DNA of 64,000 bases, taken from positions 1 to 64,000 of the forward strand of contig CAVQJC010000014.1 of the NCBI GenBank assembly GCA_963712745.1, written 5' to 3'. Below, one piece after another: positions 1 through 64,000 of this stretch. The position numbers and the translations under genes were made by a program. The notes beneath the pieces were generated by a model. The model was not told where the DNA came from and did not search any database. It was given only the letters and a program-made list of their open reading frames with translations. Source of the stretch: an uncultured Chloroflexia bacterium. Its GTDB lineage: Bacteria; Chloroflexota; Limnocylindria; Limnocylindrales; CSP1-4. How positions within the stretch are numbered: the stretch's first letter is position 1; each line of letters opens with the position of its first letter.

Positions 1-248
1 TGAACACGATTACTTCCTTCGGGAAGGTGCCGGACCCGAGTCGTCCGCGGTCAACGAGCCCGACGTCGCGCAGGCCAAGGGCAACCGCGAGCCGCGAGGC
101 GACCGTCTCGGAGTCTGGCCAAGTGAAGGAGCCCGAGGCGTGGGCATCGTATTGCGTCCGCATGATCATGTCGTTCAAGCGAGCCCCAAGACTCGCAGTT
201 GAGTGATGGCCCGTTCGGCGAAGATCGGTAGGTCACGAAGCGCCTTGG

Positions 249-1148
249 CTACCCATGGAGTACCGAATGGTGCCCGACCCAGTCCATCGCAGCGATGAGG
301 TTGAGGACTCGTCCGGCGAGTGCGGCCTGCTGTACCTCCGCACAACCCGCGTCATCCTTCGAACTCTGGCGGCAGTAGAGCTCGAGTCGGTCCGGGACGG
401 CTGCTGCCTTGTAGCTCAAGCCTGCAAGATCAGGTGAAGGCGAGCCCCAACTGCATGTCTCCCAGTCGATCGGAACCAGGGTAATCGCGTCCTCCACGAC
501 GGTGACCAGGATGTTCTTGGGCTGCAGATCACCGTGGACAAGCGTTGGTGGGAGGCTACTCGCTAGGCGATCCAGCTCCGACCACCGCGCGTGGAGCATG
601 CCGAGCACATCATCGACCCGATCCAGCCGGGCGCGACCTTCCTCATCGACCGACTTGTGTCTGAGCCCGGTCTCCACCCACGACTTGGCCCCGCCCAGAT
701 GCCTCGCGTAGCGTCCAACGCTATCGCGTGGAATGCCCTTCGGCGCCTGGCCGGTGAAGGTTGATCTACATGCGTCAGCCACGAATGAGCGCCAAGACAC
801 GCCCCGTATCATCAGGCTCGAACCTGACCGACCCCATATCCTCGAGGAAGATCAGGTGAAATCACCCTTCTCTGAGACGCCGAACTCTCGCGGAAAGGCG
901 AATGGCATCTTGGGCCGAAGCGTGCTGTAAACGGTTCGCTCCACGAGCACGTCTCGTGTTCGCCGCTTCTTGGCGATGATGGACTCGCCTCGCGGTCCCG
1001 CTCCGAGTAGCCGATAGACATGTGACGCCGAAGTCTCCTTCAGTATCGCCGCCTCCAAGGGCAGTGCCTGCAAGCCGCTCAGACGTGACCATTCGTCCCT
1101 CGCCTCGGCAACATGCGAAGGACTCGCGGCTCGGTCGTCATCGGTCAT
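249..1148 (-). CDS. Aminoglycoside/choline phosphotransferase (APH-like kinase) family protein, frameshifted
   Basis: Brenner motif LVHGDLQPKNILV and IDWE in ORF 249..812; N-terminal part (SHVYRLLGAGPRGESIIAK) in ORF 852..1214. Both ends uncertain. Confidence 0.7.
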
Positions 1149-1210
1149 CGGTGCCCTCTGTGGCGCGCGTCCCGGCCGGAGCGATGGCGACTGGGACGTG
1201 CTGCGAGTCA

Positions 1211-3051
1211 TCACAGTGCGACGCTCATCCGATGTGCATCGGACATCGCCTGCTCATGGAGACTCGCCTGGAGATCTCCAGCCACTGGGCGGCTCCGGCG
1301 TCGAGCCGAACGACCATGTCGCAGTGCTCGAGTGTGCGTCAGCCGATGCGCGATCATCAGTGTCGTGCGTCCTTTCATCAGCCGCTCCATCGCCTCCATG
1401 ATCGCCGCTTCCGTGTGTGATGTCGACTGCACTGGTCGGCTCGTCAAGGATCAGGATGGGCGCGTCCTTCAGGAACGCCCTGGCAATCGAGATACGCTGA
1501 CGTTCTCCGCCCGACAGACGCATGCCGCGCTCGCCCACGCGTGTGTCGTAGCCGTCTGCGAGCCCCTGGATGAATTCGTGGACTCAGCTGCGCGCGCCGC
1601 GGCCTCGATCTCCCGTAGCGACGCGTCAGGCCGTAGCGTAGGCGATGTTCTCCCAGACGCTGGTCGAGAAGAGGACTGGCTCCTGTAGGACGATCGCGAA
1701 CTGACTCCGCAGGTCGGCCAGTCGGTACTCGCGCAGGTCGACCCCGTCCAGGAGGATGCGATCCCGACGTCGGATCGTAGAAACGGCTCACCAGGCTCAC
1801 CAAGGTCGTCTTCCCAGCACCAGTCGTTCCCGCGATGCCCAGCTTCGTACCTGGCTCCAAGACCAACGAGAGTCCGGAAAGCACCGCCGAGACTCCCCTT
1901 CGTAGCTGAACGAGACGTCGCGGAACTCAAGGCGTCCCAGCGCTCGCTTCAGAGGCTCGCCCGTGAGGCGCATCCGGGACATCGGAGGGCGACGTCCAGC
2001 AGTTCGAGCGCGCGATCGGCACTCGCGAGTGCGTTCTGGATGCTTCCTGCTTCGGCGGGCCAGGGTTCGAAGAGGCTCGTACATCATCGCCGACGTACCC
2101 CAGGACGAGTAGCAGGTCCCCGAGCGTGAGAGCGCCATCGATCACGAGTCTGGCGCCCACGAAGAGCGTCGAGTGCCGTCCCGCTCGCGATCGTCAATCC
2201 AAGCAGCAGGCCGAAACACGCTCTCGGTGGTCGCCAGCCGCAGCTTAGCTCGCAGCGCTGTCGCCAGCGTGACGCTCGAACCGTGTCGGCCTCGCGTGCC
2301 TTCCTGACCGAATGCCTTGACCACGCGAATGCTGGTGAGGACCTCCTGGACGACCGAGAAGGCAGAACTCTCAGCCTTCTTGGCGACGTGAGATTGCTCG
2401 ACGAAGTCGCCCGCGGATAGTATCGGGTGAGGATCAACATGAACGGAGCCACGATCAAGGCGACTGCCAGCAACTGCCAGCTGATGCTGGAGGATGATGT
2501 AGAGCATCGCACCGAAGGTCACCGCCGCACCGACCAAGGGAATGGCACCTTCGATGGCGACACGCTGGACAGCCGAGGCGTCGTACTGGATGCGATACGC
2601 CGCGTCGTACGTACCCTTGCGTCGTGGTAGCCGAACGAGAGCCGCTGCACGTGGCGGAACAACATGCTGCGGAAGCGGAGCAGCAGCCTCTCGCCTGTGA
2701 ATAGCGGAGAGCAGATCTGTGGCCAGACTCATGGAGCCGAGAGAGCAGCGACTACGACGACCAGCAGCACCGACGCAAGAAGGAGGTCGAAGGATCGTCG
2801 TGGCCCACGCTGGCAGGATGAGACTCGAGCACTGGAGATAGCGGCTCGTCCCCGAGGACATTGTCGACGACGATCTTCAGCGGCAGGGGCGCGAGCAGCG
2901 CCAGAGGTGTCGCCAGCATCGTCAGGCCGAAGATCGTGCCACGATGTGGACCCAATACGGACGGGCCTCCTCGAACAGGAAGCGGATAGAGCCCGATGTC
3001 GCTGCGGGGCTAGCCTCCGGCTGGGTCGCGGGACTGTTCAGTCTTGCTCAT
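1211..3051 (-). CDS. ABC exporter, fused permease/ATP-binding (MsbA-like), multiple frameshifts
   Basis: Walker [10 protein letters not shown], signature LSGGERQR, Walker [18 protein letters not shown] and TM segments ([22 protein letters not shown]) spread across several frames. Confidence 0.8.
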
Positions 3052-5638
3052 GGCGAGCTCATCGGCCGGCAACAGGTGAAGGCCGCTCGACGCGTCGATC
3101 TGCGGCGCGCCAGCAGGACGACCACAGCTACAGGACGCAAAGCGACGCCAGCCAGCGATCCGATCCGTGCGTCGAAGCGCCCACCCGCGCCGAAGCGGAA
3201 GTGCGACAACAGCCGCGACCAGCAGCCGCCAACCGACACCCGCGGCCACACCCTCCACCGCACCATCTGGTTGCCGTGGCCGTGCTCCTCGACCGTGCCG
3301 ATGAGTCGCGCAGACGCGAACGAACCCGTCCGCACCTCGAGGTCCCACGAGTCGTAGTCGCCACCGCGGCGCACCGCAGCACCCGACTCGATGAGCCGCT
3401 CCTCGACGACCCGCAGCCGCGCTTCCATCGACTGCCACTCCTCGCTCCACTCCTCCAGGCGGATGACGCGCGGGAAGGTGAAGCCCTTCGCGCCACGACG
3501 ACGGAACGGCGTGAGTCCACCGGCGATCCGGCCCCGGGTGCGGTAGAGCGACTGGCCCAGCACCAGCCCGGCCAGCAGCACCACCCGCCGCAGGAACACG
3601 CCCGTCGCCAGTCGTTGGTGACGCAGCCCGTCGACGGCCACCGCGAGGCTCATCACCACCGAGGCGCCGCCCATGAGCAGCGCGGCCGGCCAGGCCCACA
3701 GCAGCGGCGACCACGTGAGCCCCACGAGTCCGACCAGCAGCAGCCCGGCGATGGCCATCCACCAGTCGGGCATGAGCGGCGCGAAGGCCAGGTGCGAACC
3801 GCGCTCGTAGATGGACTGGAACGGCGCGCTCCCCCAGCGTGCCGCCGTAGATGCCGGAGTCGAACAGCGGCGCCGGACGAGCGCCCGGCCCGTAGAGCTG
3901 GCCCGGCCAGGTGATGTGTCCCAGGCGGTTGAAGCGTGACGGCCACTTCTGCTCCAGCAGCGCCTCCGCGTAGCCGTAGCCACGCTGCTGCTTGAGGTAG
4001 CCGCGCGCCGTGGTCCGGCGGTGATGCCAGACCATGGCCCCGGCAGAGAAGCCGATGGTGCCGCCGTTCTCCTGGATGCGCCAGCCCACGTCGACGTCGT
4101 CGCCGGCGGTCCGGTAGCGCGTGTCGTAGCCGCCGATGGCCCGCAGCGCCTCGGTCCGATAGGTCGAGTTGCAGCCGGGCACGTGCTCGGCGATGGTGTC
4201 GCTGATGAGCACGTGGTTCGGTCCGCCCGGTGCCAGCGCCACGAGGTCCGCCATCTCGCCGTCGCCGGGCGGCGGCAGGTTCGGCCCGCCTGCCCCATCG
4301 ACGCCGTACTTCATGTACGTCCAGGCGATGTAGCGCAGCCAGTCCGGGTCGGGATAGGCGTCGTCGTCGATGTAGGCGGTGATCTCGCCGGTCGCCTGGC
4401 GCATGCCCTCGTTGCGGGCAGCCGACAGGCCCTTGTTCTCCTGGCTCGTGAGCCGGACGTCGTAGCGCGCGGCGATGGCCGCGGTGTCGTCGGTCGAGCC
4501 ATCGTCGATGACGATGACCTCGTAGTCGGGGTAGTCCTGGACCGCCAGCCCGTCGAGGCAGTCGCCGATGAACTTCGCGCCGTTGTAGCTGCAGCAGACC
4601 ACGGAGATGCGGGGCCACTCGAGATCGTCGCGGGAACGGCACCTCGTCGTAGGCCTCCGACAGCGCGGCCAGGGCCGGCTTGGGCTCGCGCTCCCGCGTG
4701 GTCAGGCCGAAGTCCCAGTCCTCGACGGCCACGCCGCTGCGGGCCCACTCGTCGGTCCAGGCGAACACGAACGTCGCCGGAGCCGCCGGCCGCGAAGGCG
4801 GCCCGCACCTGCGTCGAGACCAGGTGCGCCTGGAACTCGGCGCCCTTGCGCATGGCTGTCCGCCCCCAGCTCGGCGATGACCACGGGCCGGTCGGGCGAG
4901 AGGTTCTGCAGCCGGGCCACGTAGCGCTCGAAGTCCTCGTCGTCCTCCAGGTACACGTTCCACGAGTCGTAGTCGATGCCGCGGACGCGCAGGTACTCGG
5001 TGGAGGGGTAGTTGACGTACGTCACGAGCGCACCCGGGTCGGCCGCGTGGACCGTCGTCGGCCAGACGCTCCAGGAAGGCCTCCACCGCGTGCGCTCCGT
5101 GCCAGCGCACGATGCGCGAGGGGATCTCGTTGCCGATGCTGAAGGCCAGGACGCGCCGGGTGACCCACGCATGGCTGCGAGGCTCGCGACCACCCGCTCA
5201 CGGATCTCTGCGCGGGAGCCCGCGTCTGGTCGAGGAACGTGATGTGCTCCTCCCAGGGCAGGTCGACCGCCACCCACAGACCGTGCTGCGAGCGCGGTGT
5301 CCAGCAGCCAGCGCGGCGGCACCGTGTAGACGCGGATGGCGTTGATGCCGGCGGCCGCCATCTGGGCGAAGTCGGCATCGGCCTTCACCGGGTCGTAGCC
5401 GTCGTCGTCGGGCGCGGACGGCAGGAAGGTGCCGTAGGTGACGCCCTTGACCCACAGCTTCTCGTCGCCCGACGTAGAGGAACCGGCCGGACACGCGCGG
5501 ACGCAGCTCCCCGGCCGGGCGGGGTCGGGACGCGGCCGGACGAGCCGGCCCATGGGCACCGGCGCACGGGCGCTCGCAGGCTTCGTCGTCCGGCTCGCGC
5601 TCGCCACGCGCACCTCGAGCCTCGGTCATGATGCGCAC
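3048..5638 (-). CDS. Fusion of GH2-like TIM-barrel domain, GT2 glycosyltransferase and C-terminal membrane region, frameshifted
   Basis: KLWVKGVTYGTF, INAIRVYTVPP, VTYVNYPSTEYL and FAWTDEW in the N-half; VCCSYNG, IDDGSTD, YIDDD, GDDVD and QQRGYG (GT2) in the C-half. Confidence 0.8.
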
Positions 5639-5640
5639 CC

Positions 5641-6617
5641 ATGAACGTACTCGTCACCGGCGGCGCCGGCTACATCGGATCCCACACCGTGCGCGAGCTG
5701 CTCGCCCGCGGCCATCGCGTCGTCGTCTACGACCTCGAGCCGATCGACCCCGACGGCCCCATCGCGGCGGCGACCAGCGTCGTCGGCGACGTGGCCGAGA
5801 CCGAACGCCTGGCGGCCCTCCTGCGCGACGAGGCCATCGACGGCGTCATCCACTTCGCCGGTCGCAAGTTCGTGGCCGAGGCCATGCGCGATCCCGGCCG
5901 CTACTTCCGCGTCAACGTGGCCGGCTCGCTGTCCGTGCTCGAGGCCATGGTGGCGGCCGGCACGTCGCTCATCGTCTTCAGCTCCAGCTGCACCGTCTAC
6001 GGCACACCCGAGACCAATCCGGCCACCGAGGACATGCCGCTGCAGCCGGAGAACCCGTACGGCACGAGCAAGATGATGGTCGAGCAGATGCTCGAGTGGT
6101 ACGGCCGCATCCACGGCGTCCGCTCGCTGAGCCTGCGCTACTTCAACGCCGCCGGCGCCTCCTTCGACGCCGCCCTCGGCGAGCACTTCGACAAGACGCT
6201 GATGCTCATCCCCATGCTCATGCAGGCCACGCTGGGCCTGCGCGAGCCGCTCGACATCTACGGCACCGACTACCCCACGCCCGACGGCACGGCCATCCGC
6301 GACTACATCCACGTGGTGGACCTCGCGGACGCGCACATCCGCGCGCTGGAGGCAGGCGCCGCGCCAGGAGGGCGCGGCGGTGCTCAACCTGGGCACCGGC
6401 GTGGGCTCCTCGGTGAAGGAGGTCATCGGGCTCATCGAGGAGGTCACGGGCCGCCAGGTGCCGGTGCGCTGGGCCGACCGCCGCCCCGGTGACGCGGTGG
6501 CGGTGTGGGCGGACCCGACGCAGCGCCAGGCGCGGCTCGGCTGGGAGGCCCGAGCACGACCTGCGGGCCATGGTGGAGAGCGCGTGGGAGTGGCATTCGT
6601 CTCATCTGGGGGAGTGA
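5641..6617 (+). CDS. galE: UDP-glucose 4-epimerase (frameshifts near 3' end)
   Basis: MNVLVTGGAGYIGSH, YGTSK (YxxxK), LRYFNAAGA, DGTAIRDYIHVVDLADAH, NLGTGVG, RRPGD; ends AWEWHSSHLGE-stop. Confidence 0.9.
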
Positions 6618-6643
6618 TCGATGGAGGACCGCCGGGTCTCAGG

Positions 6644-7660
6644 TCAAACCGCAGCGATCGCGCCGTCGATGGGGATGACCACGCGACCGTGTCTGCACCA
6701 TTCGTACGGGCCCGTTCTCGCACCTCCGCAGACTTGAAGGCCTCGATGGTCAGGCCGATACCATCGCGCAGTGGACGCGCGGCTCCCACCCGTAGCGGTC
6801 GACTGGATCTTGTCGATGATCGGACGGCGCCGCTCGGGATCGCCCGGTCGGGCACTGGTGAAGTGCAGCTCGCTCGAGCTGCCGGTGGCCTCGAGGATGT
6901 GTTCGGCCAGCTCGCGGCACGGTGATCTCGTGCGGATTGCCGAGGTTGAAGACCTCGCCGTCGATGTCGCGCGTCCATGATGACGTGGCTCGAGTCCCGC
7001 GACGAGGTCGGAGACGTAGCAGAAGCTGCGCGTCTGGCTGCCGTTGCCGTGGACGGTCAGCGGCCGACCCGCGAGCGCCGCCGACACCATCTCCGGGATG
7101 ACGCGACCGTCGTCGCGGCGCATCGCAGGCCCGTAGGTGTTGAAGAGGCGCACGATGTTGGCCTGCGACGCCCGATTCGCGCCGGGAGGCGAAGAGCAGC
7201 GCCTCGCCGAAGCGCTTGGCCTCGTCGTAGCAGGAGCGCGGTCCGATCGGGTCCACGTTGCCCCAGTAGGTCTCCGGCTGGGGGTGGACCAGCGGATCGC
7301 CGTAGACCTCCGACGTCGAGACGAACAACAGACGCGCGCCGACGTTGCGTGGCGACATCGAGCAAGCGGTACATGCCCAGGGCGTTGGCGCGCATGGTGT
7401 GGACCGGCATGCGGTCGTAGTCGACCGGGCTGGCCGGCGACGCCAGGTGGGCGATGACATCGACGTGGATGCGCCGGCGTGTGGGCCACGTCCGCGCTCG
7501 ATGAACTCGAACCGCGGGTCGCCGAGCAGGTCGGCGACGTTGTCGACGCTGCCCGGTCGAGAGGTCGTCCACGACGACGACATGGTGTCCCTGCCGTCGA
7601 GCAGGCCCGGCTGAGGTGGCTGCCGACGAAGCCGGCACCACCGGCGACCATGACCTTCAT
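6644..7660 (-). CDS. UDP-glucuronate decarboxylase (UDP-xylose synthase)-like NAD-dependent epimerase, frameshifted
   Basis: [80 protein letters not shown]. Confidence 0.88.
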
Positions 7661-9024
7661 ACGAGGGCCTCCGCTCGGTGGTGCGGCTCCGTCCGCGACC
7701 GACGCCGAGGTAGCGCAGGCCCGACGTGACGGCAGTCGTCGGGATCGAGCATGTTGCGGCCGTCGAGGACCAGGTCGCCGCGCATCCGCGCCACGACCTC
7801 CCCCAGCGGTACCGTCGGCGAACTCGCGCCAGTCGGTCAGGATGGCGAGGGCGTCGGCGTCGTCGACGGCGTCGAGCCGCCGTCGGGCACGAGCTCCACG
7901 TGCAGCCGCGGCGGCAGCATGCTCTGCGGTCGGCTGCGACGGGTCGAAGGCGACGACCTCCGCGCCTTCGTTGACCAGCAGCTGGACCACCTCGGTGGCC
8001 GGCGATTGGCGTGTGTCCTCCGTGTCGCCCTTGAAGGTCAGGCCCCAGACGGCGATGCGCTTGCGGTCGAGCGAGCCCAGCGCCTCGCGCAGCCGGCGGA
8101 CGGTCCGCGTGCGGGCGTAGTCGTTGACCTGCTGGACCGCGCTAAGGAACGGCGTGGGAACACCGGTGGCCTCACCCATGTAGCGCAGGGCCGCGGTGTC
8201 CTTGGGCAGGCAGCTGCCGCCGTAGCCGATGCCGGGGCGGAAGAAGTGACTGCCGATGCGATCGTCCTGGGCCACGCCGTCCACGACCTCGTCGACGTCG
8301 ACGCCCATCGGACTCGCACAGCTGGGCGATCTCGTTGATGAAGGAGATGCGCGTGGCGAGGAAGGTGTTGGCGACGTACTTGATCATCTCCGCCGTCCGG
8401 CGGGTGGTCAGCACCACCTCGCCCGGCAGGCCGCGATAGAGGTCGGCCACCGCCTGCGGCATCGTCGTGGGTCCGCGGCACCAACGACGATGCGGTTGGG
8501 CTCGAAGAAGTCACGGACCGCGCGACCCTGCTGCAGGAACTCGGGGTTGGAGACGATCGATCGGCTGCGCGTGACCTTCGCGGGTCTCACGGCAGAGGAT
8601 GGTCTCGAGCATGTCGCCGGTGCCGATCGGTGAGGTCGACTTGTTGACGACGATCGGTCCGGTGCCGTTCAGCGAGCGAGCCACCGAGTGGGCCGCGGCA
8701 CGGAGGTTGCGCAGGTCGGAAGCTCCGCCCAGCGTCTGGGGCGTGTCGACCGCCAGGAAGATGAACTCGGCCTCGGGGACGGCCTCCTCGTAGTCCGTCG
8801 TGAAGCGGAGCCGCTCGGCGGCGACGCCTTCGGCGATGAGCTGGGGCAGGCCGTCCTCCTGGACGCGCAGGACGCCGCGGCCGAGCTCATCGACGAGCTC
8901 GGCGTCCTTGTCGACGCCGGTGACCTGGTGACCGAGGTGCGCGAAGCCGGCGGCCATGACCAGGCCGACATGCCCGCAGCCGACGATCGGCGATCCGACG
9001 AGCGGGTGACCTGCTGACGTCCAC
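7657..9024 (-). CDS. ugd: UDP-glucose 6-dehydrogenase, frameshifted
   Basis: [69 protein letters not shown]. Confidence 0.9.
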
Positions 9025-9106
9025 GTCAAGCGAGAGGTACACGAAGCGAGCCTCCTCTGGCAGTAGTCCAACGATCCGAATCCGATGACTCGGCACGGCA
9101 AAAATC

Positions 9107-9163
9107 GGTTGACAGGCTGTTATCCCGGTTAACGCGGGTTTAACCCGGTTAACAATCTGTTAG
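9107..9163. promoter_or_regulatory. Six helically phased GTT(A) repeats (putative operator array) upstream of ugd
   Basis: GTT at 9108, 9119, 9128, 9138, 9148 and 9159 (spacing 11, 9, 10, 10, 11), including two CCCGGTTAAC copies, in an AT-enriched patch. Confidence 0.55.
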
Positions 9164-9189
9164 AGGAAAGGAAGGACGAAAGGGTTGCA
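9163..9189 (-). promoter_or_regulatory. Putative ECF-sigma promoter (TGCAACC-N16-CCTC) for the ugd operon
   Basis: The same motif, with N17, lies directly upstream of the neighbouring ECF sigma gene. Confidence 0.5.
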
Positions 9190-9380
9190 TCCGATGCCCA
9201 GAAACCTGCCGGAGGGACTCCCGCGGAGCGGCCCTAGGAAGCCTGGAGCTTCTCGGTTTCGCCCTTCTCCTGGGACTTGGCCCTCTGCGCATTGGCCTGA
9301 GCCTTGCCGTCCGGTTCCGGCTGACCGTTCACCGACGAGCTCGCGTCCGTCGGGGACCGACCCTTCGACTCCTGTTCGGG

Positions 9381-10406
9381 CTACTTCTCAGCCTTGCCCG
9401 TGGCCTGGAAACCGCTGCTGGCCTTCGGCTGGGCCTGGGCCTTCGGCTGGGCCTGGTCCTGCTGCCGAGCCTGCGCCTTGGGCTCGGACCTGGGCGGCGT
9501 CGGGGGACCGGCGACCGGACCGGCGCCCGTCCGTGACCTGGCGTCGGCCTGGGACTTCGGCTTGGTCGCGGTCTTGGTCGTGGCCTTCTGTGTCGCGGAC
9601 TTGGCCCTGGCATCGGCTTTGGCCTTGGGTGCCTGGGTCTTGGCCTTCTGTGTCGCGGCGTTGGTCCTGGCCTTCTGAGCCGGCGTCTTGACCTTGGCCT
9701 TCCGTGACTTGGCGTTGGCCTGGGACTTCGTCTTGGCGATCTGCGTCCCGGTCTTGGCCTTGTTTGACTTCATCCTGTCCCGCGCCGCCGTCTTGACCTG
9801 AGCCGCCGGCGCTGCCTTCGAGGCCGACCGGGACTTGCCCGCGCCGACATCGGCCGTCGATGCGGGCTGGTCCTTGGATGTGGCCCTGGCGTTTGCTTGC
9901 GCGGGTGCGTCGACGACTGGCGAGACCGGCCCGGGCGCAGGTTGCTGGATGAGACCGGGGCCGGGTTCCGGGAACGTCACGACCGCTGTCAGCGTCTCGG
10001 GGCGGAACCACGCGTCGGCGGCGACACGGTGCTGAACATCGACTGCGCCATGCGCCCTGCCGGCTCGATGACTTCCGTCGCGACCACGCCGGCGGCGGCT
10101 AGAACGCCGGCACTGCCCACGCTCGCCACGAGTAGAGCGACGCACGACGGTGGTCAGGGCCTGCAGCCGAACCAGCGACGTGGTGCGTGGCGCGGCGGCA
10201 GTCGCGACGTTCTGCCAGAACGTGCGCCAGATGGTGACCGCATCCCCGAACCGGATCGCGGCACGGAAGCGACGCGGAGCAGTGGACGGCGGCTCACGAT
10301 CGATGCGCTGCTGGATGCGCTCGGCGAGCCCGACGGGCGGCACCACCGGCGTCGCTGTGAGATAGCGGTGCAGCAGACTCGACGTCCTGCCGGCTGGCTG
10401 ACTCAT
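9381..10406 (-). CDS. Putative membrane anti-sigma factor with Lys/Ala/Gln-rich low-complexity tail
   Basis: Overlaps the sigma stop codon (ATGA); a hydrophobic helix VALLVASVGSAGVLAAAGVVA sits in an alternative frame near 10080-10140; KAK/QAQ-rich C-terminus. Confidence 0.6.
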   Translation of the reverse strand: MSQPAGRTSSLLHRYLTATPVVPPVGLAERIQQRIDREPPSTAPRRFRAAIRFGDAVTIWRTFWQNVATAAAPRTTSLVRLQALTTVVRRSTRGERGQCRRSSRRRRGRDGSHRAGRAHGAVDVQHRVAADAWFRPETLTAVVTFPEPGPGLIQQPAPGPVSPVVDAPAQANARATSKDQPASTADVGAGKSRSASKAAPAAQVKTAARDRMKSNKAKTGTQIAKTKSQANAKSRKAKVKTPAQKARTNAATQKAKTQAPKAKADARAKSATQKATTKTATKPKSQADARSRTGAGPVAGPPTPPRSEPKAQARQQDQAQPKAQAQPKASSGFQATGKAEK

Positions 10407-10958
10407 GCGGGGCCGTCCTCGAGGATCTCGCGTAGTCGCTTGAGGCCACGATGCAGCTGGGCCTTGACGGTCCCCTCCGGACGCCCGGTCGTCTCGGCGA
10501 TCTCCAGGATCGAGAGCTCCCCGAAGTAGCGCAACGAAACGACGTGACGGTACAGCTCGGGTAGCTGCTGGACCGCAGCCCGAACATGGGCCCGCTCCTC
10601 AGCGTGCATAGCCTCCGCCATCGGGTCGCGGGCCGCATGCGGGATGGACAGGGCTGCGTCGGTCGAGTGGCGTCGTGGCGCGCTCGCCGCCGCGATCGGT
10701 CGGCCGACCGTCGCCAGGCTTCACGAATGGCGATGCGCGTCAGCCAGGCGGCCGGATGGCCGTCACCACGGAACGCACCCAATGCCCGATACGCCAGCAC
10801 GAAGGTCTCCTGCGTCGCCTCTTCCGCATCTTCCACCCGACCGAGCACTCGATAGCACGTTCGGAAGACCCTCGGCGTCTCCCGTTCGACGAGGAACTGG
10901 AAGGCCCTTCGGTCCCCGGCCACGAGGGCCTGGGCGAGGGCGTGGTCGGCCTCGTCAA
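10403..10958 (-). CDS. ECF RNA polymerase sigma-70 factor, frameshifted
   Basis: Region 2 GDRRAFQFLVER...DAEEATQETF...WLTRIA; region 4 LPELYRHVVSLRYFGELSILEIAETTGRPEGTVKAQLHRG. Start is approximate. Confidence 0.88.
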
Positions 10959-10962
10959 GGAT

Positions 10963-10990
10963 GAGGCGTCCGGGGCCCGCAGAGGTTGCA
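10963..10990 (-). promoter_or_regulatory. Putative autoregulatory ECF promoter (TGCAACC-N17-CCTC)
   Basis: Immediately precedes the sigma coding region; an AAC-containing -35 element is typical of ECF promoters. Confidence 0.5.
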
Positions 10991-11488
10991 CGCAGACCGT
11001 CGCGATCGCGCGCCGGTCGACCCCTGAAGGCCGCGCGGACTCGTCTGTCATCGCCGGACTCTCGAGCCCGATCGAAGGCGGAGGCCGGGTCGGAGGGTGG
11101 GTCGGCGAAACGCATGGACAGCAACGTGGCTCCCGTTCACGGGGTATGTACATCTCACGGCGGGGACTGGGGACCACCGCGGGCTCTGCACGGTCGCGCC
11201 GTCCGGGAGGGCCTCACCTACACCGTATGAGGGACGATCGGTACTAAGCAATACCACGTACCGGCGACGAAGCCAAAGCGTTGCCAGAACGCAACGGCCA
11301 GCGCGCCTGCGTCGCGAGGTCGGAACGTTCTGCGTAGAACCGCCCGTGTCGGCCAGAGTGGTGCAGCCGGGTCCGGTGCGCTTGATGGGCACTAGTCAGC
11401 CGCGGGACCATCGCGGGCCTTCCCGACGACCGTCTGACTGACCATAGTCAGGGGCACGGATTACGTATCGGGGAGTCATCCCGCACTC

Positions 11489-11716
11489 ATGTATCTACAT
11501 CCCAACTCCCAGCCTCGTTCCACCCCTTCGGGGACCGCCTCGCCGACCCGGACCGCGATCCCGGTCATGGAGAGCCATGACATGCGCGTCGTGGGCCTCG
11601 GCCCGGCGTCCGACCAGTTGAGGATGTCCGTCGCCGACATGGACGTCGTCCACGTCGCCAGGGCGAAGGTCGACATCAGGATGTGCCCGGTCTGCCCGGT
11701 GCCGCATCCCGCCTAG
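11489..11716 (+). CDS. Small hypothetical protein with C-terminal CPVC
   Basis: 75-aa ORF with gene-like GC3 codons, followed by a hairpin; no recognisable family. Confidence 0.4.
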   Translation: MYLHPNSQPRSTPSGTASPTRTAIPVMESHDMRVVGLGPASDQLRMSVADMDVVHVARAKVDIRMCPVCPVPHPA

Positions 11717-11785
11717 GCCAGACTCACCGCGACAGGCCAGCTTCGCGGCGATCGGCCAGCCACCAACAACCAGCCAGCGAACGAC

Positions 11786-11813
11786 GAGGGCCCCGGAGCA
11801 GATCCGGGGTCTT
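11786..11813. terminator. Hairpin between convergent genes
   Basis: ccccgga-gcaga-tccgggg stem, extendable with G-U pairs and followed by tcttgt. Confidence 0.55.
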
Positions 11814-11816
11814 GTC

Positions 11817-12482
11817 CTACCCGCCGGAATCGAGGTAGGCCAGCACCGCCAGCACGCGACGGTGCCCGTCTGTGGAGCCCGGCAGGTCGAGCTTGCCGAA
11901 GATGCTGCTGATGTGCTTCTCGGCCGCGCCCTCGGTGATGGTCAGCAGCTCGGCGATGCCCGCGTTGGTGCGCCCCTCGGCCATGGCCGCGAGCACCTCT
12001 CGCTCACGCGGCGTGAGGGCGGCCAGCCGGTCGTCGCGGCGGCGCTGGACCATCAGCTGCGCGACCACCTCCGGATCGAGCGCGGTGCCGCCCCCGGCCA
12101 CGCGCCGCAGGGCATCGGTGAAGTCGCGCACGTCGGCCACGCGGTCCTTCAGCAGGTAGCCCACGCCGCCGGCACCATCGGCCAGCAGCTCCGAGGCGTA
12201 CTGCGCTTCCACGTACTGGCTGAGCACGAGCATGGGCGAACCGGGCACCAGGCGTCGCGCCTCGATGGCCGCGCGCAGGCCCTCGTCACGCTGGGTCGGC
12301 GGCATGCGCACATCGACCACCGAGACGTCCGGCCGATGCTCGACCACGGCCGCCACCAGCGAGGGACCGTCGCCCACCGCGGCCACCACCGTGCCCACGC
12401 CATCCTCGATGAGCCGCACCAGTCCTTCGCGCAGCAGTACCGAGTCCTCCGCGATGGCTACTCGAAGCGTCGCCTGTTCCAT
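11817..12482 (-). CDS. NarL/LuxR-family response regulator
   Basis: IAEDSVLLREGL, VVDVRMPP, GYLLKDRV, LTPREREVLAAMAEGRTN HTH. Confidence 0.93.
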   Translation of the reverse strand: MEQATLRVAIAEDSVLLREGLVRLIEDGVGTVVAAVGDGPSLVAAVVEHRPDVSVVDVRMPPTQRDEGLRAAIEARRLVPGSPMLVLSQYVEAQYASELLADGAGGVGYLLKDRVADVRDFTDALRRVAGGGTALDPEVVAQLMVQRRRDDRLAALTPREREVLAAMAEGRTNAGIAELLTITEGAAEKHISSIFGKLDLPGSTDGHRRVLAVLAYLDSGG

Positions 12483-12529
12483 GCCCCGATGATGCCCGAG
12501 CGCGAGCGCCGGGACTTGCCCGAACGGCC

Positions 12530-12551
12530 GGGGTAGGGCTAACCCCACCCC
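12530..12551. promoter_or_regulatory. Imperfect palindrome, likely response-regulator operator
   Basis: ggggtagggctaaccccacccc lies between the divergent regulator and the ABC operon. Confidence 0.55.
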
Positions 12552-12702
12552 CAGGACACCCGCCAGCCCATCCCCAGGACTCCCGCTGCCCGGATTGGAG
12601 CGGACGGCGCACAGCCCTAGCGTCGTACCTGCCCAACACACCGATCGCGGCCCTCCCCGGCCGCGGCACTCACACCATCACACCACGAGAGGGAAGTTGA
12701 CG

Positions 12703-13869
12703 ATGACCCTGCTACGCGACCTGGGGCGCCGGAGGCTCCGCACCACGCTCACCATCCTCGGCATCACCATCGGCATCTGGGCCCTGGTGGTGTTCGGGTC
12801 GATGGCCAACAAGATCAACGCCATCGTCGACGGCGGCAGCCAGTTCTACTCGGACAAGGTGACCGTCGCAGCGCGCGGCTCGGGCATGGGCTTTGGCCAG
12901 CCGCTCGACATCAGCACGGTCGAGACGATCGAGGCCATCGACGGCGTGGCACTGGCAGTGCCCTCGATCGGCATGCCCATCGAGGACGAGATGTCCGGCG
13001 CTGGCCTGGGCATGGAGTACATCTCCGGCCAGGTGGCCGGCGCCGACCAGGGCCTGGAGAGCTACCAGCTCAACATCGCCACCGGTCGCGAGCTGACGGC
13101 GGCCGACGAGGGCTCCTACGTCACGGTCCTCGGCTCCGACATCGCGCGCCAGTACGGCGCCTCGGTCGGCAGCACGGTCGACATCCGCGGCCGGGGCTTC
13201 GAGGTCGTGGGCATCCTGGAGCCCACCCTGACCATGCCCGACAGCTCCGCGATGATGCCGCTGGCGGCAAGCCAGGAGCTGTTCGTGGGCATGATCCCCA
13301 CGATGTTCGCCGACGAGCTCGATCCCGCCGAGGTGGTCAGCGGCCTCACCGTCTACCCCCAGCGCGGCGTCGACCCCGAGGCGCTGGCTGAGACCATCCG
13401 CGCGGCCGAGCCGACGCTGGAGGTCATGTCCGGCTCCGACTTCGACGAGCAGATCGGCTCGGCCACGGCCATCTTCAACGCCATCCTCGTGGGCATCGCC
13501 CTCCTCAGCCTGGTCGTCGGCGGCCTCTCGGTCATCAACACCATGGCCATGTCCGTGGCCGAGCGCACCCGCGAGATCGGCATCAAGCGCGCCATCGGCG
13601 GCAGCCGCAGCCGCATCGTGGGCGAGCTGGTGGCCGAGTCCGCCCTCATCGGCTTCCTCGGCGGCGTGATCGGCCTGGCCGGCGGTGCCATGGTCGCCAT
13701 CATCGGCAACGAGCTGGGCCGAGAGTCGGGCTTCCTGCTCTTCATGCTCACGCCCTCGACCGCCATCACCGCGGTGCTCTTCTCGACCGGCCTGGGCGCT
13801 GTCGCCGGCCTGGTCCCGGCCCTGCACGCGGCGCGCCTCGATCCGGTCGCTGCCCTGCGCTACGAATGA
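12703..13869 (+). CDS. MacB/FtsX-family ABC transporter permease
   Basis: RTTLTILGITIGI, extracytoplasmic loop, NTMAMSVAERTREIGIKRAIG, PALHAARLDPVAALRYE. Confidence 0.93.
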   Translation: MTLLRDLGRRRLRTTLTILGITIGIWALVVFGSMANKINAIVDGGSQFYSDKVTVAARGSGMGFGQPLDISTVETIEAIDGVALAVPSIGMPIEDEMSGAGLGMEYISGQVAGADQGLESYQLNIATGRELTAADEGSYVTVLGSDIARQYGASVGSTVDIRGRGFEVVGILEPTLTMPDSSAMMPLAASQELFVGMIPTMFADELDPAEVVSGLTVYPQRGVDPEALAETIRAAEPTLEVMSGSDFDEQIGSATAIFNAILVGIALLSLVVGGLSVINTMAMSVAERTREIGIKRAIGGSRSRIVGELVAESALIGFLGGVIGLAGGAMVAIIGNELGRESGFLLFMLTPSTAITAVLFSTGLGAVAGLVPALHAARLDPVAALRYE

Positions 13870-13922
13870 CCGACACCCGATACCCGACAGACCGAGCCAT
13901 CCAACGACGAAAGGAAACCGAC

Positions 13923-14687
13923 ATGACCAGCAACGTGCTCATCGAAGGGCGAGACCTGCGCAAGACCTATCAGCTGGGCAAGCGAGCGGCCGTCCCAGCC
14001 CTGCGCGGCGTGGACGTCAGCATCGCCGAGGGCGAGATGGTCGCCATCATGGGCCCCTCCGGCTCGGGCAAGTCCACGCTCATGCACATCCTGGGCCTGC
14101 TGCACGCACCGGAGGCCGACGGAGGCCCGCGGCCCGAGCTGTGGTTCGAGGGTCGGGACATGACCCGCCTGGGCGAGTCCGAGCGCACCCGCATCCGTGC
14201 CAAGCGCATGGGCTTCGTGTTCCAGTCGTTCAACCTGGTGCCCACCCTGACCGCGATGGAGAACGTGGCGCTCGCCTGCGACTATGCCGGCATCAAGGGC
14301 ACGCCCGCACAGGCGGCGGCCGAACACGCGCTGCGCCTGGTGGGCCTCGATGACCGGGCCGGCCACCGCCCCGCGGAGCTCTCCGGCGGCGAGCAGCAGC
14401 GCATCGCCACCGCGCGTGCCCTGGTCAACCGCCCCTCGCTCATCCTCGCCGACGAGCCCACCGGCAACCTCGACTCCGTGCGCGCGCGGGAGGTCCTGGG
14501 CCTGTTCCGCCGCTTCAACCGCGAGCACGGTCAGACCATCGTGCTGGTGACGCACGACGCCGAGGTGGGCGACGCCTGCGACCGGGTCGTGCACATGCGT
14601 GACGGCCTCGTGGCCGAGCACGGCGCCATCACGCTCCCGCCGGCGGTCGTGAGCGTGCCCGGGGCGGCCATGCCCACCGCGGCATGA
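13923..14687 (+). CDS. LolD/MacB-type ABC ATP-binding protein
   Basis: [41 protein letters not shown]. Confidence 0.95.
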
Positions 14688-16069
14688 GCCTCGCGGAAGG
14701 ACACGGGCTTGGTGGTAGGGTCGAGATGATGGACCACAGCGGGGGCGCGCCCACCGGCGCGACGGGCGGGGCGCGGACTCTCTCCTTGCGCTCGTTCCTG
14801 CTGTCCCCGCTCGACCCGGCCACCTGGCGGGCGGCCCTGGCCATCCTCATCGGCGTGGCCGTCACGGGCATCGGCTTCAACGGCCTCTTCATCATCTGGT
14901 CCATCGGCGGCTCGCTGCTGGCCGTGCTCATCGGCATCCCCATCATCGGCTTCGGCATCGAGGCCATGCGCTACGTCGCGCGAGCCGAACGCTGGCGCAT
15001 GGAGCTGGTCGACGGCGTGCCCGTCCTGGCCCACCCCTACCGGCCCATCGACTACTCGCCCAACGCGCCCTACGGCGACTGGCTGAAGCAGTACGCCGAG
15101 GGCCAGTTCCTCGATGCCAGCCGCTGGCGCGACGTGGTCTACGCGCTCATCGCCTTCCCGCTCGCACTACTCGAGTTCATCCTCGTCCTGGCGCTGTGGG
15201 CGGTGGTCCTCGGCCTCGTCATCGGCACCATCACGCTGCTCAGCGGCGCGGCCGCCACGTACGAGCCGGTTCCGCCCATCGCGCCGGTCGTCACCACGGT
15301 CATGGCCCTCGCACTCCTGCCCGTGGCCTCGTTCGTCACCCGCGGCATGATGGTGGTCCACCGCTCCATCGTGCAGACGCTGCTCTCCGTGGACCCCACC
15401 GAGGCCCTGCGCGAAGATGTGGAGCGGCTGCGCGAATCGCGTTCTGCGGCCATCGAGCTGGAGGCCTCCGAGCTGCGGCGCATCGAGCGCGATCTGCACG
15501 ACGGCGCCCAGCAGCGGCTGGTGATGCTGGCCCTGGACCTGGGCCGGGCGGAGGAGAAGATCGACAGCGATCCCGTGGCCGCCAAGCAGCTGGTAGCCGA
15601 TGCCCGTGAGCAGTCGCGCCTGGCGCTGGCCGAGCTGCGGGACCTCGTGCGCGGGACGGCACCGTCGATCCTCATCGACCGCGGGCTGGTCGCGGCCGTG
15701 GCCTCGATCGCGACCCAGAGCCGGATCGAGACGTTCATCGATTCGGGACGCATCGGCGCGCAGCGCTTCAGCCCGGCCGTGGAGCGAGCCGGCTACTTCG
15801 CCGCGGCCGAGGCGCTGACCAACGTGGCCAAGCACAGCGGGGCCAGCCGTGCCGATGTCATCTTCTGGCGAGACACCACTCGCCTCTTCGTGGAGATCTG
15901 GGACAACGGCCGCGGTGGCGCCACGCTCACCGGTGAGGGCGGGCTGGCCGGCCTGCGTGACCGGGTGGCCACCATCGACGGCGCCATCGACGTGGTCAGC
16001 CCGCCGGGCGGTCCCACCATGGTGCGCGTGACGTTGCCCGTGGCGCCACCTCCGGGCCTGCCGCGCTAG
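14684..16069 (+). CDS. Membrane sensor histidine kinase (HisKA_3)
   Basis: TM sensor region; IERDLHDGAQQRL, EALTNVAKHS, DNGRGG, GLAGLRDRV. Confidence 0.93.
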   Translation: MSLAEGHGLGGRVEMMDHSGGAPTGATGGARTLSLRSFLLSPLDPATWRAALAILIGVAVTGIGFNGLFIIWSIGGSLLAVLIGIPIIGFGIEAMRYVARAERWRMELVDGVPVLAHPYRPIDYSPNAPYGDWLKQYAEGQFLDASRWRDVVYALIAFPLALLEFILVLALWAVVLGLVIGTITLLSGAAATYEPVPPIAPVVTTVMALALLPVASFVTRGMMVVHRSIVQTLLSVDPTEALREDVERLRESRSAAIELEASELRRIERDLHDGAQQRLVMLALDLGRAEEKIDSDPVAAKQLVADAREQSRLALAELRDLVRGTAPSILIDRGLVAAVASIATQSRIETFIDSGRIGAQRFSPAVERAGYFAAAEALTNVAKHSGASRADVIFWRDTTRLFVEIWDNGRGGATLTGEGGLAGLRDRVATIDGAIDVVSPPGGPTMVRVTLPVAPPPGLPR

Positions 16070-16090
16070 CGAAGGCGCGGATCCCTCCAC

Positions 16091-18559
16091 TCAGACCTGG
16101 CCGGCCGGCAGGGCGGTCAGCTGCAGGGGGATGGGCCGCGGGCTGGGGTGGTCGATGGCCAGCTCCGGCAGGCGCGGCAGGCCGCGCTCATCCTGCTCGT
16201 CGGGGGCCGGCGCGGGTGCCTGTGCCACCGGTTCGACCACCAGGTTGGTGAGGTCGCGGGGCCGGATGTCGGGTTGCGTCTCCGGCCGCCCCAGCAGGTA
16301 GCCCTGGCCCACCGGGATGGCCAGCTGCTGCAGGGCTCGCAGCTGCTCTGGCGTCTCGACGCCCTCGCCGATGACGACCGAGCCCTGGCGCCAGGCCAGG
16401 TCGCGGATCGAGCGCAGCACCGCCCAGGACGCTGCGTGCTGAGCACCGGACTGGACCAGCGAGAGGTCGATCTTGACGATGTCGAACGGGATCTCGGCAA
16501 GCATGCGCAGGCCCGCGCTCCCCGCGCCGACGTCGTCCGCCGCCAGCCGAAGACCGTACTCGCCCAGGTGGCGGACGTTGTTCGCGAGCCGCTTGATGTC
16601 GACGATGGGGTCGCGCTCGGTGAGTTCGAGGATGACGCGCGAGGGCGAGATCCCGTGCCGGAGCAGGGTGTTGAGCAGCCAGCCCGCGTCGAAGTCCCTG
16701 ACCTCGAGAGTCTTGGCGGAGAGGTTGATGCTGATGATGTGATCGGAGCCGATGCCCTTGGCGCCAGCACTGACGGTCTCGAAGCTGGCAAGGTCCAGCT
16801 CGACCGTCCGGCCGGTCGCCGCGGCGGCGGCGAACAGGCGCTCGGGATCGGGGATGGGACCGTCACGCTCGGGGCGGACCAGCCCCTCGAAGCCCAGGAC
16901 GGCCCCGGTGCGCAGGTCCACGATCGGCTGGTACACCGGCTTGAACAGCCGTCCGCGGGCGATCTCGTAGACCGCGTTGCCGAGGCCGGCGGGTCCCTGC
17001 TTCGTCGGGCAGGCGATCGCGGTCAGGGTCGAAGATCTCGACGAACCCGCGCCCGTGGCGCTTGGCCCAGTAGAGCGCGACATCGGCCTGTCGCTGGACC
17101 TGGCCGGCCTCGAGAGCGAAGCGCGGTACCGCAGAGATGCCGCCGGAGAAGGGCGTCGGACGCTCGCCGGTCGGCGGACGCAGGCAGTAGTGCCGCAGGC
17201 GACTCGCGGCCTCGGCGGCTTCCTCCGGCTCGGTGTCGGGCATGAGCACCGCGAACTCGTCGCCGCCGATGCGGAAGAGGCGGTCCGTCGCTCGCAGGGC
17301 CTCGCGCATGACCGTGGCCAGGCCGGTCAGGAGGCGATCGCCCTCGGCGTGCCCCTCCCGGTCGTTCACGACCTTGAGGTTGTCGAGGTCGAGGAGCAGC
17401 AGCGCGAACGATGCGCCGTCGCGCTCGGACAGCTGCACCTGGATGAGCCAGCTCGTCCTGGAAGGCACGGTGGTTGCCCATGCCGGTGAGGCCGTCGTGC
17501 AGCGAGTCCTCCCTCGCCTCGCGATAGAGCGTCTCGAGCTGGTCCTGTGAGTCGCGCAGTTCGCGGAAGGGCGCGATGAGGAGGCGCATGAGCACGAGCA
17601 CTCCCGATGAGCGCCACGATGCTGACCACGAAGAGCGCCAGCCAGGTGCCGGTGGTCGCGGGCGATGCCGGCGTGGGCCAGGCCTGGATCATCCCGATAC
17701 CGGCCGCGGCCACGGTCGGCCAGATGTCGGCCACGCTCGTCTCCCAACCGACGCGGGCGAGCGCCGCGCCGGTGGCCTCATAGCCCGAGAGGATGCCCTT
17801 GGTGTAGATGGCCAGGTCGGCGGGCTGGATGGGCTGTGGGGCATCCGCCGCGGACGCGCCCGAGCGGCTGGCTCCGGCGACGAGCGTGGAGCTGTCGAGG
17901 TCGACCAGGATCGTGGTGGCCGCCGTCCACGGCGTGCGCTCGAGCAGCGTCTCGAGGTCGATGGCGGCAGAGAGCACGGCCTCGGGACCGCCGCGCCCGG
18001 CGATGGGCGTGGCGACGAGCAGCTGTTCGGTCCCGCGCGGGTGCGAACGCACGATCGTCCCGGTCGACGCCCGGGCCGCAGTGTCGAGCATCGCTCCCTG
18101 CGCGCAGGTGGCATTGGGATCCACCACCGCGCGGTCCTCGGCGATGACGGTCATGCGCCCGTCGGAGACGCGGGCCACGCAGGCGCCGGCCACGATGGAC
18201 CCGTCGGCGCCTCGAAGGGTGGAGATCGACCGGCGCGCCAGCTGGCGCGTAGCGCTGCTGCTGGACGATGCGAGACGCGACATGTCCGAGTCGGATGCCA
18301 GCGCGGCCAGGCGCACCTCGATGCCCTGGGCGCGCATCAGCAGGTCGGCCGCAGCGGTAGAGGTCTGCCGAGCACGGGCGGCGGCCAGGGACGTGTCGGG
18401 CCCCTGGATGAGGACCGATGCAAGCATGACGCCGACCAGGGCCGGCACCAGCGCCAGCACGAGCAGTCCGAGCAGGAGACGGCCCTGCATCGCATCGAGC
18501 CGCGATCGTCTGCTGTCTACGGTGACGCCGCGCTCGGTACGGCTGCGTCGTCGTTCCAT
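16091..18559 (-). CDS. Membrane diguanylate cyclase/phosphodiesterase (sensor-GGDEF-EAL), frameshifted
   Basis: N-terminal TM and extracytoplasmic domain; HDGLTGMGNHRAF, DLDNLKVVND, RIGGDEF; YQPIVDL, FEGLVR, ELTE, DDVGAG, KID, EGVET. Confidence 0.88.
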
Positions 18560-18705
18560 ATCTCTCCGGGGGCGATGTCACCATTCAACCCGAGGGACAT
18601 CCGTAAGGGGAGTGACCCGTTGCGCCTACACGAGATCCGGGACGTGACTGACCGCGGTCTGCACCGGACCACACCGCAGTCGACGTTGCGACACTGCGCG
18701 GTAGG

Positions 18706-19677
18706 TCAGATGGTGATGACCAGCTTGCCCTGCGACCGCTTCTGGTCCAGGTGGCGGAGCGCTTCGGGCACCTCTTCGAGTGGGTATGTCCTGTCGATGA
18801 CCGGGCGCAGCTGGCCGGCCTCGATGAGCCGGGTCAGCTCGGCGACGTCGTCTTGCCTGAAGGGCTTCCACATGAAGAGCCCGGACTTGCGGCTGGTCGT
18901 GATCGAGAGGATGGGACCGACGAGGATGGCGCCCAGGAGTGAGCGCGTGTCGCCACCGGCCCAGGCGTAGACCCCGCCACGGCGCAGCGCACGCCGGGAG
19001 GCGAAGATCGAGCGGTGCGAGGCGACGTCCACGATGCGGTCCCAACGACGCCCGCTCCCCGCGAAGTCCTGCGCGCTGTAGTCGATGACGTCATCGACGC
19101 CCAGCGAGCGCACGAAGTCCACCTTGGCCGTGCTGCACACCCCGGTGACCTCGCAGCCGTAGGCCTGCGCGATCCTGACCGCGAACGGCCCGACGTTGCC
19201 AGAGGCGCCGTTGACCAGGACCGTCTCACCCGCGCGCACCGGCCGCCATGAGCGCAGCGCCTGGAGCGCGAGGATGGCCGACTGCGGCACGGCCGCCGCT
19301 TCTTCGAAGGTGAGGCCCTGTGGCATCGGGGCAAGGGCCGCCTCGGTGGCGAGGGCGTAGTCGGCGAAGGCGCCGTAGCCACATTCGGTGAGATCGCCGA
19401 AGACCTCGTCCCCGACCGCGAATCGAGCGGCACCGGGTCCCACCGCTTCGACCACGCCCGCGACGTCCAGGCCCAGCCGTTTCGACCTGGGCACACGCAG
19501 GCCGATGCCCAGGCGGGTGACGGTCGGGCGACCGTAGAGGTAGTCGAGATCGGCCGCATTGACCGATGAGGCGCGGACGCGGACCAGGACCTCGCCGGCC
19601 TTCGGGGTCGGGTTCTCGAGCTCGCGCAGCTCCAGGACCTCCGGCCCGCCGTACCGCTCGCGAACGAACGCTCTCAT
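18706..19677 (-). CDS. NAD(P)-dependent MDR-family oxidoreductase (quinone reductase-like)
   Basis: YGGPEVL, VRASSVN, GLDVAGVV, VLVNGASGNVG, PVIDRTYPL, GKLVI; GGAGG RBS. Confidence 0.92.
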   Translation of the reverse strand: MRAFVRERYGGPEVLELRELENPTPKAGEVLVRVRASSVNAADLDYLYGRPTVTRLGIGLRVPRSKRLGLDVAGVVEAVGPGAARFAVGDEVFGDLTECGYGAFADYALATEAALAPMPQGLTFEEAAAVPQSAILALQALRSWRPVRAGETVLVNGASGNVGPFAVRIAQAYGCEVTGVCSTAKVDFVRSLGVDDVIDYSAQDFAGSGRRWDRIVDVASHRSIFASRRALRRGGVYAWAGGDTRSLLGAILVGPILSITTSRKSGLFMWKPFRQDDVAELTRLIEAGQLRPVIDRTYPLEEVPEALRHLDQKRSQGKLVITI

Positions 19678-19843
19678 CAGGTTCCTCCCCTGCCCTTCCG
19701 CTCCGAGGCCCATTGTGCGTCAGGGCACGTCCCGCGCGTAGTGGTGCCCAGATGCATGCGCTCCGGGACGAGACCGATTGACATCGGTGATGTGAACACG
19801 CACGATGCCGATCCACCCCGAATGTACACCCCTGAGGTACTAG

Positions 19844-20133
19844 ATGAGTCGTCGCGCGTCCTCCCTCGTGCTGTCCATCGTCCTGATGCTGGTCATGGCG
19901 CTGGTCGCGACCGGAGCTGCCCAGGCCGCCCCGTCGAAGGCGAAGGCCAAGGACAAGGCCTATCACGCGCGCAACGTCAAGTACTGGACACCGGCTCGCA
20001 TGGCCAATGCAAGTCGGGCGTGCTCAACTCGGTCAACTCGTACAAGTACATCGGCGGCAAGAAGCGGTACTACATGTTCGGCCCGAAGTTCAACACCCGG
20101 ACCGAGGCCCTCTACGAGTCGATCGTCCCCTAG
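19844..20133 (+). pseudogene. Internally deleted secreted V8/trypsin-like protease remnant
   Basis: Signal peptide and YWTPARMANA, joined out of frame near 20010 to GVLNSVNSYKY...MFGPKF; no catalytic core. Confidence 0.6.
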
Positions 20134-20140
20134 CTGACCC

Positions 20141-21316
20141 TCAGCTCGAGGGCCTGACGGTCAGGCTGAAGCCGCGCTTGCGCAGCTCCTCGGCGTAGTC
20201 GGCGCCGCCGACCGCCAGCTCGGCCGGGTTCACACCTCGGGGCGTCCGGCCCTGGGCATTCATGATGGCCTTGAGCGCGCCATCCCAGCCGGTGGTGCGC
20301 TCCATGGCCGTGAAACCGGTGGCTTCGTCGAAGCGGTCGATGAGCTCGACCTGCACCTGGCCAGGCCGGCCATCCTTGCGACCCACCGCCAGCACGCGCA
20401 CGATGACGAGGTCGGGATCACCCGGTTGCGCCCGGATCTTGGGGTCGAGCACGGCGTGGAGCACGTCGCGCGGCACGACCGACTGTCCCTTGACCTCGAC
20501 CGGCTCCTCGTCGAGCAGGCCCGCCAGGGTGTAGGCGCGCCATTCGGCGAAGTGGCCGGGCCAGCGCAGCGTCTTGTTCCAGAGCGTCTTGAGCTTGCCC
20601 TCGAAGGTCCAGGGCATGGTGCTGGTGCCGCCGCCGGCGACGAAGGCCTCCATCTGCCCGATGTCCCCGCCGAAGTCGACCGTCTCGTAGTCCGCAGGCT
20701 CGAAGGTCGGCACCTCGACGCGCCGGCCGTCGCGGATGAAGTGGGCCAGGCCGTAGTACTCGTTGGTGAGCCCGGCGATGTTGAAGGTCAACGTGTAGTT
20801 GAAGGGGGGCTTCGGATGCAGCGGGTTGCCACCGTCCCACATGAGGATCTCGTCTGTCTCGTCGAGGAGGCTCATGGCGTAGACGCTGAGGCTGGTGCCC
20901 ATGCCCGGGACCTGGCCGCAGTCGGGGATGATGGCGATGCCGGCGGCCGCCGCCTCGTCGCTGCGCTTCAACTGCTCCAGCACGAGGTCGGTCTTGCCGC
21001 CCAGGTCGGTCATGCAAGCCTTGGCCTCGATCGCCGCCTCCGTGATGGCGGGGTTGAGCCAGTAGGGCACGGCGCTGAGGAACGAGTCGACGGGCCTGAG
21101 GAAACTGACCAGGGCGGCGTGATCGGTGACGTCGAGCTGCACCGGCTCCGCGATGGCCCGGCCGATGAGGTCGTTGACTCGGGCCGCCGCGGCCTGCGCG
21201 GCTTCAGCGCTGATGTCGGCGATGCGCACGCGTTCGGCATCGCCCCACCTGGCCATGTCGTAGGCGGCGGCGGTACCCTGTCGCCCTCCGCCGAGGACTG
21301 CGTACGTGTAGGCCAT
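20141..21316 (-). CDS. Saccharopine dehydrogenase / lysine 6-dehydrogenase family
   Basis: AVLGGGRQG, SAVPY, DCGQVPG, GLTNEY, NKTLRWPGH, TAMERTTG. Confidence 0.88.
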   Translation of the reverse strand: MAYTYAVLGGGRQGTAAAYDMARWGDAERVRIADISAEAAQAAAARVNDLIGRAIAEPVQLDVTDHAALVSFLRPVDSFLSAVPYWLNPAITEAAIEAKACMTDLGGKTDLVLEQLKRSDEAAAAGIAIIPDCGQVPGMGTSLSVYAMSLLDETDEILMWDGGNPLHPKPPFNYTLTFNIAGLTNEYYGLAHFIRDGRRVEVPTFEPADYETVDFGGDIGQMEAFVAGGGTSTMPWTFEGKLKTLWNKTLRWPGHFAEWRAYTLAGLLDEEPVEVKGQSVVPRDVLHAVLDPKIRAQPGDPDLVIVRVLAVGRKDGRPGQVQVELIDRFDEATGFTAMERTTGWDGALKAIMNAQGRTPRGVNPAELAVGGADYAEELRKRGFSLTVRPSS

Positions 21317-21350
21317 TCCCTCCCCCATTGGTGCTCGGTCGGACTTGTGC

Positions 21351-21737
21351 CTACCAGATGGTAGGCACCGGATACTGGCGGATGGCTTCGTCGGGCGTGA
21401 GGATGGTCATGCCCAAAGAGATCGCCTGGGAGACGAGTGCGCGATCGAATGGGTCTCCGTGGATAGTCGGCAACCGACCCACCCGTAGCATCGTCTCTTC
21501 TCGCAGCGGGAGCTCCTCCACGCCCATCTCGTCGCGCAGCCGCGGGATGTAGCGGTCCGGTGGCTCGGGCAGGCGCAGCTTGCCGCGTCCGTGCTTGACA
21601 GCGATCTCCCAGGCCGAAACGGCGCTGAGGTAGACGGGGTCATCGGGGCTTTCGATGATGCTTCGTGCAGCCGGGCTCAAACGGCGATCTATCGTCGCAG
21701 CGAACAGGAACGTCGCGGTGTCGAGCAGGAACTTCAC
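21351..21737 (-). CDS. vapC: VapC-type PIN-domain toxin
   Basis: FLLDT, SAVSAWEIAVK, HGDPFDRALVSQA, ILTPD. Confidence 0.92.
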   Translation of the reverse strand: MKFLLDTATFLFAATIDRRLSPAARSIIESPDDPVYLSAVSAWEIAVKHGRGKLRLPEPPDRYIPRLRDEMGVEELPLREETMLRVGRLPTIHGDPFDRALVSQAISLGMTILTPDEAIRQYPVPTIW

Positions 21738-21988
21738 TCTTCGCCGGGCTCCCGGCCTTCGAACGCCGCGAGCAGATCCTCTGGCAGCGGCTCGAAGAAC
21801 GCGTCCGTCACCTCGAACTGGCCCTTGGCAAGCCCGAGCTTCCGCGGCTGCGTGCGACGCTTCTCGATCGGCTTGATCTCTGCGATGGGCACGTTGCGCT
21901 TGCACAGGATGATCGTCTCGCCTGCCTCGAGCAGTGGCAGGTAGCGCGACAGGTGCGTCTTGGCCTCATGGATGTTGAGCCGAATCAT
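21734..21988 (-). CDS. Phd/YefM-family antitoxin
   Basis: LNIHEAKTHLSRYL...GETIILCKRNVPIAEI; overlaps the toxin start. Confidence 0.92.
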   Translation of the reverse strand: MIRLNIHEAKTHLSRYLPLLEAGETIILCKRNVPIAEIKPIEKRRTQPRKLGLAKGQFEVTDAFFEPLPEDLLAAFEGREPGEE

Positions 21989-22021
21989 GACTAGAAAGTA
22001 GCCTAAGTACATGGTCATGTC
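21986..22021. promoter_or_regulatory. Putative TA autorepression operator
   Basis: catgac...gtcatg and acatg-gt-catgt inverted repeats at the antitoxin start. Confidence 0.45.
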
Positions 22022-22116
22022 TACTGTTTCGCGGGTTTCGGGATAGCTTGGGCGACCCACGTGACTCTGGCGTGTGAGAGCGCAGGGGGTTGCCCGGCGC
22101 CGAAATGGTGACGTCG

Positions 22117-22218
22117 ATGCAGCGAGACTTGGTCATCGCGGCCAGGGACGGCGATCTTGATGCCTACTCAAAGCTGGTGAGGACCTCGTTCCCGCGCCTG
22201 TATGGCGTTGCCAATCTT
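22117..22218 (+). pseudogene. 5' remnant of an ECF sigma factor
   Basis: MQRDLVIAARDGDLDAYSKLVRTSFPRLYGVANL is a typical ECF N-terminus, after which similarity stops abruptly. Confidence 0.65.
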
Positions 22219-22862
22219 CCGCGTCGATCACGGACAGTGAGTTCCGCGACGCCGGCGGCGTGCAGGTGTTCGAGGAGTCAGCCCCCACTATCGGGGACAA
22301 CCGCTTCCACGATGGACCGGCGATCTATGGCGACTACGGTGACCGCACCGTCATTCGTGGCAACCTGCTCGATGGGCCGGGCAGGACCGCCGTCCGTTTC
22401 GGCAGCCCCGCGGACGCGGTTGTCGAAGGCAACGAGATCACGGACCGCGAGGCCGGCATCGACAGCCCGTACGGCCCCATCGCAGCCTCGACCATCCAGG
22501 GCAACACCATCAGCGGTGCCACCTCGGTGGCCATCTCCGTGAACGGCGCTGCGCGGGTCGGTGACAACGTGCTCTCGGAGGATCGCACCGCGATCACGTG
22601 GTCTGGCAAGGAAGGCCTGATCGAGCGCAACACCATCACAGGCGGCGAGAACGGGATCGTCATCGGGAGCGGCGGTCCGACCGTTCAGGACAACACCGTC
22701 GAGGGAGTCGTGGGCAGGGCGGTCGTCATCGCGGGAATCTCTTCGCCGGTGCTGTCGGGCAATCCCTCTGGTGGTAACGGCGAGAACCTCTCCGTGTCCG
22801 ACAAGGCCACGCCGGAAGACGACGGCACCAACGAGATCTGCGAGGACGGCGCGGCCGAATAG
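22218..22862 (+). pseudogene. 3' remnant of a right-handed parallel beta-helix (NosD/PbH1-repeat) protein
   Basis: Repeats PTIGDN, VIRGN, VVEGNEI, TIQGNTI, LIERNTI and PTVQDNTV; no signal peptide or convincing start. Confidence 0.65.
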
Positions 22863-22925
22863 TCAGCCGAATACCCGTTCGCACATGCCCGGGTCGGCCG
22901 AGGGTCGGCCCGGGTCTTGGTCCGT

Positions 22926-23474
22926 CTAGGCGACCTCGCTGACCGGCTTGATCGGGTCAGGCGCCGTGTGCGGGTCGCCATTGATGCGCTGCCAGAAGCT
23001 GACATCGCGCCACTCGTCGAGCTTGTAGCCGAGGCTCTTGAGCGTGCCGGCGTGCTCGAAGCCGAGCGACTGGTGCAACGCCACACTGGCATCGTTGGGC
23101 AGCGCGATGACGGCCACGATGGCGCGGTAGCCCTGCTGCTCGAGGACCTCCAGCACCCGCTGGGAGAGGACCTTGCCCAGGCCCTGCCGCTCGTGGCCGG
23201 CACGCACGTAGACGGTGACCTCGCAGGTCCAGTCGTACGAACCGCGCAGCTTCCAGGGAGATGCGTAGGCGATACCACCGATGACGCCGTCCTTGTCGGC
23301 GACGATGAAGGGGTAGCGCTCGTGGAGCACCTGCCACGTCGCCTCCCAGTCCTCCTCGGACTGGGGACGGTCGTGGAAGTTGATGGCCGTCGTCTCGATG
23401 TAGTGATTGACGATCTCGGCGAACTGCTCGAGGTCGGCCTCTACGGCCAGTCGGATGTCGTAGTCGATGGGCAT
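22926..23474 (-). CDS. GNAT N-acetyltransferase, phosphinothricin acetyltransferase (Pat/YncA) family
   Basis: IVNHYIETTAINF, YPFIVA, EVTVYV, QGLGK, PNDASVALHQSLGF, GYKLDEWRDV. Confidence 0.92.
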   Translation of the reverse strand: MPIDYDIRLAVEADLEQFAEIVNHYIETTAINFHDRPQSEEDWEATWQVLHERYPFIVADKDGVIGGIAYASPWKLRGSYDWTCEVTVYVRAGHERQGLGKVLSQRVLEVLEQQGYRAIVAVIALPNDASVALHQSLGFEHAGTLKSLGYKLDEWRDVSFWQRINGDPHTAPDPIKPVSEVA

Positions 23475-23589
23475 AGCGGGCACGATACCGCACCCGGGGA
23501 AGTCACCCCGCGTCAGACGGTCGCCCAAGCCGCCGGATGACCGCTCGTGACACCGAATGCGCCCAAGGGAGGCCGCCTGCCGCCGACCC

Positions 23590-24135
23590 CTACCAGACCT
23601 CGCTCACCGGGCGGATCGGAGCCGGCTCCGTGTCGTCCATCGGCCCCACCAGGCGCTGCCAGGAGCCGACGTTGCGCCAGGCCCCCAGCTTGTAGCCCAC
23701 GCGCTCGAGCGTGCCCAGGTGGACGAACCCGAAGCGCTCGTGGAGCCGCACCGAACCGTCGTTGGGGGTGGTGATGCCGGCGATCAGGCAGCGATAGCCC
23801 TGCGCATCGAGCAGCGGGAGGAGCCGGCCGTAGAGCGCCGTCCCCAGGCCCTGTCCCGCCAGCCCCACGCGCAGGTAGATGGAGACCTCGGCGGTCCAGG
23901 CATAGGCTGCCCTCGAGTTGAACGACTTGCCGTAGGCCAGGCCACCCACGAAGCCATCCTGCTCGGCCACCAGCCACGGATAGCGCTCCTGGCAGACATC
24001 CCAGTCGGACAGCCAATCGGCAGCCGAGAGCGGGCGGTCGCCGAAGTGGGCCACGCCCGCGGCGATGTGCTCGTTGACGATCTCGGCGATGGCGACCATG
24101 TCCCCGGCCCGCGCCCGTCGCACTTTCCATGTCAT
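23590..24135 (-). CDS. Second Pat/YncA-family GNAT acetyltransferase
   Basis: YPWLVAE, AYAWTAEVSIYL, GQGLG, PNDGSVRLHERFGF, VGYKLGAWRNV. Confidence 0.92.
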   Translation of the reverse strand: MTWKVRRARAGDMVAIAEIVNEHIAAGVAHFGDRPLSAADWLSDWDVCQERYPWLVAEQDGFVGGLAYGKSFNSRAAYAWTAEVSIYLRVGLAGQGLGTALYGRLLPLLDAQGYRCLIAGITTPNDGSVRLHERFGFVHLGTLERVGYKLGAWRNVGSWQRLVGPMDDTEPAPIRPVSEVW

Positions 24136-24254
24136 GCCACAACGATAGGACGGTGCCGAGTGCACCGCAGCTGGGGGCCGGTTGGAGGTGCAGACGAACG
24201 GGTGCTGGCGCATCATGTCACCAACGAATCGGGTTCCCAGAGGAGACAGACCAC

Positions 24255-25895
24255 ATGTCAACCGAGTACGCCGTCCCCACCGTTGCCGAGCCGGCGCCGC
24301 CCACGCCCAACGAGGTCCTGCTCGTGGCCAGCGGCGACCTGCGCCACACCGCCAACGTGATGGGCTGGCCGGCGCAGCAGGTGCTGGAACAGCAGATCAC
24401 CGACGTACTCGCCGAGAGCGGTTGGACCGTCCGACGCGGCCACGAGTACGACCCCGAGTACGGTCACGGCTTCATCTGGAACCAGCGCATGGGCATGGAC
24501 GTCTTCGCCGGCGTCCACCCCGACACACCGGTCATCATCGCCGAGGCCGTGTGGGAGTACAGCCACCACGTCCTCTCCGGCCTCAAGACCATGCGCGGGC
24601 CCATCCTCACGGCGGCCAACTGGAGTGGCCAGTGGCCCGGTCTGGTCGGCCTGTTGAACCTCAACGCCTCCATGACCAAGGCCGGCATGGAGTACAGCTC
24701 CATCTGGAGCGAGGACTTCAGCGACGAGTGGGCGCGCAGGGCGCTCCAGGAGTGGGTCAAGACCGGCAAGATCGAACACGACACCAGCCACGTCCGCCCG
24801 CTCGACCCGGCCTCACTCCCGGCCGACGAAGCCGCCCTTGGTCGCGCCCTCGCGGCCGAGCTGAAGTCGAAGGGCGCCATCATGGGCATCTTCGACGAGG
24901 GCTGCATGGGCATGTACAACGCCATCTTCGATGACGAGTACATCAACCCCCTGGGCATCTTCAAGGAGCGCCTGAGCCAGTCGGCCCTCTACTACCGCAT
25001 GACCACGGTCACCGACGAGGAGGCCGAGGCCGTCTTCGGGTGGCTCGTCGACCGCGGTGTCAAGTTCGACTTCGGCACCGACTGGGAGACCGAGCTGACC
25101 AAGGACCAGGTCATCAGCCAGTGCAAGATGTACATCGCCGCGCTGCGCATCGCCGACGACTTCGGCTGTGCCGGCATCGGCATCCAGTACCAGCAGGGCC
25201 TGAAGGACCTGGTGCCCGCCTCGGACCTGGCGGAGGGCCTGCTCAACGAGATCGACCGCCCGCCGGCGTACGACGAGGACGGCAACGAGCTCTATCCCGG
25301 CGCTCCCCTGCCCCACTTCAACGAGGTCGACTGGGGCTGCGGCGTGGACGCGCTCATCACCAACCGGGTCTGGACGGCCATGGGCCTGAACCCATCCACC
25401 AGCCTGCACGACGTGCGCTGGGGCGACCCCTGGGGTGACGACTTCGTGTGGATCATGGAGATCTCAGGCTCGGTCCCGCCGAGCCATCTCCGCGGCGGCT
25501 ACGAGGGCGTGGTGTCCGAGCGTCAGAGCCCGATGTACTTCCGCCTTGGCGGCGGCACCATCAAGGGCGTCAGCAAGCCCGGTCCGGTGGTCTACAGCCG
25601 CGTCTTCCTGATGGACGGCCGGCTGCAGGTCGACATGGGCCTGGGTGAGGCCATCGAGCTGCCCGACGAAGAGACGCAGCGCCGCTGGGACGCCACGTCG
25701 AGCAACTGGCCCATCATGCACCTGGTCATGCCCGGCGTGACCCGCGACCAGTTCATGGCGCGCCATCGCAGCAACCACATCCAGGTCGTCTACGCGCCCG
25801 ACCTCGAGAGTGGCAAGAAGGCGCTGGCGGCCAAGGCAGCGATGTTCCACGCCCTCGGCGTGAAGGTCAACCTGACCGGAGACGTCGACCTCTAG
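24255..25895 (+). CDS. L-fucose/L-arabinose isomerase-family protein
   Basis: ASGDLR, ANWSGQWPGLVG, FDEGCMGMYN, GIQYQQG, PHFNEVD, LHDVRWG; AGGAG RBS. Confidence 0.8.
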   Translation: MSTEYAVPTVAEPAPPTPNEVLLVASGDLRHTANVMGWPAQQVLEQQITDVLAESGWTVRRGHEYDPEYGHGFIWNQRMGMDVFAGVHPDTPVIIAEAVWEYSHHVLSGLKTMRGPILTAANWSGQWPGLVGLLNLNASMTKAGMEYSSIWSEDFSDEWARRALQEWVKTGKIEHDTSHVRPLDPASLPADEAALGRALAAELKSKGAIMGIFDEGCMGMYNAIFDDEYINPLGIFKERLSQSALYYRMTTVTDEEAEAVFGWLVDRGVKFDFGTDWETELTKDQVISQCKMYIAALRIADDFGCAGIGIQYQQGLKDLVPASDLAEGLLNEIDRPPAYDEDGNELYPGAPLPHFNEVDWGCGVDALITNRVWTAMGLNPSTSLHDVRWGDPWGDDFVWIMEISGSVPPSHLRGGYEGVVSERQSPMYFRLGGGTIKGVSKPGPVVYSRVFLMDGRLQVDMGLGEAIELPDEETQRRWDATSSNWPIMHLVMPGVTRDQFMARHRSNHIQVVYAPDLESGKKALAAKAAMFHALGVKVNLTGDVDL

Positions 25896-25936
25896 ACTAC
25901 GTCATCCAGCCCTGGAAGCTGCCGACCGGGTAGCGA

Positions 25937-25980
25937 GCCGGGACGCCGCAGCCCGCCGCAACCCGCTCCGGCGTCCCGGC
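25937..25980. terminator. Hairpin between convergent genes
   Basis: Perfect 12-bp inverted repeat gccgggacgccg / cggcgtcccggc. Confidence 0.6.
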
Positions 25981-26405
25981 TAGATGGCGCCGCCGCTGTC
26001 GAGCGACTTCACCCAGGACTCGAAACCCTCGGGCACGTTGGGACCCTTGACCCGGTACATGCCGGTGACCTTGCCGCCGGCCGCTTCGGCGGCATCGGCC
26101 AGCTGACGCAGGGTGGAGCCGACGGCCAGCTTGTAGGTGGCGAAGACCGCGGTCGGCTTGCCGTTCAGCGTCAGCTTCTCGATGAAGGTGAGGGCCGGCT
26201 CGGACGGATGCTGCTTGATGATGAACCAGCCCTTGGTCCAGGCCCCCAGCACGATGGCCCCGGCCGTGCCCACCTTCCGAGGGTCGGCGTTGGAGACGTT
26301 CTCGACGGTGCACTCGTGCCCGGCCGCACGCACGACCTCGCCCATCTTCTCAGCGGCGCCCGCGGTGATACCGGTGTGTGTGTCGAAGACGATGGCGACC
26401 TTCAT
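25980..26405 (-). CDS. Flavodoxin-like protein
   Basis: MKVAIVFDTHTGIT (FMN loop), IVLGAWT, GKPTAVFAT. Confidence 0.75.
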   Translation of the reverse strand: MKVAIVFDTHTGITAGAAEKMGEVVRAAGHECTVENVSNADPRKVGTAGAIVLGAWTKGWFIIKQHPSEPALTFIEKLTLNGKPTAVFATYKLAVGSTLRQLADAAEAAGGKVTGMYRVKGPNVPEGFESWVKSLDSGGAI

Positions 26406-26471
26406 GAGCTCCGCTCCTGCTACTGCTGCGCATCCATTCTGCGCCAAGCAGGGCCGGCCTGTCGGGGTCCG

Positions 26472-27752
26472 TCAGGCGGCACGAAGCTCCGCTCGCGGCG
26501 CGTCGCCCTCGAGCCGTGCGGCCAGCAGGCCGGCCAGCTCGTTGAAGCCCCGGCTGAAGAGCGAGTCCGGGTACGCCGTGACGATGGATGAGCCCGCAGC
26601 GACCGAACCCCTGGCGAGGCGCTCGTCGTGCATCAGCACCGCGTCCGGCTGCCACCCCAGCTCGTCGGTGAACTCTGCCGCATCGTAGTCAGCGTCGACG
26701 TGGTTCACGACGGTGAGGATCTTGTCCATCGGGAACCCCGCTGCCGTCAGCACCGCGTGGCAGCGCTGTGTCTTGCGCACCGCGCCGTGCCGGGGCGTGG
26801 TCACGTCGAGGACCACGTCCGCGTCGTCGAGCATCGCCAGCGTCCGGTCGTCCATTACCGCGGGCACGTCGATGACGACGAGTCCATGCGTCTGCTTGAG
26901 CACCTGGAGCGCGCGACGGATGTCAGCCAGCATGATGAGGTCGGCCTGCTCCATGCGGGGCGGAGCCAACAGCACGTCCAGGCCGGTCGCATCCTGCCAC
27001 AGCAGTGGCGCTACATCGGCCTCGGTCGCGTGGCCGGTGGGCAGCTGCAAGAGCGATGGCGCGTCCTCGGGTGCCTCGAGATGGAGACGCAGGTCACCGT
27101 GGACCTGGTCGCCATCCACCAGCACGACGCGGGTCCCGGTAGCCTGACCCATGGCCACTGCGAGGTTGTGGGCGATGGCAGTGCGGCCCACGCCGCCCTT
27201 GGCGGAGAAGACGGCGATGGTGCCTGACAGCGGGACGACCACGGGGCCGCGGTGTGCGTCGTCGAGGCGGTGGATCGCACCGAGCATGGAAGCGTCGTCG
27301 AAGGGAAGCGTCAGGACCTCGGCCAGCCCGGTCTCCGGGTTCAGGGTCACGGGTCGGTCCGGCACGGTCAGGAACACGACCGGGGTCGTCCGTCCCGCCG
27401 AGCGCATGGCGCGTGCCACTTCCAGACCACTTACCTTGCCCTGGAGGAGCGCGTCGATGACGACCACATCCGGTTCGGTCGCCTCGATCCGCTCGAGCGC
27501 GGCCTGACCGTCGCCCACGGTCTCGATGAGTCGCACGTGCTCGTCCCGCCCGGTGACCTCACGCACGTGGTCGGCCACTTTGTCGAGCTCCTCCACGAGC
27601 AGCACGCGCACCGTGGCCTCCGAACGGTTCGACGCCATGGGCGGCACCAGCGCCGGCCCCAAGTCCATCGGGGGCAACTCCTGGTCAGCCCGGTCCGGCA
27701 GCGGAGCGATCACCGGGGGAACGGTCGGGGCGGCGGTCGGGATGGCGGTCAT
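26472..27752 (-). CDS. Receiver-domain + MinD/ParA ATPase (CpaE/TadZ-like)
   Basis: REC domain (VLLVEE, PDVVVID, VVFLT), then FSAKGGVGRT, VLVDGD and VVIDVP. Confidence 0.82.
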   Translation of the reverse strand: MTAIPTAAPTVPPVIAPLPDRADQELPPMDLGPALVPPMASNRSEATVRVLLVEELDKVADHVREVTGRDEHVRLIETVGDGQAALERIEATEPDVVVIDALLQGKVSGLEVARAMRSAGRTTPVVFLTVPDRPVTLNPETGLAEVLTLPFDDASMLGAIHRLDDAHRGPVVVPLSGTIAVFSAKGGVGRTAIAHNLAVAMGQATGTRVVLVDGDQVHGDLRLHLEAPEDAPSLLQLPTGHATEADVAPLLWQDATGLDVLLAPPRMEQADLIMLADIRRALQVLKQTHGLVVIDVPAVMDDRTLAMLDDADVVLDVTTPRHGAVRKTQRCHAVLTAAGFPMDKILTVVNHVDADYDAAEFTDELGWQPDAVLMHDERLARGSVAAGSSIVTAYPDSLFSRGFNELAGLLAARLEGDAPRAELRAA

Positions 27753-27984
27753 GGGGTTGTCCTCGCGTGCTCTTCGAAGCGATGTTCCGGAAGATGGCCG
27801 CGGCCGGCTGCCCCACTCCGATGTGACCCCCGGCCGCTTCGTCCATCCTCCCCGCGGACCATCGGGTCGGCCCCCGCTCGAACGTACGGCTGGAGGCGCG
27901 ACTGGTACGGCACCGCAACGCCCGGGACGGCCTCCTCCTACCCCGGACTACCAGCCGCCGGACCCGGCGTCGGCGGCAGTCCAT

Positions 27985-29861
27985 CTACCGACCCGGCATC
28001 CAGGGCTCCTCGTTCCGCTCGGCCGCGTCGATGGCCAGGGCGGCGGAGATGATGCCCACGTGGCTGAAGGCCTGCGGGAAGTTGCCCAGCTGTTGGCCGG
28101 TGTGCGGGTCGATCTCCTCGGCCAGCAGGCCCAGGTCGCTGGCGTGCCCGAGCACCATCTCGAAGCGTTCCTTCGCCCGCTCGACCTGGCCGCTGCGAGC
28201 CAGGGCGGTGACCATCCAGAGGGTGCAGAAGACGAACGTGCCCTCGTCGCCGTCGAGGCCATCGTCGCCCCGATAGCGGTAGATGTGCCCGTTCACGCCC
28301 AGCTCCTCGTCGATGGCCTCGATGGTGGCGAGCACGCGTGGGTCGTCGGGCGGCAGGAAGCCGACGTTGGGGACCTGCAGCGCGGCCGCGTCGAGCGCGG
28401 TCGAGCCGAAGGCCTGGGTGAAGACACCGCGGACGGGGTCCACGCCCTCGGTCTCGATGCGCCGCCGCATCTGGTCGCGCGCCCTGCGCCACCGGGATGG
28501 CACGGCCGCTGCACCGTCGTGCCGCTCGACGAGCCGGATGCCCAGGTCCACGGCCAGCCACATCAGCAGCTTGGAGAAGAGGAAGTGCCGGGCCCCGCCG
28601 CGCACCTCCCAGATGCCCTCGTCGACCACGTCGAACTCGTCGATGGCGAGCTCCGACGACCTCCTCGATGAAACGCTGGTAGTGCGCATCGACATGCTGC
28701 CCGACCTCACCGCCGTGAGCGCTGGTGAACCAGGTGGACGCCAGCAGCCAGCCGATACGTGTCGTGCTGTGTCTGGTCCCAGGCGCCGTTGCCGATGCGC
28801 ACGGGACGCTGAGCCGCGATAGCCCGAGAGGTGGGGCAGCTCGGTCTCGGTCAGGATGCGCTCGCCGCCGATGCCGTACATGATCTGGAGCTCCGAGGCG
28901 CGGCCGGCCGTGGTCGCGCGGATCCACTCGGCGAAGCGGCGGCACTCGTAGTCGTGGCCCAGGCGGATGAGCGCGTTCAGCATGCGTCGTCGAGTCGCGC
29001 ACCCAGGTGTAGCGGTAGTCCCAGTTGCGGCCTCCGCCGATGACTTCGGGCAGCGATGTCGTGGCCGCGGCGATGACCGCACCGGTGCGGCCGTCGGTCA
29101 GGCCCTTGATGACCAGGGCACTGCGCTCGACAGCCGCGCGGTAGGGCCCCTCGTAGCGCGTCGCGGCCGTCCAGCGCTGCCAGAAGCGGACGGTCTCGTC
29201 CAGCCTGGCCACGGCTTCGTGGTGGGGGATGCGGCTCGTGTCGAGGCCGCTGGGCGTGGACCAGGTGATGGAGATGACCCGCTCCTCGCCGGCTCGCGAA
29301 CCGTGCCGCGAGCGTCCACGCCACCAATGCCCGTCGCGCGGCAGCGGCCCGATCTCGCTCTCGAGCAGCAGCGCGTCGGCACTGCCGGTGGCCACCACCA
29401 GGTCGTCGGCGAGCTCGGTGATGTAGGGGGTGGTGAGCCCGTACTCGAAACGCGGGCGGAAGGTCAGGCCGACCTCGACGGCGCCGCGGACGCCGCGGAC
29501 GATACGGATCGAGCGAGTGGCGCGCGCCAAGCCGGTGGGCCACCCCGATCTCGTCGGGATCCGGCTCCACTGGCATGAAGTCGGTGAGCGTGACCACGCC
29601 GGTCGAAGTCCTGAACGTGGTCTCCAGGACGTTGGTCCCGGGCAGGTAGCGCCGCTCGATGCCAGCCTCGGGCTCGGCCGGAGCCACGCGGAAGAAGCCG
29701 CCGATATCGCGGTCGAGGATGCGCGCGAACACGGGGCGCCCGTCGAAGCGGTGGAAGACGGCCCACTCGATGGACCCGTCCCGCGCCACCAGCGCCAGCG
29801 AGTGGCAGTCGCTCAGGAAGGCGTAGTCGGAGATCGGCGGGAAGCCGTCGTCCGCGGTCAT
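27985..29861 (-). CDS. Glycoside hydrolase family 15 (trehalase/glucoamylase), frameshifted
   Basis: PISDYAFLSDC, AAATTSLPE, RNWDYRYTWVRD, LQIMYG, DEGIWEVRG, EGTFVFC, LGNFPQAFSH. Confidence 0.9.
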
Positions 29862-30089
29862 GACGTCATACCCCGGCGAGCCATTCAGTCGGAGGCCTCG
29901 GCGGTGCCATCGAGGTCGGTCGCCATCGCCCAGACCTTCTCGGCGGGGCGTTCGCATCGCGTTCGGCAGTCATCACTGACACGGCAGGCCTCCATGCATC
30001 GTGGGTGCCCCGCCCACCTGGCTCGTCGGTCGCTTGAGTGTAGCCCCGCGCTGCTAGACCACCGCTGGCGCTCGCTATACTCGGGCGCG

Positions 30090-30320
30090 ATGCAGCAGCC
30101 GATGTACCACCCTGACGACTTGGCCTCGATGGACCCGCTGGTCCTGATGAAGAACCTCGACCACGTGCGCATGACGTCGCGGCGACTCAGCTACGTGCTG
30201 CAGGGCCAGGTGCACCTGTACCGGCCCGAGGCCAACGAGCTGCGCATGGAGATCGACCGCTACGTCGAGGCCGAGCGCGCCATCGAAGCGGAGTTGGCGC
30301 GGCGCCAGATCCGCGTCTGA
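30090..30320 (+). CDS. Small hypothetical protein (76 aa, helical)
   Basis: Gene-like codon usage; TATACT lies 8 nt before the ATG (leaderless). Confidence 0.7.
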   Translation: MQQPMYHPDDLASMDPLVLMKNLDHVRMTSRRLSYVLQGQVHLYRPEANELRMEIDRYVEAERAIEAELARRQIRV

Positions 30321-30345
30321 GGGCGCAGGGGTGCCGTCAGGCGAG

Positions 30346-30942
30346 CTACCGCGGGCGACCGATGGCGAAGAGATAGCGCGGCTTCTCCCCGTCGGGCAGC
30401 TCGAGCAGCCGGCACACAGCCGTATCGTCGAAGGATCCGATGGGCACGCCCCCAAGGTCAAGGGCCACGGCCTGCAGCAGCAGGTTCTGGCCGGCGTGGC
30501 CGGCCTCGAAGTCGGAATAGCGCAGGCCACGCTCCTCGCCGTGCCTGCCCGAGATGCGGCCGGGCACGATCGAGAAGATGATCACGGCCGGCGCTGTGGC
30601 CACGAACGGCTGTCCGCCGGTGGCTTCCTGGAGAGCGGGTCGCAGGTCGGTATCGGCGAGTGGCTCCAGGGCATGGTCGTCGGGCAGGTAGCGGGCCAGG
30701 CCGTCGGCCGTGGCCACGTACACCTCAAGCGCCTTGAGGTTGCTGGCGGAGGGCGCGGTGCGCCTGCCGCCATCGTGGGTCACGCCCTGGGCGGCCCACA
30801 ACAGCTGGCCCAGTTCGTCGTCGGTCAGAGGGTGCGGCTGGAAGTCCCTGATGGTGCGCCGCGCGGCCAGGGCAGCCTCAAGCGCCATGCTGCTATCGGT
30901 GCGTGGCGCGGGGAGTCGGTAGGTGGATCGGGTCGTCTGCAT
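30346..30942 (-). CDS. Nitroreductase, SagB-type family
   Basis: ALAARRTIRDF, LLWAAQG, RTAPSA, EAGHAGQNLLLQAVALDLG, IGSFDD. Confidence 0.9.
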   Translation of the reverse strand: MQTTRSTYRLPAPRTDSSMALEAALAARRTIRDFQPHPLTDDELGQLLWAAQGVTHDGGRRTAPSASNLKALEVYVATADGLARYLPDDHALEPLADTDLRPALQEATGGQPFVATAPAVIIFSIVPGRISGRHGEERGLRYSDFEAGHAGQNLLLQAVALDLGGVPIGSFDDTAVCRLLELPDGEKPRYLFAIGRPR

Positions 30943-31025
30943 GGGCTCCAGGCTGGCATCCGCAGGGGCGTGGCGGTAGAGCCATCGGTCGCGTCTGCAG
31001 CCTGGCATGTCGCTACCCTGTCCAC

Positions 31026-31715
31026 ATGATCGCGGCAGACATCGACATCGAGCACGGGCTGCCCGATGAGCTGCGCGAGCAGGCCGTGCTCCTCTTCGAA
31101 GAGGCCTTCGGCGACAAGATGCGCATGGCCGTCCGCGACCGCGACAAGCGCATGGCCTTCAAGCAGCGCGTATACGACGCCGACCACGTCATCATCGCCC
31201 GCCGCGGCGATGAGCTCCTGGGCATGGCAGGGCTGAGCTCCAGGGACGGCGCCTACCGCGGCGGATTGATGGCCATCTCCTGGGATCCACGCTCGTACCG
31301 GGATCTGCTCGGCTGGCTCGGTGCGGCCTGGGCGGTGTGGGGCCTGCAGCTGGGGGACCATCGCCCCAAGGCCGACGAGATCTACCTCGACGGCATCGCC
31401 GTCTTGGCACCGGTTCGCGGCCACGGCATCGGCAGCCGCCTGCTCGACGAGGTGCGCTCCATCGCCCGGGCGCATGGGAAGCGCTTCGTGCGGCTCGACG
31501 TGGTCGACACCAACCCGCGCGCCCAGGCACTCTACGAACGGGTCGGTTACCAGGTCACCGGGGTCCAGTCGTTCCGCTACCAGCAGCGCTGGACGGGTTT
31601 CGGGGCCATGATCTCGATGGAGCAGGCGGTGGACCGCCCTGATCCGTCCGGAGCGGACGGCGGAGAGGCTAGGCCACCGCGGCGATCGCCTGCGGTCCGC
31701 GCTCCTGGGCGATGA
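31026..31715 (+). CDS. GNAT acetyltransferase
   Basis: IYLDGIAV, RGHGIGSRLL, LDVVDTNPRAQALYERVGY. Confidence 0.88.
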   Translation: MIAADIDIEHGLPDELREQAVLLFEEAFGDKMRMAVRDRDKRMAFKQRVYDADHVIIARRGDELLGMAGLSSRDGAYRGGLMAISWDPRSYRDLLGWLGAAWAVWGLQLGDHRPKADEIYLDGIAVLAPVRGHGIGSRLLDEVRSIARAHGKRFVRLDVVDTNPRAQALYERVGYQVTGVQSFRYQQRWTGFGAMISMEQAVDRPDPSGADGGEARPPRRSPAVRAPGR

Positions 31716-32037
31716 CGCGGTTGGCGAGCTCGGCCAGCCGAGGCAGTGCCGCCAGCGCAAAGCCGATTCCCAGGCCCTGGAGTGCCTCGTAGTCCATGCC
31801 GCGGTAGTCGCCACGAGCCGCCACCGCGCACATCTCGTCGTAGAGCTCCGGCCAGGCCACCGCCCTGCGGCGATAGCAGAAGCGCACGAACGCCTCCGCC
31901 TCGGCGTCGGGATCGTGGGGCGCCCCATCGCTCTGGTCGGTCGGGGTCACGACCCTGCCGATGGCGGCCGACTCCCCGCGTTCGTGGCGCTCTTCATAGG
32001 TTCTGGGCAGCACGTTGCCCGGTCGCTCTGTCGACAC
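31669..32037 (-). CDS. Hypothetical protein (start uncertain)
   Basis: Globular-looking core FVRFCYRRRAVAWPELYDEMCAVAARG; upstream promoter-like region. Confidence 0.6.
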   Translation of the reverse strand: MSTERPGNVLPRTYEERHERGESAAIGRVVTPTDQSDGAPHDPDAEAEAFVRFCYRRRAVAWPELYDEMCAVAARGDYRGMDYEALQGLGIGFALAALPRLAELANRVIAQERGPQAIAAVA

Positions 32038-32250
32038 CCTCTCCCACCTTCTGACGGGCACGCCGATACGAACCCGCGCTGACACAGTTACCGATGAACG
32101 CCGTTGCGCAAGTCCGCGACGCGACGACGCGCTCAGCCCGTGGGGATGTCCGCAGACCCCTGGGCTTTCCCTCTCCTTGCGCCACCCCGGAGACCTCTCC
32201 GGGCGGCAGGGGCCGATGATACGTCGGCCTTCCCGTGACGCGCTAGCGGC

Positions 32251-32283
32251 TCGTCCACGAAGTTGTCCACGACCTTGTCCACA
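32251..32283 (+). promoter_or_regulatory. Three tandem DnaA-box-like 9-mers
   Basis: TCGTCCACG, TTGTCCACG and TTGTCCACA at a 12-bp period; the last equals the high-GC DnaA box consensus. Confidence 0.6.
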
Positions 32284-32359
32284 TGGCCCCCGATCGGGGA
32301 CATCTCGTGACTTGGGGCAGGGTCGGAGTGGGCCACCCGGGCCTCCCTGCCCCGGGTCA

Positions 32360-33415
32360 TCAGGCGGGCTTGCGGAAGACGCCGAGGCCCGGTTCAGCCG
32401 TTAGCTGCCAGCGGCAGTCGCCGCCCAGCTCGAGGCCACCGAAGGGGTCATGGGCAAGCAGCAGGCTGCCGTCGAGATCCAGCCAGTCGACCTCGCTGGC
32501 CACCATCGCCGCGGCGGCCACGCCCACGCTCGACTCGACCATGCAGCCAAGCATGAGCTTCATGCCCATGGGCCGTGCCCGGCGGATCATGCGCAGGGCA
32601 GGCCCGATGCCGCCACACTTGGCGAGCTTCACGACGATGCCGTCGACCACGCCCTCGAGCATGGGCAGATCGTTCTCGAAGACGGCCAATTCGTCGGCCA
32701 TGATGGGCAGGCTCGAGCGCTCCCGCAGCCAACGGAGCTCGGGCAGCATACGCGCCTTGAACGGCTGCTCGACGAGCTCCACCCCCAGCCGCTCCAGCTC
32801 GGGGATCATGGCGGCCGCCTGCTCGGGCTGCCAGGCGGTGTTGGCATCGACTCGCAAGGGACCGCTGAAGACCGCGCGCACGGCCTCAAGGGTCTCGATG
32901 TCGGCCGGGCCACCGACCTTGATCTTGAGCGCCGGGAAGTGGGAGACGCGGCGGGCGCGCTCCGCGACCGTGGCCGGATCGTCGATGCCCAGCGAGTAGT
33001 CGGTCGGAGGCAGCTTGTCGGACGTGCCCAGGAGCTCCCACACCGGCAGGCCGAGCGCCTTGCCGGCCATGTCGTGAAGGGCCATGTCGAGGCCGCCCTT
33101 GGCCCCACCGTGATTGCCCAGCGCGTCGGTCATCAACTCACTCGAGCGCTCCAGCCAAAGCAGGATCTCGTTGCGATCACGCGGCATCTGCCCCAGTTCG
33201 CCGAGCGCCCCGACCAGGCGCGGCAGGACCGCCTGCGTGGTAGCGACGGTCTCGCCGTAGTACGGCACCGGGAAGCACTCGCCCAGCCCAGCGGCTCCGT
33301 CCTGTTCGAGGTACGTGAGCACGGTCTCAGACGCCTGCGAGTCCTCGGTCCGGGCGATGCGGAAGGGCTCGCGGAAGGGCAGGTGGAGGTTCTCGGTTTG
33401 GAGCGAGAAGGTCAT
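32360..33415 (-). CDS. L-Ala-D/L-Glu dipeptide epimerase (enolase superfamily)
   Basis: PFRIAR, LKIKVG, RVDAN, VEQP, MADE, VKLAKCGG, GCMVE, DLDG. Confidence 0.92.
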   Translation of the reverse strand: MTFSLQTENLHLPFREPFRIARTEDSQASETVLTYLEQDGAAGLGECFPVPYYGETVATTQAVLPRLVGALGELGQMPRDRNEILLWLERSSELMTDALGNHGGAKGGLDMALHDMAGKALGLPVWELLGTSDKLPPTDYSLGIDDPATVAERARRVSHFPALKIKVGGPADIETLEAVRAVFSGPLRVDANTAWQPEQAAAMIPELERLGVELVEQPFKARMLPELRWLRERSSLPIMADELAVFENDLPMLEGVVDGIVVKLAKCGGIGPALRMIRRARPMGMKLMLGCMVESSVGVAAAAMVASEVDWLDLDGSLLLAHDPFGGLELGGDCRWQLTAEPGLGVFRKPA

Positions 33416-34506
33416 CGCGCGGCTCCTCGGCCTTCCAGGCTCGTCTCCACATCGGCGCGCACGGCTTCGAAGAGCTCGCCTGGGCCGAAGCGGTAGGGGT
33501 CGTCGGTGGGCAGGCCGGTCTCGGCCGCCACCCGTTCGATCTCGGCCCGTGCCTCCTCTTCGGAGAGCAGCGCCGTGTTGAGGGCGATGGCGGCCACATG
33601 CGACGGCGCCACCGCGTTGGCCACCATCTCGTAGAGGCGGATGTTGTCCTGCAGCGAGAGCGTGGGCGCGTCCTCCCCGGTGGCCTGCTCCCAGCCGAAG
33701 TGGCCGCTGCGCCCGGGCTGATGCACCAGCACCATCGCGTGCGGCGTGGTGCCGTGGACGAGGCCGAGCGTGACCGCCGAATAGGCCGGATGGTCGAGGG
33801 AACCCTGGCCCTCGACGAAGATCCAGTCGCCCATCTCCTCGGCCTGCTCCACGAGCCACTCCGCGGTGCCGTTGATGAAGTCGCTGATGACGCGGTCGAC
33901 CGAGACGCCCCAGCCCTCGATCATGATGCCGGTCTGACCGGTGGGCACGAAGACCGCCGCCAGTCCGGCATCCTGCGCGGCGCGCCGAAGCTCGAGTGCG
34001 ACGGTCATCTTGCCGACGGCACAGTCGGTACCCACCAGCAGCACCACGCGCTTGGCGGGCCCATGCTTGCGGCCGATGGCCACCTCGTGGCGCTCGGGTG
34101 GCCGCCGGTGATCGATGAGCTCGACACCGTGGGCCGCGGCCAGCGAAGTGAACTCGGGATCGTCGGAGACGAACTCGTGGAGGCCGCTGACCACGTCGAG
34201 ACCGTGGACGATGGCGTCGGCGATGATGGCGCGCCAGGCGGGCGGGATCTTGCCACCCTGCGGCGCGGTGCCGATGAGCAGGGCGGACGGCCCGAGCGGC
34301 AGGGCCTCGGCCAGCGTGGCCACCACGGGCGCGGCATGCTCCTGACCCAGCCACTCCGACACGTCCCGTCCCGCACGCGTGCTGTCGAGCACCGCGACCA
34401 CGTCGTCGCGGCCGTACTTGATGACGCCCATGGCGGTCTTGGAGCCCGGCTCACCGAACTGGCCTTCGGCCAGGATGAGGTAGCGACGGCGGGTCTCAGC
34501 GTCCAC
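33412..34506 (-). CDS. DUF1611 family P-loop protein (usual partner of dipeptide epimerase)
   Basis: KTAMGVIKY, SGLH, VGTDCAVGKM, TGQTGI, VEGQGSLDHPAYS. Confidence 0.9.
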   Translation of the reverse strand: MDAETRRRYLILAEGQFGEPGSKTAMGVIKYGRDDVVAVLDSTRAGRDVSEWLGQEHAAPVVATLAEALPLGPSALLIGTAPQGGKIPPAWRAIIADAIVHGLDVVSGLHEFVSDDPEFTSLAAAHGVELIDHRRPPERHEVAIGRKHGPAKRVVLLVGTDCAVGKMTVALELRRAAQDAGLAAVFVPTGQTGIMIEGWGVSVDRVISDFINGTAEWLVEQAEEMGDWIFVEGQGSLDHPAYSAVTLGLVHGTTPHAMVLVHQPGRSGHFGWEQATGEDAPTLSLQDNIRLYEMVANAVAPSHVAAIALNTALLSEEEARAEIERVAAETGLPTDDPYRFGPGELFEAVRADVETSLEGRGAAR

Positions 34507-34576
34507 GGGCGATCCCTTCCTGCATGATCCGACTGTAGCGAGATCGATGCCTCGGCTACCCGCTTGACCGCGGGAT

Positions 34577-34639
34577 GGACCCGCCCAGTCGCTGGGGGGA
34601 CCCGCCCGGTCGCTGGGGGGCTCCGCCCAGGCGTTGGGG
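34577..34639. repeat. 21-bp tandem repeat x3, each unit with a mini-hairpin
   Basis: ggacccgcccagtcgctgggg / ggacccgcccggtcgctgggg / ggctccgcccaggcgttgggg. Confidence 0.75.
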
Positions 34640-34648
34640 GATAGAAGG

Positions 34649-34676
34649 ACGCCCCCGGGGCGCGGTCCGGGGGCGT
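34649..34676 (-). terminator. tRNA terminator hairpin
   Basis: 10-bp stem acgcccccgg / ccgggggcgt followed by ccttct on the minus strand. Confidence 0.65.
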
Positions 34677-34687
34677 AGGAAAGATCG

Positions 34688-34764
34688 TGGTACCGCATAC
34701 CGGATTCGAACCGGTGATCTCCGCCTTGAGAGGGCGGTGTCCTAGGCCTCTAGACGAATGCGGC
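34688..34764 (-). tRNA. tRNA-Glu (anticodon CTC)
   Basis: GCCGCAT...CCGCC-CT-CTC-AA-GGCGG...GGTTCGAATCC...ATGCGGT-ACCA cloverleaf with encoded CCA. Confidence 0.96.
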
Positions 34765-34867
34765 TTGTCCGCCCGAGATGGTAACGGACCTTCGCTAGGT
34801 CTGTCCAGAACAGCAGCCGTGGGCGGGCTGCGGCCGGGCGTCGGCGCCCGTGCCGCCGCCAAGCGCG

Positions 34868-35767
34868 CTAGAGGCGGTGATGCTCGAGGAACGAGCGGAT
34901 GGTATCCGCGACCTGGTCGAAGCCCTGCTCGCCGAGGACCGCGCCGTAGTGCGAGTGCGCACCGAAGGGTTGATATTCCGCGCCGAGCCACTCGGCCAGG
35001 CGAGCGCTGTCGGCCTCGGCGAACTGGTGGTCGAGCCCTGCACCGATGACGAGGATGGGCACCTCAGGCAGCCGGTCGCGGTCGACGTAGACGCCGGCCA
35101 GCATCTGGCGGCGGGCGGCCCCGCTCTCTGCCCCCAGGAGGTGCTGGATACGTCGGACGTCGGCCAGCGTGAGGTCCTGATTCTGGCGCTGGACCTGATC
35201 GTGGCTGCCCGCCCAGTCGATGAGTTCGGCCTGGTATGTCGCAGGCACCAGGCGGACGACGTGTGGCGGCGGTACCGGCCGTACCGGTGCCGGGATGGCC
35301 GGGCTGATGAGGATGAGTGCGTCGATCTCGCGGCGGGCGGCCACCTTCATCGCGAGCAGGCCGCCCAGACCATGCCCGACCACGACGGCGGGGCGCCCGA
35401 GCGCCTCGAGACCGGCCACGGCGTCGTCAAGGTAGGTGTCGAAGCTGAGCTCCTCGATGGGTGCGGTCTGGGACCAGAAATGGGCCCGCAGGTTCAGCGC
35501 ATGGCCCTCCCAGCCACGCTGCGCGAAGTAGCGCAGGTAGCGCTCCCACAGCCACGAGCCGCCCAGCTCCCCGTGGAGGTAGTAGAGCGGGCGCCGGCGC
35601 GAGCGGCGCTCGGGCAGCCACGATTCGACGTACAGGCCGCGCTCTTCGAGCACGATCTCGTCCTTGCGTACCGGCTTGCCCTGGGGGCGACCGGTCAGTT
35701 CCCTCGTCGTTCCGCCTCGCCCATTGCCGGCGATGGCGGCCGTCCCCTTGGGGAGGTCAGGATCCAT
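34868..35767 (-). CDS. Alpha/beta-fold hydrolase family protein (nucleophile motif GHGLGG)
   Basis: YLHGELGG, LNLRAH, VVVGHGLGG, PILVIGAGLD, SHYG. Confidence 0.82.
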   Translation of the reverse strand: MDPDLPKGTAAIAGNGRGGTTRELTGRPQGKPVRKDEIVLEERGLYVESWLPERRSRRRPLYYLHGELGGSWLWERYLRYFAQRGWEGHALNLRAHFWSQTAPIEELSFDTYLDDAVAGLEALGRPAVVVGHGLGGLLAMKVAARREIDALILISPAIPAPVRPVPPPHVVRLVPATYQAELIDWAGSHDQVQRQNQDLTLADVRRIQHLLGAESGAARRQMLAGVYVDRDRLPEVPILVIGAGLDHQFAEADSARLAEWLGAEYQPFGAHSHYGAVLGEQGFDQVADTIRSFLEHHRL

Positions 35768-35805
35768 TCCGTGCCTCGTCTCTCCTTGGTCCGCTGAAGG
35801 CTCCA

Positions 35806-37103
35806 CTATCGGTCCAGCGGGTCGAGCGCCAGGCCGGTAGGGGCCTTGGGGTTGAAGTAGGTCGACTTCTGGGGCATGACCTCGCCGGCCCCGGCCACGA
35901 GCGAGATGGCGGCCGGCGGCATCTCGTCGAGCAGGAACGCCGCCGAGGCCTCCTCAGCGGCGACCTGCTGTGTCGCGACCACGGCATCCTTCACGTACCA
36001 GAGACGCCCATCTGCGGCGAGCTCCGTGGCATCGGTGCCGAAGACACGGTCGATGGTCACGCTGAGCGCGTTGACGTCGAGCCCCCTGGAAGCCTCCGAG
36101 AGGCGCGCATCGAGAAGGGCGTCCGTGGCCGCGCGGTCGACGGTCAGGATAGCCGCCACGGGCGACCTCCCGGTGTAGACCCCGATGCGGCCGGTACCCG
36201 TGGCCCCGTCATCGAACTGCGGCGGCTCGGCCATGCGCGCGAGGAGCGCCTCGCGGTGGGGCAGCCGCTCGATGGCGAAGTACGACTCGAGACGCGCCAG
36301 GAGATCCTCGCCACAGGGCTGCCCGCGGATGACGCGGTGCGTGGGCAGCGCGGGCGGTGACTGGTCGAGCGGATAGATGAGCGCCAGCGCGTAGCCTGAG
36401 GCAGGGTCGGCAGCCGCTGTGTCGGCCCCGCGGTCGCGGTGGTAGGCCAGCGCGGTCTCGTAGCGATGGTGTCCGTCGGCGATCGTCACCGGCGCGGACG
36501 ACATCAGCGAGAGCACCGCGGCTGCCTCCTCGGCCCCGCAGACCCAGAGGCGATGGCCGACCCCGCCGGGGGTAGTAGCTTCGGCATCGGGCTCTCGCTC
36601 GGTCAGCACCAGCAGCGCCGCCGAGGTGGCGGCGGGTTCAGAGCCGGCCAGGAACACCAGCGGGCTGGTGTTGAGCCGGGTCGACTCGAGCAGGGCGTAG
36701 CGGTCGGCCTTGGGCCCACCGTGGGTCTTCTCGTGGGGCAGGACCCCCGCCTTGGGGCCGTACTCCTCGAGGCCCAGGCGGCAAAGCAGGCCGGTGGCGG
36801 TCTGCTCGCGACCTTCGGCGTCCAGCCAGCGCATCTGGTGGACCGTCACGGTCGGCTCCGCATCCCTGACCAGGACCCCGACTCGCGCCACGCCGACGCG
36901 GTAGCTGCGGCCGCAGCGTAGTCACTGGGGCCGGCCTCGCCGAGATCCGCTGGCAGCTCGATGCGCACGATGTTGTGGGGGTCCCTGGTCAGCAACTCCT
37001 GCCGCTCAGCTGGGCCGATGATGTCGTACGGCGGCGCGAGCACGGCGGAGAGGTCGACGGCCGCGTCGAAGCGGAGCGCGCGGAAGGGTCGCAGGTCGGG
37101 CAC
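35806..37103 (-). CDS. DUF1015 family protein (one homopolymer frameshift near 36875)
   Basis: LRPFRALRF, APPYDII, VLPHEKT, IADGHHRYETA, PTHR, MPQKSTYFNPK. Confidence 0.9.
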
Positions 37104-37187
37104 GGACGAATGGTACCGACCCTGCGCGAATCGAGCCGTCGAGGCCCCCGGCGACCGGACCGAGCCAAGCGACGCTACGCTTGCTAC

Positions 37188-37652
37188 GTGACCTCGACGC
37201 CGCGCCCTAGACTCCTCGCGCTGGCCCTGGCCGGCAGCTTCCTCGTCGGCGGCTGCTATTCCCTGGCTGAGCCGTCGTTCCACCCCGGTGACCAGCGCGA
37301 CATCCTGCAGACGATCTTGCTCCGCGGCATCGTGACCGGGGAGCCCATCGCCGGCGAGACCGCCTGTGACGACCACGACCTGGTCGGCAACTCGCTCTAC
37401 CTGACCGCGCGCATGCCCGACGAAGTCGAGCCGCGCGATGTCTACATCCACATGTACCGGGAGAAGTACTGGGATCGCTCGGCCGAAGAGGTCGACGGCT
37501 GCCAGGCTGAGTACGCAGCCGCCAACCCTGACGCCGAGATCACCCGGCTCGACATCCCGACCTACCGGGTGTTCGGCGCGGACTGGTCGGAGGAGCTGAC
37601 GGACGAGTTGACCAAGGCTCTCGAGGAGGCGTCCCAGGCCGGCAAGGACTGA
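37188..37652 (+). CDS. Hypothetical lipoprotein
   Basis: Signal peptide with lipobox-like LVGGC; acidic mature domain with two further Cys. Confidence 0.7.
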   Translation: MTSTPRPRLLALALAGSFLVGGCYSLAEPSFHPGDQRDILQTILLRGIVTGEPIAGETACDDHDLVGNSLYLTARMPDEVEPRDVYIHMYREKYWDRSAEEVDGCQAEYAAANPDAEITRLDIPTYRVFGADWSEELTDELTKALEEASQAGKD

Positions 37653-37655
37653 CCC

Positions 37656-37905
37656 ATGGACGCGCCGTCCGGTCTCGGCTTTCGCTACGCCCGATCCGCT
37701 GACGGTACGAGCATCGCCTGGGCTCGCTCGGGCACGGACCGCCGCTGGTGGTGGTGCCCCCGGTCCCCTTGCGCAACGTGGGCGGCGAGTGGTCCGTGCC
37801 CCTGATGCAGGATGCGTACTAGCGGCTCGCCGGTGCCTTCGAGCTCATCCTCCACGACGGCCGCGGCACAGGCGCCTCCCAGCGCGCGGTCGACGATCTT
37901 GGCGG
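37656..37905 (+). pseudogene. 5' remnant of an alpha/beta hydrolase
   Basis: RYARSADGTSIAWARSG, frameshift, GPPLVVVP, in-frame TAG, HDGRGTGASQR, then truncated. Confidence 0.65.
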
Positions 37906-37940
37906 CTGGCAAGCCCGGGCGCGCGAGACACCTCGTCCTC

Positions 37941-38000
37941 TTCGCGTGATCCGGCCGGGCTTCGCGTGATCCGGCCGGGCTTCGCGTGATCCGGCCGGGC
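37941..38000. repeat. Perfect 20-bp tandem repeat x3
   Basis: ttcgcgtgatccggccgggc x3. Confidence 0.92.
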
Positions 38001-38034
38001 GCGGATGGCTGACCCGCGGGCGCATACTCGCGGC

Positions 38035-38853
38035 TTGAGCACCGAGCCGGACGTCCGCAGCCGCCAGAACCCGCGCTTCAAGGCGGCGCTGGCGCTGCGT
38101 GGCGCGCGCGAGCGACGGGCCCGTGGGCGCATCCTCGTCGACGGTGCTCGCGAGATCGGTCGCGCGCTCGAGACGGGTGTCGTGCCGGTCGAGGGCTGGG
38201 TCGCGCTCGAACAGGTGCGCAGCGCGGCCGCTCGAGCCCTGCTCCCGCGCCTGGCCTCATCGATGGAGATCATCGAGACCACGCCGGAGCTTCTGGCGCA
38301 CCTGGCCTACGGCGAGCGGGACGAAGGCATCGTGGCCGTGTTCGAGACGCCGCCCTCGGACCTCGGCCGGCTGGCCGGCCGGCTCCCGGAGCGCCCGCTC
38401 ATCGCGGTCGTCGAAGGCGTCGAGAAGCCCGGCAACCTGGGCGCGCTCCTGCGCTCGGCCGACGGAGCCGGGGTCGATGCTGTCATCGCCGCCGACCCGG
38501 CATCGGACATCTGGAATCCCAACGCCATCCGCGCCAGCCTGGGCACGATCTTCAGCCTGCCGGTCGCGGCCTGTTCATCGGCCGAGGCCCTGGCCTTCCT
38601 GCGTGACCACCGCATCGACATCCTTGCCGCACGCGTAGAAGGGGCTACCGGCTACGACACGGTCGATCTCACCGGGTCGGTGGCGCTCGTGGTCGGCGCC
38701 GAGACCAGCGGTCTGACCGAGACCTGGTCGGGCGAGGGCGTGACGCCCATCAGTATCCCCATGCTGGGGCTTGCAGACAGTCTCAATGTGTCAGCCAGCG
38801 CGGCCGTACTCTTCTACGAAGCGCAGCGCCAACGCCGCGCCGCTGACCGATGA
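38035..38853 (+). CDS. TrmH/SpoU-family RNA methyltransferase
   Basis: SRQNPRFK, EKPGNLGALLRSADGAG, VGAETSGL, IPMLGLADSLNVS. Alternative start at 38005. Confidence 0.93.
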   Translation: MSTEPDVRSRQNPRFKAALALRGARERRARGRILVDGAREIGRALETGVVPVEGWVALEQVRSAAARALLPRLASSMEIIETTPELLAHLAYGERDEGIVAVFETPPSDLGRLAGRLPERPLIAVVEGVEKPGNLGALLRSADGAGVDAVIAADPASDIWNPNAIRASLGTIFSLPVAACSSAEALAFLRDHRIDILAARVEGATGYDTVDLTGSVALVVGAETSGLTETWSGEGVTPISIPMLGLADSLNVSASAAVLFYEAQRQRRAADR

Positions 38854-38873
38854 CCAGACCAGGAGGGAGTTCC

Positions 38874-39224
38874 ATGGCCACGACCACGCTGCTCGTCGAG
38901 TTCGACATCAAGGCCGGCCGGACCGACGACTTCAAGGCCGCCGCGAAGGCCCTGTTCGCCAAGACGCAGGAAGAGCCGGACACCCTGCGCTACGAGTACT
39001 TCCTCAGTGACGACGGCACCAGCAACGTGAACATCGAGGTGTTCAAGGACGCCGATGCCTTCGTCTATCACAACCGCAACGTGGCCGACCTGGTGCCGGC
39101 TCTCTTCGACGCGGTGGACAAGGTCAGGATCGCCGTCATCGGCGACGCCAACGACGACCTCTGGGCTGAGCTGGCCGATGTCGAGACGGTCCACTACGAG
39201 CGCCTCGGCGGCATCACCCGCTAA
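38874..39224 (+). CDS. Antibiotic biosynthesis monooxygenase (ABM) family protein
   Basis: EFDIKAG, EEPDTLRYEYF, EVFKDADAF; strong RBS. Confidence 0.8.
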   Translation: MATTTLLVEFDIKAGRTDDFKAAAKALFAKTQEEPDTLRYEYFLSDDGTSNVNIEVFKDADAFVYHNRNVADLVPALFDAVDKVRIAVIGDANDDLWAELADVETVHYERLGGITR

Positions 39225-39227
39225 TCG

Positions 39228-39629
39228 CTAGACCAGCGACCGGGTGGCGATGTTGGCCACGCCGATGTGGCGATGCCTTGGCCCGTCTAGCTCCAGGAAG
39301 ATGATCCGCTGCCAGGTGCCAACGTCCAGGCGGCCCTCGCTGACCGGCAGCAGCAGCTGGCCGCCGATGAAGCTGGCGAGGACGTGCGACTGGGCGTTGC
39401 CCGGGTTCCAGACCTCGTGCTGCCAGGGCCCGTGGTCCTCGATGAGATGGGCCGCCACGCGCTCATAGTCGGCGAACATCTCCGAGCCTGACTCACCCAG
39501 GAAGACCGCGGCCGTGGTGTGCTCGACGGTGACCAGCAGGAGGCCGTCGGGCCAGTCGCGGGAAGTGAAGAGATGGGTGATGTCGAGCGCCTGCGTGCGC
39601 CGGCTGGTCGAGAGTTCGAAGCGAAGCAT
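39228..39629 (-). CDS. yjbQ: YjbQ/UPF0047 family protein
   Basis: HTTAAV, NAQSHV, GTWQRIIFLELDGPR. Confidence 0.88.
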   Translation of the reverse strand: MLRFELSTSRRTQALDITHLFTSRDWPDGLLLVTVEHTTAAVFLGESGSEMFADYERVAAHLIEDHGPWQHEVWNPGNAQSHVLASFIGGQLLLPVSEGRLDVGTWQRIIFLELDGPRHRHIGVANIATRSLV

Positions 39630-39658
39630 CCCCTGAGGCTACTCGCCCCCGGCAGTCG

Positions 39659-40714
39659 CTACCGGTCCTCGATGACCACGACCTGCTCGAGGTGCCGCGG
39701 TTGTTCCGGGTCGAGACCACGGCCGACCGCGATGCCCAGCGCCAGCGCCTGCAGGACATGCAGCGCGAGGGGCAGGCGGGCGATCTCGTCGAGCCCGGCC
39801 CCGGGGCCATCCGGGCCCAGCACCATGGTCGAGGCTCCGAGGACGGCCGATTCATCGATCACCCGCCGCTCGTCGGCCTCGGCCGTTCCGCCGATGATGC
39901 CCACCACGATCGTGCCTGGCTCGCACACCGACATCGGCCCATGTCGGAACTCGAGCGGATGGAAGGCGGAGGCTGGGACCTGGCCCGTCTCGGTCGCCTT
40001 CAGGACCGCCTCGTTGGCCAGGCCGAACGCAGCACCGCCGCCGAGCACCACCAGCCGCGAGGGGTTCGTGGCCGCCAGCTCGAAGGCGCGGTCGATCCAT
40101 GGTGCGGTCTCGACCCACCGTCCGGGTAGCGCGTCGAGGTCGGCCGCGAAGGCCGGGTCACCGAGTCGTGCCCCCAATCGCATGAGCAGCGCCGTCTGCG
40201 AGGCGAACGATCGCGTCATCACGATGGCTTCCTCGTCCCCCTCGGGGATGGCCAACGCGACGTCTGCCAGTCCGGCCATGGGCGCGGCCGGACGGCAGGT
40301 GACCGCGACGGTGAACTGCCCACGGGCGCGGGCAGCCTTGATGACCTCAAGGGCCTCGGTGGTGGTGCCCGAGCGGGAGACCACGATGACCGGCTGATCG
40401 GCCAGGGACTGACCGGCGAAGACGGCCGCGGGCCGGAGTAGCAACTCGCTGAGGGGCTGGGCCTCGGCGGGCAGGTTGGCGTGGGCGCGCATGGAGAAGG
40501 CCGCGATCTGCGAGATGTAGAGCGACGAGCCCGCACCGGTGATGACGATACGAGTGGCGCCGTCGAGCCGGTCCACGATCGCCTGGGGGGCGGAGCGCGC
40601 GACCTCGAGTGCGGCGGTTATGGCCTCAGCACCGGTGCTGGCCTCGCGCCAGGTCGTGGTCCGCTCTACTCGCTCGCGGATCTGCTGGGCGGTAGGCATC
40701 TCGGATGCGTCCAT
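39659..40714 (-). CDS. Double-SIS-domain sugar-phosphate isomerase/deaminase (AgaS/GlmS-like)
   Basis: ITGAGSS, VSRSGTTTE, VMTRSF, LKATE, EFRHGP, PEQPRHL. Confidence 0.88.
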   Translation of the reverse strand: MDASEMPTAQQIRERVERTTTWREASTGAEAITAALEVARSAPQAIVDRLDGATRIVITGAGSSLYISQIAAFSMRAHANLPAEAQPLSELLLRPAAVFAGQSLADQPVIVVSRSGTTTEALEVIKAARARGQFTVAVTCRPAAPMAGLADVALAIPEGDEEAIVMTRSFASQTALLMRLGARLGDPAFAADLDALPGRWVETAPWIDRAFELAATNPSRLVVLGGGAAFGLANEAVLKATETGQVPASAFHPLEFRHGPMSVCEPGTIVVGIIGGTAEADERRVIDESAVLGASTMVLGPDGPGAGLDEIARLPLALHVLQALALGIAVGRGLDPEQPRHLEQVVVIEDR

Positions 40715-40816
40715 GGGTGCTCCGTTGTCGATGCTGAGGTCTTCGGGGCCTGCTCGTACGGTAGCATCGCTGCGGCGCGGTTCTCGTCGCGGGTCACGTC
40801 CAGCGGGAGGAAGAAG

Positions 40817-41797
40817 TTGAGGCTCGGCACACTTCGTGGCCTGGACGCCTGTGCCTCCGAGAGGGGCACGTTCTCGATCCTGGCGCTCGATCATCGCAAC
40901 AACCTGCGCCGGATGCTGGACCCGGACGACCCTGAGTCGGTCAGCTACGAGCAGATGGTCGCGGTCAAGCGCTCGATCGTGCGCGCCATCGCTCCGGTCG
41001 CCGACGGCATCCTGCTCGACCCGGACCTGGGCGCGGGCCCCGCGATCCACGACGGTTCGCTGCCTTCGGGCTGCGGACTGCTCGTAGCCGTCGAAGAGAG
41101 TGGGTACGACGGGCCGCCTACCGCGAGGCGCAGCCGCATCATGAAGGATTGGGGCGTGTCGCAGATCAAGCGACTCGGGGCCGACGCGGTGAAGCTACTG
41201 CTCTACTACCACCCCGATGCGCCCAACGCCGAGGACCAGGAACGCCTGCTCATCGAGATAGCCGAGTACTGCGCCGATTCGGACATCCCGCTCTTTCTCG
41301 AGACGCTGGGCTACTCCATCGAGGAGGGCGCGGCCGGGCTGACCGATGACGCTCGCCGCGATGTCGTGGTGCGCACCGCCAGGCGCTTGACAGCGCTCGG
41401 CGGGGACGTGCTCAAGTGCGAGTTCCCGTACGACGCCTCGGTCACCGACCGCAGCCGCTGGAAGGAGGCCTGCGCCGAGCTCGAGGCGGCCTCGTCTATC
41501 CCCTGGGCCATCCTCTCGGCCGGCGTGGACGATGCCACCTTCGAGGCCCAGACCGAGGTCGCCTGTGCTGCTGGTGCGTCGGGGGTGCTGGTGGGCCGGT
41601 CGGTCTGGAAGGAAGCGGCCACGATGGCCGCGCCCGAGCGCGACCGCTGGCTGGAGACCGTGGGCGCGGCGCGCATGCAGCGCCTCGTCGATATCGTCGA
41701 GGCGGAGGCTCGGCCGTGGCGAGAGCGCTCGCCGCTGCTCGACCAGCCGGAGCCGGGCGAGGGCTGGTACGCAAGCTACCCGGGGTCGTTGGCGTGA
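40817..41797 (+). CDS. lacD: Tagatose-1,6-bisphosphate aldolase (LacD/class I family)
   Basis: LALDHRNNL, ILLDP, EESGY, AVKLLLYYHPD, VLKCEFP, LSAGV, GRSVW. Confidence 0.85.
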   Translation: MRLGTLRGLDACASERGTFSILALDHRNNLRRMLDPDDPESVSYEQMVAVKRSIVRAIAPVADGILLDPDLGAGPAIHDGSLPSGCGLLVAVEESGYDGPPTARRSRIMKDWGVSQIKRLGADAVKLLLYYHPDAPNAEDQERLLIEIAEYCADSDIPLFLETLGYSIEEGAAGLTDDARRDVVVRTARRLTALGGDVLKCEFPYDASVTDRSRWKEACAELEAASSIPWAILSAGVDDATFEAQTEVACAAGASGVLVGRSVWKEAATMAAPERDRWLETVGAARMQRLVDIVEAEARPWRERSPLLDQPEPGEGWYASYPGSLA

Positions 41798-42807
41798 GTG
41801 GTGCACCGGAGCTCGATAGCGAGTCAGCTTCCACGCCAGAGGGGGACTCGGCCCCGGAGCGCGAGACAGACGTCTACGTCATCGGCGACGTCAATCCGGA
41901 CATCCTCGTCATCGACAAGGACGTCGTGCCCGAGTTCGGGCAGGTCGAGAAGTACGTCGGGACGATCCGCCTGACCGTGGGGGGCTCGTCGGCCATCACC
42001 GCCTGCGGCCTGGCCCGCCTGGGCCTGCGGGTGGCGCACGGCGGGATCGTGGGGGACGACATCCTCGGCCATGCCATCCTCGAAGCTTTGCGCCAGCGGG
42101 GCGTCGACACCTCCACCGTCTTGGTCGACCCGGCCATCCCCACCGGCGCCACCGTCCACCTGGGCACCGGCGACAACCGCGCCATGCTTACGGCCACCGG
42201 CACCATCGATCGGCTCGCAGCCGAGGACGTGCCGTCCGGGCTCCTGCCGCACATCCGGCACATCCACGCGGGATCGACGGGCATCCAGCCGAAGCTGCGG
42301 CCAGGTCTTCCGGCCCTGTTCGACAAGGCCCGGGCAGCCGGTGTGACCACGTCCTTCGACTCGAACTGGGATCCCGACCGGCGCTGGGAGGGCATCGATC
42401 CGATGCTGGCGGCGACTGACATCTTCTTCCCCAACGAACGGGAAGCCAGGCTCATCAGCGGCGAGTCGGACCCGCTGGAGGCGGCCCATGCGCTGGTGGC
42501 ACGGGCCGAGGCTGCCGGACGAGATGACTCCGCGGAGCCGCTGACGGTAGTCGTCAAGATGGGTGCCCAGGGGGCATTGGCCGTGCGTGGCGACCACGCG
42601 CTGCGGCTGCCGGCCGACAAGGTCAAGGTCGTGGACTCGACCGGTGCCGGCGACAGCTTCGACGCCGGGTTCCTCTATGGCTTCCTCGATGGACGTCCGC
42701 TGGCCGAATCGCTGGCCCTGGCGGTCGCCTGCGGCACGCTCTCGACCCGCGCGGTAGGTGGCGTCGACGGCCAGGCCACGCTGGAGGAGGCCACGGGTCT
42801 GCTGTAG
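41794..42807 (+). CDS. PfkB-family carbohydrate kinase
   Basis: GGSSAITACGLARLG, VGDD, PNERE, DSTGAGDSFDAG. Confidence 0.92.
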   Translation: MSGAPELDSESASTPEGDSAPERETDVYVIGDVNPDILVIDKDVVPEFGQVEKYVGTIRLTVGGSSAITACGLARLGLRVAHGGIVGDDILGHAILEALRQRGVDTSTVLVDPAIPTGATVHLGTGDNRAMLTATGTIDRLAAEDVPSGLLPHIRHIHAGSTGIQPKLRPGLPALFDKARAAGVTTSFDSNWDPDRRWEGIDPMLAATDIFFPNEREARLISGESDPLEAAHALVARAEAAGRDDSAEPLTVVVKMGAQGALAVRGDHALRLPADKVKVVDSTGAGDSFDAGFLYGFLDGRPLAESLALAVACGTLSTRAVGGVDGQATLEEATGLL

Positions 42808-42835
42808 GCGGGCGGGGCGCGCAGCAGCCTGGGGG

Positions 42836-43891
42836 TTAGCCCTCTTCGCGTTCGATCTGGCGACGTGAGGCCGGGGTGCGCCTGGACGTGGGAACGTCGG
42901 AGGCACCCTCGACGAAGGACGCTTCGCGCGCCCACGCTGCGGCCTGCTCCTGCTGCTCCACCGAGAGGATGCCGTGGCGTGCCAGTGAGGCCATCTCGTC
43001 GCGGATGTAGGTGTTGAGCATCTCCGGACCGTCGGTGTTGATGGTGTAGCGCACGCCGTTCTTGGCGAAGGTCTCGAAGATCCACACGAACTCGTCCCAG
43101 CCGGAGACCACTCGCGAGTTGAGGTTGCTGGTCGGGCACAGTTCCAAGGTGATGCCGCGCTCGCGGATCATGTCCATGGTCTTCTGGTCATACGCCGACT
43201 TCACGCCGTGACCCAGCCGGTCGGGCTCGAGGTGCTTGATGACCTGGGCCACCTCCTTGACCGGGCCTGACTCGCCGGTGTGAACGGTGATGCCCAGGCC
43301 CTTCTTGCGTGCCTGCCGAAATGCAGCCTTGTAGTCGGCCGGGTCGAAGGTCGAGGACTCCGGGCCGGCGATGTCGATACCCACCACGCCGCGGTCCCGG
43401 TAGGCGATGGCTTTCTCCACGATGATCTCGTTGAGATGCCTCGGGAAGGCGCGGTCCAGGCAGAGGATCAGTCCCGGCTTGATGGGGTACTCGAGAGTGG
43501 CCCGGTCCATGCCCCGGATGGCGGCGCTGATGATGTGGTCGAGATCCTGCTCGCCTCCCCGGTTGCGCTTCATGGGGTTGAAGCGCAACTCCATGGTCGT
43601 GACGTGGTTCTTGCGGTAGGCGCCGCCGATGACCTCGTAGACCGAGCGCTCCACGGCCAGCGGCGAGGACTGGATGAGCTCGGTCCAGTGGAACAGCTGC
43701 AGATAGCCGTCGAACGATCGGCCGCGCCGCTTGGACACGGTGATCATCTCGCGAAACTCCCAGTAATCCTTGCTCGGCAGGCGGATGCCCTGGGAGTGGG
43801 CGATGCCCCACATGATCGCGGGCGACACGGCACCACCGAGATGACAGTGGAGCTCAGCGAGGGGGATCTTGCGGGAGAGGACAGAGGCCAT
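42836..43891 (-). CDS. Adenosine deaminase family protein
   Basis: AELHCHLGG, ELRFNP, GIDIAG, VHTGE, RLGHG, CPTSN, NTDGP. Confidence 0.9.
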   Translation of the reverse strand: MASVLSRKIPLAELHCHLGGAVSPAIMWGIAHSQGIRLPSKDYWEFREMITVSKRRGRSFDGYLQLFHWTELIQSSPLAVERSVYEVIGGAYRKNHVTTMELRFNPMKRNRGGEQDLDHIISAAIRGMDRATLEYPIKPGLILCLDRAFPRHLNEIIVEKAIAYRDRGVVGIDIAGPESSTFDPADYKAAFRQARKKGLGITVHTGESGPVKEVAQVIKHLEPDRLGHGVKSAYDQKTMDMIRERGITLELCPTSNLNSRVVSGWDEFVWIFETFAKNGVRYTINTDGPEMLNTYIRDEMASLARHGILSVEQQEQAAAWAREASFVEGASDVPTSRRTPASRRQIEREEG

Positions 43892-43929
43892 GCGGCGATG
43901 CTACCGCGTGGCCTGGTCCCCGCGACGGC

Positions 43930-44355
43930 TCAGGCAGGCAGCGACACGGGCTGGGTCAAACGGATGTGGTTGCCGGAGGGGTCGCGGAAGCCGGCATCGA
44001 TGCCGTAGAACCGCTCTTCAGGGGGCTCGATGAACTCAACGCCAAGAGTGATCAACCGCTCGTAGTCGGACTTGATGTCGTCGGTCGTGAGGAAGATCCC
44101 GTTGGCCTGTCCCTTGCCCACGATGTCGCGGACCTGCTCCACGGTCGCCGCGTCGGGAATGGGTGGGCTGGCCATGGCCATGAGCACGATCGAGACGTCT
44201 GGCTGCCCGGCCGGACCGACCGCCAGCCAACGGAAGTCGCCCATCTCCGGGACCGTCACATCGGACCGAACTTCCAGGCCGACCTTGTCGACGTAGAAGC
44301 TCAGGGCCTCGTCCTGGTCGTGCACCCAGAGTTGGGCACTGGCGAGCTTGATCAT
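43930..44355 (-). CDS. VOC/glyoxalase family protein
   Basis: VHDQDEALSFY, FRWLAV, YGIDAGFRDPSGN. Confidence 0.9.
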   Translation of the reverse strand: MIKLASAQLWVHDQDEALSFYVDKVGLEVRSDVTVPEMGDFRWLAVGPAGQPDVSIVLMAMASPPIPDAATVEQVRDIVGKGQANGIFLTTDDIKSDYERLITLGVEFIEPPEERFYGIDAGFRDPSGNHIRLTQPVSLPA

Positions 44356-44409
44356 CGTTCCTCCTGTCGGGTAGGTGTCCGGCAGATCGGCCGTTCGACC
44401 CGGAGGAGC

Positions 44410-44847
44410 CTAGCCCGCCGGTGTGGCCCTGTCTTCTCGAAACGTGCGGCTTTGGGGCCGTGCGTGGGCGCGCATCACGCACGCCGGGATCATGGCCATG
44501 CGGCTGGCCGCCGGGTGCGCTGCCCGGTAGCGCAGCGGGGGCATGCCGAACACCCGAGTGAAGCTCGAGGTGAACGATCCGACGCTCTCCCATCCGACGC
44601 TCACGGCGATGCGGGCGACCGCCCAGTCGGTCTTGCGCAGCAGGGCCGCTGCGCGCTCGAGCCGTCGGGTGGTCAGGTAGCGATGCGGTGGTTCTCCGAA
44701 GGTGCGACGGAACTCGCGGCTGAAGTGAGCCTTGGAGAGTCGTGCCTCCCGCGCCAGCTCGGCCACCGTCAGCGGCTCCGCGTAGCGCGAATCGACCATG
44801 TCCCTGGCGCGGAGCAGGTGCCGGCTCGGGGGGAGCTCGCCCGTCAT
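44410..44847 (-). CDS. AraC-family HTH regulator (short)
   Basis: LSKAHFSREFRRTFGEPP, RRLERAAALLR, VGWESVGSFTSSF. Confidence 0.9.
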   Translation of the reverse strand: MTGELPPSRHLLRARDMVDSRYAEPLTVAELAREARLSKAHFSREFRRTFGEPPHRYLTTRRLERAAALLRKTDWAVARIAVSVGWESVGSFTSSFTRVFGMPPLRYRAAHPAASRMAMIPACVMRAHARPQSRTFREDRATPAG

Positions 44848-44981
44848 CACACCAGTATCGGGCAACCGGCGTGGTGCGGGCACCCCGCAAACGTGCATGA
44901 GTCGGCATTGACAGTCGTGCAACGCTGTGGCCGGACGTGGCTCGTCGGCGGCCTCACCGCCGGCAGGAGCAAGTAGGGAAC

Positions 44982-46034
44982 ATGCGCCTCACCGACTACC
45001 GGCCGGTCAGCAGACTGCGCTTGCGCGAGCATCTCATCGAGAAGCCGAAGTTCGGCGTGGTCGACGCCCACAACCACCTGGGGCCGGTCTTCAGCCAAGG
45101 CTGGCACGAGCGGCCCGTTTCGGAGCTCTTGGCCGTGCTCGATGAGGCCGGCGTGGAGACCATCGTCGACCTCGACGGCGGACAGGGCAAATCCTTCAGC
45201 GAGCACCACGCCAGGTACGCGGGCGCGCATCCCGCGCGCTTCGCCCATGTCGCGCAGCTGGCCTACGAGGAGTGGGTCGAGCGGCCCGACTTCGGCGAGA
45301 TGGAGGCCGCGCGCTTCGAGGATTCGGTGCGGCGTGGAGCGGTCGGCATCAAGGCCTGGAAGCCGCTGGGGCTCCGCGCACTTGATCCGGAGGGGAAGCT
45401 CGTGCCCGTGGACGATCCGCGGCTCGATCCCCTGTGGGCGATGGGCGCGAAGACGGGCGCCGTGATCATCGTCCACGTGGCCGACCCGATCGCCTTCTTC
45501 GACCCCCTCGACGAGCACAACGAACGCTGGGAGGAACTGCAGGAGCATCCCGACTGGCACTTCTGGCCGTCGCGGGCCGGGGCCGGCGAGCACGGCTTCC
45601 CTGGCTTCGACGAGATCATCGCAGCCTTCGAGCGGGTGGTGTCACGTCATCCCCAGACGACCTTCATCGGTGCCCACGTGGGCTGTGCCGCGGAGGACCT
45701 GGCGCTGGTCTCGGGGATGCTGGAGCGCAACCCGAACCTCTTCGTGGACATCTCCGCTCGCATCAGCGAGCTGGGCCGCCAGCCCTACTCCGCCCGCGAG
45801 TTCTTCCTCAGGTATGCCGACCGCATCCTCTTCGGGACCGACTTCGGCTACGACCCCGAGATGTACCGCATCTTCTACCGCTTCCTCGAGACCTTCGACG
45901 AGTCATTCGACTACGACCTCGGCGACTACCCTCAGCAGGGCCGCTGGCAGATCCACGGTATCGGCCTGCCCGACGACGTGCTGCGGAAGGTCTACGCGGA
46001 CAACGCCAGGCGCATCCTGCTCAAGGATCGCTGA
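44982..46034 (+). CDS. Amidohydrolase_2 family protein
   Basis: VDAHNH, GIKAWK, VHVADP, IGAH, RILFGTD. Confidence 0.9.
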   Translation: MRLTDYRPVSRLRLREHLIEKPKFGVVDAHNHLGPVFSQGWHERPVSELLAVLDEAGVETIVDLDGGQGKSFSEHHARYAGAHPARFAHVAQLAYEEWVERPDFGEMEAARFEDSVRRGAVGIKAWKPLGLRALDPEGKLVPVDDPRLDPLWAMGAKTGAVIIVHVADPIAFFDPLDEHNERWEELQEHPDWHFWPSRAGAGEHGFPGFDEIIAAFERVVSRHPQTTFIGAHVGCAAEDLALVSGMLERNPNLFVDISARISELGRQPYSAREFFLRYADRILFGTDFGYDPEMYRIFYRFLETFDESFDYDLGDYPQQGRWQIHGIGLPDDVLRKVYADNARRILLKDR

Positions 46035-46129
46035 GGGGACGCGCCGCGCGGGCACCGCGACGGACGTGCGTTCGGCCCCGCGGAGGACTAAGGTCTCGAC
46101 TTTCGAACCAGCAGGCGGAGTGAGGAAGC

Positions 46130-46756
46130 GTGCGTGACGTCGGGCGGCTGTCGTTGGCGCTCGGAGTGGTGGCTCTGGCCACCATCGTCGGCCTGGCCGG
46201 ACTGGCCCAGCTGAAGTTCAGCGCGTTCCTCTCCGACTCCGTGGGTGAACGGCTCGAGATCGTGGGCAGGACTGCGGCGCAGGATTTCGGCGCGGCCATC
46301 GACCACGGGCTGAGCGTCGCCGAGGTCGCCAACGGCCGCCAGATCCTCGAACGAGCGCGAGGTCACGATCGGTCCATCAGCGGCATCGCCGTCTTCGACC
46401 TCGATGCCGCCATCCTGCACACGGCCGGCGACATCCCGGACGGGGAAATCGACCCCCGGACGCAGGAGGCCTTCCGCGTGGTCGTCCTTGAGGACGCAGT
46501 GGACGCCTGGAGCATCGAGGCGGGGGACCAGATCAGGAGCGGAGTGGTCATCGATGGCAGCTTCGGTCAGCCGGTCGGGGGCGTCGTCGTCCACTATCCC
46601 GTCACCGAGATGCGCGAGCAGGAGGCTTCCATGATGGGCTCGCTCCTCTTCGACGCGGCCTGGATCGGACTGGTCGTTCTCATCGTCGTCGGAATCGTCT
46701 TCGCCGTGCTGCGCAGGCGCGAAGGAGGCGATGACCCCGAGGCTGACCAGGCATGA
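46130..46756 (+). CDS. Two-TM membrane protein with Cache-like extracytoplasmic domain and no output domain
   Basis: TM, ~140-aa loop, TM, short tail; the loop resembles the N-terminal loop of the next gene. Confidence 0.72.
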   Translation: MRDVGRLSLALGVVALATIVGLAGLAQLKFSAFLSDSVGERLEIVGRTAAQDFGAAIDHGLSVAEVANGRQILERARGHDRSISGIAVFDLDAAILHTAGDIPDGEIDPRTQEAFRVVVLEDAVDAWSIEAGDQIRSGVVIDGSFGQPVGGVVVHYPVTEMREQEASMMGSLLFDAAWIGLVVLIVVGIVFAVLRRREGGDDPEADQA

Positions 46757-48543
46757 ACCGCGCTGAGCAGGTCTCGCGCCGCCTCATCGGCATCATCGCC
46801 GGCCTGCTGGTGGTGGCGGCCATCCTCTTCGGAGCGCTCATCATCGAGGACTTCAATCGGGCACTCGAGCCGGAGCTCGAGCGACGTTCGGGGCTCATTG
46901 GGACCACGGTGCACGACGACGTGGAGCGCGCGCTGAACGTAGGCATCCCACTGGAACGGCTGGTTGGCGTGGAGGCCTACGTCGAGACGCTGATGACCGA
47001 CTTTGCTGAGCTCGAGTTCGTGGTCGTCCGCGACGGGGCCGGCACCGTCCTCCACTCGGGCGGCGACGTCTCGGAGGCGGTTCGTGCACAAGACTTCAAG
47101 GTCCCGCTTGAAGGCAGCGCTGAGGATGCCGGTTCGCTCGTCTCGCGCTACCCACTGGCGACCGAGCTCGGGACCGTGGGCGCCATCGATGTGGGCGTGG
47201 ACGGCGGGTTCGTGCGCGTCAGACTCGAGGATCTCGCACTCGATCTCATGGTTATCGTGGTCGTGGCGCTGGTGCTGGCGTACGAGCTGGCGCTTGCCGT
47301 GAGCGAGAGGGTGGCGGGTCGCGGACGGCGCCGCTCGTCGGGCGTGGCCGAGGCCAGGTTGGTCCTCTTCGTCTTCGTGGTCGGGGAGGAGCTGAGCAAG
47401 TCGTTCCTGCCGCAGTTCATCCTTGGCGCCACCGATCCGGGGGCGGCCCTCGACCCGGCGGTGGCGGTGAGCCTGCCGATCGTGGCCTACCTGCTCACTC
47501 TTGGCCTGGCCTCGCCTTTCGCCGGCAAGCTCGCCGGGCGTTACGGCGAACGCACTCTCTTGATGGCTGGCCTGGTGTTCGCGGCGGCAAGCCAGGTAGG
47601 CATGGTGGTCGCGGCGGACCTGCTTCAGATCACGGTGCTACGAGGCCTGACGGGAGTGGGATACGCGATCTCGACCATCGCCTGCCTTGAGTACCTCATC
47701 GAACGACAGCCTCGAGCCGATCGGATCCGTGCCACTGGAGCATTCATAGCCGTCGTGATCGGGGGCACATTCGCCGGGACTGCGCTAGGTGGCATCCTGG
47801 CCGACCGACTTGGATACCGTCCGGTGTTCGCCCTCAGCGCGGTCCTGGTGCTGGCCGCGGGGCTCCTGGCCTGGCGACTGATGTCGGCCGCGAGGACCGG
47901 GAGCCAGGCCGAGGAACCGCAGGCGTTCTCGATACGCGATGTCGCCGGCGTCCTGCACCAGCCAAGGCTGCTGGCACTCATGGCCGGGGTGACCGTGCCC
48001 ATGAACGTGTTGCTGGCCGCGTTCCTGTGGTACCTGGTGCCGTTGACACTGGCCGCGTCCGGCGAGAGCGCCGCAGTCATCGGCCGGACGCTGATGCTCT
48101 ACTACCTGGCCGTGTTGCTCGCGGCACCCGCGGTCGGCCGGTTGACCGCCGCCGGGCTCGACGCCAGGTTGCTGGTCGGCATCGGCTCCGTCATCAGCGG
48201 GGCGGTGCTGCTGATCCCGGCGGGCCAGCTGACGACGCTCGCCGTGTCGGTAGCGGTCGTGATCGTCGGCCTCGGCCACGCGGCGATCCGCGGGCCACAG
48301 CTGGTCCTGGCTATCGAGATCGGCGAGGCTGAACGCGCGGGGCTCGGGCGAGGCGCCACACTAGCGGTGATGCGGACGCTCGAGCGACTTGGAGCTCTGG
48401 TAGGTCTCCTCGTGGCGGCCGTGGTCGCGGCGCGATGGGACCTGCTGGTGGCCATGGCGGCGATCGGCGTGGCCACTGGCGTCGCGGGCGTGGCATACCT
48501 CTCGACCGTGCTTGTCGGAGAACGGGGCACCGCGCGTGTCTAG
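46753..48543 (+). CDS. MFS transporter with N-terminal extracytoplasmic sensor-like domain
   Basis: TM-loop-TM followed by an MFS body (GKLAGRYGER, LRGLTGVG, GGILADRLGYRPVF). Confidence 0.82.
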   Translation: MNRAEQVSRRLIGIIAGLLVVAAILFGALIIEDFNRALEPELERRSGLIGTTVHDDVERALNVGIPLERLVGVEAYVETLMTDFAELEFVVVRDGAGTVLHSGGDVSEAVRAQDFKVPLEGSAEDAGSLVSRYPLATELGTVGAIDVGVDGGFVRVRLEDLALDLMVIVVVALVLAYELALAVSERVAGRGRRRSSGVAEARLVLFVFVVGEELSKSFLPQFILGATDPGAALDPAVAVSLPIVAYLLTLGLASPFAGKLAGRYGERTLLMAGLVFAAASQVGMVVAADLLQITVLRGLTGVGYAISTIACLEYLIERQPRADRIRATGAFIAVVIGGTFAGTALGGILADRLGYRPVFALSAVLVLAAGLLAWRLMSAARTGSQAEEPQAFSIRDVAGVLHQPRLLALMAGVTVPMNVLLAAFLWYLVPLTLAASGESAAVIGRTLMLYYLAVLLAAPAVGRLTAAGLDARLLVGIGSVISGAVLLIPAGQLTTLAVSVAVVIVGLGHAAIRGPQLVLAIEIGEAERAGLGRGATLAVMRTLERLGALVGLLVAAVVAARWDLLVAMAAIGVATGVAGVAYLSTVLVGERGTARV

Positions 48544-49564
48544 GGTTCTGGCGACGGCTGTCACGCTTCTGATCACGCTGGCCGCCATAACGCCGTCGGC
48601 CGTCGACGCGGCGGACGACGACGCGGGCAGCGGACCGTTCGAGGTGGTCATGGTCACCTGGCGTGGCTGCGAGGATGCCTGCGCCGGCTTCTGGGACTAC
48701 CTCGACGCTGTCGGCCTCGACGTCTCCCCGACCATCCTCGACGCGAACCAGGATCGCGACCGACTGCCAGGCCTGGTCGAGCAGATCGACGCCCTGGATC
48801 CCGACCTCGTGGTCACCTGGGGCACGTCGGTGACGCTGGGGATCATCGGCACCGTGGACGGAGAGGAGGGGCCTCGCATTGACGATGTGCCGGCCATCTT
48901 CATGATCGTGGCAGACCCAGTGGGTGCCGGGATCATCTCGGAGACCGGCGTCTCCGGCAGGCCGCTCGTCACCGGCACGCACAATCGTGTGCCCGAGGCC
49001 GTGCAGATGCGTGTGCTGGCGGACTACCTCCCATTCGATCGTATCGGGGTCATCTACAACGACGACGAGCTCAACGCGGTGCTCAAGGCGGAGGAAGTCC
49101 GCCGGGTCGGGGCGGAACAGGGATTCGAGGTGGTTGAGCGCGTGCTAGCCAAGGACAAGGACGGTGTACCGCTGGTCGACGATATCCCGGTTGCCGTGGC
49201 GGAGATCGCCGACGCGGACGTGGACCTCATCTACCTTGGTTCGAGCTCGTTCCTGCTCGACAACGCAGACCTGTACACCTCGTCCGCGCTCGACCAGGGC
49301 CTGCCGCTGGCTACGGCCTACGAGGCCATGGTGCGAGACTCACAGGCCCTCATCGCACTCGGCAGTGCGTACTACAACGTGGGCCAGCTCGCCGGCTTTC
49401 AGGCTGAGCTGATCCTGCGCGAAGACCGGATCCCGGGGGACCTCGAGGTCGTCGGCCTGGACAGGTTCAGCGTGGTCGTGAACTTGGCGACTGCCAGGCA
49501 GCTGGAGCTCTACCCGCCCCTGCTCTTGCTACGATATGCGGACGTCGTCGATTCGAGCCAGTGA
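48536..49564 (+). CDS. ABC-type substrate-binding protein (ABC_sub_bind-like), no cognate permease or ATPase nearby
   Basis: Signal peptide; PDLVVTWGT, VADPVGAGII, VTG, IGVIYNDDELNA, YYNVGQLAG, VNLATARQL. Confidence 0.82.
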   Translation: MSRVLATAVTLLITLAAITPSAVDAADDDAGSGPFEVVMVTWRGCEDACAGFWDYLDAVGLDVSPTILDANQDRDRLPGLVEQIDALDPDLVVTWGTSVTLGIIGTVDGEEGPRIDDVPAIFMIVADPVGAGIISETGVSGRPLVTGTHNRVPEAVQMRVLADYLPFDRIGVIYNDDELNAVLKAEEVRRVGAEQGFEVVERVLAKDKDGVPLVDDIPVAVAEIADADVDLIYLGSSSFLLDNADLYTSSALDQGLPLATAYEAMVRDSQALIALGSAYYNVGQLAGFQAELILREDRIPGDLEVVGLDRFSVVVNLATARQLELYPPLLLLRYADVVDSSQ

Positions 49565-49581
49565 ACGACCCCATCGTTCAC
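49561..49581. terminator. Hairpin at the end of the three-gene module
   Basis: gtgaacga-cccca-tcgttcac. Confidence 0.45.
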
Positions 49582-49690
49582 ATCTGGCCGGTCATTCGAT
49601 TGGACAGCCGTACGATGGGGACGTAGCCTCGGCCTCCGACAGCGACCGGGGGGAGCCGGCCAGCCGTGGCCCACGAAGGAGGAATCCCCG

Positions 49691-50545
49691 ATGTCCGACT
49701 ACGCCAACCCCAACGCACTGGTCAGCCCCGAGTGGGCACAGCAGCACCTGGACGATCCCGGCGTCCGCTTCGTGGAGGTGGACGTCGATACCGAGGCCTA
49801 CAGCCAGGGACATATCCCCGGCGCGGTCGGCTGGAACTGGGAGACGCAGCTCTCGGATCGCGTCCGGCGCGACATCGTCAGTCGCGAGGAGCTCTCCGAG
49901 CTGCTCTCGAACTCGGGTATCGGCCCGGAGACACACATCGTGCTCTACGGCGACAACAACAACTGGTTCGCGGCCTGGGCCTACTGGCAGCTACGACTCC
50001 ACCGCGTGGAACGCGTGAGCCTCATCAACGGAGGCCGGGCCTACTGGCTGGAGAACGACCTGCCGCTGGTCCCCGATGTACCCGACTATGCCCCCACGGG
50101 CATCGAGGTGGCCGAGCCCGACTTTGCCACGCGCGCCTTCCAGCGCGACGTGGCCGACCAACTGGGTGATCCGGACCTGGCCCTGGTCGACGTCCGTTCC
50201 CCGGCCGAGTTCTCGGGCGAGGTGATGGCGCCCCCGGGTATGAGCGAGACGGCGCAGCGAGCGGGGCACATCCCCGGCGCCGAGTCAGCACCATGGGCCC
50301 AGACGGTCAACGAGGACGGCACGTTCAAGTCGGCCGATGAGCTGCGCGCCCACTACGAGGCCAAGGGCGTGACCGCGGACAAGGACGTGGTGGCCTACTG
50401 CCGCATCGGCGAGCGATCGAGCCATACCTGGTTCGTGCTGCACGAGCTGCTCGGCTACGAGCGCGTGCGCAATTACGACGGCTCGTGGACCGAGTGGGGC
50501 TCGCTCATCGGCGCACCCATCGAGAATCCGAGCGCTGGGGGCTAG
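49691..50545 (+). CDS. Thiosulfate sulfurtransferase (tandem rhodanese)
   Basis: GHIPGAV, LYGDNNNWFAA, DVRSPAEF, YCRIGERS, NYDGSWTEW. Confidence 0.94.
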   Translation: MSDYANPNALVSPEWAQQHLDDPGVRFVEVDVDTEAYSQGHIPGAVGWNWETQLSDRVRRDIVSREELSELLSNSGIGPETHIVLYGDNNNWFAAWAYWQLRLHRVERVSLINGGRAYWLENDLPLVPDVPDYAPTGIEVAEPDFATRAFQRDVADQLGDPDLALVDVRSPAEFSGEVMAPPGMSETAQRAGHIPGAESAPWAQTVNEDGTFKSADELRAHYEAKGVTADKDVVAYCRIGERSSHTWFVLHELLGYERVRNYDGSWTEWGSLIGAPIENPSAGG

Positions 50546-50551
50546 GACAGG

Positions 50552-51079
50552 CTAGGACGCGCCGACCTGGTCAGGGTCCAGGCAGAAGGTGAACATGCGC
50601 TCCGCCTCGATGCGCGCGTAGGCCACGCCCGGGTCGTCGAAGATGGCCGAGGCGGAGTCGCCGAAGCGGGCCCCGTAGTAGTCGAGCAGCACCTGGCGGA
50701 AGCCTCCGTCGTCATGCGACCTGGGGTCGATCTCGACGGCGCGACCGTGGGTCGTGACGCTGAGCGCTTCCGCCGGCAGGTAGGTGGCACTGACCGCGGG
50801 ACGCCGTCGGATGTGACGGAAGCGCAGTGACGCATCGCTCGAGCCGAAGTACCACTCACCCCGGTAGAAGAAGCCGTCCACCGGGCCGGTGATGGGCCGC
50901 CCGTCGGAAGTGACCGTGGCCAGCGTCAGCAGGCACATACCCTGGAGTCGATCGGCCAGCTGGCCGGCGGTCAGCCGGCGCTCGGGCGTGATGACCTCGC
51001 GGAGGTGCGACCCGGCCGACTCGTAGCTGGAGTCGAGCGTGGCCTGGAGCCGCGCCAGGTCCTCGGTCGTCTCGTGCAT
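50552..51079 (-). CDS. Pyridoxamine 5'-phosphate oxidase-like FMN/F420-binding protein
   Basis: LATVTSDGRP, RFRHIRRRPAVSAT, VTTHGRA. Confidence 0.82.
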   Translation of the reverse strand: MHETTEDLARLQATLDSSYESAGSHLREVITPERRLTAGQLADRLQGMCLLTLATVTSDGRPITGPVDGFFYRGEWYFGSSDASLRFRHIRRRPAVSATYLPAEALSVTTHGRAVEIDPRSHDDGGFRQVLLDYYGARFGDSASAIFDDPGVAYARIEAERMFTFCLDPDQVGAS

Positions 51080-51102
51080 CGGCCGGCGGCTGTCTGGTGC
51101 GA

Positions 51103-52167
51103 CTAGCCGCCGATAGCCAGGCCGTTGGCCGCCAGCGCGGCGGCACGGGAGCTACGGTTGCGCTTGGCCTCCTCGGGCACCTGGTCGCGGGCGTGGTAGG
51201 ACGAGCGCACGAGCGGTCCCGACTCGACATGCTTGAAGCCGAGCGCCAGGCCTTCCGCCTTCATCTCGACGAACTCATCAGGATGGACGTAACGCTCCAC
51301 CGGCAGGTGGTTGGGGGTGGGGCGCAGGTACTGGCCGAGGGTGAGGATGTCGCAGTCGACCGCGCGCAGGTCGCGGAACGTCTGGCTCAGTTCCTCGCGC
51401 GTCTCACCCAGGCCGACCATGATGCTCGACTTGGTGTGCACGGTCCCGGGCCGGCCGGCGAACTCGAGAGCCATGGCCTTGGCGTCGGCGAGGACTCGCA
51501 GCGAGCGGTCGTACCGGGCCCGCTTGCGCACCGGCTTCTGCAGCCGTTCCACGGTCTCGACGTTGTGGTTGAGGATGTCCGGCGCCGCCTCCATGACCGT
51601 GCGCAGGTCGGCGTCGAGGTAGTCGGGGATGAGCACCTCCACGCCCATGGCCGGACTGCAGCGGCGCATCTCGCGGATGGTCTCGGCGAAGATGCGGGCA
51701 CCGCCGTCATCAAGGTCGTCGCGGCAGACGCTGGTGACCACCACGTGCTCGAGGCCCATGACCGCGACCGCTTCGGCCACTCGACGCGGTTCGTCGTCGT
51801 CATCCCAACTCGGCCGGCCGGTCTTGACCGCACAGAATCCGCAGGCGCGGGTGCACGTGTCGCCGAGGATCATGACCGTGGCCGTACGCTCCTCCCAGCA
51901 CTCGCCGATGTTGGGGCACATGGCCTCCTCACAGACGGTGTTGAGCGTCTGGCCCTTGACCAGGCCCTTGAGCTCGTTGTAGTTGGCACCGGTCGGCAGC
52001 TTGGCCTTGATCCACTCGGGATGGCGCTTGCGATCGGGGCCGGTTCGAGCCGCGGTGGCGTCGACCGAGCCGCCCATGGCGATGGTCAGCGGCTGACCGA
52101 TCTCGGGCGAGCCGTGGCTGTGACAGCCCCCGCTGCCGTTGCTGAAGATCGGGAGTTCCTTGGCCAT
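51103..52167 (-). CDS. lipA: Lipoyl synthase
   Basis: [38 protein letters not shown]. Confidence 0.97.
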
Positions 52168-52170
52168 GTC

Positions 52171-53712
52171 CTACCAGATGGGGGTGTTCTGGTCGACCGC
52201 ACCGAGCCAGGCTGCGACGTCCTGCAGGAAGGCACCCGCCTGGGCACCGTCGGTGGCCCGGTGATCGATGGCGATGCACATGTTCATCATCGAGCGGACA
52301 GCGATGGCGTCGCCCTGGTCCTCCAGCACGACCGGCCGCTTCACGATCTTCTCCATGGTGATGATGGCGACCTCGGGCACGTTGATGATCGGCAGCGTCA
52401 GGATAGAGCCGGTCCAGCCGGTGTTGTCGACGGTGAAGGTGCCGCCCTCGAGATCCTCCGGCCGAAGCTTCTTGTTGCGGGCCCGCTTGGCCAGGTCGTT
52501 GATGGCGGCGTTGAGGCCGTGGAGGCTGAGGTCCTGCGCATTCTTGATGACCGGCACCACGAGACCGTCGTCGACGGCTACGGCGATGCCGATGTTGATG
52601 GCCTTTCGACGCCAGTGCCCTTCTTCGGTCCAGTGGGCGTTGAAGTCGGGGAAGCGGCGCAGGGCCTCGACACAGGCCTTGGTCATGTAGGCCACGTAGC
52701 TCATCGACATGCCTTCGCGCGACTTGTAGTCGGCATTGACGGCAGCGCGGGCCTTGACCACCGGGGTCATGTCGACCTCGATGGTGATGTAGGCAGCCGG
52801 CACTTCGACGAAGCGCTGCATGTGCCTGGCGATGGCCTTGCGCATGGGCGTGAGCTGCTTGAGCGAGTCGCCGTGCTTGACGGGGGAGTCGGTGGGGTCG
52901 GCAGCGGGCGGGGCGGGTGCCAGGGCTGGCGCGGGTGTCAGGGCTGGTGCGGATGCCAGGGCTGGTGCAGGTGCCAGGGCTGGCGCGGGTGCCAGGGCTG
53001 GCGCAGGTGCCAGGGCTGGCGCGGGTGCCAGGGCTGGTGCCCCCGAAGCGGGGGCCGGACCGGAGCCGTTGGTCGCGCCGGCCGAAGCTGCCTCGACGTC
53101 AGCGCGGGTGATGCGGCCGCCCATGCCCGAGCCGGCGATGGCGGTGACGTCCACCCTCAGCTCGCGTGCCAGGCGACGCACGGCCGGGGTCATACGCATG
53201 TTGGTGGGGACGACGACAGGGGCCGCTGGGGCGGCGGTGGCCGGTGCCGTGGTCGGCATGGGGGTCGCGGGGGCCTGGGTCGCTGGTGCCTGGGCCGCAG
53301 GTGCGGGGGTCGGCTGTGCCTGGGTCGCTGGTGCCTGGGCCGCAGGTGCCTGGGCCGCAGGTGCGGGCGGCGGCGGCTCGGCTCCAACGGCCGTAGCGCC
53401 GGCCGCCTCGCCCGACGTGCCCGGGGCCGCCGCCGCATCTGCCGGTTCGGCTGACGCTCCCGGAGCGGCCGTCGCGCCGGCCGCGTCCACCTCGGCGATG
53501 GGCGCATCGTTGCCCACGGTGTCGCCCTCGGAGACGAGGATCTTGGTGAGGGTGCCCTCGAACGGTGAAGGGACCTCGGCGTTGACCTTGTCGGTCACGA
53601 CTTCGACCAGTGGGTCGCCCACGCGAACGGGGTCGCCGACGGCCTTGAGCCACTTCCCGATGGTGCCCTCTTCGACGCCTTCACCGAGCTGGGGCATGGT
53701 CACCTGGGGCAT
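52171..53712 (-). CDS. 2-oxoacid dehydrogenase E2 (dihydrolipoamide acyltransferase)
   Basis: Lipoyl domain TDKV, E3-binding TPAVRRLA...GRITRAD, catalytic DHRATDG. Confidence 0.95.
   Translation of the reverse strand: MPQVTMPQLGEGVEEGTIGKWLKAVGDPVRVGDPLVEVVTDKVNAEVPSPFEGTLTKILVSEGDTVGNDAPIAEVDAAGATAAPGASAEPADAAAAPGTSGEAAGATAVGAEPPPPAPAAQAPAAQAPATQAQPTPAPAAQAPATQAPATPMPTTAPATAAPAAPVVVPTNMRMTPAVRRLARELRVDVTAIAGSGMGGRITRADVEAASAGATNGSGPAPASGAPALAPAPALAPAPALAPAPALAPAPALASAPALTPAPALAPAPPAADPTDSPVKHGDSLKQLTPMRKAIARHMQRFVEVPAAYITIEVDMTPVVKARAAVNADYKSREGMSMSYVAYMTKACVEALRRFPDFNAHWTEEGHWRRKAINIGIAVAVDDGLVVPVIKNAQDLSLHGLNAAINDLAKRARNKKLRPEDLEGGTFTVDNTGWTGSILTLPIINVPEVAIITMEKIVKRPVVLEDQGDAIAVRSMMNMCIAIDHRATDGAQAGAFLQDVAAWLGAVDQNTPIW
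52916..53041. repeat. Coding 18-bp tandem repeat (~7x APALAP) in the E2 linker
   Basis: ggtgccagggctggcgcg-like units. Confidence 0.85.
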
Positions 53713-53796
53713 GAGTCGACTCCTGGGAATTCCGTTCGCTGGACTGGGATGGGCACTACTCGAGTCAAGGACTCCATGATAGCGACCCCTCCGATT

Positions 53797-53817
53797 CGGA
53801 CCCTGATACAGGGTCCG
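53797..53817. promoter_or_regulatory. Perfect palindrome upstream of the HTH-nuclease gene
   Basis: cggaccctg-ata-cagggtccg. Confidence 0.6.
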
Positions 53818-53867
53818 TGAAGTGCCGGGTAACGGCGTGTGAAGCGAGCATCGGCACCATCGGCGCC

Positions 53868-54596
53868 ATGGACGACGTACGCATCGGCAATACCCTCCGC
53901 GTCATCCGCATCCGCAAGCACCTGCGCCAGTGCGACGTCGCCCGCCGCGCCGGCGTTTCGCGCCAGGTCGTCGGCCGACTCGAGAACGGATACGCGGGCC
54001 GATACACGCTCGACACCATCCGCTCGATCGCGAACGCCCTCGGCGCTCGCTACGACGGACGGCTGCACTACCGGGGCGCCGAGCTCGATCGTATCGTCAA
54101 CGCCGCCCACGCCGAGCTCCACGAGTCGGTCGCTGCACACCTCGAACGCCTGGATGGCTGGACATGGCTGCCCGAGGTGACCTTCGCCCACTACGGCGAA
54201 CGCGGCATCATCGACATCCTCGCCTGGCATGCGGAGACGCGTAGCCTCCTCATCATCGAGTTGAAGACCGAGCTGGTCGACCCCCAGGGTCTGGTAGCGG
54301 TGATGCATCGTCGTGTTCGCCTCGGTCGCACGGTCGCGCGACAGCACGGCTGGGATCCCTCCTCGGTGAGCGCGTGGGTCATCATCCGCGACACCGCCAC
54401 CGAGCGGCGCCGTGCGAAGAGGCACGCACAGCTGCTTCGCAAGGCGTTCCCGCACGAGGGTAGGACCGCGCGTGCATGGCTATCGCACCCACGCGGCCGA
54501 CTCAGCGCTCTGTCCTTCTGGTCAGATGTCACGCCGGGTGGCGCTAGCAAGGTGCCCGTGCGCACTCAGCGCGTCCGGGTTGCTCATCGGCCCTAG
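53868..54596 (+). CDS. XRE-HTH protein fused to a PD-(D/E)XK nuclease-like domain
   Basis: LRQCDVARRAGVSRQVVGRLENG HTH; PEVTF...GIIDILAW...LLIIELKT (E...D...ExK). Confidence 0.8.
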   Translation: MDDVRIGNTLRVIRIRKHLRQCDVARRAGVSRQVVGRLENGYAGRYTLDTIRSIANALGARYDGRLHYRGAELDRIVNAAHAELHESVAAHLERLDGWTWLPEVTFAHYGERGIIDILAWHAETRSLLIIELKTELVDPQGLVAVMHRRVRLGRTVARQHGWDPSSVSAWVIIRDTATERRRAKRHAQLLRKAFPHEGRTARAWLSHPRGRLSALSFWSDVTPGGASKVPVRTQRVRVAHRP

Positions 54597-54709
54597 ACCC
54601 CGCAGGAGCCAAGCGTGACCGGACATGTCGGAGATCGCTGTTGACGTGCCCTGGCCGACGGGGCGGCCGACCATCTGGCTAGGGCCACCGAGGATGACAT
54701 CTGACTAGA
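54517..54709. other. Long imperfect inverted repeat overlapping the 3' end of the HTH-nuclease gene
   Basis: 54517-54531 pairs with 54695-54709 (14/15) and 54537-54548 with 54678-54689 (11/12), colinear. Confidence 0.7.
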
Positions 54710-54730
54710 TGGCGGCGAGGCCGCCAGCGC

Positions 54731-54830
54731 GGGCCTGTCGCCAGCGGCCGAGGCCTGTCGCCAGCGGCCGAGGCCTGTCGCCAGCGGCCGAGGCCTGTCG
54801 CCAGCGGCCGAGGCCTGTCGCCAGCGGCCG
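54731..54830. repeat. 20-bp tandem repeat x5
   Basis: (a/g)ggcctgtcgccagcggccg x5. Confidence 0.93.
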
Positions 54831-54858
54831 CGCGCAGCCGCGCCCCACGGCCGCGGAG

Positions 54859-56292
54859 CTAGAAGTTGATGGACTTGCCGTCGACGGCCATGGCCGCCTC
54901 GCCCATCGTCTCGGAGAGCGTGGGGTGCGGGTGGACGGCAGAGCCGACCTCCCAGGCGGTGGCCTCGAGCAGCATAGCCGTGGAGGACTCGGCGATGAGC
55001 TCGGTGACCTGATGGCCGATCATGTGCACGCCCAGCAGCTCGTCGGTCTCGGCGTCGGCGATGACCTTGACGAAACCGGTGGTGTCGCCCTCGATGATGG
55101 CCTTGCCCGACGCCATCATCGGCATCTTGCCGACCTTGGTCTTGAGGCCGCGCTCCGCGCACTGCTCGGAGGTGAGGCCGATCGAGGCCACCTGCGGCCG
55201 CGAGTACGTCGCTCGCGGCATCTTCACGTAGTCGATCTCCTCGACCTCGAGCCCGGCGATGGCGTGCACCGCGGCGATGCCCTCGTGCGTGGCCACGTGC
55301 GCGAGCCACAATCCGCCGGCGATGTCGCCCACGGCATACAAGTGCGGGTCGGCGGTGCGCATCTCCGCGTCGGTCTGGACGATGCCGCGGTCCACCACCG
55401 CACGCGTCGTCTCGAGACCGATGTCCTCGACATTGGCAGCTCGACCTGTGGCAACCAGCATCTGCTCGGCACGCAGCTCGGCCGGCTCGGCGCCCTCGGG
55501 GCCAACCATCAGCGACACGCCCGAGTCGTCTGCCTTGACCGCTCCCGTGTCGAAGCGCGCCGAGGTGATGACCTTGATGCCGCGCTTCTTGAAGGCGCGC
55601 GCCATCTCCCTCTGGATCTCACCGTCTTCGAGCGGCACCAAGCCCGGCAGATACTCGAGCACGGTGACCTCGGCACCCATGTCGTGGTAGTAGGAGGCGA
55701 ACTCGACACCCACCGCACCGGCGCCCACGACGATGATCGACTCGGGCATATGCGAGGAGCGGAGCACGTCGTCGGACGTAACGATGCGCTCGCCATCCGG
55801 CACCAGCCCCGGCAGCGATTTGACCCGCGAGCCGGTGGCCACGATCACGTCCGTGGCCTTGAGGATGGTCTCGCCGGTCGACTTGCCCTCGCTGTCGGTC
55901 GTCTTCACCCGGACCTGCTGCGGGCCTTCGAGCCGGCCGCGGCCGACGATGTACTCGACCTTGTTCTTCTTGGCCAGACTGGTCACGCCCTTCACCAGGC
56001 GCGAGACGATCCGGTCGCGCCGCTTGGCGATGGCCTCAGGGTCGGCCGATACGTCGGCGGCCGAGATGCCGAACTCGGTCGAGTGCTTCATGTGGTCGAG
56101 CAAGTCGGCCGAAGCGAGCATGGCCTTGGTCGGGATACAGCCGATGTGCAGGCAGGTGCCTCCGAGGCCCATGGGGTTGTCGTCCACGAGGGCGACCTTG
56201 AGCCCCAGCTGGCCGGCGCGGAACGCGGCGCCGTAGCCGCCGGTGCCGCCGCCGAGGACGACGATGTCGAAGGACTGGGTTTCGTTGGGCAC
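54859..56292 (-). CDS. lpdA: Dihydrolipoamide dehydrogenase
   Basis: GGGTGG, GGTCLHIGCIPTK, ATGS, GAGAVGVE, YAVGD, HPHPTLSE. Confidence 0.97.
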   Translation of the reverse strand: MPNETQSFDIVVLGGGTGGYGAAFRAGQLGLKVALVDDNPMGLGGTCLHIGCIPTKAMLASADLLDHMKHSTEFGISAADVSADPEAIAKRRDRIVSRLVKGVTSLAKKNKVEYIVGRGRLEGPQQVRVKTTDSEGKSTGETILKATDVIVATGSRVKSLPGLVPDGERIVTSDDVLRSSHMPESIIVVGAGAVGVEFASYYHDMGAEVTVLEYLPGLVPLEDGEIQREMARAFKKRGIKVITSARFDTGAVKADDSGVSLMVGPEGAEPAELRAEQMLVATGRAANVEDIGLETTRAVVDRGIVQTDAEMRTADPHLYAVGDIAGGLWLAHVATHEGIAAVHAIAGLEVEEIDYVKMPRATYSRPQVASIGLTSEQCAERGLKTKVGKMPMMASGKAIIEGDTTGFVKVIADAETDELLGVHMIGHQVTELIAESSTAMLLEATAWEVGSAVHPHPTLSETMGEAAMAVDGKSINF

Positions 56293-56340
56293 GGTGGACC
56301 TCGGAAGAACGTGATTCGGACGGGTGCGATGGTAGCAAAG

Positions 56341-56637
56341 CACCCGCATCGCGCTCGCTTCAGACCGGCGCCACACCTGCATCGCGCTCGCTTCAGACCG
56401 GCGCCACACCTGCATCGCACTCGCTTCAGACCGGCGCCACACCTGCATCGCGCTCGCTTCAGGCCGGCGCCACACCTGCATCGCGCTCGCTTCAGACCGG
56501 CGCCACACCTGCATCGCACTCGCTTCAGACCGGCGCCACACCTGCATCGCACTCGCTTCAGACCGGCGCCACACCTGCATCGCACTCGCTTCAGACCGGC
56601 GCCACACCTGCATCGCACTCGCTTCAGACCGGCGCCA
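56341..56637. repeat. 33-bp tandem repeat x9 between divergent lpdA and plsY
   Basis: cacctgcatcgc(g/a)ctcgcttcagaccggcgcca, contiguous, no spacers. Confidence 0.95.
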
Positions 56638-56669
56638 CACCCAAATCGGCCGACCTATACTCGCCCCGC

Positions 56670-57338
56670 GTGGACGACCTACCCCTGACCCTCCTCCTGC
56701 TCGCCATGGGCTATCTCGCCGGCTCGCTGCCGATGGGCGTCATCGTGGCCCGCCTCACCGGCGGCACCGACCCCCGGACCGTCGGCTCCGGCCGCACCGG
56801 CGGCACCAACATGCTGCGCGCCGGCGGTTGGGGCCGGGCCATCGCGGTCGCCTCACTCGACCTGGCCAAGGGCGCCGTGCCGATCCTCGTCGCCCGGGCT
56901 CTCGGTGCCCCGGTCGAAGTCCAGGCACTGACCGGCCTGGCCGCCGTCCTGGGCAGCTGGAAGTCGGTCTTCCTGGGTTTCCACGGCGGGCGCGGGGTGG
57001 CCACCGGCGTCGGCGGCATGATCGCCATCGCACCCTGGATCATCCCCATCGCGCTGCCTGCCTTCGCCATCGTCATCTGGACCACGCGCTACGTGTCGCT
57101 GGGCTCGATCCTGGGGACCGCCTTCGGGGCCGGCGTGGTCATCGTGGCGATCGCGCTCGGCTGGCTCGACCCCGGCTGGCTGCTCTACGTCATCCCCGGC
57201 GAGATCATCGTGTGGGTCGCCCACCGCGACAACATCTCGCGCCTGCTGGCGGGGACCGAACGGAAGTTCCAGCCAGGCGACCGCGCGCCTACCCCGCCTC
57301 CGGGTTCAGAGACTCCCGAGGAACCGACCGAGTCCTAG
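56670..57338 (+). CDS. plsY: Glycerol-3-phosphate acyltransferase
   Basis: GYLAGSLPMG, GSGRTGGTN, DLAKG, FHGGRGVAT, YVSLGS, HRDNISRLLAGTE. Confidence 0.94.
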   Translation: MDDLPLTLLLLAMGYLAGSLPMGVIVARLTGGTDPRTVGSGRTGGTNMLRAGGWGRAIAVASLDLAKGAVPILVARALGAPVEVQALTGLAAVLGSWKSVFLGFHGGRGVATGVGGMIAIAPWIIPIALPAFAIVIWTTRYVSLGSILGTAFGAGVVIVAIALGWLDPGWLLYVIPGEIIVWVAHRDNISRLLAGTERKFQPGDRAPTPPPGSETPEEPTES

Positions 57339-57547
57339 CCCTGTCCGCCCCGGCCGAGCAACGAGCGCACCAGCACCAGGACGGTGCCGACCACGAGCAC
57401 GAGCACGACCACCGGCATGGCGGCCAGGGCACCGTCGGCCCCCGGCAGCAAAGCGCTGGCCACGCTGGCGAGGAGCACGCCTGCGGCGAGCGCGGCGATG
57501 AGCAGCACCACCCGCCGGTCACGAGGGACGTGCCGTGGCTCTTCCAC
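57335..57547 (-). CDS. Small two-TM membrane protein
   Basis: 70 aa with two hydrophobic helices, starting 2 bp downstream of nnrE. Confidence 0.55.
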   Translation of the reverse strand: MEEPRHVPRDRRVVLLIAALAAGVLLASVASALLPGADGALAAMPVVVLVLVVGTVLVLVRSLLGRGGQG

Positions 57548-57549
57548 GG

Positions 57550-58353
57550 TCAGGAGAGGTCAGCCTGCAGGGGGATGCCGATGGGCGCCACGAGGACCCG
57601 CCCCGCCAACAGTCGCGTGCGCTTCCTCAGGCCCTCCTTGGGCCGGTGGAAGGTGATGGTCACGTCCGCCCGCACCACCGGGTCGGAGGCCTCGCCGCTG
57701 GTCAGGTCGATCGAGGTAGGCGTATCCACGGCCAGCACCGGCACGCCGCCCTCCCTCGCGCGTACGACGACGTCGACCGCGGTTCGGATGGGCTCGCGCA
57801 ACAGTCCGCTCACGCCGGTGCCGAGCAGCGCGTCGATGACCAGGCCCGCCCGCTCGATGCCGTTGAGGTAGAGGGCCACGTCGGAGTCACGCGATGTCGC
57901 GACCCGGTTGATGATGTCGAAGCCGTCGAGACGATTCCAGTTGAGCAGGGCATCGGGCGTGGTGGGCGACCCGCTGCTCGAGAGGAGCACGACCTCCGAG
58001 GCGATCCCTTGACCAGCCAGCAGCCGCGCTGCGACGAGGCCGTCGCCACCGTTGTTGCCCGGGCCGCAGAGGATGAGCACGACCGACCGCAGCGGACGGT
58101 CGTTCGAGACCATCAGGGCCCTGGCCGCCGCAGCGACGGCCGTGCCCGCCTGCTCCATGAGCCAGGCCCCGGGCGTACCCAGCCGCTGGGCCCGCACGTC
58201 GGCGCCGCTCATCTCCTCCCCCGTCATCGGCTCCAGGGCAGCCTGCTCGCGCCAGCGTTCGGTGAGCGCTTCGATGTCGGTGTCGGACTCGAAGATGAAC
58301 GGATCAGAAGCCGGCAGGGGGAGACCGGTGGTGGGGTCGAGGGTCGGTGTCAT
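57550..58353 (-). CDS. nnrE: NAD(P)H-hydrate epimerase (stand-alone YjeF-N)
   Basis: LMEQAG, LCGPGNNGGDG, IDALLGTG, AVDTPTS, TITF, APIGIP. Confidence 0.92.
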   Translation of the reverse strand: MTPTLDPTTGLPLPASDPFIFESDTDIEALTERWREQAALEPMTGEEMSGADVRAQRLGTPGAWLMEQAGTAVAAAARALMVSNDRPLRSVVLILCGPGNNGGDGLVAARLLAGQGIASEVVLLSSSGSPTTPDALLNWNRLDGFDIINRVATSRDSDVALYLNGIERAGLVIDALLGTGVSGLLREPIRTAVDVVVRAREGGVPVLAVDTPTSIDLTSGEASDPVVRADVTITFHRPKEGLRKRTRLLAGRVLVAPIGIPLQADLS

Positions 58354-58354
58354 G

Positions 58355-59279
58355 TCAGCTCGATGGTAGGCGCACCGACCCATCGGCGGAGCGTTCCACG
58401 AGTCCATCGCGCTCCAGTGCGATGAGCGCAGCGCAGGATCTCCTCCTCGCCATGCGTCCCCATGGCCGATGGCAGCTGCTCCCAGGCGCCGTCATCGAGG
58501 GAGCGCAGGTGCTCGACGATGCGGCCACGGAGCCAGCGCGTCGTACGCTCGAAGGGGACCTGTTCCGAATCGGAGTGGCGCCCGGGCGTCTCGACCCGTC
58601 CGGCGCTGGCACACCAGTCGCTCACCGGGCACTCCTCACAGCGCGGGCGCCGGGAGACGCAGACGGTGGCGCCGAGTTCCATCGAGGCCTGCGTCCAGGT
58701 GGCTGGGTCGCCGAGGTCGACCAGCCCATCGGCCTCGGCTTGCAGTTGGCGTACGCTCATCGACAGCCCGAGCACACGCGAGACCACGCGACGAACGTTC
58801 GTGTCCACCGCCGCCACCGGCTGCCCGAAGGCGATGGCCGCGACCGCCCTGGCGGTGTACGGGCCGACCCCGGCCAATCCTTGCAGCGCAGCGAGGTCAG
58901 GTGGGACTCTCCCGTCGTGGTCGGCCTCGATAGCCGCGGCGGCACGCTGCAGGTTCACTGCCCGGCGGTTGTAGCCCAGTCCGGCCCAGGCCCGCAGCAC
59001 CTCGGCGGTCGAGGCCGCGGCCAGCGCGCGCGGCGATGGGTAGCGCGCCATGAACTCGTACCAGGCCTCGTCGACCCGCGCGATCTGCGTCTGCTGGGCC
59101 ATGACCTCCGAGACGAGGATGGCCCACGGATCGCGCGTTGAGCGGATGCGGAGCGGCCTCGCTCGCGGTCCGTACCATGCCAGCAAGGCTCTCTGGAAGC
59201 GCCGGCGGCGGGTGCCACGAAGCGACCCGAACCACCCGCTACCAGGACCATCTGCACCTGAACGTGTCGATTCCTTCAT
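58355..59279 (-). CDS. mutY: A/G-specific adenine glycosylase (short form; frameshift near 3' end)
   Basis: LVSEVMAQQT, WAGLGYNRRA, HhH GVGPYTA, VDTNVRR, Fe-S motif CxxxxxxCxxCxxxxxC. Confidence 0.92.
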
Positions 59280-59325
59280 CTCCGGTATACCCACTTTCGC
59301 CGAAGGTCGGGCACAATGCCCAGGA

Positions 59326-62112
<2,787 letters not shown>

Positions 62113-62177
62113 CCGGCGCCCGTCGGCACGTCCTGGCCAGGGACCCATCCGGTTCCCGGAGTCGGCCGGGCTGTAGC

Positions 62178-62212
62178 CACCGCGGCCGACGCGATCACCG
62201 CGGCCGACGCGA
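62178..62212. repeat. 18-bp tandem duplication
   Basis: caccgcggccgacgcga(t) x2. Confidence 0.7.
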
Positions 62213-62263
62213 CCTCCCCGCCTGCACACAGCAGCGACATCTGAAGGCGCTACCCTCCGGGCC

Positions 62264-64000
62264 ATGCCCCTCGAGGAATTCCGACGCAAGCGCGACTTCG
62301 AGCGCACGTCCGAGCCCGCAGGAGCCGCGCAGGGGGCTGGCGGCCCACTCGTGCGCCGCTTCGTCGTGGGCCGCCACCGTGCGAGTCGCCTGCACTACGA
62401 CCTGCGCCTTGAGATCGACGGCGTCCTCGTCAGCTGGGCAATTCCGCGTGGTCCGTCGATGGCTCCGCTCGCCAAGCGCCGCGCGGCGCGCACCGAGGAT
62501 CACCCGCTCGAGTACCTCGACTTCGAAGGCATCATCCCCGCCGGCCAGTACGGCGGTGGCGATGCCATCGTCTGGGACCATGGCATCTGGACCCCGGAGC
62601 TGGCCGAGGATCCGGCCAGGTCGGTCGTAGTCGGGGAGCTGAAGTTCGTCCTCCACGGAGAGCGGCTCCGAGGCCGTTTCGCCCTCGTGCGTACCGGCAC
62701 CGAGCGCGGCAGGGAGGACTGGCTGCTGATCCGCAAGCGCGAGAGCGCGGTCGAGGACTGGGACATCGAGGCCCTGCGCACATCGGTCCTGACCGGCCGT
62801 ACCAACGAGGAGGTGGCGGCCGGGGAGCCGGCAGCGCCCGGTTGGGAGCGTCGGCGGCTGGGCGATCTTGGCCGCGCAGCCAGGCCGGCACGGATGCCGG
62901 CCTTCATCGAGCCCATGCTGGCCACGCCGGTCGATCGGCCCTTCAGCGGACCCGACTGGCTCTTCGAGTTGAAGCTCGACGGCTATCGCGTGCAGGCGGT
63001 GGTGCGCGAGGGCGCGGTACGGCTGTGGACACGCAGGCGCAAGGACGCGAGCACCTACTTTCCCGTGTTCGGATCGCTGGCACCCGACTGGATCGCGGCG
63101 TCGCAAGCGGTGGTGGATGGCGAGATGGTGGCCCTCGACGCTGATGGCCGGCCAGCCTTCGGCCTGCTGCAGGAGCTGGCCGGCATGCGCGGCCTGGGCG
63201 TCAGGCGGCGCGAGCGCCTGCCCGCGGCCACGGGCGACGGGCCGCGAGGCGAGGGCAGGCTGGTGTATCACGCGTTCGACCTGCTCCATCTCGAGGGCCA
63301 CTCGCTCCTCGACGTACCACTCGAGGAGCGAAAGCGGCTGCTGCGGCTGCTGCTCGTGGAGCACCCCCAGGTCCGCTTCGTCAGCCACGTAGCGGAGCAC
63401 GGTGAGGACTTCGGGGCCGCTGTCATGGCCCAACGACTGGAGGGCAGCATGGCCAAGCGCAGGGACAGCCGGTATGAGCCCGGTACCCGGTCGCGAGCGT
63501 GGCTCAAGATCAAGGCTCGACGAGAGCAGGAGCTCGTGCTCATCGGCTACGAGCCAGGCCAGGGCAGCCACAAGGAGCTGGGCTCGGTACTGGTCGCGAC
63601 GCACGAGTCCGATGGCTGGCGCTTCGCAGGGCACGTCGGGAGCGGCCTGGACGGCCGGGCTCGCAAGGAACTCAGAGCGCTCGTGGAGGAGTCTGCGCTG
63701 CCGGCTTCGGCGGTGCCGGGGGTACCGGACTCACCCAGCGCTCGCTACTGCCAGCCGCGCCACGTCATCCGCGCGCAGTTCGGCGAATGGACCCTGGATG
63801 GCCTGCTGCGACAGGCGGCCTACAAGGGCCGCGAGCCCGATCGCGATCCGCTGACGGTCTCGCGAGAGATCGCCGAGCCGGCACCCGGGAGCAGGCCCGA
63901 GCCGGGCAGGGCGTCCGCACTGGCTGATGCCGCCTCGCCACACGAGCTGGAGGCCCTCGAAACGCTGGGCGAGGGTGGCCGCTGGGAGGTGGGCGGACAC
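62264..64000 (+). CDS. ligD: NHEJ DNA ligase D (phosphoesterase and ATP-dependent ligase domains), truncated by the window end
   Basis: My own translation (absent from the ORF track because there is no stop in the window): MPLEEFRRKRDF, HRASRLHYDLRLE, SWAIPRGPS, EPMLA, ELKLDGYR, DGEMV, FDLL, EG, WLKIK. Confidence 0.93.
   Translation, partial: MPLEEFRRKRDFERTSEPAGAAQGAGGPLVRRFVVGRHRASRLHYDLRLEIDGVLVSWAIPRGPSMAPLAKRRAARTEDHPLEYLDFEGIIPAGQYGGGDAIVWDHGIWTPELAEDPARSVVVGELKFVLHGERLRGRFALVRTGTERGREDWLLIRKRESAVEDWDIEALRTSVLTGRTNEEVAAGEPAAPGWERRRLGDLGRAARPARMPAFIEPMLATPVDRPFSGPDWLFELKLDGYRVQAVVREGAVRLWTRRRKDASTYFPVFGSLAPDWIAASQAVVDGEMVALDADGRPAFGLLQELAGMRGLGVRRRERLPAATGDGPRGEGRLVYHAFDLLHLEGHSLLDVPLEERKRLLRLLLVEHPQVRFVSHVAEHGEDFGAAVMAQRLEGSMAKRRDSRYEPGTRSRAWLKIKARREQELVLIGYEPGQGSHKELGSVLVATHESDGWRFAGHVGSGLDGRARKELRALVEESALPASAVPGVPDSPSARYCQPRHVIRAQFGEWTLDGLLRQAAYKGREPDRDPLTVSREIAEPAPGSRPEPGRASALADAASPHELEALETLGEGGRWEVGGH

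Follow-up and report, generated by a model that had tools for sequence, protein, structure and literature searches.

The usual teaching is that an MFS carrier is self-sufficient and that binding proteins serve ABC, TRAP or TTT carriers or sensor kinases. In the binding-protein-activated sensors (LuxP–LuxQ and others) a periplasmic protein acts on the ectodomain of a membrane sensor, and in the TRAP carriers the Q and M subunits are sometimes fused. The P, Q and M domains of TRAP are described in a section of PMC9352664, and a section of PMC11113362 states that many kinases activated by solute-binding proteins (SBPs) are encoded adjacent to the sbp gene. A carrier fold and a signalling module are joined in one chain by a HAMP or STAC linker in the ammonium receptor Sd-Amt1 and in the SLC5/STAC kinases CbrA and CrbS, according to parts of PMC11152129 and PMC9100948.

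We analysed a window of 64,000 nucleotides (contig CAVQJC010000014.1, assembly GCA_963712745.1), which contains at 46130-49564 a trio of genes for a sensor-only membrane protein (gene 1), a sensor-fused MFS carrier (gene 2) and a binding protein (gene 3). The trio resembles LuxP–LuxQ, TorT–TorS, ChvE–VirA, NspS–MbaA and AgtS/AruS with their SBPs, as a binding protein is encoded beside a PAS/Cache-type membrane sensor and two PDC folds are available for docking, in tandem in LuxQ and one each from two paralogous chains in the trio. There are also differences: the output is an MFS permease instead of a kinase, cyclase or chemoreceptor (22 full-length fusions); and the binding protein is of the PF04392 family, its docking being suggested here by analogy. 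In Sd-Amt1, CbrA and CrbS the carrier is the input and the cyclase or kinase the output, whereas in the trio the carrier follows an N-terminal Cache sensor and stands in the place of the output. TRAP and TTT systems share with the trio the three parts, of which the small and the large are sometimes fused, and the lack of an ATPase. However, the carrier of the trio has the MFS fold and not that of DctM or TctA, its small subunit is a Cache bitopic protein and not a 4-helix bundle, its binding protein is neither DctP nor TctC, and most trio members have a HAMP-like linker. The trio does not belong to TRAP or TTT, since its proteins match PF04392 and MFS_1 only; where DctM and TctC occur, in a few loci, they belong to unrelated neighbours. 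The components of the trio are all of known kinds, and their combination was not found described in print: a full-text literature search yielded no description of a Cache/HAMP–MFS fusion with a binding protein. We tentatively read the trio as an MFS permease under the control of its binding protein (ligand-gated), in which gene 1 and gene 2 form a sensor pair. The features of the locus are presented in Table 1.

Table 1. Positions of the trio, the two parts of gene 2 and the upstream neighbours in the window
Feature	Positions	Strand	Remarks
Gene 1	46130-46756	+	208 aa; GTG start behind GGAG/GAGGAAG stretch
Gene 2	46753-48543	+	596 aa
Gene 2 residues 1-190, sensor module (TM, Cache-like loop, TM)	46753-47322	+	Gene 1 paralogue by hhalign
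Gene 2 residues 196-596, MFS permease, 12 helices	47338-48543	+	Pfam, AF2, Foldseek
Gene 3, secreted PF04392 (ABC_sub_bind) solute-binding protein	48536-49564	+	GTG start; alternative TTG 48512
Amidohydro_2 gene	44937-46034	+	Context only; Pfam E 1e-21; 95 bases upstream of trio
AraC-family HTH regulator	44410-44922	-	Context only; HTH_18 E 1.7e-22; divergent from Amidohydro_2 gene and trio

The three ORFs lie on the same strand and overlap one another, at the positions given for them in the original prediction. Their codon-position GC is of the coding type in all cases (GC3 0.84-0.85, GC2 0.41-0.47). The stop of gene 1 and the ATG of gene 2 overlap by 4 bases. Gene 3 overlaps gene 2 by 32 bases from the listed TTG start and by 8 bases from the GTG; the latter is the likelier start, because a normal signal peptide follows from it (MSRVLATAV...VDA/AD). 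A promoter and terminator scan of 45900-49800 returned a single promoter-like site, located within gene 3, and no terminator-like site. The upstream flank contains SIS, DeoC aldolase, PfkB kinase, adenosine deaminase, glyoxalase, the AraC-type regulator and Amidohydro_2, and the downstream flank rhodanese, PNPOx, lipoyl synthase and E2/E3. Among the ORFs scanned across 38005-57338 there is no ABC permease, ATPase or kinase, which agrees with what had been claimed for the neighbourhood; lacking permease and ATPase genes among these ORFs, the trio does not qualify as an ABC importer. The Amidohydro_2 gene is possibly co-transcribed with the trio, and the AraC-family gene is, by its position alone, a candidate local regulator. 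The Amidohydro_2 gene is not kept beside the trio in related loci. The AraC regulator, glyoxalase and Amidohydro_2 upstream could hint at aromatic acids as the substrate; we give this little weight, as these flanks are absent from the five nearest loci.

Gene 1 consists of a first membrane helix, an extracytoplasmic single-Cache/PDC domain and a second membrane helix. It has no significant Pfam family. Its AF2 model (pLDDT 91.9) runs from a long helix through five strands to a last helix (H2-57, H69-78, the strands, H159-199), and the chain stops about 15 residues past the second membrane helix, which bears out the claim that a cytoplasmic output domain is missing. In Foldseek the model matches the sensor domains of WalK, KinD, CitA, DcuS and Tlp3 with probability 1.00; the best matches are WalK/YycG, KinD, CitA and DcuS (E 4.6e-7 to 3e-4). 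The features of a Cache/PDC domain are all present in the model: a long N-terminal helix and a five-stranded sheet with short helices, between membrane helices. The Cache-type character proposed for the loops is thereby supported by structure, whereas by sequence the Pfam Cache matches of relatives are all below threshold (e.g. dCache_1, 19.8 bits against a cut-off of 45). Over the whole breadth of the family, G60 is invariant and K29, L59, G93 and G138 are nearly so; judged from the alignment, so few invariant residues are poor evidence both for and against a pocket. There are 30 close relatives with a length of about 205 aa. As gene 1 ends after its second membrane helix and the output of gene 2 is an MFS carrier, neither is a two-component, GGDEF or MCP sensor.

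The N-terminal part of gene 2 is a paralogue of gene 1. The original prediction had aligned the two loops by eye; the pairwise comparison of the window's own sequences is weak (BLASTP, 24% identity over 119 residues, E 0.018 for a single comparison), and the paralogy itself is strongly supported by the family profiles (hhalign of 72 gene-1 against 64 gene-2 relatives: probability 98.3%, E 2.1e-14, 197 columns covering TM1, loop and TM2). The order of secondary-structure elements in the AF2 model of the gene 2 sensor is identical to that of gene 1, and weak Cache matches occur in relatives (dCache_1 6e-4, sCache_3_2 4e-4). In 6 of 14 aligned relatives, and in 6 of the 80 related loci described below, genes 1 and 2 are fused into a single polypeptide. 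Among the 150 best gene-1 relatives 22 have at least 690 aa, and all 22 contain MFS_1; no kinase, cyclase or chemoreceptor domain was detected at E<=1e-5 in the 30 longer relatives scanned. Fusions of this kind in other organisms are a classical (Rosetta-stone) indicator of physical association.

Concerning the C-terminal part, gene 2 matches MFS_1 (PF07690) over residues 205-533 (E 5e-28, 98.4 bits against a cut-off of 33.4), and its AF2 model (pLDDT 88.2, pTM 0.84) has 12 helices past residue 196; profile score and helix number both place it within the MFS. The closest structures in Foldseek are MdfA, NorA, VMAT1/2 and SotB (TM-score to target 0.77-0.84). According to the model, gene 2 is a complete DHA1-like (by fold) MFS permease. 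Like MdfA, NorA, SotB and VMAT, it conserves an acidic TM1 residue and a TM4 arginine; compared with DHA1 and VMAT carriers it has about 190 extra N-terminal residues (the sensor), a partner protein and a binding protein. Five charged residues are invariant in the family (E213, K216, R297, R445, H509), including the acidic and lysine residues of TM1 and the arginine of TM4, whose positions we take to be the sites of the MdfA coupling residues. The alignment also shows, together with the TM4 arginine, a G-x-x-x-G-T-x-x-G-G stretch, which resembles the antiporter motif C. All NCBIfam matches are below threshold (the best 51 bits against 131), and the modelled likeness to exporters is compatible with transport in either direction.

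Most proteobacterial members have a HAMP-like linker between the sensor and the MFS part, and the linker site carries the family consensus PL...L...A.GDF...LN...L. Pfam recognises HAMP in the relatives P0016 and P0017 (E 7e-7), L066 (8e-4) and P0145 (5e-7), and does not in P0015 or in five of six unfused proteobacterial gene-2 proteins (L039, L041, L033, L084, L047). In the alignment about 90 residues of P0015 and P0016 at this site have no counterpart in the gene 2 of the window. The latter has no Pfam match to HAMP (PF00672) and is not a HAMP protein; the actinobacterial-type clade to which it belongs has neither the linker nor the type VI link described below.

Gene 3 is a member of a dedicated PF04392 subfamily. 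The Pfam ABC_sub_bind match (E 2e-20, 73.6 bits against a cut-off of 25.9) places it in the family, and the nearest solved structures are 6hni, 3lkv and 3lft (profile E 3e-20 to 3e-24). The solved ligands of PF04392 proteins are L-Trp, L-Tyr and L-Phe in the portion of PMC10443332 that treats them. The TrpX-type proteins (3lft, 3lkv, 6hni) belong to the same Pfam family as gene 3; however, gene 3 lies far below the TrpX equivalog cut-off (NF041285, 65.4 bits against 390), which excludes that identity, has an invariant motif of its own and has no ABC partner. This motif is W-R-G-C-E-x-A-C, containing CxxxC (C53 and C57 invariant), and the subfamily has G-S-S-S where 6hni and 3lkv have P-T-D-N and I-D-N-T, respectively. 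A look-up of gene 3 in the ESM Atlas gave nothing beyond generic PF04392 clusters. The protein has a type I cleavable signal peptide without a lipobox, and the binding proteins of actinobacterial-type members likewise combine a cleavable signal peptide with the lack of a lipid anchor; a secreted, unanchored binding protein would fit retention on a partner. Metal binding by the CxxxC motif is a speculation. In four related loci the trio has a cation-efflux gene in its vicinity.

The distribution of the trio was surveyed in 80 related loci collected through the MFS part of gene 2, so that the counts cover carrier-bearing loci; their ORFs were called by a simple script and neighbour counts are approximate. 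Gene 1 lies directly upstream of gene 2 in 65 of these loci, in addition to the fusions, and the binding-protein gene directly downstream in 75. The remaining loci are accounted for by contig ends, ORF-calling problems or order variants; where the contig is long enough for inspection, order and orientation are kept practically without exception. This supports the functional unit implied by the original prediction. The trio is found in Actinomycetota-type MAGs, Alpha-, Beta- and Gammaproteobacteria and Thermodesulfobacteriota. The five loci nearest to the window (L014-L018) have the trio in common and the flanks not; as the cassette moves alone, its function should be self-contained. A SpoIIE phosphatase cluster occurs in five loci, an ABC ATPase cluster in six and kinase fragments in six, and ABC_tran stands directly after the trio only in L061 and L087. 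The constant kinase, phosphatase or ABC core that would have spoken against the original prediction does not recur across the 80 loci, and in the window's clade none adjoins the trio. What is conserved is a cassette and not a truncated ABC cluster.

In the gated permease that we tentatively favour, the three genes would form one extracytoplasmic-to-membrane device. Gene 1 and gene 2 would associate as a heterodimer and so equip the outer side of the carrier with two Cache domains. The binding protein, once loaded with ligand, would dock there much as LuxP docks on the tandem PAS folds of LuxQ, and this would shift the sensor helices and switch the attached carrier, a putative H+-coupled permease, on or off. 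In most proteobacterial relatives the signal would run through a HAMP-like four-helix linker, whereas in the window's clade the sensor helix would lead almost straight into MFS helix 1. This reading draws on the conservation of the cassette, the fusions, the paralogous Cache/PDC modules, the intact carrier, the unanchored binding protein and the finding of gene 3 as the only PF04392 protein in the genome, with no ABC core nearby. The HAMP-like linker of relatives also speaks for it; as the gene 2 of the window has no linker, the argument from HAMP is not directly applicable to this protein. A complex prediction with gene 1, residues 1-200 of gene 2 and the mature binding protein received the same score as a control with gene 1 exchanged, and counts neither way. 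If gating is true, the trio is a new mode of external regulation for a secondary carrier; if the binding protein feeds the carrier instead, it is a new class of binding-protein-dependent transport.

Feeding is the substance of the main rival, which we consider unlikely: a tripartite MFS importer, analogous to TRAP (DctPQM) and TTT (TctCBA), with gene 1 and the gene 2 ectodomain as its docking platform. The gene content fits (binding protein, small membrane protein, 12-helix carrier, occasional small–large fusions), the binding protein co-occurs wherever this can be observed among the loci, there is no other output or ABC core, gene 3 is the only PF04392 protein found in this genome (84.55% complete), and a binding protein is the more natural partner of an importer. 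However, the HAMP-like converter of most relatives has no obvious role in a simple hand-over, the nearest folds are those of DHA1 antiporters and exporters, and a binding-protein-dependent MFS carrier was not found in the literature searched. A broader proposal, which we rate just as unlikely, makes the trio the founding member of a third class among the secondary transporters that depend on a binding protein ('tripartite MFS'): the PF04392 protein would deliver solute via the heterodimeric Cache pair, and one lineage would have recruited the device into type VI clusters, e.g. for uptake of the contents of killed neighbours or for the timing of firing.

The type VI genes also bear on an alternative that we regard as improbable, a signalling device in which the MFS part is a non-transporting receptor or scaffold (transceptor) relaying the state of the binding protein and the Cache domains, with the type VI apparatus as target in one subclade. 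Sensor-type domains do precede the MFS part, and at least two type VI genes lie beside the trio in 38 of the 80 loci (30 of the 50 with at least 6 kb on both sides). In one proteobacterial clade (SH-aLRT 97) 28 of 31 rows are linked to type VI; in Rhodobacterales the trio is located between vgrG and tssA. On the other hand, none of the 14 rows of the window's clade is so linked, the flanks in the window are metabolic, with no T6SS genes among the scanned ORFs, and VipB was not found in this genome at its stated completeness. The window's trio is therefore not a T6SS accessory module, a feature that belongs to the other subclade. Charged intramembrane residues that are invariant family-wide are what would be expected of a working H+-coupled carrier, and the self-contained function expected of a cassette that travels alone also argues against signalling. 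The type VI-embedded subclade points to an unrecognised accessory module of type VI clusters and offers an experimentally accessible phenotype in culturable marine bacteria; a portion of PMC5371669 treats the trio genes as flanking DNA or the junction of the VflT6SS1 cluster.

That the genes stand together by chance, or are what is left of an ABC importer, with an orphan binding protein and gene 1 a degraded fragment, is hardly credible: PF04392 proteins are normally parts of ABC importers (Pfam family description) and unrelated metabolic genes flank the trio in the window, but order and orientation are conserved across distant phyla, the overlaps suggest translational coupling, gene 1 folds with high confidence in AF2, and the few ABC ATPase clusters (6 of 80 loci) are mostly non-adjacent.

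Within its own class the cassette is sporadic, since no gene 2 ortholog was found in 40 relatives of the genome (only generic MFS matches, E 2e-12 or weaker) and no gene 1 at E<=1e-5 in 300 other sampled genomes. Overall it is not rare: the gene-1 profile alone retrieves 1320 representative clusters at E<=1e-10.

The three genes of the cassette are same-strand open reading frames with codon-position GC of the coding type, in a window of about 68% GC from a genome assembly of 4.2 Mb in 20 contigs (completeness 84.55%). The coordinates of these genes and of their neighbours are presented in the table. For gene 3, the GTG start is likelier than the TTG start, since it results in a normal signal peptide. 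Pfam gives no significant match for gene 1, MFS_1 in residues 205–533 of gene 2 and ABC_sub_bind (PF04392) for gene 3; in NCBIfam, gene 2 matches efflux-type MFS only, always sub-threshold, and gene 3 matches TrpX far below the cut-off. The flanks within 38005–57338 contain metabolic genes, and neither an ABC core nor a protein kinase was found there, in agreement with the original prediction. The glyoxalase, AraC and Amidohydro_2 genes could form a local regulon that deals with an aromatic or acidic substrate; the loci nearest to the window's do not keep this group. Further upstream (39659–42807), the longest SIS (minus), DeoC aldolase (plus) and PfkB kinase (plus) frames mutually overlap by hundreds of bases, and their Pfam domains start about 130–165 residues in, so that these genes probably begin well downstream of the listed positions.

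Features of the cassette and its surroundings (window coordinates), with the related loci in which the cassette is embedded among type VI secretion system (T6SS) genes
Feature	Position	Strand	Length	Remarks
Gene 1	46130-46756		208 aa	Stop overlaps gene 2 start by 4 bases
Gene 2	46753-48543		596 aa	
Gene 3	ends 49564			Mechanical TTG start 48512 (32-base overlap with gene 2) or GTG start 48536 (8-base overlap)
W-R-G-C-E-D-A-C motif	48659-48682			Gene 3 residues 50-57, numbered from the TTG start
Glyoxalase-family gene	43930-44355	minus		Divergent from Amidohydro_2
AraC-type regulator	44410-44922	minus		Divergent from Amidohydro_2
Amidohydro_2 gene	44937-46034	plus		Ends 95 bases before gene 1
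Upstream side				SIS, DeoC aldolase, PfkB sugar kinase, then adenosine deaminase, glyoxalase, AraC-type regulator, Amidohydro_2
Downstream side				Rhodanese, PNPOx, lipoyl synthase, 2-oxoacid dehydrogenase E2 and E3
T6SS-embedded loci	trio ~8000-11100 in most (locus coordinates)			L022-L027, L030, L037, L039, L041, L044, L046, L048, L050, L052, L058-L060, L062, L072-L077, L081-L085, L088, L090-L093

The MFS part served to find the related loci, in one genome per species and by means of MFS-family patterns; 86 relatives were confirmed among 289 pattern matches and the best 80 were used. Neighbour counts rest on open reading frames from our own script, searched with a gene 1 HMM and the window's binding protein. 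The five best loci are metagenome-assembled genomes (MAGs) with 47–53% identity, three labelled Acidimicrobiia/Acidimicrobiaceae and two only ‘uncultured bacterium’; the others belong to Alpha-, Beta- and Gammaproteobacteria and to Deltaproteobacteria/Desulfobacterales MAGs (31–41% identity). Bacteria that have the cassette and are both culturable and non-pathogenic include strains of Marinobacterium and Epibacterium. In 65 of the 80 loci, gene 1 immediately precedes the MFS gene, and in six it is fused to it. The remaining nine have no contig room (L051, L054, L067), a frameshift (L065), a called MFS frame that extends upstream over gene 1 (L070, L079, L089) or a different gene order (L057, L087). 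In 75 loci the next gene downstream encodes the binding protein; the other five are three contig ends and the two order variants, where it is found on the other side. The co-conservation for which the original prediction proposed a neighbourhood survey is present. Both order variants form long branches in the MFS tree: L057 (1058–5195) has gene 1, the binding protein and the MFS, and L087 (3399–9251) has gene 1, the MFS, the binding protein and, behind these, another MFS copy that is divergent. The window and its five nearest loci have the trio alone in common, and the cassette was found neither in 40 close relatives nor in 300 sampled genomes of the same class; it therefore travels as a self-contained unit.

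Protein searches also show genes 1 and 2 joined. A word-indexed search with residues 1–200 of gene 2 returned 15 proteins (query included): five have the same architecture (590–603 aa), six of about 800 aa have gene 1 joined to the front of gene 2, as the alignment shows, and three of about 700 aa (691–744) have an extra cytoplasmic linker, called HAMP by Pfam in two of them. In the related protein P0017 (744 aa), a gene-1-like part runs into a gene-2-like part through an arginine-rich junction, and the C-terminus is scrambled; this is probably a frameshifted or mis-called record and not a natural fusion. Gene 1 has 30 close stand-alone relatives, and its family profile matched 2615 clusters at E≤1e-3 among 1.84 billion representatives (1320 at ≤1e-10, 356 at ≤1e-30). 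Looking at the best 150 matches, 22 are at least 690 aa long, all with MFS_1, and eight further proteins (393–546 aa) have the appearance of truncated pieces. None of these 30 longer relatives showed a kinase, cyclase or chemoreceptor domain at E≤1e-5.

Concerning the sensor modules, the original prediction had aligned the loops of genes 1 and 2 by eye. Pairwise, the likeness is marginal (BLASTP: 24% identity, E 0.018), but it is clear between family alignments: hhalign of 72 gene-1 relatives against 64 gene-2 relatives gives a probability of 98.3% and E 2.1e-14 over 197 columns, which span the first membrane helix, the loop and the second membrane helix. The AF2 models (gene 1: pLDDT 91.9; gene 2: pLDDT 88.2, pTM 0.84) agree in how the elements of the two modules follow each other: first a very long and then a short helix, two strands, another helix that is short in gene 2, three strands, and finally a long exit helix. 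Foldseek neighbours of gene 1 are the extracytoplasmic sensor domains of WalK/YycG, KinD, CitA, DcuS and Tlp3, and as modelled its loop is a single-Cache/PDC fold; by sequence, the relatives give Cache matches below threshold only. Proteobacterial gene-1 proteins (e.g. L040:7075–7962 and L047:7113–7952) have a helical cytoplasmic tail of 70–90 residues after the second membrane helix, in which Pfam does not call HAMP, whereas the window's gene 1 has none. The HAMP-like linker in gene 2 might be a pairing partner of this tail.

The binding proteins of the trios match the window's by phmmer at 1e-73 to 1e-125, except for four fragments or contig-end copies. The Pfam match at the level of the family is far weaker, so these proteins form a dedicated subfamily. 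A cleavable signal peptide is present in every sampled member, and a lipobox in none. The invariant positions of the subfamily alignment include a W-R-G-C-E-x-A-C stretch, of which both cysteines, R51, G52 and E54 are invariant in 54 proteins; it could form a disulfide or serve to bind a metal or a ligand. The nearest solved relatives are 6hni, 3lkv and 3lft, from which the subfamily differs at conserved loops; the printed HMMER alignments to 6hni and 3lkv begin past the motif. The solved ligands of the family containing these structures are aromatic amino acids (PMC10443332, Table 1).

Behind its sensor module, gene 2 encodes a complete MFS, and the nearest solved folds are MdfA, NorA, VMAT and SotB (Foldseek). 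The carrier looks functional, because the charged intramembrane residues E213, K216, R297, R445 and H509 are invariant across 64 sequences. Most relatives contain a HAMP-like helix–connector–helix between the sensor exit helix and MFS helix 1; its consensus is visible in the family alignment and Pfam recognises it as HAMP in P0016, P0017, L066 and P0145. The alignment shows no such linker in the window's clade, where any coupling must therefore run directly from the sensor helix to MFS helix 1.

The domain composition, the paralogy between the sensor modules, the conserved trio and the fusions are shown by these results, whereas the working of the whole is inferred. We rank first, with somewhat less than even confidence, the reading of the trio as a binding-protein-controlled permease. 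The chains of genes 1 and 2 would associate, as suggested by their fusion in many lineages, and two Cache domains would then sit on the outer face of the carrier. The binding protein would most plausibly dock on this pair, since it is encoded with genes 1 and 2 in the MFS-found loci and has no anchor of its own. LuxP–LuxQ is a precedent for a binding protein docking on PAS/Cache ectodomains. The genes of binding-protein-activated sensors typically lie next to the corresponding sbp gene (PMC11113362). The state of the outer domains would be passed to the carrier, in most relatives through the HAMP-like linker. A binding-protein-fed tripartite importer, ranked second and rather unlikely, has the same three parts; the presence of a signal converter between the sensor and MFS helix 1 suggests gating over simple hand-over. 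A signalling scaffold without transport is a third reading, which we consider improbable. A remnant or chance neighbours, with so regular a gene order across loci, can be practically dismissed and is ranked last. Some of the probability is assigned to none of these four readings. The components of this putative controlled permease are all of known kinds (MFS, Cache/PDC, HAMP and PF04392), but their combination fits none of the families compared: it belongs to none of the ABC, TRAP and TTT systems and has no transmitter domain, and full-text searches of the main texts of papers found no description of it. The boldest reading, a new class of binding-protein-dependent secondary transport, is doubtful.

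The original prediction had considered that a phosphatase, kinase or ABC core might always accompany the homologs. Neighbour reading frames were clustered and then named by Pfam, and no such core recurs among the 80 loci: a SpoIIE phosphatase cluster is found in five (all Rhizobiaceae-type), an ABC ATPase cluster in six and protein-kinase fragments in six. The recurring neighbours are, unexpectedly, type VI secretion genes: VgrG in 38 of the 80 loci, TssA immediately behind the binding protein in 37, Hcp and TssB in 27 each, DUF6931 in 26 and TssC in 23, while TssE, TssF and PAAR also occur. At least two of these genes are present in 38 of the 80 loci; when only the 50 loci with 6 kb or more of sequence to both sides are counted, the number is 30. 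The trio is found between vgrG/DUF6931 and tssA-hcp-tssBC in Rhodobacterales, in front of vgrG in Vibrionaceae and divergent from vgrG in Oceanospirillaceae.

A quick maximum-likelihood analysis of the MFS family (64 rows, LG+G4), to be read with a long-branch warning, yields one clade (SH-aLRT 97) in which 28 of the 31 rows are T6SS-linked; these are Vibrionaceae, Oceanospirillaceae and Rhodobacterales. The window's protein is in a different, well-supported group with no T6SS-linked row among 14, and VipB was not found in its genome (84.55% complete); the T6SS tie is therefore one subfamily's and not that of the window's cassette. From this association it can be seen that the module serves as a plug-in, and the trio of one proteobacterial subclade resembles a T6SS accessory module that has gone unrecognised. 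Other arrangements are also seen. In Rhodospirillaceae-type loci (L029, L040, L045, L047, L055; ~11100–14100) genes for a second binding protein (NMT1_3) and a secretin-domain protein come after the trio, as does, in all of them except L040, one for a pentapeptide-repeat protein. In Rhizobiaceae-type loci (L028, L033, L036, L049, L056) it is followed by a protein of about 700 aa that matches no Pfam family and by a SpoIIE/PP2C phosphatase, and in most of these it is preceded by TPR protein, vgrG, Tox-PAAR-like and pentapeptide genes.

What the first reader, a model, noticed from the sequence alone, without database searches (positions are those of the whole stretch)
53797..54830. Candidate selfish cassette: HTH-PD-(D/E)XK nuclease gene sitting antisense inside the lpdA-E2-lipA run
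Seen: an XRE-HTH protein with an E...D...ELK nuclease-like motif separates co-oriented lpdA and E2 on the opposite strand. It is bracketed by a perfect 9-bp palindrome (53797-53817), a long 3' hairpin and a 5x20-bp array. No transposase, integrase, methylase or antitoxin is adjacent. Known: lpdA, E2 and lipA commonly cluster, and lone PD-(D/E)XK genes with structured flanks occur in selfish elements. Inference: a compact mobile or homing-like element, or an orphan defence nuclease, of an undescribed type.
Basis: partly seen in the sequence, partly recalled or inferred. Interest (0 to 1): 0.78.

Follow-up and report, generated by a model that had tools for sequence, protein, structure and literature searches.

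The report
Stand-alone HTH-nuclease gene cassette
A small gene for a DNA-binding protein fused to a restriction-enzyme-like nuclease, carrying its own compact control region, has sat between two pyruvate-dehydrogenase genes since this bacterial genus arose, and belongs to an undescribed gene family that slowly comes and goes between housekeeping genes.

Summary
Window 53868-54596 (+) encodes a 242-aa XRE-HTH protein with a C-terminal PD-(D/E)XK fold. D116, E131 and K133 are kept in 313-315 of 316 relatives. It lies antisense between E2 and lpdA.

The mobile-cassette reading of this copy is not supported. Every ortholog of 55% identity or more sits at the same place in the genus. One relative shows a deletion scar. 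The 9-bp palindrome and the 20-bp array are private to this genome.

The family does look like a self-contained module. It was found in two families of one Chloroflexota class, at 1-9 matches per genome. Across paralogs it keeps phased AAG boxes over a -10 box that predicts a leaderless mRNA, and an inverted repeat joining the CDS 3' end to downstream DNA. One clade occupies four different housekeeping slots. This genome holds an intact copy, a decayed remnant and a short unoccupied junction.

No homolog was found in the phage, plasmid or viral collections searched, and no recombinase, methylase or toxin gene is adjacent.

Best reading: an autoregulated, catalytically intact controller-nuclease fusion, inserted at the base of the genus and then inherited vertically. 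Its target is unknown.

The parts
53868..54596 (+). CDS of the HTH-nuclease protein ('H'), 242 aa, stop included
   Evidence: ORF. Same as called protein P0001. Conserved MDDVR start. dN/dS 0.14-0.26 in 9 pairs of relatives.
53883..54047 (+). XRE/Cro-C1 type helix-turn-helix domain (residues about 6-60)
54084..54530 (+). PD-(D/E)XK fold domain (residues about 73-221); D116 at 54213-54215, E131 at 54258-54260, K133 at 54264-54266
53817..53860 (+). Predicted control region: three boxes 11 bp apart (TGAAGT 53818-53823, GTAACG 29-34, TGAAGC 40-45), then a -10-like CACCAT (53855-53860), 7 nt before the ATG
   Evidence: Sequence. Family-wide position matrix over 80 loci: A at -11 in 56, T at -7 in 54, AAG at -25..-23, AAGC at -36..-33, SD-like motif in 5 of 80. 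Function is inferred.
53797..53817 (.). Perfect 9-bp palindrome with 3-nt loop, between the E2 and H starts
   Evidence: Not conserved in 10 orthologous loci. One arm overlaps a stretch (CCGATTCGGAC) conserved upstream of E2 in most of the aligned relatives.
54514..54563 (+). 5' arm of the 3' inverted repeat, inside the CDS (codes SFWSDV...)
   Evidence: Fold z -3.26. The same CDS segment is repeated in the flanks of 23 of 82 family loci.
54663..54712 (+). 3' arm of the inverted repeat; on the - strand it reads like a decayed copy of the gene's 3' end
54732..54830 (.). 20-bp x 4.9 perfect tandem array in the convergent H/lpdA spacer; judged not part of the cassette
   Evidence: Genome holds 634 arrays. 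Orthologous spacers carry unrelated arrays.
52171..53712 (-). Dihydrolipoamide acyltransferase (E2), transcribed divergently from H
   Evidence: Pfam 2-oxoacid_dh, Biotin_lipoyl, E3_binding.
54859..56301 (-). Dihydrolipoamide dehydrogenase (lpdA), convergent with H
   Evidence: Pfam Pyr_redox_2 and Pyr_redox_dim. Start placed by alignment with relatives.

Best explanation
The gene is one resident copy of a class-restricted family of stand-alone genes. Each encodes a controller-type XRE HTH fused to a catalytically intact PD-(D/E)XK (restriction-enzyme-like) nuclease.

Each family member carries its own compact control region. Two or more AAG boxes, phased 11 bp apart, overlap the -35/spacer zone of a promoter whose -10 box ends 6-7 nt before the start codon. 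The mRNA should therefore be leaderless.

The most likely mechanism is that the protein's own HTH binds these boxes and sets its own low expression, as R-M controller proteins and antitoxins do. The nuclease domain would then cut DNA at targets that are still unknown.

An inverted repeat pairs the last part of the CDS with downstream DNA and closes the unit at the 3' end.

This copy entered the lpdA-E2 spacer at about the base of the genus. It has since been inherited vertically under purifying selection and was lost by deletion in one relative.

Shown: architecture, conserved triad, synteny, scars, conserved cis-elements.
Inferred: autoregulation, leaderless start, nuclease activity, role of the 3' repeat.
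For: Architecture
- HTH above Pfam cut-offs.
- AF2 model pLDDT 89.3 with the alpha-beta-beta-beta-alpha-beta core.
- 36 of 40 C-terminal domains give sub-threshold hits to YhcG_C PDDEXK.

Selection
- D116 in 315, E131 in 313 and K133 in 314 of 316 sequences.
- dN/dS 0.14-0.26 for both domains in 9 pairs.

Residence at this site
- 11 of 28 relatives' loci place H beside E2 and/or LpdA, including every locus of 60% identity or more.
- All 12 of 80 loci with 55% identity or more share the lipA-E2 side, and 11 have lpdA within 5 kb.
- The G021 spacer keeps the upstream boxes, the ATG and about 12 codons.
- 0 of 29 lpdA loci from other genera have H within 1.5 kb. One has lpdA, 177 bp, then E2.

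Control region
- Position matrix over 80 loci.
- 5-mer TAAGC occurs 42 times at -70..-18 against 0 at -300..-120. Spacing is 11 bp in 17 of 27 cases.
- DNA homology between paralogs starts about 43 nt before the ATG and ends at the stop.

Analogy
- The ahdIC mRNA is leaderless, with two operators upstream (PMC2275141, passages).
- The HTH is 34-35% identical to C.AhdI.

No accessory genes.
Against: - No binding, transcription-start or cleavage data exist. The control-region reading rests on sequence patterns only.
- A consensus sigma-70 scan found no promoter in 53600-54900.
- XRE dimers usually bind inverted repeats, not direct ones.
- The H tree and the LipA+LpdA tree agree only in part. L105 and L045 are placed differently. 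Pairwise identities correlate weakly (Mantel r 0.24, p 0.07; Spearman -0.07).
- No named nuclease family reaches its curated threshold.
- The 3' repeat may be a relic rather than a working part. Energy scans give it only modest support.
- The folds of L051 and L112 did not show the long stem. I did not check the coordinates I chose for them.
Confidence: 0.55

Rival explanations
1. Local transcription factor of the PDH/lipoate genes. The HTH controls the divergent E2-lipA operon (and perhaps lpdA), and the nuclease-like domain serves as a sensor or oligomerisation module.
For: - Transcribed divergently from E2, with a shared 155-bp control region.
- Genus-wide synteny.
- Purifying selection.
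- Paralogs sit beside other metabolic genes such as nrdJ, thiolase/acyl-CoA dehydrogenase, ROK and HPPD.
Against: - In genomes of other genera, lpdA and E2 do without it: 0 of 29 lpdA loci have it.
- Orientation relative to neighbours shows no preference: -+ 23, +- 20, -- 18, ++ 14.
- Neighbour functions have no common theme.
- The conserved boxes sit on the gene's own promoter and are alike across paralogs. That is not what diversified local regulators show.
- The catalytic triad is almost invariant.
Confidence: 0.15
2. Active compact mobile or homing-type element. The HTH-nuclease cuts empty sites or its own ends and so spreads the cassette between intergenic slots.
For: - One clade (67-75% aa identity) lies in four different housekeeping contexts.
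- The copy in the gat operon of this genome was not detected beside aspAT in the 29 other genomes of the genus examined.
- This genome has only 116 bp at the Lgt/FG-GAP junction, against 1656 bp where it is occupied.
- It also holds a remnant with the boxes plus 33 codons at the CysMet/GAF-kinase site.
- The 5' boxes and the 3' inverted repeat are conserved.
- A 270-nt inverted repeat, 94% alike, flanks the gene in L120.
- The gene is free-standing between conserved genes, as phage homing endonuclease genes are (PMC2790892, listing only).
Against: - This copy is syntenic, and its only in-genus absence is a deletion scar.
- The closest paralog in the genome is 51% identical, so no recent copy exists.
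- No homolog in 50,697 phage records. Of 72,556 plasmid records, one had a match, covering the HTH only. None in IMG/VR.
- No target duplication or shared terminal sequence was seen beyond -43..stop.
- The H tree largely follows context groups.
Confidence: 0.12
3. Single-chain toxin-antitoxin-like or restriction-like defence or addiction module. The HTH part keeps a harmful nuclease part silent until a trigger arrives.
For: - The HTH's nearest sequence relatives are antitoxins and R-M controllers: HigA2 E 5.4e-9, HigA3, C.BclI, HipB; TIGR03070 E 1.2e-9.
- 1-9 matches per genome where present. Not found in any streamlined f2 genome at the thresholds used (0 of 24; 0 of 2 and 0 of 4).
- Turnover with remnants.
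- Weak hits to PADLOC PDC-S02 and NCBIfam Upx over the nuclease motif.
- Xre domains fused to enzyme partners are known in TA-like systems (PMC2701414, passages).
Against: - All defence and TA family hits are far below threshold or cover the HTH only.
- The neighbours are housekeeping genes, not defence islands.
- Several clades are stably syntenic.
- No partner gene is present.
Confidence: 0.2
4. NucS-like DNA repair nuclease with a swapped DNA-binding domain.
Against: - Multi-copy and patchy: 27 of 36 genomes of the genus, and none of 268 Chloroflexota genomes outside the class families f1-f3.
- NucS_C Pfam matches only 1 of 40 members, at E 0.04.
- It has its own autoregulatory-looking promoter.
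Confidence: 0.05

Closest known systems
Controller (C) protein plus restriction endonuclease of type II R-M systems (e.g. ahdICR)
   Same: - The ahdIC mRNA is leaderless and preceded by two operators (PMC2275141, passages). Here the -10 box ends 7 nt before the ATG, with phased boxes just upstream.
- A PD-(D/E)XK nuclease follows the HTH.
   Different: - HTH and nuclease are one polypeptide here.
- No methyltransferase lies nearby.
- The boxes are direct repeats 11 bp apart. C-boxes, as I recall them, are inverted.
- Up to 9 paralogous matches per genome, at fixed housekeeping sites.
NucS/EndoMS (PDB 2vld, 5gke)
   Different: - The N-terminal domain here is an HTH, not the NucS N domain.
- There is no family-level sequence match.
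- The gene is not a single-copy core gene.
Can2/Card1 CARF nucleases (PDB 7bdv, 6wxw, 8q43)
   Different: There is no CARF domain and no CRISPR context.
YhcG_C (PF06250) and other PD-(D/E)XK Pfam families
   Same: 36 of 40 C-terminal domains match YhcG_C around the G-ERG-ID...IELK motif. A few match HSDR_N_2, PDDEXK_11, UPF0102, NucS_C or MmcB.
   Different: The best E-value is 0.001, and the window's own domain scores 13.7 bits against a cut-off of 32.5. It is not a member at the curated threshold.
Type II antitoxins HigA2/HigA3/HipB and Xre-enzyme fusions (Xre-COG2856)
   Same: The HTH is closest in sequence to these. Xre fused to an enzyme domain and lineage-specific expansion are described for Xre-COG2856 (PMC2701414, passages).
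   Different: There is no adjacent toxin gene. The fused domain is a nuclease fold, not a Zn peptidase.
Free-standing homing endonuclease genes (T4 mobE; PD-(D/E)XK family such as I-Ssp6803I)
   Same: A solitary endonuclease gene in an intergenic slot between conserved genes, with patchy presence and decayed copies. PD-(D/E)-XK is one of the known homing endonuclease families (PMC6083498, abstract start in listing).
   Different: - This copy has long-term synteny.
- No recent copies exist and none was found on phages or plasmids.
- No cleavage data exist.

Membership tests
XRE/Cro-C1 HTH (Pfam HTH_31, HTH_3) | Score above the Pfam gathering threshold | tested here: met
   HTH_31 35.4 bits against 27. 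HTH_3 33.2 against 23. HTH_26 30.1 against 22.
XRE/Cro-C1 HTH (Pfam HTH_31, HTH_3) | Five-helix lambda-repressor-like fold | tested here: met
   [not shown]
PD-(D/E)XK nuclease superfamily | alpha-beta-beta-beta-alpha-beta core | tested here: met
   H73-94, E98-108, E111-121, E126-133, H139-158, E166-174; local pLDDT mostly above 90.
PD-(D/E)XK nuclease superfamily | D on strand 2 and (D/E)xK on strand 3, conserved | tested here: met
   D116 in 315, E131 in 313 (+2 D) and K133 in 314 (+2 R) of 316 sequences. Invariant in alignments A1 and A3.
PD-(D/E)XK nuclease superfamily | Structural likeness to solved members | tested here: met
   [not shown]
Any named PD-(D/E)XK family (YhcG_C, NucS_C, UPF0102/YraN, HSDR_N_2) | Score above the curated threshold | tested here: not met
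   Best is YhcG_C at E 0.001, with 13.7 bits against 32.5 for the window protein. NCBIfam YraN scores 15 bits against 171.
NucS/EndoMS | NucS N-terminal domain plus NucS_C | tested here: not met
   The N-terminus is an XRE HTH. NucS_C matches 1 of 40 members at E 0.04.
Type II R-M with controller protein | Cognate methyltransferase gene in the unit | tested here: not met
   No methylase family among the genes from 48512 to 62112.
Type II R-M with controller protein | Leaderless C transcript with operators at its own promoter | tested here: inconclusive
   Sequence pattern only: -10-like box at -13..-8, three boxes 11 bp apart, SD-like motif in 5 of 80 family loci. No transcript-end data. The RNA-library contigs are not strand-resolved.
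Type II toxin-antitoxin pair | Adjacent co-transcribed toxin gene | tested here: not met
   The gene is solitary between E2 and lpdA on the opposite strand.
Transposon / IS / integrative element | Transposase, integrase or recombinase gene; tRNA or att-type borders | tested here: not met
   None within about 5 kb. None among 34 recurrent neighbour clusters of 80 family loci. No tRNA gene.
Homing-type / mobile cassette | Recent copies at new sites or on vehicles | tested here: not met
   The nearest paralog in the genome is 51% identical. No match in phages. The one plasmid match covers the HTH only. None in IMG/VR.
Homing-type / mobile cassette | Occupied and clean empty sites among relatives | tested here: inconclusive
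   PDH site: outgroup G308 has lpdA, 177 bp, then E2, but the in-genus absence in G021 is a scar. Another clade has an empty Lgt/FG-GAP site in this genome, 116 against 1656 bp. Gain and loss cannot be told apart without a rooted species tree.
Homing-type / mobile cassette | Conserved element ends | tested here: inconclusive
   The 5' boxes and the 3' inverted repeat recur across paralogs. Control genes score 12 or more in 7 of 142, against 24 of 80 for the family. The palindrome and the 20-bp array are not conserved. No target duplication was seen.
Homing-type / mobile cassette | Cleavage of the unoccupied target | not testable with these tools
   Needs a bench assay.

The most novel reading that the evidence does not exclude
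The family is a new kind of minimal selfish module. It is a single gene whose product is both its own controller (a C-protein-like HTH on phased boxes) and a site- or structure-specific PD-(D/E)XK nuclease. The nuclease would act on the cassette's own 3' inverted repeat or on empty junctions, moving or inverting the cassette between intergenic slots of housekeeping operons with no transposase or integrase.
Probability: 0.12. Interest if true: 0.8.

Novelty: new variant of a known kind. Interest (0 to 1): 0.5.

Why it matters
If the reading holds, this is a compact single-gene 'controller plus restriction-like nuclease' unit with a recognisable cis-architecture.

- It is confined to one little-studied, uncultured class of Chloroflexota.
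- It has 1875 representatives at 50% clustering, yet no family model reaches its curated threshold in Pfam or NCBIfam.
- It offers a clean system for asking how a potentially harmful nuclease is kept in a chromosome without a methylase or antitoxin.
- It could also show how such genes settle inside core operons (lpdA-E2, gatA-aspAT-gatB) without breaking them.
- For annotation, 'XRE family transcriptional regulator' hides an intact nuclease.

If it turns out to be only a local regulator, the finding is ordinary.

Tried and rejected
Structure of the spacer
- The spacer alone as a hairpin: 54590-54860 folds at z -0.31 (+) and -1.07 (-). 54597-54731 folds at z 0.05 and 0.33. Rejected. The stem needs the CDS arm.
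- Consensus promoter and terminator scan of 53600-54900 found 0 sites.
- Rfam over 50000-58000 gave only two chance miRNA matches, at E 0.45 and 0.88.

Palindrome and motifs
- The palindrome as a conserved operator: not found in 10 orthologous upstream regions.
- The 33-bp array upstream of lpdA as a second binding array: it holds TGAAGCGAG, but it is private to this genome. TGAAG[CT]G is not enriched genome-wide, at 911 hits against 975 in reversed sequence. By my rough estimate, about 2 arrays would hold the motif by chance, and 3 were seen. Treated as chance.
- Chains of strict boxes at 11-bp spacing in this genome: one 3-box chain, unrelated to H.

Sequence and fold searches
- PDB sequence search with the C-terminal profile gave one hit, at E 0.66.
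- ESM Atlas returned only unnamed Chloroflexota clusters.
- PADLOC and PHROGs gave HTH hits, plus weak PDC-S02 hits.

Sequencing runs
- Four runs were laid on 52900-55900. No contig joins lpdA to E2 across the gene.
- RNA-library contigs cover 54226-54390 (identical), 53663-53921 and 54794-54946. They are unstranded and may be DNA carry-over, so they show neither transcription nor its start.

Other analyses
- Duplex-energy scan for the 3' stem: only a modest peak, with 27 of 80 loci strongest at offsets 30-90.
- Folds of L051 and L112 did not show the long stem. I did not check the coordinates I chose.

Tools and runs that failed
- Complex prediction (homodimer) was not available.

Literature
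- Searches found no paper describing this family. That says nothing about journals outside the library.
Full report
**1. What is there**

Window 53868-54596 (+) is an open frame of 242 codons. The longer GTG frame from 53817 gives 259 aa. It lies between E2 (52171-53712, -) and lpdA (54859-56301, -), with lipA after E2 and plsY before lpdA.

Pfam finds only an XRE-type HTH at the N-terminus: HTH_31 at 35.4 bits against a cut-off of 27. NCBIfam finds only sub-threshold antitoxin and repressor HTH models.

An AlphaFold2 model built on 47 relatives has mean pLDDT 89.3. It shows the HTH (residues 1-63) followed by helix 73-94, strands 98-108, 111-121 and 126-133, helix 139-158 and strand 166-174. 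That is the PD-(D/E)XK core. D116 lies on strand 2, and E131 and K133 on strand 3.

An all-against-representatives structural search puts these best for this part:

Sequence agrees weakly. 36 of 40 C-terminal domains hit YhcG_C PDDEXK below threshold. A few hit YraN, NucS or a restriction enzyme model.

**2. The bracketing features**

The palindrome is exact: arms 53797-53805 and 53809-53817, with fold z -4.07. None of 10 orthologous upstream regions has it. One arm overlaps a stretch that is conserved upstream of E2 in most of the aligned relatives.

The 20-bp array (54732-54830) is perfect. It is not special to this gene:
- This genome holds 634 tandem arrays. 76 of them have period 12-60, at least 3 copies and at least 90% matches.
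- The same spacer in orthologous loci carries unrelated arrays.

The '3' hairpin' is real only when the CDS end is included. Arms 54514-54563 and 54663-54712 are 50 nt and 74% complementary. The fold of 54505-54722 gives z -3.26. The spacer alone gives z 0.05.

No recombinase, methylase, toxin or tRNA gene is nearby.

**3. Is this copy mobile?**

Record titles of related loci name Chloroflexota, mostly Limnocylindria MAGs.

In the genus, 27 of 36 other genomes have a family member. 0 of 24 genomes of a neighbouring family with roughly 1-1.4-Mb genomes do.

Of 28 relatives' loci, 11 place the gene beside E2 and/or LpdA. That includes every locus of 60% identity or more.

Among 80 loci from species-representative genomes, all 12 with 55% identity or more have lipA-E2 on one side, and 11 have lpdA within 5 kb. 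None of the other 68 does. Some of these loci are the same genomes as.

G021 lacks the gene. Its 244-bp lpdA-E2 spacer still aligns with the upstream boxes, the ATG and about 12 codons, so it is a deletion scar.

Outside the genus:
- 0 of 28 best-hit loci have PDH flanks.
- 0 of 29 lpdA loci have the gene within 1.5 kb.
- One genome has lpdA, 177 bp, then E2.

The gene therefore entered the spacer near the base of the genus and stayed.

The gene tree and a LipA+LpdA tree share most groupings but differ for L105 and L045. Identity matrices correlate weakly (Mantel r 0.24, p 0.07). dN/dS is 0.14-0.26 in both domains.

**4. The family**

Family size and range:
- A word-indexed search gives 803 relatives.
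- An exhaustive profile search gives 1875 representatives at E up to 0.001.
- A genome scan gives 418 loci.
- In a sample of 300 other Chloroflexota genomes it occurs in 14 of 15 and 11 of 15 genomes of two families of the class. It occurs in 0 of 2 of the streamlined family and 0 of 268 elsewhere.
- With the stricter full-length query, a third family of the class also had none, 0 of 29.
- It has 1-9 matches per genome.
- None was found in phages or IMG/VR. The one plasmid match covers the HTH only.

D116, E131 and K133 are kept in 315, 313 and 314 of 316 sequences.

Clades of the protein tree match genomic contexts: E2|LpdA, thiolase|acyl-CoA dehydrogenase, upstream of nrdJ, ROK, HPPD. Neighbour orientation shows no preference.

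**5. Conserved cis-architecture**

Over 80 loci of all clades the start codon is preceded by:
- a -10-like box (A at -11 in 56, T at -7 in 54)
- AAG at -25..-23
- AAGC at -36..-33
- an SD-like motif in only 5

TAAGC occurs 42 times at -70..-18 against 0 at -300..-120. Successive boxes are 11 bp apart in 17 of 27 cases.

The window has three boxes at 53818, 53829 and 53840, and CACCAT at 53855-53860. The paralog on contig C12 has about ten 22-bp units with the same GTGAAGTG box.

DNA homology between paralogous loci runs from about -43 to the stop only.

At the 3' side, the ungapped match between the CDS end and the reverse complement of the next 300 nt scores 12 or more as follows:
- 24 of 80 family loci
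- 0 of 80 for an internal CDS segment
- 14 of 80 in direct orientation
- 7 of 142 other genes of this genome, where the two top scores of all 144 genes were the two family genes

blastn finds 25 fragments in 23 of 82 loci. 12 are inverted and downstream, and nearly all come from the same CDS segment. A locus's own downstream arm is the best partner of its CDS end in 14 of 24 loci.

The window's arm reads like decayed coding sequence. A relic kept alike by conversion is therefore as possible as a selected hairpin.

**6. Turnover elsewhere**

The clade of the C12 paralog (67-75% identity) sits in four contexts:
- aspAT|gatA, in this genome only. It was not detected beside aspAT in the 29 other genomes of the genus examined. 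In at least 7 of 9 gaps I inspected, an antisense membrane-protein-like ORF lies there instead.
- Cons_hypoth698|GltD
- Lgt|FG-GAP
- CysMet|GAF-kinase

In this genome:
- The Lgt/FG-GAP junction is 116 bp, against 1656 bp when occupied.
- The CysMet/GAF junction keeps the boxes plus 33 codons (E 6e-13).
- The third junction has no trace.

In L120 a 270-nt inverted repeat, 94% alike, flanks the gene. This is slow gain, move and decay. Its mechanism is unknown.

**7. Reading**

The best-supported account is an autoregulated controller-nuclease fusion.
- The HTH is closest to R-M controllers and antitoxins.
- ahdIC is likewise leaderless, with operators upstream (PMC2275141, passages).
- The nuclease site is under selection.

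A role as regulator of E2-lipA is possible but poorly supported. Active homing is not shown for this copy.

The family fits no model at curated threshold, and my five literature searches found no description of it.

Noticed in passing
window 56341-56641: A 33-bp x 9.1 array (97% matches) sits exactly between the conserved divergent plsY and lpdA promoter boxes (CGAGTATAGG ... CTTTGCTACCATCG). Ten orthologous loci have only 70-160 bp there and lack it. On the lpdA strand each unit holds TGAAGCGAG, the same 9-mer as the box next to the HTH-nuclease gene's -10. I judged this to be probably chance.
   Followed up: partly
G000 contig C12 (locus L124 7717-8651): The 51%-identical paralog lies antisense inside gatC-gatA-[H]-aspAT-gatB. 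It is preceded by about ten 22-bp units, each with a GTGAAGTG box. In the 29 other genomes of the genus examined, H was not detected beside aspAT. In at least 7 of 9 gaps inspected an antisense membrane-protein-like ORF lies there instead. Its best homolog in this genome is on contig C6.
   Followed up: yes
whole genome G000; window 37940-38000, 34577-34640, 9420-9736: Short GC-rich tandem arrays are a genome-wide habit: 634 TRF arrays in 4.2 Mb. 76 are strong, and 29 of those have periods that are not multiples of 3. Relatives carry unrelated arrays in the same spacers. Their origin and role are unexplained.
   Followed up: partly
G000 contig C20:526250-526372: A decayed remnant of a family member lies between a Cys/Met PLP-enzyme gene and a GAF histidine-kinase gene. 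It keeps the promoter boxes, the ATG and 33 codons. Relative G029 has an intact copy at the same place. The G021 scar at the PDH site keeps the same parts. The same kind of break has therefore occurred twice.
   Followed up: partly
locus L120 4674-4943 and 5650-5919: A 270-nt inverted repeat, 94% complementary, flanks the family gene in this MAG. The right arm starts inside the CDS 3' end. It could allow inversion of the gene, or it could be an assembly artefact.
   Followed up: no
relatives G025:C20, G024:C1, G015:C1, G010:C1, G009:C1 (table): Several family matches are split over frames or hold an in-frame TGA. These are either pseudogenes or indel errors of long-read assemblies.
   Followed up: no
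loci L058-L122 (nrdJ group) and L068-L123 (ROK group): Two different clades of the family both lie upstream of the class II ribonucleotide reductase gene nrdJ. One is co-directional and one divergent. In L098 the gene is inverted between the same flanks.
   Followed up: no
loci L201-L203 (streamlined family f2): In the roughly 1-1.4-Mb genomes, lipA follows lpdA directly with no E2 between, and plsY stays divergent from lpdA.
   Followed up: no
window 52913-53037 and 53262-53374: The 18-bp and 15/60-bp repeats inside E2 encode the Ala/Pro-rich linkers between its lipoyl, E3-binding and catalytic domains. Copy number differs among relatives.
   Followed up: no

Follow-up and report, generated by a model that had tools for sequence, protein, structure and literature searches.

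The locus considered here belongs to the window (the whole stretch of 64,000 nucleotides that was analysed, with a G+C content of 69%), which represents contig C14 of a metagenome-assembled genome (4.2 Mb, completeness 84.55%); all genomes used for comparison are metagenome bins. The genes of 2-oxoacid dehydrogenase E2 and lipoamide dehydrogenase (lpd), both on the minus strand, enclose here an oppositely oriented gene for an HTH protein with a predicted nuclease domain, the 3′ end of which enters a long imperfect inverted repeat (Table 1). The coding frame is supported by the GC3 signal of the plus-strand ORF 53817/53868–54596, and the longest ORF starts with GTG at 53817, the 242-aa form of the product being P0003, as given in the database.

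Table 1. Features found between the E2 and lpd genes (positions are those of the window).
Feature	Position	Strand	Content or supporting evidence
Palindrome GGACCCTG-ATA-CAGGGTCC	53798..53816		50 nt upstream of ATG, bordering the cassette on the left
XRE-HTH + predicted PD-(D/E)xK nuclease gene	53868..54596	+	GC3 frame signal, Pfam HTH, structural model and Foldseek, catalytic residues
Left arm, within the ORF	54514..54563	+	Outer box 54517-54531, bubble 54532-54536, inner box 54537-54548
Loop	54564..54662	+	Last 10 sense codons (..RVRVAHRP), TAG 54594-54596, AAGCGTG 54611-54617
Right arm, non-coding	54663..54712	+	Inner box 54678-54689, bubble 54690-54694, outer box 54695-54709
Tandem repeat	54732..54830		4.9 copies of a 20-nt unit, 100% identity; separates the fold-back from the lpd stop

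Searches with the protein sequence assign its N-terminal part: Pfam detects HTH_31/HTH_3 only, and NCBIfam, PADLOC and PHROGs match only the N-terminal XRE-type HTH, with no named family for the nuclease domain apart from weak PADLOC matches to PDC-S02 (E 0.02–0.07, residues 123–157), the Atlas search returning only unnamed Chloroflexota clusters. In the AlphaFold2 model (24 homologs, pLDDT 82.9), the HTH is followed by an alpha/beta domain, for which Foldseek retrieves PD-(D/E)xK enzymes—SduA (8ps5), PfoI (6ek1), EndoMS (5gke) and Can2—and E103, D116, E131 and K133 (P0003 numbering) are invariant in the 24 sequences. The ORF is thus, judging by its modelled fold, a PD-(D/E)xK nuclease. Beyond the ..ALSFW strand the C-terminal tail is disordered and Arg-rich (..RRVR..) with pLDDT below 50, and its disorder and odd coding are explained by the fact that the ORF reads into the left arm. 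The family is specific to Limnocylindria (Chloroflexota) and multi-copy: matches were found in 44 of the 49 genomes of the genus, up to 13 per genome and three in the genome of the window, and the search retrieved 803 proteins at E ≤ 0.001 from a large protein collection, where those bearing a name are called only "XRE family regulator", and 478 loci from species-representative genomes.

The borders of the gene can be outlined by comparison with relatives in which E2 and lpd are separated by gene-less spacers of 49–153 nt. Similarity to these spacers ends near 53797, just before the palindrome that marks the left edge of the cassette and is possibly an operator of the HTH protein. One spacer (G021) keeps the first ~12 codons of the gene and is a deletion derivative. 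No conserved partner gene was found: orthologs reside between E2 and lpd and paralogs in varied contexts, a recombinase is not a conserved neighbor of the family loci, and transposases among the neighbors are only of Mutator type, in two of 29 loci. A search upstream of the nuclease gene revealed no third arm; the two known arms leave the gene unflanked, so that the cassette is not of the classic TIR-gene-TIR kind. The right side is occupied by the inverted repeat and, adjoining it, by the tandem repeat, the membership of which in the element is uncertain.

The inverted repeat had been noticed in a preliminary description of this DNA as a fold-back of about 190 nt overlapping the 3′ end of the nuclease ORF, and its main elements are exactly as described there. 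tctggtcagatgtca at 54517–54531 is complementary to tgacatctgactaga at 54695–54709 in 14 of 15 positions (the exception being G-T), ggtggcgctagc at 54537–54548 to gctagggccacc at 54678–54689 in 11 of 12, the helices are separated on each arm by five unpaired nucleotides (54532–54536 and 54690–54694), and the structure spans the stop codon, as the TAG of the ORF at 54594–54596 is situated inside the loop. An inverted-repeat search delimits the arms somewhat more broadly, as 54514–54563 and 54663–54712 (50 nt each, 74% complementary, 99 nt apart). The plus strand of the segment 54510–54715 folds as RNA with -108.2 kcal/mol, which is far better than the -88.2 ± 4.6 kcal/mol of 200 dinucleotide-shuffled sequences (z -4.35, none of the 200 being as good). 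A further stem had been proposed inside the loop, between gtccgg at 54573 and ccggac at 54619; it does form in the single-sequence fold but is not recovered by RNAalifold from 22 homologs.

In order to see the fold-back as a property of the family, 130 distinct homolog loci were collected, the relatives among them not being independent samples, and in each of them the 75 nt around the ..ALSFW codons were compared by score with the reverse complement of the 350 nt that follow. The control consisted of cross pairs, in which the same 75 nt were compared with downstream DNA from each of the other loci. A score of at least 24 was reached with the own arm in 63 of 130 loci versus 3.4% of cross pairs, and that of at least 28 in 46 of 130 versus 0.9%. 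The repeat begins at the Trp (or Leu) codon of ..ALSFW and comprises an outer box of ~14 nt (TGGYCAGAT.. or CTGYCA..), 2–7 mismatched nucleotides and an inner box of ~12 nt (..GTTAGG, GCTAGC or CTTGGG), with the partner arm 82–210 nt downstream. Arm sequences are nearly wholly different between paralogs and complementary inside each locus. (Pairwise identity of arms, loops and flanks is uninformative here, as random GC-rich 60-mers already align at ~0.6.) This complementarity was examined in two ways: RNAalifold applied to 22 repeat-bearing loci returns long-range pairs only, all 16 of them with compensatory changes, and in the alignment with both helices imposed 80.3% of cells are paired versus 33–38% after sliding and 60% after shuffling, 27 of 31 pairs being changed on both sides. 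The 22 rows were picked for bearing the repeat, which makes the latter count biased, the unbiased figure being 63 of 130. Comparison of homologous 3′ regions thus supports the two outer helices of the preliminary description both in pairing and in covariation.

The other 67 homologs score below 24, i.e., have no clear repeat, and the absence is most evident in the sub-family with a shorter tail (..FWAEPAAVIRRRVR); repeated scanning of 53 loci scoring below 22 revealed another repeat of at least 27 elsewhere in five of them. With approximately half of homologs devoid of a clear repeat, the gene does not need the fold-back. Where it is present, the coding arm bears a mark of constraint at the level of nucleotides. 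In 54 loci scoring at least 26, GC3 drops from 0.832 in 150 upstream codons to 0.611 in the codons of the arm, and at four specific arm codons it is as low as 0.30, 0.37, 0.22 and 0.39, which implies that the arm keeps particular A/T bases against the codon bias of the genome.

The fold-back also occurs without the gene. The pattern TGGYCAGAT-N(100–260)-ATCTGRCCA has 11 places in the 49 genomes of the genus versus none for the reversed control; one of them is beside a family gene, two are chance-like (their arms differ beyond the 9-mers) and eight are solo copies at five sites, upstream of which tblastn with E up to 10 found no homolog. A ninth gene-less copy keeps only the last ~25 codons. 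Based on one strict pattern and one script, this census gives a lower bound. A scan for long-range inverted repeats in the genome of the window yielded 34 items versus nine in its shuffled copy and four members of the family: the fold-back of the window, that of a paralog on contig C12 and two solo copies, on contigs C1 (235224–235412) and C17 (134913–135089). A metagenome scan was also made with the 14-nt outer box, and none of the 117 matches listed encodes a homolog.

The solo copies are insertions, which is seen best at two sites. The site between genes for ABC permease and ATPase hosts three of the eight solo copies and, additionally, copies in G001 and G070. Among 29 loci of the genus with both flanks available, 15 have overlapping stop and start codons (..TGATG..), eight have spacers of 6–48 nt, five contain related fold-back inserts of 290–650 nt and one an unrelated insert (G016). 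The insert of G010 is bordered on both flanks by a direct 10-nt repeat, GCGACTGATG. Position, not structure, was the criterion by which five orthologous solo copies of this site were chosen, and in these 88.1% of cells are paired versus 27–44% in slid alignments, seven of 27 pairs being changed on both sides. Judging the sense strand by the loop motif described below, the solo copy appears to be antisense to the host operon.

At the second site, the solo copy of contig C1 makes up a 282-nt insert directly after the stop codon of a PNP_UDP_1 gene, flanked by a 47-nt direct repeat of the end of this gene (45 of 47 positions identical), and relatives have at the same place empty spacers of 49 nt (G022) and 21 nt (G067). 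At both sites the arms are situated 30–45 nt inside the duplicated target and not at its very ends. The copy of C1 folds with z -5.37 and another solo copy with z -3.42; the inner box of the copy on C17 has 19 of 21 nt in common with that of the C12 paralog from the same genome. The 251-aa ORF preceding the copy on C17 is not a homolog of the nuclease and belongs to no Pfam family. The origin of solo copies by retro-copying is unsupported, as no match to RVT_1 was found in the 84.55%-complete genome.

The preliminary description had left a choice between a cis-encoded RNA partner, an antisense control element and an element end recognised by the nuclease. A discrete and co-varying module with gene-less insertions and target duplications fits the last of these best, with recognition as its conjectural part; the RNA partner and the antisense element are possible alternatives. 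Our preferred reading, tentative and falling somewhat short of probable, is that the fold-back is a palindromic DNA module of MITE/REP-like kind, with which the nuclease cassette ends on its 3′ side and which the nuclease probably recognises. Its family would consist of low-copy imperfect palindromes of ~190–200 bp specific to Limnocylindria, each having two bipartite arms of ~35 bp (TGGYCAGAT.. in the outer part, a bubble of 2–7 nt and ..YTAG.. in the inner part) and, between them, a loop of 100–210 nt with YGAGCGTGR. In the ancestor of the XRE-HTH/PD-(D/E)xK family the ORF would have been extended into the left arm, and since then gene and module may have been passed on and multiplied jointly, in a single cassette that has the module at its 3′ end. 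The module would also be copied by itself to new sites, with direct duplication of the target. It would act at the level of DNA—as a hairpin, a cruciform or paired inverted sites bound or cut by the adjoining nuclease—in a relation like that of REPs with RAYTs or of IS200/IS605 ends with TnpA, and, once transcribed, it would close the 3′ end of the mRNA as a very stable hairpin.

Several observations speak against this reading. About 2–4 modules per genome are detected, and, in contrast to typical MITE and REP families, these are old copies that have diverged. No known transposase would account for target duplications as long and unequal as 10 and 47 nt, or for the subterminal position of the arms, and the duplications could be produced by template switching. 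The layout of the cassette, with no arms on both sides of the gene, and the homologs devoid of a clear repeat count against this reading as well. An RNA role would agree just as well with the strand-specific motif of the loop and the location within a transcription unit.

In the literature searched there is no description of this element or of the gene family, and the closest kinds of known systems are MITE-like palindromic repeats and REP/RAYT pairs. ERIC/IRU, Correia/NEMIS and Rickettsia palindromic elements (RPEs) are imperfect palindromes of ~100–300 bp with terminal or subterminal inverted repeats, able to fold as DNA or RNA; MITE-like palindromic repeats insert with target duplication after genes or in-frame within them, and RPEs add peptide segments to ORFs. 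The module resembles them in being bounded by inverted repeats (arms of ~35–50 nt, ~190–200 nt in total) and in showing insertion polymorphism with direct target duplication at the ABC and PNP sites, where the position of the arms 30–45 nt inside the duplication is atypical. It deviates in several respects. Copies are few (in the genome of the window one BLAST match to a 221-nt query and four members by the repeat scan), each has its own arm sequence with complementarity kept by covariation, and duplications are long and variable. Besides, both arms lie at the 3′ end of the gene and do not enclose a transposase, and the module is tied to one gene family with the ORF entering it at the same codon.

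REPs are found mostly downstream of ORFs and in some cases inside genes, and many of them are thought to be active as RNA once transcribed, according to a published account (PMC3733652). REP/RAYT systems and IS200/IS605 ends with their PATE derivatives share with the module the linkage of a palindrome to a nuclease or transposase gene and its dispersal without the gene. RAYT and TnpA, however, are HUH tyrosine enzymes, whereas the protein considered here combines XRE-HTH with a predicted PD-(D/E)xK domain, so that the earlier analogy with HUH/REP elements is retained in the sense of "works like", with no HUH enzyme involved. REPs are also shorter (20–40 bp) and high-copy, compared to ~190 bp, long loop and low copy number of the module, and they bear a GTAG or CGTC tag; in the module YTAG is found inside the inner box, with no unpaired end tag established. 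Thus, the module works like both kinds and fails them on copy number, enzyme class and layout.

The main rival of a DNA module is a role in RNA, which we regard as possible though on balance unlikely. The fold-back could be a stabiliser of the mRNA 3′ end, an unconventional terminator, a processing site or a translation-sensitive switch, or else a non-coding RNA partner of the nuclease similar to ωRNA/reRNA; ribosomes would have to melt the left arm, and solo copies would be exapted or orphaned RNA genes. This agrees with the position of the element inside the transcription unit across the stop codon, with its very stable fold and with covariation in both gene-linked and solo copies. A further argument comes from the loop, in which the motif YGAGCGTGR is present on the sense strand of 56 of 130 loci and on the opposite strand of 10 of 130, an estimated ~13 being expected by chance. 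The TGA of this motif is the stop codon of the ORF in 13 cases and is elsewhere read through in other frames, and the loop of the window contains its one-mismatch variant, AAGCGTG (54611–54617). The disordered tail with ..RRVR.. points in the same direction, presumably resembling RNA-binding arginine-rich motifs.

Other observations speak against the RNA role. Selection for RNA pairing on one strand would be expected to leave a clear excess of G-U in a helix. Isolated mismatches in the helices comprise 30 G-U on the plus strand and 20 G-U on the minus strand, so that G-U is not significantly above A-C on the sense strand (p = 0.2); the majority, 59 of 109, are transversions. The segment 54510–54715 folds equally well on the minus strand (z -4.02) and with DNA parameters (z -4.38), RNAalifold recovers no conserved helices in the loop from 22 homologs, and a search of Rfam with a limit as loose as E = 1 yields no family for the fold-back. 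Nor does a simple scan of 53600–55000 reveal any terminator-like or promoter-like site; the stem encloses a 99-nt loop and thus lacks the compact GC-rich hairpin with a T run of an intrinsic terminator. The apparently antisense position of the ABC-site copy argues in the same way. Metatranscriptome contigs (four runs, 53400–55200) have a depth of 2–4 over parts of the HTH gene and the end of lpd and leave 54437–54741 uncovered, being uninformative for the fold-back. The comparison with TnpB made in the preliminary description does not hold for the protein, which is not TnpB-like (HTH only in Pfam, and a PD-(D/E)xK fold): common with TnpB/IscB and their ωRNA/reRNA are the overlap of a structure with the 3′ end of the nuclease ORF and long-range pairing with downstream sequence, whereas RuvC/TnpB fold, IS ends and Rfam match are all missing.

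It is rather unlikely, in our estimation, that the locus is a selfish cassette, in which the only cis-site of a restriction-fold nuclease would be one structured element at the 3′ end (hairpin DNA or RNA partner) and solo derivatives would be copied with long variable duplications. If true, the system, whether a transposon or a homing one, would fall into none of the DDE, HUH, serine, tyrosine and Cas1 classes.

A quite improbable option is a quasi-palindrome without function, whose arms are kept alike by intrastrand template switching in replication, the non-coding arm taking over the changes of the coding one, with solo copies as templated insertions in slippage-prone genomes. It would account for the mutation-like spectrum of mismatches with no wobble filter, for long and unequal duplications (10 and 47 nt) with ill-defined ends of inserts, and for decay of the repeat in about half of homologs. 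The genomes are also rich in short tandem repeats, which are located beside many homolog loci, and the right arm is tandemly multiplied in at least eight of them. Yet template switching does not predict the conservation of set A/T positions against GC3 bias, the persistence of the box-bubble-box and the strand-specific motif across paralogs with 35–50% identity in protein, or the pairing retained by solo copies across five species, and it would have to operate steadily for very long times over loops of 100–210 nt.

The remaining possibility, that the arms are two inverted duplex sites for a protein or a recombinase—an inverton flipping ~190 bp and so swapping the C-terminus or a regulatory motif, or looped operators of the HTH protein—draws on the likeness of box-spacer-box with unconserved spacer to a bipartite binding site, on the sometimes tandem, iteron-like right arm and on intragenic invertons, described in a published account (PMC10028968). 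Intragenic or partly intergenic invertons have in common with the module the enclosure of ~200 bp, with the end of an ORF, by inverted repeats. This possibility is very improbable, given that loop orientation appears fixed across 130 loci (56 sense versus 10, the chance level, opposite), inversion-encoded alternative tails have no conserved motif and a control-like open length (median 33.5 versus 27.5 codons), no recombinase is linked as a conserved neighbor, and nearly all of ~27 positions co-vary, beyond the constraint of a protein interface.

If the preferred reading of a DNA module adjoining its nuclease is true, a widespread uncultured lineage of soil and sediment (Limnocylindria) combines a restriction-fold nuclease and a structured palindromic element in a hitherto undescribed pair, the element being under selection, copyable to new sites and partly written in protein-coding sequence. 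The small protein and its 200-nt substrate would offer a test of structured DNA or RNA recognition by a nuclease that is neither HUH nor DDE. This reading also explains odd codons and disorder in the C-terminal tail of the "XRE family regulator", and carries a warning for annotation, as in these genomes many tails of this kind, and many intergenic hairpins, would be element-derived. In the case that the element acts only as RNA, it would still add to the conserved 3′ structures a new one, with over 60 examples that co-vary, and an RNA partner of the protein, if true, would make the latter the first PD-(D/E)xK nuclease with a cis-encoded structured RNA.

One more likeness concerns the attC sites of integrons, which are built of R″/L″..L′/R′ boxes with RYYYAAC..GTTRRRY at the outer ends and adjoin an integron integrase gene. 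The module does not match this layout: strings similar to GTTAGGC are confined to some of its inner boxes, with the order reversed, and the window has GCTAGC.

The cassette, composed of the HTH-nuclease gene and the fold-back overlapping its 3′ end, sits between the genes of E2 acyltransferase and lipoamide dehydrogenase (E3, lpd) on the strand opposite to both. These two neighbors are co-oriented, and any lpd-E2 co-transcript would run antisense across the nuclease gene and the fold-back. At the left edge, the palindrome GGACCCTG-ATA-CAGGGTCC lies where similarity of the window to gene-less relatives stops, and it is a candidate operator for the XRE domain. One E2-lpd spacer, that of genome G021 (locus L326), retains this cassette left edge together with approximately 12 first codons of the HTH gene, after which the sequence continues into the region near the lpd stop; this spacer derives from a deletion that removed the body of the gene along with the fold-back.

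At four loci (the window, L047, L049, and L050), the left arm reads TGG (Trp) against TAG in the reverse-complemented right arm, so that full symmetry of the arms would place an in-frame stop directly behind ..ALSF. This difference hints that the tail of the ORF arose through read-through into the fold-back element.

The gap separating the window fold-back from the lpd stop is occupied by a perfect tandem repeat, and short tandem repeats of 9–70 nt are very frequent near homolog loci across the genus. In at least eight homolog loci, the tandem array includes the right arm itself (period 50–71 nt, 1.9–4.5 copies), a single coding left arm thereby being confronted with several partners downstream. 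These arrays may represent iteron-like sites or else by-products of slippage.

Other genomes carry different long-range fold-backs, with quite unlike arms (for example, CTACCCACCCCACGGGTGAAGCGTCGG..; loops of 118–133 nt), in the spacer behind the PNP_UDP_1 gene and at the ABC-operon site. The genome of the window contains 34 long-range inverted repeats versus 9 in its shuffled copy, and several families of fold-back elements seem to be present across the genus. Where a fold-back without nuclease gene is inserted ahead of the ATPase gene (L297 of G063 and L295 of G010), 21-nt tandem repeats occupy the start region of this gene, making the ATPase N-terminus longer than in genomes with the empty site.

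Positions of the features (L, loci; G, genomes; C, contigs)
Feature	Locus	Positions	Remark
E2 gene	window	52171-53712	same strand as E3
E3 gene	window	54859-56640	same strand as E2
Palindrome	window	53798-53816	50 nt 5′ of HTH-nuclease ATG
TGG/TAG difference	window	54519-54521 vs 54705-54707	
Tandem repeat GGCCTGTCGCCAGCGGCCGA	window	54732-54830	20 nt x 4.9, perfect
Cassette remnant, E2-lpd spacer	L326	G021:C19:1096100-1096650	
Right-arm array	L036	2289-2423	
Right-arm array	L099	1578-1849	
Right-arm array	L106	1628-1754	
Right-arm array	L147	1583-1721	
Right-arm array	L160	1604-1754	copies 100% identical
Right-arm array	L018	2347-2473	
Right-arm array	L104	1748-1911	
Right-arm array	L124	1557-1689	
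Fold-back, unlike arms	L346	208-421	
Fold-back, unlike arms	L347	171-382	
Fold-back, unlike arms	L339	208-422	
Fold-back, unlike arms	L343	81-244	
Fold-backs, unlike arms	L340, L341, L344; L324		
21-nt tandem repeat	L297 (G063)	1728-1819	x 4.4, ATPase gene start region
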